Of a stretch of DNA of 31,101 nt, positions 1 to 31,101 are shown one piece after another. The position numbers were made by a program, and so were the translations under genes. The notes beneath the pieces were generated by a model. It was not told the origin of the DNA, made no database searches, and worked only from the letters and a program-made list of their open reading frames with translations. Position 1 is the first letter of the stretch; the number at the start of each line of letters is the position of its first letter. The stretch comes from a bacterium (lineage in GTDB: Bacteria; Hinthialibacterota; Hinthialibacteria; Hinthialibacterales; Hinthialibacteraceae), in contig CAXXSM010000055.1 of NCBI GenBank assembly GCA_963663405.2, positions 1 to 31,101 on the forward strand, in the 5' to 3' direction.

Positions 1-376
1 TCACATCTTTTCGCAAGATGGATTCATAAGCGTCATTGGCCCACGATGTAGACCCCAATCCCATTCGAAACCAAAGCCCCCGCTCATCTTCCCGAAGATC
101 CAATGTGCCCACACTTTTCCGCGCAAGCGGTTTATTCCGATCGTGTCCCCAAAGCGCAACCTGATCGCTTTCCTGTAACGTTTTCCGAAACGCCCCCGGC
201 TCAATCAATTCCCTGAAATAGGTTCCAATAGTCGTTTCCTGATTAAAAACCGCCGCGTACCCCTCAAGATGCCGGGCGCCATTCTCATCCACCACCCGAA
301 TCTCAGCCGCCCCCAAACACCGCTGATTAAAATCCCCCCACCGCTCTTCCGGTTTCATCTCACTCTTCTTCGGCAT
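1..376 (-). CDS. HK97-family phage prohead protease (5' part; runs off left edge)
   Basis: Not in the ORF track because it has no stop in the window. Manual translation from ATG 376: MPKKSEMKPEERWGDFNQRCLGAAEIRVVDENGARHLEGYAAVFNQETTIGTYFRELIEPGAFRKTLQESDQVALWGHDRNKPLARKSVGTLDLREDERGLWFR... The GYAAVF, E.I.PGAF, H-D and L.L.ED.RGL motifs fit Peptidase_S78. Lies directly downstream of the portal gene. Confidence 0.93.
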   Translation of the reverse strand, partial: MPKKSEMKPEERWGDFNQRCLGAAEIRVVDENGARHLEGYAAVFNQETTIGTYFRELIEPGAFRKTLQESDQVALWGHDRNKPLARKSVGTLDLREDERGLWFRMGLGSTSWANDAYESILRKDV

Positions 377-441
377 CGTAAAATCCTTAGTCCCGTTAAA
401 GCAGCCCTCGCGGCTGCTCAGTCTTTAGACGTATCAAAATA

Positions 442-463
442 GCCCAGGGTTTCAACCCTGGGC
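442..463. repeat. REP-like short palindrome overlapping the portal stop codon
   Basis: GCCCAGGGTT-TC-AACCCTGGGC is a perfect inverted repeat. The portal TGA (452-454) lies inside it. Confidence 0.55.
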
Positions 464-1897
464 ACGAGGCGGAACCACCTTCCCATTAGCCCCCAAAATC
501 CGATTCCCCGGCGCCGCAGGCGCCACGCCTTTATCAAGGAAATCAGGCGAATCAAGTAAGACAGCGCCAGCTGGCTGGCTTTTATAATCAGGGTTCAGAC
601 AATTCTTCGTCTCCCCATCCCCATCCACAGGTGACGGCGACCCCTTCCCCGGCTTCTTCCCCCCACTCCCCGAAGGCTCCATATTCCCCGGCATCAAATA
701 AACATCCCCCCCCGCCCGTGGATTCATATTCTCCAAATCCCGAACCTCATTCGCATTGAGCACTCCCCAATTAATCGCGGACCGATAAGCCATCCACCGC
801 GCCATCACATCCCCACGCAGAAGCCCATCCGCGTTAAACTCAAAATAAAATTCCTTCCGCTCGCTATCATCCAACAGATCCAAATTCATCTGCTGTTCCC
901 AATTCTGCATCCAAGGACCCAGGGTGTGCATAACGAAATGAAGGCTCATATGTTCGATATTGTTAAACGTAGCCCGTTTAAGATCGTTGATCATATGCGC
1001 CGGAACCCGGAAGATGGAAGCGATCTCCTCCCGGTTCAACTCCCGCGATTCCAAAAACTGCGCATCCTGCGGAGAAATCCCAACCGTTTCAACTTTCACC
1101 CCCTGCTCAAGAACGGGAACCTCTTCATACGCCTTATCAACGCCCCCAAACTTCTTAGCGAACGATTTCCCAAGATTCGTTCGCGCTTCCGGTTTCAATG
1201 CCCGTTCACTCATGAGCACAAAAGGAGGCGCTGCCCCCTTCTTAAAAAACCGCGCCCCATACCGCTGCGCCCCGATCCCCGCCGCAAGCGTCTCCCGCGC
1301 CGCCGCAATCGGAGAAAGCCCCATCAATCCATCGAGCGAAAGCCCCCGTATATGAAGCACATTACGCGCAGGAATCTCCCGCTCTCCACCGCCCTTCACC
1401 CGAAAATAATATCGAAGTCTCCACCCATCCGCCTCTACCCGCACATGAGACTGTGGCCACGGCCACAACGCCCGAATCCGCGTAGCACGATCCCGCTCGA
1501 TGTACGAATAACAATTCCCCCGCATGGCGGCATGAGCCTGCGCCATCTGACGAAACTGGTACGAAGTCATCTGAGGATTCACACGATCGTGAAGAAGGGT
1601 ATAAAGCGGATGTTCCACCGCCCGTGATTTTTTCTGTGGCCCCGAAGAAGACCGCTGATATAAAAAAAGAGGCAACTGAGCGATCGATTGAGAAAGAACC
1701 TGAATACAAGCATACACAGCAGACAACTGCATAGCCCGATCCGGTGTAACCTCAATCCCCGATTCCGATTCCTCCCCCCCAAACCACTCCGCCAATTCAT
1801 TCGAATACAACGAATAAGGCCCCAACACAGCCGCCCGATAGGCCCGCACAGCCGACCCAGCACACTTCCCCGCCAAAGAAAACAACCTCGAAATCAT
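452..1897 (-). CDS. HK97-family phage portal protein
   Basis: 481 aa with AMQLSAVYACIQVLSQSIAQLP, HPLYTLLH, GNCY, VLHIRGLSLDGLMGLSPI, DAQFLESRE..REEIASIFRVP, ATFNNIE and NEVRDLENMNP..GGD motifs. Confidence 0.97.
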   Translation of the reverse strand: MISRLFSLAGKCAGSAVRAYRAAVLGPYSLYSNELAEWFGGEESESGIEVTPDRAMQLSAVYACIQVLSQSIAQLPLFLYQRSSSGPQKKSRAVEHPLYTLLHDRVNPQMTSYQFRQMAQAHAAMRGNCYSYIERDRATRIRALWPWPQSHVRVEADGWRLRYYFRVKGGGEREIPARNVLHIRGLSLDGLMGLSPIAAARETLAAGIGAQRYGARFFKKGAAPPFVLMSERALKPEARTNLGKSFAKKFGGVDKAYEEVPVLEQGVKVETVGISPQDAQFLESRELNREEIASIFRVPAHMINDLKRATFNNIEHMSLHFVMHTLGPWMQNWEQQMNLDLLDDSERKEFYFEFNADGLLRGDVMARWMAYRSAINWGVLNANEVRDLENMNPRAGGDVYLMPGNMEPSGSGGKKPGKGSPSPVDGDGETKNCLNPDYKSQPAGAVLLDSPDFLDKGVAPAAPGNRILGANGKVVPPRAQG

Positions 1898-2232
1898 GTT
1901 CCCTCAATCCCAAAAACCAGCGCAAGCGCCGTGCTGTTAATTCTCCCCCCAGGATTGGGTGGAGTTAGAGGGGGGTCGATCATCAATGAGACAATCCTTC
2001 CTCCCTCTCTGGGTGCCCAGGACAAGGCTTTTTTCTGTCCTGGCATTGAACCCCACAAACCCAAAAATTTACCGCCGGGACGGAACTGGGGGTTGTTGTT
2101 CAGCGAAACAACATGGGGGGTAAATCCCGCCCCGGCCTAAAACTTCATGAACGGTTGAGGGCTGTACCCTCTTACACTGCGAATCCTATCACCGTTTCAA
2201 AAATATCAACCCAAAATCCAAAAAACACGAAA

Positions 2233-2256
2233 AAAACGTCTATATATAGACGTTTT
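2233..2256. promoter_or_regulatory. 24-bp perfect palindrome (NrdR-box-like operator) upstream of the head genes
   Basis: AAAACGTCTATA|TATAGACGTTTT. The core CTATATATAG fits the NrdR-box core CwAtATaTwG. Function is inferred. Confidence 0.55.
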
Positions 2257-2449
2257 CGATTGAATATAAATATTTCTGCAACATAGTGGAGGGCGCAAAA
2301 AAGTTGATTTTCTGATAGAAATGTGATAGGCGATGGGGGATTACTATGTATAAAAAAACAAACGAAGGGATGATAAATTATTCGATATCAGCGGGGCCTG
2401 AGAGCAAAAAACGGGCGGAATCTTTTATTGTGGATTTCAATCGAAATGT

Positions 2450-4027
2450 TTATTGACAATCGCCAACAATCCCCAAACCCACGAATTCGAGATACATCCA
2501 ATAGGGAATTTCCAGCAAATTCACTTGATCGCCTGTATCGATGATGATCGTGATGGGAAGGAATTGATTGTTTACGTAATCGGGAGGATACAATGGACCA
2601 TTCGCGAGCACAGAAAGATAAATTGACGTGGCTAGCGTATCATCCCATGAGATGTATCCTCCACTGCTAATCCCGTCTCCTCCAACTTGAGGTGTCTCTC
2701 CATTGAATAGCAGTTTCCAGATCACCGCCTGAATTACGTTTTGATCAACGCCAACATATAATCCATAGCGATAATTAACCAGCAAGTAATTCACTAAATC
2801 AAAATTCTCTGGATTGCCTACTAGGGAACATACTTCCGTCTCAGAAGTATAAATCCCAATATTACTATACCACATGCCAAGCTGGATTTTCGTAAGCATA
2901 TCCGCGCACCACGCGGGATACGTTTCTTCGTCTCCCAATGCCGTAGCAGGAATAAACCGCGCGTCAAAATAACTGCCGTTAATCTTACCAGGCCAATACC
3001 GGCTTATAAATCCATCGCCATTCACAAGGTAACTTGTGTCGATCGACACGCACTCAAATGGATAAAAACCGTCCTGAGGAGAATAAGTTAGGTTAACACC
3101 CCGGTTTTGCAGTACAAGAATCGCCGCCCAATCATAACAGGTTAAGTTGTTGTATTGTACCTGAACGACATCTCCTGCTCCGAGACCCGTATTGACGACT
3201 AGACTAGAAATGCTGGTTAATTTATTGCGAGAGCAAGAGAGTGAGGTCAAAGCGGTATTGTTGGAGACATCCAGGTTGGTTAATTGATTTTCATAACACC
3301 AGAGATATTCCAAAGCGGTGTTGTTAGTGACATCCAGGCTGGTTAATTGATTTTTATAGCAATGGAGATAATTTAAAGCGGTGTTGTTGGAGACATTCAG
3401 GCTGGTTAATTGATTGTAGCCGCAATAGAGAAAAGTCAAAGCAGTGTTGTTGGCTACATCCAGGCTGGTTAATTGATTCATAGAGCAATAGAGAGAAGTC
3501 AAAGTGATGTTGTTAGAGAGATCAAGGCTGGTTAATCGATTTTCATAACACCAGAGATATTCCAAAGCGGTGTTGTCAGAGACATCTAGACTGGTTAAAT
3601 GATTTTTATAGCACCTTAGATTAGTCAAAACGGTGTTGTTGGTGACATTTAGACTAGTTAATTGGTTGTTAGTGCACGTGAGATCATTTAAAGCAGTATT
3701 GTTGGAGAGATCAAGGCTGATTAATTGATTGTTATAGCAGTCAAGGCTAGATATACTAGTAAAATATTCAATTCCAGTCAAATCACTAATATTACGATCA
3801 TTGCAGTAAATGGCACCTGTCTTAGCCGCCGCGTCGGCGGCGGTAAAATCTCCACCCATATAACCCTCAATATAACTAAGAAAATTCGGATCGGGGAAAT
3901 GGGTAGAATCGTTTATGTTCTGCGCAGTGGAGAAATTCACCACTAATGAGCTTAAGAGCGCCAATGACACAACAACAATAATCCTTCGCGAGTGGTTTTG
4001 ACAGCATTCTTTTCCTGAAGTAAACAT
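2450..4027 (-). CDS. Secreted LRR protein (9 x 21-aa repeats) with C-terminal putative thioester (TED/TQXA-like) domain
   Basis: Signal peptide (RRIIVVVSLALLSSLVVNFSTA|Q), FPDPNF N-cap, LxxLxCxxNQLTSLDVSNNTA repeats, then C-terminal AWCAD...NPENFDLVNYLL...IQAVIWKLL...GDQVNLL. AGGAG RBS present. Confidence 0.85.
   Translation of the reverse strand: MFTSGKECCQNHSRRIIVVVSLALLSSLVVNFSTAQNINDSTHFPDPNFLSYIEGYMGGDFTAADAAAKTGAIYCNDRNISDLTGIEYFTSISSLDCYNNQLISLDLSNNTALNDLTCTNNQLTSLNVTNNTVLTNLRCYKNHLTSLDVSDNTALEYLWCYENRLTSLDLSNNITLTSLYCSMNQLTSLDVANNTALTFLYCGYNQLTSLNVSNNTALNYLHCYKNQLTSLDVTNNTALEYLWCYENQLTNLDVSNNTALTSLSCSRNKLTSISSLVVNTGLGAGDVVQVQYNNLTCYDWAAILVLQNRGVNLTYSPQDGFYPFECVSIDTSYLVNGDGFISRYWPGKINGSYFDARFIPATALGDEETYPAWCADMLTKIQLGMWYSNIGIYTSETEVCSLVGNPENFDLVNYLLVNYRYGLYVGVDQNVIQAVIWKLLFNGETPQVGGDGISSGGYISWDDTLATSIYLSVLANGPLYPPDYVNNQFLPITIIIDTGDQVNLLEIPYWMYLEFVGLGIVGDCQ
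3215..3780 (-). repeat. 63-bp coding tandem repeat (LRR array 1)
   Basis: Nine units with constant GGTTAATTGATT / AAAGCGGTGTTGTT flanks on the + strand. Boundaries approximate. Confidence 0.9.
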
Positions 4028-4065
4028 AGATACGTTCTCCTTTAAAATCTCATAAACAATTGCAA

Positions 4066-4135
4066 GTGGGTATTCGCCACTGACTCACTATTTCCCTATT
4101 GGCGGCCAAATAGAGGAAAATAGATCAAATGCTTA
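4066..4135 (-). promoter_or_regulatory. c-di-GMP-II riboswitch-like leader, copy 1 (5' end fused to the upstream stop codon)
   Basis: Minus strand reads TAAGCATTTGATCTATTTTCCTCTATTTGGCCGCCAATAGGGAAATAGTGAGTCAGTGGCGAATACCC, with stem CTATTT/AAATAG and pseudoknot CGCCA/TGGCG. Confidence 0.5.
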
Positions 4136-5848
4136 TTGACAATCACCAACAATCCCCAAATCCACAAATTCAAGATACATCCAATAGGGGATTTCCAACA
4201 AATTCACTTGATCGCCTGTATCAATGATAATCGTGATAGGAAGAAATGTATTGTTAGCGTAATCGGGGGGATAGCTGCGTCCATTCGTGAGCACGGAATT
4301 ATAGATAGACGTGGCTAGAGAATTATCCCATGAGATGTATCCTCCACTGCTAATCCCGTCTCCTCCAACTTGAGGTGTCTCTCCATTGAATAGCAGTTTC
4401 CAGATCACCGCCTGAATTACGTTTTGATCAACGCCAACATATAATCCATAGCGATAATTAACCAGCAGATAATTCACTAAATCAAAATTTTCTGGATTGC
4501 CAACCAAGGAACAAACATCCGTCTCAGATGTATAAATCCCAATACTGCTGTACCACATGCCTAGTCGAATTATTGTAAGCATATCCGCACACCACGCGGG
4601 ATATGTTTCTTCCCCGCCCAGCGCCGTCGCTGGAATAAACCGCGCATCAAAATAACTGCTATTTATATATCCCGGCCAATATCGACCACTGCCTCCACCG
4701 GTTCCATCTCCATTAACGAGGTAACTTGTGTCGATCGATGGACAACTAAATGGATTTAAACCATTCTGGGGGGAATCATGAAACTCAGCGCCAATCCGGC
4801 TTTGTAGTATAAGAATAGCCGCCCAATCATCGCAGGATAGGTTGTTGTACATTACATTAACATAATCTCCTGATCCGAGACCCGTATTGGCGACTAAACT
4901 TGAAATGTTCGTTAATTGATTGTCATCGCATGAAAGGGTTTTTAAAGCGGTGTTGTTGGAGACATTCAGGTTTGTTAATTGATTTGTACTGCACCAGAAC
5001 CAATATAACGCAGTGTTATTGGAAACATCCAGGCTGGTTAATTGATTCCTCTGACACCAGAACCAATATAACGCAGTGTTGTTAAAGACATCTAAACTGG
5101 TTAATTGATTGTCGCCACATTTGAAAATAGTCAAAGCAGTGCTGTTGGTGACATCTATGCTGGTTAATTGATTATTTTGACACTCGAGGTTAGTCAAAGC
5201 AGTGTTGTTGGATACGACCAGGCTGGTTAATTGATTGTTATCGCAACGGAGATAAGTCAAAGCGGTGTTATTGGAGACATCCAGGCTTGTTAATTGATTG
5301 GTATAGCAATAGAGATAAGTCAAAGCGGTGTTGTTGGATACGTCCAGGCTGGTTAATTGATTGTCATAGCATTGAAGGCTAGTCAAAGCGGTGTTGTTGG
5401 ATACGTCCAGGCTGGTTAATTGATTGTTATCGCATCGAAGGCTAGTCAAAGCAGTGTTGTTGGATACGACCAGGCTGGTTAATTGATTGTTATCGCAACG
5501 GAGATAAGTCAAAGCGGTATTGCTGGAGACGTCCAAACTGGTTAATTGATTGCCATAGCATTTAAGTTGTTGTATACCAGTAAAAAATTCTATTCCAGTC
5601 AAATCACTGATATTCTTATAGATAGGGCTGAAAACACCCGTCTTCGCCGCCGCGTCTGCGGCTGTGAAATCTCCACCCATATAACTCTCAACATAGCTAA
5701 GGAAATTCGGATCGGGAAAATGGGTGGAATCGTTGATGTTCTGAGCAGTGGAGAAATTCACCATGAATGTACTTAAGAGCGCCAGTGATACAACAACAAT
5801 AATTTTTCGCGAGTGGTTTTGACTGCATTCTTTTCCTGAAGTTAACAT
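4133..5848 (-). CDS. Secreted LRR protein (11 repeats) with C-terminal putative thioester (TED/TQXA-like) domain
   Basis: Paralog of 2450..4027 with a near-identical C-terminal domain. Start moved from 5929 to ATG 5848 (MLTSGKEC) because it follows an AGGAG RBS and aligns with the paralog start, giving 571 aa. Confidence 0.85.
   Translation of the reverse strand: MLTSGKECSQNHSRKIIVVVSLALLSTFMVNFSTAQNINDSTHFPDPNFLSYVESYMGGDFTAADAAAKTGVFSPIYKNISDLTGIEFFTGIQQLKCYGNQLTSLDVSSNTALTYLRCDNNQLTSLVVSNNTALTSLRCDNNQLTSLDVSNNTALTSLQCYDNQLTSLDVSNNTALTYLYCYTNQLTSLDVSNNTALTYLRCDNNQLTSLVVSNNTALTNLECQNNQLTSIDVTNSTALTIFKCGDNQLTSLDVFNNTALYWFWCQRNQLTSLDVSNNTALYWFWCSTNQLTNLNVSNNTALKTLSCDDNQLTNISSLVANTGLGSGDYVNVMYNNLSCDDWAAILILQSRIGAEFHDSPQNGLNPFSCPSIDTSYLVNGDGTGGGSGRYWPGYINSSYFDARFIPATALGGEETYPAWCADMLTIIRLGMWYSSIGIYTSETDVCSLVGNPENFDLVNYLLVNYRYGLYVGVDQNVIQAVIWKLLFNGETPQVGGDGISSGGYISWDNSLATSIYNSVLTNGRSYPPDYANNTFLPITIIIDTGDQVNLLEIPYWMYLEFVDLGIVGDCQ
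4905..5600 (-). repeat. 63-bp coding tandem repeat (LRR array 2)
   Basis: Eleven units; TYLRCDN and YWFWC modules each occur twice. Boundaries approximate. Confidence 0.9.
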
Positions 5849-5880
5849 AGTTACTTCTCCTAATAATATAATAATTATAT

Positions 5881-5958
5881 TGTTGGAGGGGATTCGCCAC
5901 TGGCTCCCTATTTTCCTATTGGCGACCAATTAGAGAAAAATAGATCAATGCTTCCACA
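5881..5958 (-). promoter_or_regulatory. c-di-GMP-II riboswitch-like leader, copy 2 (best preserved)
   Basis: Minus strand reads GGAAGC-ATTGA-TCTATTTTTCT-CTAATTGG-TCGCCA-AT-AGGAAAATAGG-GAGCCAG-TGGCGA-ATCC. Same layout as the class II c-di-GMP aptamer: GGAA.C, kink-turn GA/GA, long stem, 6-bp pseudoknot TCGCCA/TGGCGA. Ends about 30 nt before the start codon. Confidence 0.65.
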
Positions 5959-6202
5959 TTTATTGCAAGTCAAAAAAATAATAAAGTAAAATCAATATGT
6001 TGCATAGTGGTATATATTAATAAAATAAAAAAAGCACTAAAACGTTACATTCATTACCATTTAAGTAAACTATACCATTCATCCCTCTATATTTAAAGAT
6101 AGATACAACCAAATAATAGATATAATAATATGATTCCAAGAATACAAAAAAGTGAATTGAATTTGAAAAAAATTATAACTATGCGAAATCCACTATCGCT
6201 TT

Positions 6203-6478
6203 CTATTTCTCCGCCGTCGAATACCGCTTCCCACATTTCGCACTTAAACAAAGACGATAACGAGTTATGTAACCCCTCTTCCGTTCCGTTTTTACGACCT
6301 TGCTATACACACTCCCACAATAAGGACACCCAACCCCCCGCTCAATCCTCCGCGCCATCCGCACATCCTGATAAACCTTCACCAGTTTTTCGATATCAAC
6401 CCGCCCGATCCGCTTCGCCCACTGCTTCACAGCAGCTCCCTCAACACCTGATCCAACTTTTAAAACGTCACCTTCCAA
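6203..6478 (-). CDS. Small NrdR-N-like zinc-ribbon protein (N-terminally shortened paralog of 7981..8391)
   Basis: CPYCGSVYSKVVKTERKRGYITRYRLCLSAKCGKRYSTAEK. The C-terminal ~55 aa are nearly identical to 7981..8391. Confidence 0.75.
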   Translation of the reverse strand: MEGDVLKVGSGVEGAAVKQWAKRIGRVDIEKLVKVYQDVRMARRIERGVGCPYCGSVYSKVVKTERKRGYITRYRLCLSAKCGKRYSTAEK

Positions 6479-6503
6479 TTACGAGAACCGTTTTGATACC
6501 CGC

Positions 6504-7655
6504 TTAATCAAACTCAATTGACACTCTCACCATATCTAATATATTGACTGCTCCATCATCATTCACATCCGCTAGATCGGGTATGGAGCCATCCCCTATG
6601 GACGACCAGGATGGAGAGAGTCCATCGTTTACTTCACGGCCAAAATGAATACTAATCACGACTAAATCCAAAATATTTACCACCCAATCGCCGTTAACAT
6701 CCTCAACCTTCGGTATGCAATAAAATGGATCCAATCCATTTTGAGGGGAATAATAAAAACTATTTAAATTTCGGCTTTGCAGAGTAAGAATATCCGCCCA
6801 ATCATCGCAGGATAGATTGTTGTACTGTACTTGTAAGCTATCCCCTGATCCGAGGCCAGGATTGGCGATTAGACTTGAAATGTTAGTTAATTGATTATTT
6901 TTACAGTTGAGATTAATCAAAGCGGTGTTATTGGAGATATCCAGGCTTGTTAATTGATTGGTATAGCAATAGAGAAAAGTCAAATCGGTGTTGTTGGAGA
7001 CATCCAGGCTCGTTAATTGATTGGTATAGCAATAGAAGATAACTAAATCGGTGTTGTTGGAGACATCCAGGTTCATTAATTGATTCTCATAGCACCTTAG
7101 TGTAGTCAATGCAGTGTTGTTGGAGACATCCAGGCTTGTTAATTGATTATTCCCACAATTGAGATAAAGCAAATCGGTGTTGTTGGAGATATCCAGGCTC
7201 GTTAATTGATTGGTATAGCAAAAGAGAAAAGTCAAAGCGGTGTTGTTAGAGACATCCAGGCTAGTCAATTGATTGGTATGGCAGTGGATAACATCTAATG
7301 CAGTATTTTTGGAAAGGTCTAAACTAGTTAGCTGATTAACATGGCAACCGAGTGCCTGTATACTAGAAAAATATTGTATTCCAGTCAAATCACTGATATT
7401 ACGGTTATTGCAACCAAAAGCACCCGTTTTCGCCGCTGCATCGGCGGCAGTGAAAGGATTTTCTGGATCGGTGGGGGGAGGATTCATGAAATTCCTAACT
7501 GCATCAAGGAAATTCGGATCCGGGAAATGTGCGGACGTGTTGATGTTTTGCGCGATGGATGTATTTACCATAAATGCGCTCAAGAGCGTCAGTGATACAA
7601 CAATAATTATCTTTCGTGAGTTTTTTTTGACAATTTTTTTTTCGAAAGTGAACAT
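6504..7655 (-). CDS. Secreted LRR protein (8 repeats) with C-terminal dockerin-like duplicated Ca-binding motif
   Basis: Same signal peptide, N-cap and LRRs as the paralogs; ends with DVNGDWVVNILDLV...DVNDDGAVNILDMV. Start moved to ATG 7655 (GGGAG RBS, aligns with paralogs), giving 383 aa. Confidence 0.85.
   Translation of the reverse strand: MFTFEKKIVKKNSRKIIIVVSLTLLSAFMVNTSIAQNINTSAHFPDPNFLDAVRNFMNPPPTDPENPFTAADAAAKTGAFGCNNRNISDLTGIQYFSSIQALGCHVNQLTSLDLSKNTALDVIHCHTNQLTSLDVSNNTALTFLFCYTNQLTSLDISNNTDLLYLNCGNNQLTSLDVSNNTALTTLRCYENQLMNLDVSNNTDLVIFYCYTNQLTSLDVSNNTDLTFLYCYTNQLTSLDISNNTALINLNCKNNQLTNISSLIANPGLGSGDSLQVQYNNLSCDDWADILTLQSRNLNSFYYSPQNGLDPFYCIPKVEDVNGDWVVNILDLVVISIHFGREVNDGLSPSWSSIGDGSIPDLADVNDDGAVNILDMVRVSIEFD
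6885..7390 (-). repeat. 63-bp coding tandem repeat (LRR array 3)
   Basis: Eight units with the same framework as arrays 1 and 2. Boundaries approximate. Confidence 0.9.
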
Positions 7656-7680
7656 TGATAAATTCTCCCAGAAATTTGTT

Positions 7681-7754
7681 GTTGAAGGGGATACGTCATT
7701 CGCTACATGTTTCTCGATTGGCAACCAATAAGAGGAAAACAGACCAGTGCTTCT
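7681..7754 (-). promoter_or_regulatory. Degenerate c-di-GMP-II riboswitch-like leader, copy 3
   Basis: Minus strand reads AGAAGCACTGGTCTGTTTTCCTCTTATTGGTTGCCAATCGAGAAACATGTAGCGAATGACGTATCCCC. It aligns to copies 1 and 2 and keeps the stem as TGTTT/AAACA, but the pseudoknot and kink-turn are mismatched. Confidence 0.4.
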
Positions 7755-7980
7755 ACCTGAATTATATATTGAGTTAAGAATAAAGCAAAATTTATTCTTT
7801 GAATAGAGATTATATACAAAACGCATAAATCGATATACTATCACTACTATTTTAGTATATTTTTACATTCATCCATCAATATTTATAGTTAACTTCAATT
7901 ATATAATAGAAATAACAACATGATATCACAGCATAATTTAGGTGAAATTGAGTTGTTTTTTTAAAAACAATACCAAAAAC

Positions 7981-8391
7981 TCACTTCTCCACCGTCGAAT
8001 ATCTTCGCCCACACTTCGCACTTAAACAGACACGGTATCGCGTGATGTATCCACGCTTCCGTTCCGTTTTTACAACCTTGCTATACACACTCCCACAAAA
8101 CGGACACCCCACCCCCCGCTCAATCCTCCGCGTCATCCGAGCATCCTGATAAACCTTCACAAGCCCCTCAACCTCCCCCTTCCCAATCCGCCGCGCCCCC
8201 CGCTGCACGGACTTATCCCCCACCTCCTGCGAAATCTCATAATAAGGAACAACGGCTTTCCGAAACAAATGCCGGGGAATCCGAAACCGCTCCGCAAACG
8301 AATGCAATTCCTCCACAGAATCCGCCATCAACCGTTGCCGCCTCTTCAATCCCGCCCCCGTTCTCAATGCGTCAACATAAACAGCCATCAT
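7981..8391 (-). CDS. DUF4031-like domain fused to an NrdR-N-like zinc ribbon
   Basis: N-terminal MAVYVD...LMADSVEELHSFAERFRIPRHLF...YYEI matches the DUF4031 pattern. C-terminal CPFCGS..SKV..T.......RYRVC....CGRRYSTVE matches the NrdR Zn ribbon, without an ATP cone. Confidence 0.75.
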   Translation of the reverse strand: MMAVYVDALRTGAGLKRRQRLMADSVEELHSFAERFRIPRHLFRKAVVPYYEISQEVGDKSVQRGARRIGKGEVEGLVKVYQDARMTRRIERGVGCPFCGSVYSKVVKTERKRGYITRYRVCLSAKCGRRYSTVEK

Positions 8392-8411
8392 ATTCCCCTA
8401 TGGAGCGCGGG

Positions 8412-9893
8412 TGTAGCTGTTATGCTTGAATCGGTCCACGAAATACCGATTGGAAAAAGAGATTTTAGCAGTTTTTTAGGTTGTGAATGAAGCCAGTGAC
8501 AGATGTTCTTTAATTGTTTTGACAATAACGTTTTAGATTTGATGTCTGGGGGATACAACTTCCCTGATGAATCGTTACATGATTATATGTCAATACAATT
8601 TCAAGCCACTTTTGAAAGACGAAAAGCCATAGTATTTGTTTCTTCAAACCGGCGTCGTTCAATAGGGAAGGGAACTGTTTTCGCGTCTCTGTTTAATGGA
8701 TCTTTTTGGTGTTCTGCATGAACTTCATTGGGAGTTCTTCCCTCAAATCGATAATGTGGTCGCCATTCGTTGTACCATTCCGAAAATGAGTTGCAAAGAG
8801 ATTCCAGATGATCAAATCCTTTGACAATCGCTACCCGGTTCAACCATTCATATTTCAGCGTCTTGATCACTCGCTCGGTCACGGCGATCGAACCATGTTT
8901 TCCAACCGCGCCCAAACGGTGCTTCATATTAAAGTTTTCAACGAATTCCGCGAATGCGTCGCTGGTAAAAATCGGTTCTTGATCAGAGATAATATGCTTC
9001 GGAGAGCCATGGATTTCAATCGCTTGTTCCAAGGCTTCAATTGTCCAACCGGCATTGGGGCCTTCCAGGGGAGAGCAGCAAACCACCTTCCGGGAATAAT
9101 GGTCTATCGCAACAAGAACGTATGTTGGCCAGAGACCCCACCGAAACACAATCGTTCGATCCACACTCCACACGTGATTGGGATACCAAGCCGGGATGGA
9201 CCGCTGGGAGGATTGCTCACTATCTTCTCCAGCCGGATTGGGCGCCAGAGATGGTTCCCCTGGTGGATAAGGTCGTTGCAGGATGTTGCGAACCGTTGAG
9301 GCCGCCAAGAAAATGTTAAGAAGGGACAACTGAAGAGAAATCCGAATCCGTCCCCAATGCGGATTGGCTTTGGCAATTTCCCAGACGAGTAGGGCCACTT
9401 CGATAGGAGTTTTGTTTGCTGGTTCGTTTTTGTTCCCACTTTGATTTTCGATATTCTTCAGCCATCGATTAATCGTTGATCGAGCCACACCGAGTCGTTT
9501 CGTCATCTCCCGAGTGGAAATTTGGAAATATTCCTTGTACCAAAGAATCCATAACCGTTCTCGAAGTGAATAGCGTGGTTTATGATTCTTATCTCTTCCT
9601 TGTTTGCGCAAAATTTCCAGTTCTGTTTCCAATTGAAAAATGCGATCACGTAGAAATTGGTTCTCGACTTCGGGATTGTTCTCCTCTTCAGCAAGATGTT
9701 TCATTTGCTTGAAACGAGTAATTCCCGCCCATCGAGCAAGACAAGATGAGAGTCTTCAAAATCAAAGGAATTGCTGCTTGAATTACGTCCATAGTGGTCC
9801 CGTTTATGAGTATGTATTGAAATGGGATCATATGTATTAACATCAATATTGTCAACCGGTTATCGGTGGACCGATTCTTGGATAACAGCTTCA
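8412..9893 (-). mobile_element. IS481/IS3-superfamily-like IS, copy A (1482 bp)
   Basis: Imperfect 28-bp TIRs TGTAGCTGTTATGCTTGAATCGGTCCAC / GTGGACCGATTCTTGGATAACAGCTTCA. Near-identical to copy B. Confidence 0.9.
8601..9792 (-). pseudogene. rve-type DDE transposase, copy A, with a 1-bp insertion near the 5' end
   Basis: GAGCAAGACAAG (~9737) versus GAGCTGACAAG in copy B separates ATG 9792 from the body. A 367-aa ORF from 9704 still holds the HTH and DDE domains. Confidence 0.8.
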
Positions 9894-9933
9894 AGTGGTC
9901 CCGTTTATGAGTATTTATTGAAATGGGATCATA

Positions 9934-11414
9934 TGAAGCTGTTATGCTTGAATCGGTCCACGAAATACCGATTGGAAAAAGAGATTTCAGCAGTTTTTTA
10001 GGTTGTGAATGAAGCCAGTGACAGATGTTCTTTAATTGTTTTGACAATAACGTTTTAGATTTGATGTCTGGGGGATACAACTTCCCTGATGAATCGTTAC
10101 ATGATTATATGTCAATACAATTTCAAGCCACTTTTGAAAGACGAAAAGCCATAGTATTTGTTTCTTCAAACCGGCGTCGTTCAATAGGGAAGGGAACTGT
10201 TTTCGCGTCTCTGTTTAATGGATCTTTTTGGTGTTCTGCATGAACTTCATTGGGAGTTCTTCCCTCAAATCGATAATGTGGCCGCCATTCGTTGTACCAT
10301 TCCGAAAATGAGTTGCAAAGAGATTCCAGATGATCAAATCCTTTGACAATCGCTACCCGGTTCAACCATTCATATTTCAGCGTTTTGATCACTCGCTCGG
10401 TCACGGCGATCGAACCATGTTTTCCAACCGCGCCCAAACGGTGCTTCATATTAAAGTTTTCAACGAATTCCGCGAATGCGTCGCTGGTAAAAATCGGTTC
10501 TTGATCAGAGATAATATGCTTCGGAGAGCCATGGATTTCAATCGCTTGTTCCAAGGCTTCAATTGTCCAACCGGCATTGGGGCCTTCCAGGGGAGAGCAG
10601 CAAACCACCTTCCGGGAATAATGGTCTATCGCAACAAGAACGTATGTTGGCCAGAGACCCCACCGAAACACAATCGTTCGATCCACACTCCACACGTGAT
10701 TGGGATACCAAGCTGGGATGGACCGCTGGGAGGATTGCTCACTATCTTCTCCAGCCGGATTGGGCGCCAGAGATGGTTCCCCTGGTGGATAAGGTCGTTG
10801 CAGGATGTTGCGAACCGTTGAGGCCGCCAAGAAAATGTTAAGAAGGGACAACTGAAGAGAAATCCGAATCCGTCCCCAATGCGGATTGGCTTTGGCAATT
10901 TCCCGGACGAGTAGGGCCACTTCGATAGGAGTTTTGTTTGCTGGTTCGTTTTTGTTCCCACTTTGATTTTCGATATTCTTCAGCCATCGATTAATCGTTG
11001 ATCGAGCCACACCGAGTCGTTTCGTCATCTCCCGAGTGGAAATTTGGAAATATTCCTTGTACCAAAGAATCCATAACCGTTCTCGAAGTGAATAGCGTGG
11101 TTTATGATTCTTATCTCTTCCTTGTTTGCGCAAAATTTCCAGTTCTGTTTCCAATTGAAAAATGCGATCACGTAGAAATTGGTTCTCGACTTCGGGATTG
11201 TTCTCCTCTTCAGCAAGATTTATCATTTGCTTTAAACGAGTAATTCCCGCCCATCGAGCTGACAAGACGAGAGTTTTCAAAATCAAAGGAATTGCCGCTT
11301 GAATTACGTCCATAGTGGTCCCGTTTATGAGTATTTATTGAAATGGGATCATATGTATTAACATCAATATTGTCAACCGTTTATCGGTGGACCGATTCTT
11401 GGATGACAGCTTCA
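9934..11414 (-). mobile_element. IS481/IS3-superfamily-like IS, copy B (1481 bp)
   Basis: TIRs TGAAGCTGTTATGCTTGAATCGGTCCAC / GTGGACCGATTCTTGGATGACAGCTTCA. Confidence 0.9.
10123..11313 (-). CDS. rve-type DDE transposase (HTH + integrase core), intact
   Basis: HTH LGVARSTINRW; core WSVD, IDHYSR, ISDQ..IFTS, TERVIKTLKYE, YNEWRPH. Confidence 0.92.
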   Translation of the reverse strand: MDVIQAAIPLILKTLVLSARWAGITRLKQMINLAEEENNPEVENQFLRDRIFQLETELEILRKQGRDKNHKPRYSLRERLWILWYKEYFQISTREMTKRLGVARSTINRWLKNIENQSGNKNEPANKTPIEVALLVREIAKANPHWGRIRISLQLSLLNIFLAASTVRNILQRPYPPGEPSLAPNPAGEDSEQSSQRSIPAWYPNHVWSVDRTIVFRWGLWPTYVLVAIDHYSRKVVCCSPLEGPNAGWTIEALEQAIEIHGSPKHIISDQEPIFTSDAFAEFVENFNMKHRLGAVGKHGSIAVTERVIKTLKYEWLNRVAIVKGFDHLESLCNSFSEWYNEWRPHYRFEGRTPNEVHAEHQKDPLNRDAKTVPFPIERRRFEETNTMAFRLSKVA

Positions 11415-11451
11415 CCAGGAAGCAATGCAAACCTTCCGGGAGACCGCTTAG

Positions 11452-13447
11452 CCCGGATTTCTCACCACTCCTCTATCCAACAGGTTGCAAGTAGAAGTAT
11501 CACAAGGTGTTAGAGCCAAGAAGATAAAATTTTTCATAGAAAAACAGTTAGAATCACGTCTTCTAGATTTTGTATCCTTCTGTATGTAATTTATATGTAA
11601 GAAAATCCATCTAAAAAAAGGCAATATAAATGTAAGTTATATCTTGATTTTATTGCCTTTCATGGTATGATTATATGAACTGTTTTTAGGGAAATTAATT
11701 CAACAAAGTTATCTTTGTACATTACCAAATAAAGACAGTTTTAGAGACATCTTTAAAAACCAATATTTGAGTTTTTAATCGAAGGGAAAACGAATGGATA
11801 ACAAGTCCTTTAATTACACATTCGGAAAATGCGGCGATCGAGAAATTAAAGGGGAATTTACTGGAGGAACCCAATCCTCAGACGCCGGTTCTCTTTTACT
11901 GCGTGGTGTGGAAACTGTCTGTAAAATCATCAGCCAATTTTGTAAGTGTTTTACTGACTATCGGGATCCGGAAAAGATAGAACATACAACCGAGGAACTT
12001 GTTGGACAGCGTGTTTATGGATTGGCTTTAGGCTATGAAGACCTGAACGATCATGAGGAGTTACGAAAAGATCCCATCCTAGCGACATTGGTAAATAAAG
12101 AAGATCCGGCCGGGCAAAATCGGCGGCGGGAACAAGACAAGGGCAAACCCTTGGCGGGCAAAAGTACTCTCAATCGCTTGGAACTGACTCCTCTCGACGC
12201 GAGTGAGAATGACCGGTATAAGAAGATCGCCATAGACATTGATAAAGTGGATGATTTTTTCGTACAGATTTTTCTGCAGGCTCATAGCGCTCCCCCTCGT
12301 CGAATTGTGTTAGACTTGGATGCCACGGATGATCCTCTTCATGGCAATCAGGAAGGTCGTTTTTTTCATGGATATTATAAAGAATATTGTTACATGCCTT
12401 TATACATCTTCTGCGGAGATTTTCTGTTATGCGCTCGTCTTCGCCAATCCAATATCGATGCGTCAAAAGGGAGTGTGGAGGAGTTAACTCGTCTGGTAAA
12501 GAAGATCCGAGAAGTCTGGCCCGATGTGGAAATAGTGATCCGAGGAGACGCCGGGTTTTGCCGAGATGATATCATGACATGGTGCGAAAACAATCAGGTC
12601 CATTTTATTTTGGGATTAGGCAAGAACATCCGCTTACTGAGAAAAATCAAAAGGGCCATGAAGAAAGCCCGAAGACAATATGGAAAAACACGAAAAGCGG
12701 CACGTGTATTTAAGGATTTCCTGTACAAAACGCGTGATACATGGAGTCGAAAGCGCCGTGTCGTTGCCAAGGCTGAATATTTGGAAAACGGAGGCAATCC
12801 TCGATTTGTTGTGACCTCATTTACGGCGGAGGCATATGATAACCAAACGCTTTATGAAAAAGAATATTGCGCTCGTGGTGAGATGGAAAATCGTATCAAA
12901 GAACAACAACTCTTTCTCTTCGCCGATCGAACCAGCACCCATGAAATGCATTCCAACCAGATCCGATTATGGTTTTCTTCGGTGGCTTATATGCTGATGG
13001 AGGCCTTTCGCCGTTTAGGCTTGCGTGCCAGTACGATGGAGCGTGCCCAGTGTAATACGATTCGTTTAAAACTCTTCAAGATAGGAGCTGTGATTAAAAT
13101 TACAGCGAAAAGAGTGTATATATTGTTTGCTAGTAGTTATCCCTATCAAGCCTTATTTAATTCGATTTATAAAAAAATCAAAATGATAGAACAACGTTGT
13201 TAGATTTTCTAAAATTTGTTTTTCAAATCCTGCATAAAATTGATCTGATTACTAGAACTCTGTTTACCTATCGAATCGGTAATAAAAATGTATATGTTTA
13301 TTACTGATTTCCTGCCAATTCTTTTTTAATTTCTATCCAATACACAAATCTGAGAAGTCAATTTTCATTGACGACCATCAGCGTAGCAAAATCTCTTCAA
13401 ATTTTGGCCGGTGAAATGGAATTCGGTGGGGTGGTGAGAAATCCGGG
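11452..13447 (+). mobile_element. IS1380-family element
   Basis: Perfect 17-bp TIRs CCCGGATTTCTCACCAC / GTGGTGAGAAATCCGGG. Confidence 0.92.
11794..13203 (+). CDS. IS1380-family transposase
   Basis: FTGGTQSSDAG, GYEDLNDH, LAGKSTLNRLE, LDLDATDDPLHGNQEG, IRGDAGFC, YCARGEMENRIKEQQ. Confidence 0.96.
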   Translation: MDNKSFNYTFGKCGDREIKGEFTGGTQSSDAGSLLLRGVETVCKIISQFCKCFTDYRDPEKIEHTTEELVGQRVYGLALGYEDLNDHEELRKDPILATLVNKEDPAGQNRRREQDKGKPLAGKSTLNRLELTPLDASENDRYKKIAIDIDKVDDFFVQIFLQAHSAPPRRIVLDLDATDDPLHGNQEGRFFHGYYKEYCYMPLYIFCGDFLLCARLRQSNIDASKGSVEELTRLVKKIREVWPDVEIVIRGDAGFCRDDIMTWCENNQVHFILGLGKNIRLLRKIKRAMKKARRQYGKTRKAARVFKDFLYKTRDTWSRKRRVVAKAEYLENGGNPRFVVTSFTAEAYDNQTLYEKEYCARGEMENRIKEQQLFLFADRTSTHEMHSNQIRLWFSSVAYMLMEAFRRLGLRASTMERAQCNTIRLKLFKIGAVIKITAKRVYILFASSYPYQALFNSIYKKIKMIEQRC

Positions 13448-13970
13448 CTAAGCCTTTCACTGAATTTACTCGACTTTCATTATCATCAACCACTTTTAGG
13501 AATTTGATTTTGCCCTAAATTTGCCCAAATTATTGCTCCCTATTATTACTCATTTATCATTGGTATAGACAATCTAAGTTATTGAAATACGCTCAAATGA
13601 TTTGTAAATGACAAATGACTTCTGGATTATTGGAATTTGAGTTTTTTCTCGAATTGAAGATAATGATCAGTATCTTCTTTGGAAATAGAAGGCTTGACAC
13701 AAGTGAGTGCTTTATTGAAATCGGCCATGGTTACCCATTCAGTGACAATAGGAGACACGTTTCCGTTCTCGACTTGAGCAACCTTACGTTGAATTGCCGC
13801 TTGCTTGGCAATGCTGCAAAGTCCATCACGATCAGCAACAAGATCTGCTCCTGAATATCCTTCTGTTTGTTCAGCTAATTGCTTGAAATCTACATTGTCA
13901 ATGGGAACGCCTTCCATAGCGTGACGGAGCATTGCTTCACGAGCAATGGAATCGGGAGGACCTACATATA

Positions 13971-15168
13971 TACTTTACTCGGCCATAACTTGAGCTTTTG
14001 AAAAGTCTTGAAAATTCAATGTTAGTAACGAATTTAATTGTTTTTTGCGCATTACATGAACTTCATCCATGAAATCCGTAATCGCCATTTTAAATGTTGA
14101 GAATGTCTCATAATATTTACAATACAAACATTCCTTTTTCACTAGCTTCCAAAATCGTTCGATGAGATTTAGATTCGGTGAATAGGCGGGAAGAAAGAGC
14201 AATTCAATTTTCAAGGATTTTGCTTTTTCTTCGACTAACTTACATCGTTGATATCTGGCATTATCCAAGATTAGAGTGATAGGCCCCTTTTTGTATTTGG
14301 TTCGAATCTTGATCAGAAGATCGCTCACACTCTGTGCGTTGATATAAGTGGTGTTCGTGATGGTGATCAATTCGTGATCGATCGCGTCCAACGCCCCTAA
14401 CACATTAAACCGTTGTCTCCCCGCTGGCGTTTTGATAAAAAGTCGACCGAAACACCAGAGGAATCCCAAGAAGAGACCAAAGACAAAATGGGATGCATCC
14501 ACAAAGAAAACCTTTCGTTTCCCCGCTTTCGCTTGGTTTAAACGGGGAATCAATTTTTCTTTTTTGAACCGGGCCTGCTCAGCCGGATTCGCTTTACTGG
14601 GGATCGAACCAACTTTAAGACAGCGCATTCCAATCGATTTTAAAAATTGACGAACCTGAGTCAACCCGCGTTGAATTCCGGTAAGATCATTTATGACGGC
14701 TCGGGCTTCATTCACTGTGGCCGGAGGATTCTCTCTGAAATATTCTTTCAATGTCATGCTGTACTGAGTCAATTCACTCTGGGGTTGGTAGAATTGAATC
14801 TCCTTCAGTCGTTCAATTCCACCTTCCTGATATTCTCGGAGATAGGCGCGTATCGTATTCCCTGAAATGTCTTCGAGATTGGCAATCATGGAATGGGTCA
14901 TCCCCTGGCTTTTCAGCAAAAGAACACTCATTTTTTTGAACTCTCGGATGGGGATGGTTATAGCGTTCATATCGAAGTTGATCGATTATTTCTTTCGTAA
15001 ACTCAACTCGTATCATTGACTCTCAACCCTGATAGTAAGAATAGTAAAAATAAGTTATGGTATGTCAAATTTCACACTATTCAAGTTATTGAAAATAAAT
15101 ATGTTATATGATCGCTTTAAGGCAGTATATGCTTCTTCAAAAAGCTCAAATCATTCCCGCGTTGAGTA
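13971..15168 (-). mobile_element. IS630-family element with TA target duplication
   Basis: TA at 13969-70 and 15169-70. Imperfect IRs TACTTTACTCGGCCATAACTTGAGCTTTT / AAAAGCTCAAATCATTCCCGCGTTGAGTA. Confidence 0.92.
13975..15016 (-). CDS. IS630 transposase, split by a frameshift in an A7 run
   Basis: MIRVEF...ERYNHPHPRVQK (from 15016) joins KMSVLLLKSQG at 14931-14937. DDE motifs FFVDAS, LILDNARY, LPAYSPNLNLIERFW. Confidence 0.85.
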
Positions 15169-16508
15169 TACTAAGCGGCCAAATCTACCAGGACGTGTTG
15201 CGCCCGGATCTAGCATCCAGGGTTGATTGGTTGCTCCTAAGAGAAACATGCAGTTCTTTTGTGGATCAATTCCATTAATCAATTGAAGTAGTTGAGGTAC
15301 CACCCTATTCATCACAGATTGACTTGCATCCGAACGTTTTTGGAATAATGCTTCGGCTTCATCGAAAAATATAATGGAGCGTGGATGTTGACTGGCTTCA
15401 TCGAACAATTGTGAGATAAACCGCTCAGTCTCACCAAACCACTTGCTCAAAACACGATCCATGGCAACCGGGTAAAAAGCCGCATCCAACTCACCGGCAA
15501 TCGCTCGTGCGATAAAAGTTTTTCCAGTTCCCGGAGGGCCATACATAAGTACCCCTGTACCTGGATACTGACGATATTCGGCATAAATATCTGGATATTT
15601 CATGGGAAGAATCACACTGGTTTGGATGATTTCTTTCAACTCCTCCATCCCGGCTACATCATCTAAGCGCGTATCAGGCCGTTCAACAAGACGCATGCTT
15701 TTGGCTGTTTCATCTGGGGATTGATCATCATTAGTTTGAATTTTTTTCTGTGAACCATTTTGTTTGGTGACTTTATACAAAGACATAGCTTGATCGCCTC
15801 GTTTTTCATACTGTAAAAGACGTTGAATTAAGTGATCGCGTGTATTTCCATTTGCCGATTTTGCCATATTGAATGTGGCGCGAGCGGCGAGAAATAGGTA
15901 CTGCGCACCGTCTCGCCATTGCTCTTTTTCTATTAGCTCTTTTGCTTTTGTTTCAGCCAAAATACGTTCTCGTTCATAATTCATAATGGCTCTCCTGCTA
16001 TTTTTTAAATTTTATAACTTGTGATTTATAGAGATTTAAGAAACACTTTGTTTCTCTTTTTGATCCAATCGTTTACCTATATCAGCAAGTAAAGAATCTT
16101 GATTAGATTCAGTATCATCAGTGATTTCTACTGCGGCGTCTGATTTAATAGCTGCATACACATCCATCTCCTGTTGGTTCATTTGGGGAGTGGATGATTG
16201 TTCGTTTGTATCATTCTCCCAAATTTCTTCCCAAGGAGCCAAGAAATCTCTGTTTTTTTCAGCGATTTCACGCAAACGCTCAATTGTGACATCGGGATCG
16301 ATGCTAATCTTCCCAGTCTCTTCAATATCAAAGACAACCGTCATTCCACGTTGGAATTCTTCTAGGTTCGATTTCATTGAAACCTGACTCAAGGCAAAAT
16401 CCATATTACCCACAACTAAAGACCGTGATGTAATCTGTTTGTCCATTTGTACCAAGTGGCGAACCGCTTGTTGAGCTAAGACACACTTACCCTGGACTTT
16501 CGCACTTT

Positions 16509-17912
16509 TTAAGTAACTCTTGATATTGATTTTATTATAAATTCACCTATTTTCTCGGAGTCGTCCTGAAAAGTTGACTTTGAAAAAATAAAATTCTGCC
16601 AGAAATGCAATCGTAGAGAAGTTAGCATATCTTGAAATGAAATTGTATCTTTGTGAGGATACCATGGATCGTTCTCAATATGTAAGGGCTGTTCTTGACG
16701 GCTTCCAAGAATATAGCCAAGTTTAATCATGGAATTCAGCCAAAGACAAAATGGTGTCAGGCGTAGTACAGCTTCTTTTTTGCGTGCTTGTGGCTGATTC
16801 ATGCCAAGGTATTGCTTCGTTTCCCGAAAGACAACTTCAATGGCCCATCGGCCAGTGTAACAAAGCACAATTTCTTCCGGCGTCATATTCAAGTCCGTTG
16901 TGAAGAAATATTCATCTTCACTTTTCCCCTCAGGATCTCGTACAATCACCATATTAACTAACTCATCCGCACAGACTTCATACCACAATGCTTGGTAAGT
17001 GTAGAGTTGGCGTTCAACGATTTTTCCATACAGATCGATGTTGTATGTTTTCCACTGTTTTCCTGCCTTGGAAGCCATGTCTTGAGGAGAGAGAAGGCGT
17101 TTGCCTTTTTTCGCCTTTCGTCCTTTTGTGTTTTCTCGCTTGGGCTGGGGGAGTCCATACAAGGCGGCATCACGCCGAATGCGCGAAACGACTGTCACAT
17201 TCTCTGGCTTTTTTCCCGCCATACAAGCGTACGCTCCGTCCCCGCAAAAAACAAACTTGGCCTCGGGAAGCCAGGCGGCCACAGTTCGAACCATTTCCTC
17301 CATAAGAGTAACCGTCGTGACTTTGTTCGTTCGGCCTTTTCCTTTTGATTTCTTCTTCTCGTTTTCTGTGGCGGAGGAGTCTTTCGACGGGCTATTTTTA
17401 GGATTCAACCGGGCCAGAATGGGGAACGCGATAAACCGGTCTTTAATCAACGGGACTTTGAGAATCATGGCCAATACAACCCAATTCAATCCCCACGCAT
17501 AAGCCGGATGCTTTTTGGAAGACCGGACGGCATCGCGATACAAGCCGGCGCCCCAGATTTTGCGGCCATAGTGTTTCACCAGGGTATCGTCTCCGGCAAT
17601 CCATATGACAGGAGCGGAGGTGTGTGGAGAGGGTTCCAGAGCCGAGTGAAACGTTTTGACCAAATAAATAAATAGAAGTTTCCAGAGGGAATCCATAGAC
17701 CATTTCGATTGGGAAAAGAAATTTTGATAGGCATCATGTGATTTGATGGCTTCTGGGCCCGCGGCGCGAATGACGGCGCTCAACGTGTGGCGCCCATTAC
17801 AAAGAATCCATCCCACGACCAAAGTCAAAAAAGATTGCGCTGTTGGTGAAGAGCCAAGGATGACGCTGAAACTGGTGAGGAGTTGTTGAAACGAGAAAGG
17901 GAAATGTTCCAT
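16509..17912 (-). CDS. DDE transposase (IS701-like)
   Basis: IAGDDT, CGDGAY, SRIRRDAALY, YTGRWAIEVVFRETKQYLG. Stop codon lies in the TIR. Confidence 0.9.
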   Translation of the reverse strand: MEHFPFSFQQLLTSFSVILGSSPTAQSFLTLVVGWILCNGRHTLSAVIRAAGPEAIKSHDAYQNFFSQSKWSMDSLWKLLFIYLVKTFHSALEPSPHTSAPVIWIAGDDTLVKHYGRKIWGAGLYRDAVRSSKKHPAYAWGLNWVVLAMILKVPLIKDRFIAFPILARLNPKNSPSKDSSATENEKKKSKGKGRTNKVTTVTLMEEMVRTVAAWLPEAKFVFCGDGAYACMAGKKPENVTVVSRIRRDAALYGLPQPKRENTKGRKAKKGKRLLSPQDMASKAGKQWKTYNIDLYGKIVERQLYTYQALWYEVCADELVNMVIVRDPEGKSEDEYFFTTDLNMTPEEIVLCYTGRWAIEVVFRETKQYLGMNQPQARKKEAVLRLTPFCLWLNSMIKLGYILGSRQEQPLHIENDPWYPHKDTISFQDMLTSLRLHFWQNFIFSKSTFQDDSEKIGEFIIKSISRVT

Positions 17913-17995
17913 GGAATTTTTTTTCTATCGGCTTGACAATGTGAGTGAGTATGATATGCTGAAACGCATATCATATTATAGCAGGAGTAATTCAC

Positions 17996-18331
17996 ATGGA
18001 CAAGAAGGAAATACAAAAAAAGAAACGCCGTTTGCGATTACTAGAAAAAAAGATGTGTGAATTAGGTCCACTTATGCGAGGGAGTGTAGTAGAATTACGA
18101 CAGAAATGTGGGAATCCGAACTGCCGCTGCACGAAAGGAGAAAAACATAAAAAATACTATTATTCTCTTAGCAACAAAGGGAAAACGAAAATCATCTATT
18201 TGGGGAAATCCCGAGAACCCATTGCACGACAATATTCTGATAACTATAAAACTCTTATTGGAATTATCGATGAAATGACAACTATAAACATGGAATTGTT
18301 AAAGGCAGGGGCTGTTGAAAAATTGGATTAA
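17996..18331 (+). CDS. DUF6788-like small Cys/His protein carried inside the IS
   Basis: GPLMRGSVVE...CGNPNCRC..GEKH..YYYS motif. Divergent from the transposase, with its stop in the right TIR. Confidence 0.8.
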   Translation: MDKKEIQKKKRRLRLLEKKMCELGPLMRGSVVELRQKCGNPNCRCTKGEKHKKYYYSLSNKGKTKIIYLGKSREPIARQYSDNYKTLIGIIDEMTTINMELLKAGAVEKLD

Positions 18332-18550
18332 AAAAGTGCGAAAGTCCAGTTACCTTGTTTTTCGTATTTTACTGCTTGTTGACGGAGTTGATCCGCATGC
18401 CGCTCACAATCATCAATCGCGCTTTTTTCACGACGTAAAGCTTTTCTGGCTTTCGCAATTGCGCGGTTTCTTGCATGGATCTTTTCCCGGTTACGTTGTT
18501 CTTTGGGCATAAAGAGATTGGCTATCCAATTCATGATTCTCCTCCGGTTT

Positions 18551-19201
18551 TTATGCGTATAACTGATTTTTCAAATCGTGCAATTTGTGTTCTTCATTAA
18601 CTGTCGAAATTGATACTGGTTTGGATTTCGAAGGTTCATAGATCGACGAGAACCGTTGTTGAATTCGATCCACTTTGGGAGGCTCAATAAAATCCGGTCC
18701 AACCTTCCCCGCGTGTTCGGCAACATCGTGAGTTGCTTCATAATCCTGGGTGATGACATCCAAAGTCTCTAACAGGCGATCTACTTCTTCTTGCTCAACT
18801 CCTTGTTCGGCCATGGCTTGACCGTTCTTTGCCCAAGATATCATCTGTGTAAGCAGATTGCTTGTTTTGTGATAAATTTCCGATGGATGTTGCATAGCTT
18901 CCAGTTCGTTCAGATAATCATCCGCTAAGCGAAGCCAACTCTCTTTAACCGCTTTTATTAAGGAATCATTCGCTTTTTGCAGCGCATCTTCGACTCGTTT
19001 TGCTATTGGCGGCATTTGTTCGATTATATCTAGCTGGCTCCGGCGGCTTTTGCTTTGTTGTTCCACTAGCACTTGGATTAATGAATCAAAGTTATCAGCG
19101 GACTCTAGAGATTCTAAAATTCTATGCTTTGATTGCTGGAAAGATGGATTGTTGGAAAAGCAAAGTCCCAGTTTCTGTTTAATAGTTTCAAAAACAGTCA
19201 T
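18551..19201 (-). CDS. Helical coiled-coil protein, possible second Snf7/ESCRT-III (PspA-superfamily) subunit
   Basis: 216 aa, all-helical. Amphipathic N-terminus (MTVFETIKQKLG), acidic EQEEVDRLLETLD segment, and C-terminal DRIQQRFSSI and LHDLKNQLY helices. Ends 16 bp before the Snf7-like gene. Confidence 0.5.
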   Translation of the reverse strand: MTVFETIKQKLGLCFSNNPSFQQSKHRILESLESADNFDSLIQVLVEQQSKSRRSQLDIIEQMPPIAKRVEDALQKANDSLIKAVKESWLRLADDYLNELEAMQHPSEIYHKTSNLLTQMISWAKNGQAMAEQGVEQEEVDRLLETLDVITQDYEATHDVAEHAGKVGPDFIEPPKVDRIQQRFSSIYEPSKSKPVSISTVNEEHKLHDLKNQLYA

Positions 19202-19265
19202 GATTTATCTCCTATTAATTTCATTTTGTACTTAATTGATTGTCGCAATGAGAACATATTTTCTT

Positions 19266-19607
19266 TCAATTTGTTGCCCATCCACCATACATTTTTTCTC
19301 TGCGTTTTCGATCTATGAAATTCAAGATGAAAATATTCCAAATAAGCGCAATATGAAAGCAAAGGATCAAAACAAATCGTCGAATGGTTGACCATGATTG
19401 AAATCCCATCAACACCCAAGCCAACACCATGTCGATAAAGGTCAGGAAAAGTACACAAGCGATATTCCATCCATTAGATTCACGGCGTAGAATCAACGTC
19501 CAAAACGAAGCGCTGCATATGGGGATCAATACAATCATGAGAATCCATGTTATCCAATGTGTGTGTTCTGTTTGTAGCATCTTTGGATCGAATTTGATGA
19601 AATTAAC
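19266..19607 (-). pseudogene. 3' remnant of a membrane protein (3 TM helices), 5' end lost at IS21
   Basis: Hydrophobic segments WITWILMIVLIPICSASFW, WNIACVLFLTFIDMVLAWVLM and FVLILCFHIALIWNIFIL. The ORF-track N-terminus is read from the IS21 end. Confidence 0.65.
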
Positions 19608-19745
19608 TGTAAACGGCGGTCGAAAAGTGAGTGAAAAATAGGCGTAAAAACGGCGGTCCAAAAGTGCGGTATATAAAAGCCGATACCTGGAAGAAATCGT
19701 TCAAGTCAGAATTCAGCGGACGAGTTTCTTCCGGAGGTAGAAAGG

Positions 19746-21254
19746 ATGTATACCGAGATGAAAGAATGGACTGATATCCGAATACGAGTAAGAAACAAGG
19801 AGGAGAAGAAGAGCGAGATCTTGGAAGAGACAGGGATGCATTGGCAGACCTTGGAGAAGATCCTAACCCATCCGGAGCCACCCGGTTACCAGATGAAGCA
19901 AGCCCGCCCAAAGCCCGTCTTAGGCCCCTATCTATCCCGAATTCACGAAATCCTGAAATCGGATCAAGATCCCGCGATCCCTCGGAAGCAGAAACATACC
20001 GCCCAAAGGATTTTTGAACGGATCAAAGAAGAAGGCTACCAGGGTGGTTATACCCAGGTGAAAGAGGCGGTGCGGGAATGGAAGAAGCATACCAAGGATG
20101 TGTTCATTCCGTTGACTCATCCGGCCGGTGAAGCGCAGGTCGATTTCGGATTTGCGTTGGTGAAGTTGGCGGGCGAGTTAAAGAAAGTGGCCTTTTTTGT
20201 CATGACCTTGCCTCACTCCGATGCGATCTTTGTGATGACCAGTGAGCGGGAATGCACGGAAACGTTCTGGGAAGGGCATGTGAGAGCGTTTCATTTTTGG
20301 GGCGCGGTTCCGAGACGAATCGCCTATGACAACAGCCGGGTCGCGGTGTCCAAGATCATCGGAGCGCATAAACGAAAATTAACGTATGGATTTCTGCAAT
20401 TGCAAAGTCATTATTTGTTCGAAGAGCATTTTTGCTGCGTCCGCCGTCCCAACGAAAAAGGAGTGGTGGAAGGAACGGTGAAATATGCGCGGTTGAATTT
20501 CATGGTCCCGGTCCCTCAAGTGCAAACGTTGGAGGAATTGAATGAGAAATTGGAGGCGAATTGCCGGGAGAATTTGAAGCGTAAGTTACGAGGCCGGTCC
20601 GGAACGAAAGAAGAGTTGCTGAAGGCCGATCAATCGGCGTTCTTGCCCCTTCCTCCTTCCCCATTTGAGGCCTGCCGGAAAGACGAGGTCCATGCCAGTT
20701 CCTTGTCTCTGGGCCGGTTTGACTGTAACGATTATTCGGTCCCGATAGAGTACGCCCATCATCTCCTGGTGGCCAAAGGCTATATCGATCGAGTCGTATT
20801 TTGTTATCAAGAGAAAGTGATCGCGGAGCATAAGCGGATTTGGGAGAAGGAACAAGTGGCGTTGAAACCGGAGCACTACTTGCCTCTTCTCACGTCCAGA
20901 CCCGGCGCTCTGGATCACGGGAAACCTTTTACCGAGTGGCGCCTCCCCCCGTGTTTTTCGGTTTTACGCCGCCAGCTGGAAAATGAGTTCGAAGGAGGAG
21001 AAGGCGTTCGGGAATACATTCGAGTGCTTCAGCTCTTGCGAACCCGTTCATTACCCGAACTGAGCCGGGCCGTGGAAAAAACGCTGCGCGTGGGCGGTTG
21101 TACGCGGGATGTGGTGGCGCAATACCTCTACGGGGCTGAAGGGGAAGGACTGGAGAAATTCCGTCTGGATGGCCGGGACCATTTACGGTATGTCCGAGTC
21201 GATTCGCCTGACTTGTCCGCTTATCAGGGGATGCTGAAAGGAGGGGCGCTATGA
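19746..21254 (+). CDS. istA: IS21 transposase IstA
   Basis: GYQGGYTQVK, AQVDFG, IAYDN, PNEKGVVE. Overlaps istB at ATGA. Confidence 0.96.
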   Translation: MYTEMKEWTDIRIRVRNKEEKKSEILEETGMHWQTLEKILTHPEPPGYQMKQARPKPVLGPYLSRIHEILKSDQDPAIPRKQKHTAQRIFERIKEEGYQGGYTQVKEAVREWKKHTKDVFIPLTHPAGEAQVDFGFALVKLAGELKKVAFFVMTLPHSDAIFVMTSERECTETFWEGHVRAFHFWGAVPRRIAYDNSRVAVSKIIGAHKRKLTYGFLQLQSHYLFEEHFCCVRRPNEKGVVEGTVKYARLNFMVPVPQVQTLEELNEKLEANCRENLKRKLRGRSGTKEELLKADQSAFLPLPPSPFEACRKDEVHASSLSLGRFDCNDYSVPIEYAHHLLVAKGYIDRVVFCYQEKVIAEHKRIWEKEQVALKPEHYLPLLTSRPGALDHGKPFTEWRLPPCFSVLRRQLENEFEGGEGVREYIRVLQLLRTRSLPELSRAVEKTLRVGGCTRDVVAQYLYGAEGEGLEKFRLDGRDHLRYVRVDSPDLSAYQGMLKGGAL

Positions 21255-22036
21255 GTTCCTCCCAATCGAACGTATTACTGGAATACTATTTAAAAAAATT
21301 AAAACTGCCGACGATCTTGCGCGAGTATAAAAGCATGGCGGCTAAGTGCCGCGCCGACCGCTCTGATTTTACCACGTATCTCCTTCGGCTGGTTGAATTG
21401 GAATCGATCGAACGGGATCAGAGGGCGGCGGATCGGCGAGTGAAAGCAGCCAAATTCCCCGTGGTCAAAACAATCGATACCTTTGATTTCACCGCTCAGC
21501 CGTCGATTAATGAACCCTTAGTCCGTGAATTGCTCCAAGGGGAATATATCGAAAAACGGGAGAATTTGCTCCTAATCGGGAATCCGGGGACTGGGAAAAC
21601 TCACATTTCTTGTGCCTTGGGATTCGCCGCTTGCGCGCAAGGCTACAAAGTCCGTTTTTACACGGCAACCGCCTTAGTCACCCACTTGCTCGAAAAACGA
21701 GAAGAACGCTCGTTAGAAAAATTCCAAAACCAACTGACTCGTCATCATCTCATTTTAATTGATGAACTTGGCTATGTTCCGTTCTCCAAAGCGGGAGCGG
21801 AACTTCTTTTTGATGTGGTCAGCCAGGCTTATGAACGGACCAGTCTCATCGTGACGACAAATTTACCTTTCGAGGAATGGACGGAAGTGATGGGAAGTGA
21901 GCGCTTAACTGGGGCCCTCCTGGATCGATTGACTCATCGAGTGCACATCCTGGAAGCCAATGGAGAAAGTTACCGGCTCAAGGAATCCAAAAAACGGCTG
22001 AAACAGCGCCCTAAAAAAGAGTCTTCTCAATCTTAA
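21251..22036 (+). CDS. istB: IS21 helper ATPase IstB
   Basis: Walker A GNPGTGKT, Walker B LILIDELGY, TTNLPFEEW, ALLDRLTH. Confidence 0.97.
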   Translation: MSSSQSNVLLEYYLKKLKLPTILREYKSMAAKCRADRSDFTTYLLRLVELESIERDQRAADRRVKAAKFPVVKTIDTFDFTAQPSINEPLVRELLQGEYIEKRENLLLIGNPGTGKTHISCALGFAACAQGYKVRFYTATALVTHLLEKREERSLEKFQNQLTRHHLILIDELGYVPFSKAGAELLFDVVSQAYERTSLIVTTNLPFEEWTEVMGSERLTGALLDRLTHRVHILEANGESYRLKESKKRLKQRPKKESSQS

Positions 22037-22172
22037 GGAGTTCCCCGGCTGTCGTTGGCCAATGAATTCGAAAAAATTGGGCTCTCAGAAGATGATCTTT
22101 TGAAGGGGAATAAAAAATGGAGCGTCCTTGGAATTTCAGTCGAGCGGGCACAAGCGACCCGTTTACTCCAAA

Positions 22173-22362
22173 TTGGGGGCTCTTGCCCCCAAACCCCCAG
22201 AGTTTTTTAAGGCATTGGCAAATGCTCAAGATTGTCGTTGGCCAAAAAGATGTAGGGGACGAGTCTCATTCATCGTCCCCTTGGCGACAATCCGTCGCAC
22301 CTGCGCCAAGTTATCCCTTGATTGGGTGCTCTCCAGCAGAGCCAATCTCCGTTTGACTTGGT
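22173..22362. ncRNA. Candidate structured RNA/DNA element in the IS21 3' non-coding arm
   Basis: Stems TTGGGGGC/GCCCCCAA, GGCATT/AATGCT, GATTGTCG/CGACAATC enclosing GGGGACGA/TCGTCCCC, and CCAAGT/ACTTGG enclosing GATTGG..GCTCT/AGAGC-CAATC. Confidence 0.45.
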
Positions 22363-22520
22363 AGTACAATCATCGGACGGTTACTAAAAAAACTAAATAC
22401 CATGATAGTCAATTAAATAATGCTCAGCATCTATTGACAACTCACAATGGAGTCGATTATTCTTGGAAAAAATCCGCACTTTTCGACCGCCGCAAGCTCA
22501 TTTTTCGACCGCCGTCAGCA

Positions 22521-22849
22521 GAATTAGAGAAAATAATTATCAAAAGGCAAATGAAACAAAAATATGGCCAGGTGTTAACTACCTTGCTCCAGAATGGCCT
22601 TTTTGGATGTTAGATCGCAAACCTGGGTTGGAACATTTTGTCGTTATAACCACCCAAAAACCATTCGATCCCATAAAGGTCATTAGAAATCATGGCTATC
22701 AAGCATTGCGCAAAGAAGCCGCTCCGCTTAGCAGGAGTGTTTGCAATCCGCAACAAGACTTGAACAATAATCAAGATCCTTACCAATTAATTGAAATACT
22801 GGAAGGAAAAGACAAGATCATACAAAATATCATTGTAGAACATGTATGA
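22521..22849 (+). pseudogene. 3' remnant of a gene truncated by IS21 (DUF4384-like tail)
   Basis: Open frame from the IS end: NNYQKANETKIWP...FWMLDRKPGLEHFVVITTQKPFD. The family call is tentative. Confidence 0.5.
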
Positions 22850-22987
22850 ACTATTAGGAACGTGATTCAAATTTTTACAGCAGACAAGAGGCAATCGAAT
22901 TCGGTGACTGTGGTCTAAAACGTTTCAGGAGTTTCTTAATCCAAAAATCTTTAGAGTATCATGAATTATTAACTACACGACTTTATA

Positions 22988-24130
22988 TTATGAACATTGA
23001 ATTTTCGCTGCGTCAACGATGAAATCCGTAATTTTTTGCATGGGTTTACGCAGTCTTTCAACATCCGTGATGATATAACCAGCCGTCACATCTCCTGATA
23101 TTTTGTGATTCAACAATCGCTTCAGAGCGTAAGCGGGAATATCGAGACTTTCCGCAATGCTTATGAATGTTCTACGGAGATCATGGATCATGAAATTCAC
23201 TCCGGATGTTTCTATAACTTTCTTTACTGCTTTATTGGGCTCAACAAGATGACCTGTCTTTCCTGAGCCAGGGAAGACGTATTCGCCTATTTTTTCGCGT
23301 GAATTAAAGAGATTCCAAAGGTAATCGCTAAGAGGAAGGACTAATGGTTCATGAGTCTTCGTATCAGGAACTGTGAAAGTCTTCTCTATTAAGTCAACAT
23401 CTTTCCACTTCAACTTTGCCGCTTCTCCCTTTCTCATACCGGAGAAAAGGAGGAGAAGGAGATAATCTTTTATTGTTGGATTGGGGAGATTATAAACTGA
23501 TTGATACCAACTAGGTAAATCATAATTTTTTAAGATACTCCTTCTTCGTTGTACTCGAAACCATGCTCTTGTCTGTCCAAGACGCGATATAGGATTAGGT
23601 GGCATACTTTCATTGAGCGCCTTGGCATGATTGTAAACGGCTCTTAACACTCTCATTACTAAATTTGCCGTGGAGTGACCGGTCTCACCTAATTTCATAT
23701 GCCTTTCAAGAACCATATCTTTTGTGATTGTCTTAATAGGCTTTTTCAACCAGTCTTTCAGGTAAAGGTTCAAAGAACGAGTATAGTCATCGATTGTTTT
23801 AGGTGTCAATTGTTTACGTGTCTTAAGGTAGGATTCGAAGGCAGCTTTCAACGTGATATTATCCGGCTTTAATTCCTCTCTTGGATCATCACCGTTAGCC
23901 AATCGCAACAAGATTTCCTGGGCTTTTTTACGGGCAAGTTCGGTAGTGAAGACACCATGTCGCCCGATTGTAATACGAACTGTCCGGCCTTCGACATCGC
24001 GTTGAATAATATACGTCTTGGACTTCTTTCCAACGCAGACACCGAATCCCTTCAGTTGGGAATCAAAATAAATACGTTGCCCCTTATTTTGGTAAGGGAT
24101 CTCTTCCACTTTCATTTTGGTTAGTTTCAT
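22988..24130 (-). CDS. int: Tyrosine integrase with N-terminal arm-binding domain
   Basis: YFDSQLKGFGVCV..KSKTY...RITIGRHG N-domain; catalytic set GMRKGE, DTKT, HDLRR, LNH, AGY is complete. Adjacent to a tRNA fragment. Confidence 0.95.
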   Translation of the reverse strand: MKLTKMKVEEIPYQNKGQRIYFDSQLKGFGVCVGKKSKTYIIQRDVEGRTVRITIGRHGVFTTELARKKAQEILLRLANGDDPREELKPDNITLKAAFESYLKTRKQLTPKTIDDYTRSLNLYLKDWLKKPIKTITKDMVLERHMKLGETGHSTANLVMRVLRAVYNHAKALNESMPPNPISRLGQTRAWFRVQRRRSILKNYDLPSWYQSVYNLPNPTIKDYLLLLLFSGMRKGEAAKLKWKDVDLIEKTFTVPDTKTHEPLVLPLSDYLWNLFNSREKIGEYVFPGSGKTGHLVEPNKAVKKVIETSGVNFMIHDLRRTFISIAESLDIPAYALKRLLNHKISGDVTAGYIITDVERLRKPMQKITDFIVDAAKIQCS

Positions 24131-24132
24131 TT

Positions 24133-24234
24133 TAATAAGGTTATAATAAGGTTTTTAATTAAAATTCCTTCTAAGACTTTCTAACTCATTATGAGTCATT
24201 GTACTTGTATTTATAGGATTTTTCAACCTTATTA
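24133..24234. repeat. Putative integrase arm-type sites
   Basis: TAATAAGGTT at 24133 and 24144, with an inverted copy AACCTTATTA at 24225, between int and att. Confidence 0.55.
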
Positions 24235-24271
24235 AAAGGGTATAAGGAAGGTAAAAACAATAGACACCCTA

Positions 24272-24317
24272 ACTCTGGATCAGGAAGCTGCAGGTTCGAG
24301 CCCTGCCTCCCCAGCCA
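24272..24317 (+). other. 3' half of tRNA-Gln(CTG): attachment-site duplicate (attR-like)
   Basis: ACT-CTG-GA TCAGG AAGCT GCAGG-TTCGAGC-CCTGC CTCCCCA G CCA gives anticodon loop, T arm, acceptor 3' strand and CCA. No D arm or 5' acceptor strand upstream. Confidence 0.9.
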
Positions 24318-24359
24318 TTGATTTGACTCGACTTACATTCTATGATACCTGACTTTTTA

Positions 24360-24396
24360 TTGCACGATTTTACACAATCGTGCAATAATCGTGCAA
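24360..24396. repeat. Inverted plus direct 10-bp repeats (arm sites of the second recombinase, or terminator)
   Basis: TTGCACGATT followed by AATCGTGCAA twice. Confidence 0.5.
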
Positions 24397-24398
24397 TC

Positions 24399-25586
24399 CT
24401 ACTCATTCACTACTAACCGTGGCCCTGACAAAATGACTGTATCAGCAGGGGCTTCCCATGTTGAAATCTTAGCTTCGATATGCTTTACGACTTTCTCTCG
24501 GAAAAGTGGAACCATCCTTTTCCCCTTATCACCGTGATAATGCCGTTCACCGATTGTTGTTGGCGCATGACCCACATAGCGCTGGACGTAATACCCATAC
24601 CATCCATCATCGATGGCTTCGGTTTGAATCGTATTTCGCAAATCCTTTGCTTTGATCGTTACGTTGGGATCCCAACGACATAATTCTCTGATTACGGCGC
24701 GAGAATAATTCTCATAAACCGTATAGTCAGGAATTACCAATCCCGAATGATCGGTTGAATTCCACAGCCGTCGAAGAAGCGAAGAAACAACACTTACCAT
24801 GGGGATTTTTCGTATGCGATAACGATTCTTTACCGCGCCATCAATGGTGATCGTTCCTTCCAGTAAATTGACTTTTTCCCAGGTCATACGAAGGGCCTCT
24901 TGCAGCTGTAAACCCATCAATCCTTGAAGCGCTACGCCGGTTGTTAGACGATCACGAAATGGATCGCGGGACAACCAATCCGTAAAATCAAGCACACGGT
25001 GAATGGATAAGCAGGGATTCCCCTCATTCTCATCATATTCTACGGTACTCGTATCCCGTTTGGATAACCGCAAATTCTGGCAAATATTTACGTAATGCTT
25101 AGGCCAGTTTGCGACAATCCATGCGGATGCGCGCCGGACCGGAAGCAGATAGAGGCGAACCGTGTTAAAAGCAAGTCCACGATCCATCAAATGTTTGTGA
25201 TACTGTTGGATGTGTTCAAAACGCAGTTCGTGCCAATACTGCAAGCCTTCATTGTCAATCCACTTCAAAAAGAATTCACAGTTACGTAAATCTTCTCGAC
25301 GGGTATACTCGGACCAAGTTCGCGTCTCGGAGGAACGGAACAGCGCATCACTGATGAAAATCATCGGATGATAGTCCAAGAGGGTAGGAATCTGCCGGTC
25401 TGGATTCTGAAGAATCCGTTCGGATTGACGCATAGCTTCACTGAGATCATTGGCGTCAAACCGAATTCTCCGATAGTTTCCTTCGGAATCTCGCCCGCTG
25501 ACTTTCCATCGGCCTGGCCGTTCCTGGTGTAGCGTGAACTTGTCGGTCTTGAATTTTTCTCCTTTTGGATTGAGTGTTTGTGTCAA
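24399..25586 (-). CDS. Tyrosine recombinase/integrase, atypical (first catalytic Arg reads as Gln)
   Basis: SAM-like core (GLAFNTVRLYL), then LMGLQLQEAL..W..V, VKN, KDLR, YVGH, RHY. Start placed at TTG 25586 after AGGAG; the ORF track gives 25604. Confidence 0.8.
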   Translation of the reverse strand: MTQTLNPKGEKFKTDKFTLHQERPGRWKVSGRDSEGNYRRIRFDANDLSEAMRQSERILQNPDRQIPTLLDYHPMIFISDALFRSSETRTWSEYTRREDLRNCEFFLKWIDNEGLQYWHELRFEHIQQYHKHLMDRGLAFNTVRLYLLPVRRASAWIVANWPKHYVNICQNLRLSKRDTSTVEYDENEGNPCLSIHRVLDFTDWLSRDPFRDRLTTGVALQGLMGLQLQEALRMTWEKVNLLEGTITIDGAVKNRYRIRKIPMVSVVSSLLRRLWNSTDHSGLVIPDYTVYENYSRAVIRELCRWDPNVTIKAKDLRNTIQTEAIDDGWYGYYVQRYVGHAPTTIGERHYHGDKGKRMVPLFREKVVKHIEAKISTWEAPADTVILSGPRLVVNE

Positions 25587-25803
25587 AGTGATTCTCCTTT
25601 TCAATCACCTTGCCCTCATTTCGTTGACACGCAAGATGATGCCAGTAATTGTCCAATGAGTCAATCACATTCCGTCCCCAATAGCCTCTTCCTGGGGATC
25701 CAATTAAGCCATGGGAGCGAAGACTCTCGAGTTTGACAAAACCCTTGAGAATTTCACGTAATTCCTCTTTGTCATAGAGAGTAGTTGGATCTATCTTTCT
25801 CAT
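25456..25803 (-). CDS. Small putative excisionase/HTH-like protein overlapping the integrase start
   Basis: GGGAG RBS; N-terminus LYDKEELREIL...LESLRSHGL...YWGRNVID is MerR/Xis-like in pattern; xis-int arrangement. Confidence 0.45.
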   Translation of the reverse strand: MRKIDPTTLYDKEELREILKGFVKLESLRSHGLIGSPGRGYWGRNVIDSLDNYWHHLACQRNEGKVIEKENHFDTNTQSKRRKIQDRQVHATPGTARPMESQRARFRRKLSENSV

Positions 25804-26459
25804 GATCTCCCGTCAGTAGGCTCTCTCGACCTGCCATAAAAGACACATATTTCTCTTTCACGAACGCGAACAAATTATCTTGCGCTCTTATGAAGTCCCC
25901 GACCCGTGATAGAGAAAGCAGTTACCCTATCCTCAAGAAAATGCGAAATGGACTCTTGGCTTTCACTTTATATAGCGGGAATTATTGGATCGTTTTTTCA
26001 GAAAAACAAAAAAATACTCATTTTTTTTTGTAGAGATCTCATTCGAGCGTTGAGTCAAATTCGATGACGATGCGTTGTGTATTCTTATCAAGGCCAATAC
26101 GCTCTCTCCTTCCAATAGCACTTGCTGCATGAGATGTATCAACATGGTTCTGAGAGGTTTGTTAAGAAAGCGTCGTGCATGAGTTCTCTGCCTGAAATGG
26201 TGGAGATCAATCATCCGAACAAACTGGCTTTTACATTGAACAGAGAGCGAATTCATTTGGGTGAAAGTAGATGGATTCTTTTTTGAAAAAAGTCTGGGCT
26301 CGATTGTTTTGGAAAATAGGTTTCGTCTTGTATCGGGTATTTTGCGATGATGCTTTTGGAAGGAAATCTTATTATAAGAAAGACGTTCTGGATCGCTTTG
26401 GCGATCTTCCTTTATTCGACCATCAGTTCAATCTTTTAAAATCTGATAGATGAAAAAAC

Positions 26460-27447
26460 GAAGGCCAGTGTTCTACTGGACATAATTGGGATCTGTGTGC
26501 GTGATCTTCTTCCGAGCGATGGGAGACACTACCCGATTTGATTTGGAGACAAACCAGAGACACTGGATCTCGCCGATGTGGCCCAACTGCCATGATGGAG
26601 TCACAATCGCGAATGGCCTTCTTTACTGATGGCTTTCGATGTGTGACTGTTCACTGACGTTATATGACGTCACCTGTCTAGGATGGATGGGAGATTTCGA
26701 TTTCAATCCAGAGGTGATCGACGATGAGCGCCGCGAAGCGCTTGCAAGCGGCGTTCTGGAAGTTGAACCGCTTCTCGAATCGGCCGCTGATTGGCCCACA
26801 TTTCGCGCCAACAACCAGGGAACGGCTCGTTATTCCTACTACGGTGACGCCGCTTTAGCGGCCGGAATCTCGCGCGGATTTTTCTCTCACCACGCCCTTT
26901 GTCGTATGCGATCTTTCGTTTCTTCGTGTCTCAGATGAAATCGTCTGCGTCTTGTAGTTGTGAACTCTTCTTGATCGGGGATAAAGTCGTTGCTTGTGGT
27001 CAGTCATATTACGGTGATCCCGAATATCCAACAATCGATCCAACAACAACGAAAAAGACACTCCTCGTGTCTACCTCGTATTGGGATGTGGCCTGGAAAG
27101 ATAATAAGAATGTCATGTGCTACAAGCCCATCACGAAGGAACTATTGAACAAGAGTGTCAGGGATAGGGAGCACGCGACGTATATGATCCCCACGTGGGG
27201 CGAACTCGCCGTTTCCGAAAAGCCGGTCTGGGAATACGAGTGTCCTGAAAGCGCCGCTTGCGCGGCTTCGGACAATGCGGTGATTGTCGCGACACAAACT
27301 GAAGTAACCGCGTTGCGTATCCAAGACGGTTCGGTCCTTTGGTCACACCCCCTACCAGCGCCGCCAGTGCCTTGGGGGCTGGCCGTGGATCGTGAGGGAC
27401 GGATCATTCTCACATTGAAGGACGGGCAAGTCGTATGTTTCGGCTGA
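26460..27447 (+). pseudogene. Decayed PQQ-like beta-propeller protein
   Basis: PNCHDGVTIANGLLY*WLSMCDC (in-frame TGA at 26627), DWPTFRANN, a frame change near 26900, and a final blade VTALRIQDGSVLWSHPLPAPPVPWGLAVDREGRIILTLKDGQVVCFG. Confidence 0.7.
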
Positions 27448-27608
27448 TTTATTGCGTCTCTTGGTGAAGATTCTTCCCTGCATTTCCTTTTTCTTGCTTC
27501 AGGATTTTTCAACGCTTTCGATGTCCTTACGATTCGTCTTTGACCGGGATGGTGCCCACTTCATCCAGCAGGTCATGTTTACTCGTTTTACGTAACAAAA
27601 AAAGGAGC

Positions 27609-27980
27609 CTACGACGACTCCCGAACAAACAGGAAAACCGGATCCATTCGTTCCGGACATTCGGCTAAATACGCCAGACGGTTTAATTCCGCCTGGTCGA
27701 GATACTCATCTGTATCAAGAAGGAAGGAATCCTCTTGTTCTTCGGTTTCGTTCATCCCTCGGTTTCGATCGCTTCCAATCCCGAATTCCTTTCGCAACTG
27801 TTCTTCCTGTTGGTGGTTCGCTTTTGGGTAGATCGGAAAACATCGGAAGCAATTCCAGAATACGATATCCAGTTCAGCGTTGTAAGCGGCTTGGAGTTCA
27901 TTTCCACAAACACATCGTTTTGTAAACCGGACGCCACTTAGGCTTGATTGTTCTTCCTCAGATTTTCTTACGTTTTTCAT
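27609..27980 (-). CDS. Hypothetical acidic protein with CxC...CxxC motif
   Basis: Start moved to ATG 27980 after an AGGAGG RBS. Contains CVCG...CFRC. Confidence 0.6.
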   Translation of the reverse strand: MKNVRKSEEEQSSLSGVRFTKRCVCGNELQAAYNAELDIVFWNCFRCFPIYPKANHQQEEQLRKEFGIGSDRNRGMNETEEQEDSFLLDTDEYLDQAELNRLAYLAECPERMDPVFLFVRESS

Positions 27981-28030
27981 TTTTGCGCCTCCTGACCACC
28001 CATTGGTGGTTCTCTCCATTACCGGAGAAC

Positions 28031-28181
28031 CACCGTAATGACAGCGGGATAGCGGGTGGCCGTGAGCGAATCCCTCGATAAATCTTTAGGCCGGAAGGCC
28101 AGCCCGCCTTGGCGGGAAAAGATTTACGGAGGAGATTTGCGTGGCCGCTCGCGTGCAGCGAATTTTGACAGTGATACAGTG
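28031..28181 (-). promoter_or_regulatory. Long branched hairpin, copy 1 (candidate Frpo/ssi-like ssDNA promoter)
   Basis: GCGGGTGGCC/GGCCGCTCGC, GCGAATC/GATTTGC, TAAATCTTT/AAAGATTTA, with two apical hairpins GGCC-GGAA-GGCC and CCCGCC-TT-GGCGGG. Confidence 0.55.
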
Positions 28182-28787
28182 ACTGCCTGATTTATTGCTG
28201 TGGGATAAATTGGTCAAAGAAATGAAGAGAAGATCTATGTCTTGTAATGGTGATAAACACTTGCTGTTTGAATGAACGAATTAAAAGTAAATGTGAATTT
28301 TGTAGCGCTTTCGACAGCGAGATTGATGATGTCTTGTAGGTTGAATGAGTAGACGATTCATTCCATCCAAAACTCCGTTGATTCCCGGCTGTGACAAAAC
28401 CACGGCCATATACCAACTCACGTAAAGCGAAAATAGCAGGGGGCGCGGGGGAAGGCTTCCCCCGGATTCTTCCGAACTCGTCAGCGCGGAGCGAAATACC
28501 AATTTCTCATTCAAACCAACGAAACCAACTGCGCTTCTAAATCCAGTCATCGGTTTCACAAACATTTTACAAAAACAGAGCGATTCTCTCTTCCATCCTT
28601 GCATTCAAAATCTTACTCGTTTCACAAATCCATGTTTCAAAATTCTATTCATCTTCCCCAACACAAAATCAACTCACTTTCTCCCCATTCTAACACGCGT
28701 GATTTCACTCAACTATATCGAATTGTTTTTCCGTCTGCTGAACATCGCACCTTCATTCCCACAATCCCAACCGTTCCTTTACCAAAA

Positions 28788-29280
28788 CCATTCTCCTCAG
28801 ACAAAACCACCAGCCCATCTCTGCTTGTCACAATAACCTGAACTCTTCCGCAGCGTCGATCCCGCCAACAATCAATCCAATACAAAAACAAGAAATGAAA
28901 ACGATAAAGACAAAACCCCTATCTGTGAAATCCAACGACAAAACTCTAATCCATTCTCAATCACTTTCTCTTCTTGCTACTCCACACAAAACCAATTCCC
29001 TTTTTACCGATCACAACAGGCTTGACACCTTCCTCTCCAAAAATCCAATAGAACTCTCGCTTGTTGAACGCTCCTCGTCATCTCGACAATAACAACAGTT
29101 CAATTCCCAAAACCTATCGATCCATTCTCATCAGACAAACTCCCAGCCCGTCTCTAACCGAAAATTCAACTTGACCTCTTCCACACTCTCGATTCTACCA
29201 ACAATCAATCCATCTCGAAAACAGGAATCAACGAACAAACCCTCAGTCCAATCCAAATCCCAAGTATTCTCGATCCAATT
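28788..29280 (+). repeat. Degenerate ~333-bp-period direct repeat in a G-poor non-coding tract
   Basis: CCATTCTC(C/A)TCAGACAAA at 28788 and 29122; CCAACAATCAATCCA at 28865 and 29198. Confidence 0.6.
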
Positions 29281-29356
29281 CCTCCTGACGCTAAAACGAA
29301 AAAAACAGAAAGAGGAAGCCAAAGAAACAACAACAAAAGAAAAAAAAGAAAGAAAT

Positions 29357-29671
29357 TCAATCCATGCAAAACGTCATGAATTCCTGATCTCTGTACAACG
29401 TATCAAGGAGCGCAAGAGATTCTCGAAGTTGCAACCACTCTTCTTTGATCCGCCTGTGTGTGTCTGTGTTAATCCCATTAAAGGTCATTTCCATCGCCAT
29501 CTTCATTTGATAGTAGGAATCGATGTGTCGAACCAATGCTGGATGCCGGGCTGCGCTTCCCACCAATGACTGCGTTCTTCGTGACGTCCAATACAAATCA
29601 CTCAAGTAGCGCAAGACGTCTCGGGTCTGTTTGGCGTCTTTCCATGTATTTACGGTTTTTGGGTTTTTCAT
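29357..29671 (-). CDS. Hypothetical helical protein
   Basis: Start moved to ATG 29671 after GAGG. Shares the CAAAAATGAAAAAC start context with the gene at 27980. Confidence 0.6.
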   Translation of the reverse strand: MKNPKTVNTWKDAKQTRDVLRYLSDLYWTSRRTQSLVGSAARHPALVRHIDSYYQMKMAMEMTFNGINTDTHRRIKEEWLQLRESLALLDTLYRDQEFMTFCMD

Positions 29672-29714
29672 TTTTGTTACCTCTGGAGAACGACTCTTTG
29701 GCCGCTCTTCCAAA

Positions 29715-29847
29715 ATTATCATTTTCTCATCATGGGGGGTCTTTAAGCGAATCCCTCGATAAACCTTTAGGCCCTTGGGCCGGCCCCGAAGGGGAAAAGG
29801 TTTACGTATGGGATTAGCGTGACCTCCTGTGATGAGAAAATGATAAT
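29715..29847 (-). promoter_or_regulatory. Long branched hairpin, copy 2 (candidate Frpo/ssi-like ssDNA promoter)
   Basis: 18-bp perfect basal stem ATTATCATTTTCTCATCA/TGATGAGAAAATGATAAT containing a -10-like TGATAAT. Inner TAAACCTTT/AAAGGTTTA stem; apical GGCCC-TT-GGGCC and CCCC-GAA-GGGG. Confidence 0.6.
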
Positions 29848-30050
29848 AGTCGTTTTAGGGACACGGGGCTTAAGTCGTGGAAAATCAACGGGCTTCCCTG
29901 TCCGTAATTGGGGGTGGGTTTATGACACGTTTACTTTTCGTTTGGGACCGGATTGAAGCGTTTGCGGATGATCCGGTTAGGGTTTAGGATGAATGAGGAC
30001 AAAAAAGATATAGATTTAGGACGATGATCCACAGTTAAAGGTTATGGATT

Positions 30051-30979
30051 TCAGGATTCCCCGAAGGATTGGATACTTGAATCTTCCACTGCGTAGTGGC
30101 GGCCTAGGATCGAGGCTCGACTGGCAAAGGAACCATTATCCGGGATCCAGATAGGGGCGCCCAATCCCTGGTTGAGAATCCGTTGTTCGGTCGTGAGCCA
30201 GACAAAGGAGTCGTCTGGAATTTGCTGCGCGAGATTGTATAATTGTTTCAACCGGTGGTCGGAATTGCAAACCACCAGTAAGCGAAAACCATTCAATGGC
30301 GCCTTGAAAAAAAACTCATACCGTTTGTACCCTTGGGACCGGAGGTAGCGCTGGTACCGGTAGAATTTATAATCGATCGATTTTGTGTTTCTATTCATGC
30401 TGGCAAGAGATTCCGTCGACCGATCGACTTCCAAGAAAAACAGGAGTGTTTGTTCCACACAGGTATGAGTGATTGCCATGACCGCGTCAGGGATGAAACA
30501 GGCTTTCAGATCGTTCATTCCATCCACAGGCGCTTGATCGTAGATAAAAGGTTTACCGTTTTGTGTCGGTGGCAAAAACGGAGATGTTTGAGAGAGGAAT
30601 TCGATGGAAAACGCTGAATTTCGTTGCAGGATTTGCGCGGCGATCTGAATCCAATTCACGCTCAGTTGATGCTCGATACTCGCCGGACTTTTCCACCCGA
30701 TTTTTCATACGAAATGCCTTCTTCCAGCATTCCATTTTCTTGCAGCCATTGAACGCCTTTTGGGGAGAGCGAGTAGATGAATTCCGGCCGTCCCGGCCGC
30801 CCTCGTACAATTCGCTTTCTTTCGATCGTGTAATCCAAGAAAAACAGTTTCGATATCCGCCTGCGAACGGTCCGGATATGGGCGTCTTCCAAGACGGCGA
30901 TTTGTTTGACCGTCAAAAGCCGGTATTCCGCCAGCAAGTACGCCAATTTTAAATCTTTCGAATCGATTTTTTGTTTCAT
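30051..30979 (-). pseudogene. Replication-relaxation family protein (Replic_Relax-like), split by a 1-nt frameshift
   Basis: wHTH N-part (LAEYRLLTVKQIA...VRRRISKL...YSLSPKG) and C-part EHQLSVNW...FIPDAV...LFFLEVDRSTESL...KFYRY. One extra A in the run at 30701-30705 would fuse the two ORFs. Confidence 0.8.
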
Positions 30980-31101
30980 GATTTTTCCTCCGCCTTTCTA
31001 TTTTTATTAGCGGGAAAAATTCATCCAAAATTTCAGTTGATAGAAAGGGCGTTGGAAATTTTTGATTGGCGAGATCGTCAAGGAGTGATTACAGAGTTTC
31101 C

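Follow-up and report, generated by a model that had tools for sequence, protein, structure and literature searches.

The window analysed here, i.e. the 31,101 nt of contig CAXXSM010000055.1 (C55) in assembly GCA_963663405.2, harbours three tandem genes for secreted LRR proteins, which probably are members of a large, lineage-expanded extracellular protein family of a diderm and do not belong with the adjoining phage genes. The explanation that we consider likely as a whole comprises LRR heads switched by a leader RNA, secreted, and fixed by one of two C-terminal attachment modules, i.e. a thioester domain (TED)-like tail in LRR1 and LRR2 or a dockerin in LRR3. The variable concave face of the LRR is proposed to be the ligand-binding head, and the portal, protease and Zn-ribbon genes next to the array would be degraded mobile DNA. 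The novel element is a C-terminal TED tail that has multiplied in a diderm, can be exchanged for a dockerin and is fused to hypervariable LRRs.

Layout of the array and the LRR heads

According to the list of open reading frames, the three genes are located on the minus strand at 2450-4027, 4133-5848 and 6504-7655. Pfam matches confirm the flanks named in the first-pass annotation, i.e. a Zn-ribbon gene (7981-8391) on one side and a portal gene (452-1897) on the other. For LRR2 and LRR3 we prefer the starts at 5848 and 7655, which are shorter than the longest open reading frames; the 571-aa form of LRR2 is already on record. The features of the region are as follows.

2..376, minus strand: caudovirus prohead protease gene, a neighbour cut by the contig end (Pfam Peptidase_S78, E 4.7e-26; phrog_80; GC 0.528)
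452..1897, minus strand: phage portal gene, a neighbour (Pfam Phage_portal, E 2.8e-109; phrog_12; GC 0.544)
2232..2257, minus strand: terminator-like hairpin of the intrinsic type, an 11-bp stem followed by a T run, closing the LRR array ahead of the portal gene
2450..4027, minus strand: LRR1, 525 aa, with signal peptide, N-cap, 9 LRR units, C-cap and TED-like tail
2453..3040, minus strand: TED-like C-terminal domain of LRR1 (aa ~330-525), with Cys374 (WCAD), Gln433/Trp437 (IQAVIW) and Gln501 (DQVNLL)
4057..4145, minus strand: c-di-GMP-II-clan aptamer before LRR1 (RF01786 26.3 bits, E 0.017-0.028; nhmmer E 3e-14), the 5' P1 strand of which overlaps the LRR2 stop codon
4133..5848, minus strand: LRR2 (571 aa, counted from the ATG at 5848), built like LRR1 but having 11 LRR units before its TED-like tail at ~4136-4732
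5876..5964, minus strand: c-di-GMP-II-clan aptamer before LRR2 (RF01786 40.5 bits, E 1.7e-6 to 2.7e-6; RF03170 36.7 bits; RF03169 31.7 bits)
6206..6460, minus strand: 3' fragment (aa 52-136) of a second DUF4031/Zn-ribbon gene copy, between LRR3 and LRR2 (tblastn 72% identity over 85 aa; GC 0.514)
6504..7655, minus strand: LRR3 (383 aa, counted from the ATG at 7655), in which 8 LRR units are followed by a type I dockerin tail at 6522-6704
7678..7766, minus strand: third aptamer copy, probably decayed, before LRR3 (aligns with the others; nhmmer E 1.7e-14)
7981..8391, minus strand: mobile-element-associated gene with DUF4031 (E 1.1e-10) and an NrdR-like Zn-ribbon (Zn_ribbon_NrdR, E 1.8e-6); phrog_4887 (function unknown); GC 0.545

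By inspection, all three proteins possess a Sec-type signal peptide, i.e. a basic stretch, the hydrophobic core IIVVVSLALLS and then TAQ/N, and they have an FPDPNF N-cap and a 21-residue LRR unit in common, as expected of the paralogous secreted trio that had been proposed. Motif counting gives 9, 11 and 8 units for LRR1, LRR2 and LRR3, respectively, with perfect 21-residue spacing, exactly the repeat numbers read from the sequence before. The LxxLxCxxN repeats together with the FPDxNF N-cap are those of an InlJ-type cysteine ladder; the LRR part of LRR1 including the N-cap matches Internalin-J (3bz5) with an E-value of 9.9e-64, and Pfam LRR_4 is also matched.

The surface residues had been said to differ between the proteins, and this variation is indeed focused on the concave face. 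Across the 25 internal units, positions 15, 16, 18, 20 and 21, which are x positions of LxxLxCxxN, show an entropy of 2.3-3.2 bits as against 1.0 bit or less at the others, and a rough estimate of dN/dS gave 0.79 and 1.38 for the variable positions versus 0.09 and 0.07 for the scaffold. Positions 5100-6430 and 6886-8208 are colinear, matching at 71%, and the Zn-gene fragment at 6206..6460 is, as judged from the sequence, the mark of an old tandem duplication of a unit consisting of the Zn gene plus an LRR gene.

Two kinds of C-terminal tail

The tails of LRR1 and LRR2 form a domain of ~200 residues, are 87% identical and likely represent divergent class-I-like TEDs, for which motifs and fold were found and the thioester chemistry is predicted. 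PMC4450167 and PMC6194298 give the TED motifs as [YFL]C-Phi-zeta, TQxxPhiW and Phi-Q-zeta-Phi-Phi. The first reads W-C-[AV]-D here, with W replacing the usual Y, F or L and the Cys kept in 17/17 copies from the same genome and in 30/30 sequences once distant homologues are added; the central-helix motif reads I-Q-A-[VAI]-I-W, with I in place of T; and the third reads D-Q-V-N-L, a loose fit to the published pattern, its Gln (Q201) being present in all 17 copies. W-C, I-Q-A..W and Q201 are thus invariant among the genome's own tails despite an overall identity that falls to 25%, and over the 30 sequences invariance is limited to columns C74, Q133 and W137.

Neither the window proteins nor any of the 17 copies match Pfam TED (PF08341) even at E <= 10, let alone at its gathering score, and the tails of the window have no direct match to NCBIfam or to any PDB sequence, even with a profile. 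The sequence link to Pfam TED is transitive, i.e. it runs through matching homologues only. Searched against 1.84 billion proteins, a profile of the tail family retrieved 622 with E <= 1e-3; Pfam TED was matched in 10/61 and 3/71 of the scanned profile hits, and the match started at the Cys motif in the nine that were checked. One of these proteins, P0037 (tail profile E 1.1e-19), which carries the NCBI cluster name ‘thioester domain-containing protein’, has a strong TED (56.3 bits versus a cut-off of 22), and its two TEDs are aligned in register. Finally, hhalign of the tail family against 25 distant homologues gave a probability of 99.9 and an E-value of 1.5e-34.

The predicted fold points in the same direction. 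An AlphaFold2 model of the LRR1 tail (pLDDT 81.3, pTM 0.80) runs from strands through three helices to strands again, and places the Cys motif in strand 68-74, I-Q-A..W in helix 129-140 and Q201 at the start of strand 202-208. Foldseek gave seven matches at E <= 1e-3, each of them to a TED (5a0g with an E-value of 2e-5), with modest TM-scores of 0.34-0.47. In VIA-align, ranks 1-13 are TEDs throughout, namely from CpTIE, Cpa, FNE, SfbI, BaTIE, PnTIE, EfmTIE86 and SaTIE (Z 10.3-7.2, rmsd 3.3-4.5 A, 132-177 residues), followed by an entry with a Z of only 3.2; the TED matches cover model residues ~30-210, with the beta-barrel plus three-helix bundle of the fold. Structure prediction, suggested in the first-pass annotation as a check, yielded TEDs as all top PDB matches of the tail model.

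The reading of two TED-like modules and one dockerin-like module is upheld for LRR3 as well. Pfam Dockerin_1 matches with an E-value of 1.4e-5 for the whole open reading frame and 5.7e-7 for the tail alone (25.7-30.1 bits versus a cut-off of 22.9). The genome contains 18 dockerin matches and 11 cohesin matches, 10 of the latter over the cut-off. By the Pfam cut-off and the presence of cohesins, the LRR3 tail is a type I dockerin, with cohesin binding as a prediction. Six dockerin tails on contig C6 share ~80% identity with it; on that contig, an array of dockerin-tailed subtilases and FG-GAP proteins is mixed with a TED-tailed gene.

Both tails behave as exchangeable modules. The TED tail gives 23 matches in its own genome, which are spread over 15 contigs and correspond to ~21 genes. 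It invariably forms the very C-terminal end, behind passengers as different as LRR, PKD, subtilase, PD40 and a giant of 2,904 aa; LRR, subtilase and PD40 propeller passengers occur with either tail. The N-cap is similarly widespread (47 HSPs over 24 contigs). Most of these tail genes, and of the leader aptamers, are located in ordinary host contexts.

Leader RNAs and proposed mechanism

As judged from sequence and covariation, the leaders belong to the c-di-GMP-II riboswitch clan (CL00127). The three leaders of the window align with 72% mean column identity, and the genome holds 22 copies at 17 loci, 10 of which precede TED-tailed genes. None of the 22 reaches the gathering score of RF01786 (c-di-GMP-II; 53.5), and the best copy of the window also stays below those of RF03169 (II-GAG) and RF03170 (II-GCG). 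Stems P1, P2 and P3 and the pseudoknot are all present with covariation: in 19 copies, 87.7% of the alignment cells pair as against 42-54% with the partners slid, covariation is seen at 9/10 hairpin pairs and pseudoknot pairing amounts to 94.7%, while in the 12-copy subfamily of the window 88.3% of the cells pair, P1 is 80% paired and hairpin covariation extends to 10/10 pairs. Across both sets, slid partners give 42-55%, and the pseudoknot, in which two pairs covary, reaches 93-95% pairing. Moreover, two genomes of the same family have single copies above the Rfam threshold (63.9 and 60.3 bits), which align end to end and gap-free with the copies found here.

The copy before LRR3 gave no Rfam match at E <= 10, and inspection of the alignments shows two of its five pseudoknot pairs and several otherwise invariant bases to be altered. 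The proposal of one and the same structured, c-di-GMP-like leader on each gene therefore stands as to clan, stems and pseudoknot, with the limits that all copies score below the threshold and that the third looks decayed. Because of these scores, the decay of the LRR3 leader and the replacement of a predicted contact G, c-di-GMP is best regarded as a candidate ligand.

In the aptamer before LRR2, the 3' strand of P1 contains a CCUCC that is able to pair with AGGAG, the ribosome-binding site located 14 nt further downstream, and the minimum-energy fold pairs CCUCC with GGAG. Considering the leader sequence and the behaviour of class II c-di-GMP riboswitches, we infer an ON switch: as the second messenger rises, the aptamer would close P1, CCUCC would leave the ribosome-binding site and translation would start. 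The LRR proteins would then be secreted by way of the Sec signal peptide seen in their sequence and subsequently cross the outer membrane. Thereafter, an internal Cys374-Gln501 thioester, predicted from fold and motifs, may react with a partner's amine or hydroxyl group, so that the protein becomes fixed covalently, and the dockerin version would do the same job non-covalently on a cohesin. Tandem c-di-GMP-II aptamers are described ahead of surface-anchor genes (PMC9481103).

Since the passenger types occur with either tail and the tail is always C-terminal, we consider it more likely that the TED tail holds the protein on the surface or matrix of its own cell, the LRR pointing outward, than that it harpoons the ligand of the LRR. 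Recognition followed by covalent attachment is possible, and a tail that serves as an anchor for a displayed LRR head fits the data at least as well. It is tempting to speculate, tentatively and with less than even confidence in the whole, that the TED tail is a general, sortase-independent covalent anchoring tag, that some ten or more tagged proteins are made on a cyclic-dinucleotide signal and fix themselves to their own envelope or matrix, that the dockerin-cohesin set is a parallel non-covalent version and the LRR heads a repertoire of displayed specificities, and that the aptamer subfamily of the window might read a cyclic dinucleotide other than that of the canonical subfamily.

Phage neighbours, alternative readings and known systems

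The first-pass annotation had considered the array to be prophage cargo, i.e. a diversifying system for the phage or for lysogenic conversion, in which the LRR picks a target and the TED harpoons that same target. Several observations made this attractive. The array is enclosed by the high-GC Zn-ribbon gene and the portal gene, and the Zn-gene fragment is interleaved with the LRR genes, resulting in a GC mosaic (Zn gene 0.545, LRR3 0.395, Zn fragment 0.514, LRR2 and LRR1 0.42, portal 0.544) that, together with the array's own terminator, has the look of a phage ‘moron’, and residence inside mobile DNA is possible. Contig C4, which may continue C55, starts with a long late-gene module (capsid, connectors, tail tube, tape measure, baseplate-type genes and an M15 peptidase); the match of the LRR part to phrog_7816 (E-value 9e-55) shows that LRR proteins of this kind are encoded by phages, too; and TEDs bind host targets covalently (PMC4450167). 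Nevertheless, we regard the cargo reading as improbable, given the scatter of ~21 tail genes on 15 contigs and of 22 leaders over the genome, and the tail's fusion to proteases and other non-recognition passengers. Metabolic and housekeeping genes surround the closest paralogues, on contigs C27, C149 and C111; host paralogues have the GC of the array (0.40-0.42), and the one on C27 has the 83 nt downstream of LRR1 in common with it. In the best phage match, the large subunit of the terminase is located directly upstream of the portal gene, a place occupied by the array in the window, and no terminase of three Pfam families or of the nearest phage's type was found anywhere in the 82% complete assembly. 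Insertion sequences begin directly beyond the Zn gene, which is matched, weakly, by only one of 50,697 phage records and has an 82% identical copy on contig C169 beside a DUF927 helicase-primase-type gene and integrases; the ends of C55 and C4 do not overlap. Scattered host genes lacking any phage link had been named as evidence against the annotation: the scatter over host contexts was found, and the local adjacency to phage genes is real.

A TED fold devoid of reactivity, i.e. a tag for non-covalent sorting, secretion or wall binding, is improbable to us. It would agree with the strictly C-terminal position, with the terminal conserved hydrophobic stretch and G-I-V-x-D-C, with the exchange for a non-covalent dockerin and with the non-self LRR-plus-tail homologue P0016 (45% identical), which has WRAN where WCAD is expected, so the tail can persist without the Cys. 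The invariance of the Cys, the helix Gln and Trp and the late Gln in diverged copies argues against it, and a scan of four neighbourhoods revealed no dedicated processing enzyme. The leaders, in turn, could be specificity variants of the c-di-GMP-II fold that sense another ligand, e.g. another cyclic dinucleotide, which we find doubtful. Besides the sub-threshold scores, the bases at the putative contact positions favour this: A69, A70 and G73 contact the ligand in 3Q3Z, and exchanging one nucleotide of this fold can move its specificity towards isomers of cGAMP (PMC13715770). At the inferred positions 69, 70 and 73 (Infernal alignment, with the numbering mapped onto the Rfam consensus by inference), the copies of the window have A, U and C, the U and C being common to their subfamily, and nine other copies in the genome keep G at the position taken as G73. 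On the other hand, the leaders retain their architecture, pseudoknot and the greater part of the conserved core, and they align gap-free with copies in relatives that pass the threshold; the downstream genes are of the surface or matrix type typical of c-di-GMP control, and the genome encodes eight GGDEF genes.

The combination had been thought undescribed, a view that does not hold. For C. difficile, PMC11477304 lists the thioester-domain surface protein CD3246 (CdTEP) under control of a c-di-GMP-II riboswitch, high c-di-GMP turning on surface attachment proteins. A c-di-GMP-II-type leader ahead of a secreted TED protein is common to both. CD3246 is a sortase-anchored LPXTG protein of a Gram-positive species with a transcriptional ON switch, whereas the genes of the window belong to a diderm, no sortase was found in its 82% complete genome, which has two Omp85 genes, and control looks translational. 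In addition, the TED of the window is the extreme C-terminal module behind an LRR head, and its aptamers are sub-threshold and have a changed predicted contact base.

The class I TEDs of TIE proteins (CpTIE, SfbI, Cpa) share the predicted fold (Z 10.3-8.8) and the order and spacing of the three motifs (PMC4450167), the third of which fits loosely. In contrast to the TIE-protein architecture of an N-terminal TED, an isopeptide or ester stalk and a C-terminal LPXTG with sortase, the TED here is the last domain, there is neither such a stalk nor an LPXTG, and Pfam is not matched directly; the tail has an extra C-terminal helix and the G-I-V-x-D-C end, is present in ~21 copies in this one genome and has a predicted thioester.

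The N-cap and repeats resemble those of Listeria Internalin-J. InlJ is wall-anchored via LPXTG and carries MucBP domains, while the LRR proteins of the window have a dockerin or a TED at their C-terminus. Lamprey variable lymphocyte receptors (VLRs) likewise vary the concave face of an LRR scaffold, and VLR structures appear as weak PDB hits; the variation in the window differs in resulting from germ-line paralogy and changes in repeat number, and no assembly or diversity-generating machinery was seen in the window. Phage morons are similar in their own regulation and terminator, their deviating GC and their placement between mobile-element genes, whereas the module flanking the array is devoid of a terminase and the family of the cassette is overwhelmingly chromosomal. 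Finally, varied passengers on a common C-terminal attachment module recall cellulosome-type cohesin-dockerin display, with LRR3 and at least six C6 proteins bearing near-identical dockerins in a genome with cohesins; unlike in that system, a predicted covalent domain replaces the dockerin in two of the three genes of the window.

Layout of the array and variability of the LRR domains

The genome (8.44 Mb in 170 contigs, 82 % complete) includes the window as the entire 31.1-kb contig C55, in which three tandem genes for secreted leucine-rich-repeat (LRR) proteins, LRR1, LRR2 and LRR3, lie between a Zn-ribbon gene and two phage head genes.

Features of the array and its flanks, in 5' to 3' order on the minus strand
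7981-8391, minus, DUF4031/Zn-ribbon gene
6504-7655, minus, LRR3
6206-6460, minus, 3' fragment of a second Zn-ribbon gene copy, between LRR3 and LRR2
4133-5848, minus, LRR2
2450-4027, minus, LRR1
2257-2232, minus, strong terminator-like hairpin within the 550-nt spacer from LRR1 to the portal gene
452-1897, minus, phage portal gene
2-376, minus, prohead protease gene, truncated at the contig end

The first-pass annotation had described the three LRR proteins accurately: the 21-residue repeat and the FPDPNF N-cap are common to all, as is a Sec-type signal peptide (by inspection), and motif counting gave exactly its repeat numbers of 9, 11 and 8 for LRR1, LRR2 and LRR3, respectively. The LRR part, N-cap included, is closely related to Listeria Internalin-J, a cysteine-ladder LRR (3bz5, E 9.9e-64). 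Across the 25 internal units compared, positions 1-14, 17 and 19 are almost fixed, and the entropy of 2.3-3.2 bits falls on positions 15, 16, 18, 20 and 21, i.e. the x positions of LxxLxCxxN, which we take from established LRR structural knowledge to form the concave beta-face. In a rough Nei-Gojobori count, dN/dS was 0.79 (LRR1 versus LRR2) and 1.38 (LRR2 versus LRR3) at the variable positions, against 0.09 and 0.07 at the scaffold positions and 0.11 in the C-terminal domain; because synonymous sites are near saturation (pS ~0.5) and the orthology and pairing of the units are uncertain, we claim from this 10- to 20-fold contrast between variable and scaffold positions only a focused relaxation or diversification of the predicted concave face, and not positive selection proper. 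A diversity-generating retroelement was also considered and rejected, as there is no reverse transcriptase among the Pfam matches of the window.

Past the Zn-ribbon gene, the contig carries one insertion sequence, integrase or broken gene after another, and at least five transposase types make up its mosaic as a whole. An rve-family insertion sequence is present twice (8601-9704 and 10123-11313) with flanks that are 98.9 % identical, and its transposase gives 46 tblastn matches genome-wide. A DDE_3 insertion sequence (13975-14970) interrupts a gene (13627-15984) for an AAA ATPase whose C-terminal domain is of the Vps4 type, and a Replic_Relax (replication-relaxation) gene (30051-30979), near which two tyrosine integrase genes are found (22988-24130 and 24399-25604), is broken into two adjacent ORFs. 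No tRNA marking an attachment site was found in the window. At 2011-2064 there is a REP-like hairpin element (stem CCAGGACA/TGTCCTGG, T-rich loop), which has 68 short-BLAST matches on 33 contigs of the genome and forms tandem arrays with a period of 110-111 nt at C24:18081-18444 and C23:9850-10072.

The C-terminal tail of LRR1 and LRR2

LRR3 ends in a dockerin, and LRR1 and LRR2 in a domain of ~200 residues, here called the tail. Direct searches with the tail gave nothing meaningful in Pfam (E <= 10), NCBIfam or, by phmmer, the PDB, and PDB profile searches, three with tail alignments (A2, A3 and A5) and one with a homologue positive for a thioester domain (TED), gave chance-level matches only (UL130, a glutamate receptor and nitrile hydratase). 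Among 17 tail copies from the same genome, whose identity falls to 25 %, the invariant residues include W73-C74, I132-Q133-A134, W137, Q201 and E206; C74, Q133 and W137 are the only invariant columns among 30 sequences including distant homologues. These invariant residues correspond in order and spacing to three published TED motifs, i.e. [YFL]C-Phi-zeta, TQxxPhiW and Phi-Q-zeta-Phi-Phi (available text of PMC4450167 and PMC6194298), the third, which is D-Q-V-N-L in the tail, fitting loosely.

When searched against 1.84 billion proteins, the profile of the 17 copies matched 622 proteins at E <= 1e-3, 79 at 1e-10 and 17 at 1e-30, with own-genome proteins accounting for 16 of the best 60 matches. 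A Pfam scan took in 132 of the listed matches, no window protein among them, and PF08341 (TED) matched 10 of 61 and 3 of 71 of these homologues; in the nine inspected, the TED match starts with the Cys motif and extends over the QxxPhiW motif. The database protein P0037, which the profile matches at E 1.1e-19, is a strong TED protein (56.3 bits versus a cut-off of 22) with two TEDs and an SdrD-B stalk, and WC and IQAxIW are profile-aligned in register in both TEDs; members of its cluster, from a cyanobacterium, carry the NCBI name 'thioester domain-containing protein'. By hhalign, the tail family aligned with 25 distant homologues at a probability of 99.9 (E 1.5e-34) with all three motifs aligned. 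A word-indexed homologue search returned seven proteins, six of them from the same genome, and a scan of genome contigs gave six distant loci (uncultured bacteria, one Omnitrophota MAG and two cyanobacteria); the search from P0037 yielded mostly SdrD-B stalk matches, and little was gained. The tail also occurs in the metagenomic, non-self double-LRR protein P0016, whose identity to LRR1 is 45 % and in which WRAN replaces WCAD; this single non-self homologue is a natural Cys-less variant of the tail.

The AlphaFold2 model of the tail (mean pLDDT 81.3, pTM 0.80) runs from five strands through three helices and two strands to a terminal helix, i.e. the layout described for TEDs. All seven Foldseek matches of the model at E <= 1e-3 were chains of TED entries (5a0g, 4c0z and 5a0d), and VIA-align ranks 1-13 were CpTIE, Cpa, FNE, SfbI, BaTIE, PnTIE, EfmTIE86 and SaTIE (Z 10.3 to 7.2 and rmsd 3.3-4.5 A for alignments of 132-177 residues that span model residues ~30-210), followed by cyclin A at Z 3.2. 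The first-pass annotation had made its reading depend on this fold; with the top matches of the predicted structure all TEDs, and because of the motif, profile and hhalign evidence as well, the alternative of a tail that does not fold like a TED is set aside. As judged from four independent lines (motifs, profile links, profile-profile comparison and predicted fold), the C-terminal domain of LRR1 and LRR2 is a thioester domain, with putative reactivity.

Predicted riboswitch leaders

Upstream of LRR1 (4057-4145), LRR2 (5876-5964) and LRR3 (7678-7766), all on the minus strand, lie related leaders that gave no Rfam match at gathering scores. In E-value mode, c-di-GMP-II was found in the LRR2 leader at 40.5 bits (E 1.7e-6) and in the LRR1 leader at 26.3 bits, versus a threshold of 53.5; the LRR3 leader is homologous to the other two, with otherwise fixed bases changed. 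The LRR2 leader stays below all three clan models (40.5, 36.7 and 31.7 bits). Two genomes of the same family hold single copies above the Rfam threshold (63.9 and 60.3 bits), which align end to end with the own-genome aptamers. Of the latter, Infernal finds 21 and nhmmer 22; they occupy 17 loci, among them two triplets and one doublet, and at 10 of the 17 loci a TED-tailed gene lies downstream.

Over 19 aptamer copies, 87.7 % of cells pair, against 42-54 % with the partners slid by 1-3 columns, the slid control being the fairer yardstick because the copies are related and the structure was taken from the family model. Compensatory change occurs in 9 of 10 hairpin pairs, and the 5-bp pseudoknot is 94.7 % paired, two of its positions switching GC/AU and CG/GC in 8-9 copies. 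For the 12-copy subfamily of the window, pairing amounts to 88.3 % of cells and, in P1, to 80 %, and covariation is found in all 10 hairpin pairs. As judged from pairing and covariation over these related copies, the aptamer structure is real; considering also the alignment with the threshold-passing relatives, the leaders are therefore members of the c-di-GMP-II clan. The c-di-GMP-like control that had been proposed is supported as far as clan membership goes, with scores short of the threshold and a presumed ligand.

A70 and G73 touch the ligand in 3Q3Z (PMC13715770), and the Infernal alignment of the window copies places U and C at the positions that would correspond to them. The 19 aligned copies fall into two subfamilies with compensatory pseudoknot changes (UCGCC/GGCGA versus UCACG/CGUGA), and the predicted G73 position is C in 10 copies, including all three of the window, and G in nine. 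Therefore, it is tempting to speculate that the two subfamilies may have two ligand specificities in one genome.

In the window's subfamily, CCUCC lies within the 3' P1 strand and an AGGAG ribosome-binding site 8-30 nt downstream; for the LRR2 leader, the minimum-energy fold has these two stretches base-paired. The expression platform thus looks translational. The LRR1 aptamer begins inside the end of LRR2, its P1 being rebuilt from the last LRR2 codons (by inspection), which suggests co-transcription, with translation controlled gene by gene.

The tandem aptamers are found at C38:19821-20076 and C106:58402-58659 (triplets) and C18:33777-33950 (doublet), with small secreted proteins downstream on C38 (144-156 aa) and C18 (254 aa); on C106 a comparable small ORF follows (by eye). 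Tandem c-di-GMP-II doublets and triplets precede surface-anchor genes in the available text of PMC9481103. In the relative G007 (L050 1501-3066), one of the two threshold-passing c-di-GMP-II copies lies ~220 nt upstream of CsgE/CsgF-like curli genes (by eye).

Genomic origin of the array and comparison with known systems

The array had been read as prophage-borne. The portal and protease genes are genuine phage genes, and contig C4 starts with a capsid gene followed by connector, tail tube, tape measure and baseplate-type genes, two large ORFs and an M15 peptidase, i.e. a module that could continue C55, no contig-end overlap having been found between C55 and C4 or any other contig. This head-tail-lysis module (C4:1-20000; L029, L058) has DUF2460, phiJL001 Gp84-N/BR0599 and Phage-tail_3/Rcc01698_C genes, a set which we take to be characteristic of RcGTA-like clusters and of siphophages related to them. 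The best-matching phage has its gene for the large terminase subunit 34 nt upstream of the portal gene, a place occupied by the array in the window, and searches with three Pfam families and with that phage's type of terminase found none in the assembly. As a typical phage gene, the Zn-ribbon gene was rejected (one weak match in 50,697 phage records); a copy of it lies on contig C169 beside a DUF927 gene and integrases. In both places the Zn gene is followed by cargo, i.e. an LRR gene in the window and a gene for a 908-aa WD40 protein on C169, and then by a repeat of its own 3' end (7981-8391 and 6206-6460 in the window; 5173-5580 and 8512-8622 on C169, L028), an arrangement that might stem from tandem duplication or from a hot spot of recombination at the 3' end of the gene. 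Considering the missing terminase, the atypical Zn gene and its recurrence on C169, the array therefore sits in degraded mobile DNA and has moron-like features itself.

By tblastn, the tail itself gave 20 HSPs, spread over 15 contigs, and by profile search 23 matches, which correspond to about 21 genes (one truncated, one frameshifted). It is always the last domain, coming after LRRs, PKD, subtilase, PD40 repeats and, among others, a giant of 2,904 aa; the N-cap gave 47 HSPs on 24 contigs. The closest paralogues (on C27, C149 and C111) have oxidoreductase, BipA, sialidase-like, carbamoyltransferase and similar genes as neighbours. Of 18 other genomes of the same family, four have a single, weaker copy of the tail, which in the two inspected is inside a giant ORF and not C-terminal, and 14 have none. 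The GC content is 0.395-0.418 for the LRR genes of the window, 0.41-0.47 for paralogues elsewhere and 0.469 for the whole genome, and 0.544 for the portal gene, 0.545 for the Zn-ribbon gene, 0.514 for its fragment and 0.509 for the C4 phage module. With the family scattered over 15 contigs, paralogues among host genes and no terminase found in the assembly, the array probably belongs to a host gene family and not to a phage system. No evidence was found that it works with or for a phage; the phage angle fails as a functional link, and we set that reading aside.

The dockerin tail of LRR3 shares ~80 % identity with six tails from contig C6; on that contig, a TED-tailed gene lies among genes for subtilases and FG-GAP proteins with dockerin tails. 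Genome matches comprise 18 dockerins, 11 cohesins, eight GGDEF domains and two Omp85 genes; neither a sortase nor a photosystem reaction-centre gene was found in this 82 %-complete genome.

The array and its tail family are a real, well-defined system, in which about 21 genes of one genome combine a TED tail with recognition and enzyme domains, dockerin can take the place of the tail, and about half of the genes are wired to a riboswitch regulon whose ligand would be a cyclic dinucleotide. If the thioester is real, the tail would offer diderms a route of covalent surface or matrix attachment, and would provide compact self-ligating tags of natural origin that are joined to a variable LRR binder. 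The aptamer subfamily with the altered predicted contact base lends itself to tests of ligand specificity within the c-di-GMP-II fold.

TEDs as covalent adhesin domains, InlJ-type LRRs and dockerins are already in print, and TEDs in cyanobacteria are annotated in databases. Class II c-di-GMP riboswitches precede adhesins, including the thioester protein CD3246, in the available text of PMC11477304. Therefore, the remark that the combination was not known as a described system has to be narrowed: a riboswitch-controlled TED protein is known, and our limited literature search found no description of a C-terminal TED tail in a diderm, nor of its fusion to LRRs, exchange with dockerin or expansion. 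In the literature, as far as its available text goes, TEDs are N-terminal warheads of Gram-positive, sortase-anchored adhesins, whereas here the same predicted fold forms the extreme C-terminal, modular tail of proteins from an outer-membrane-bearing bacterium.
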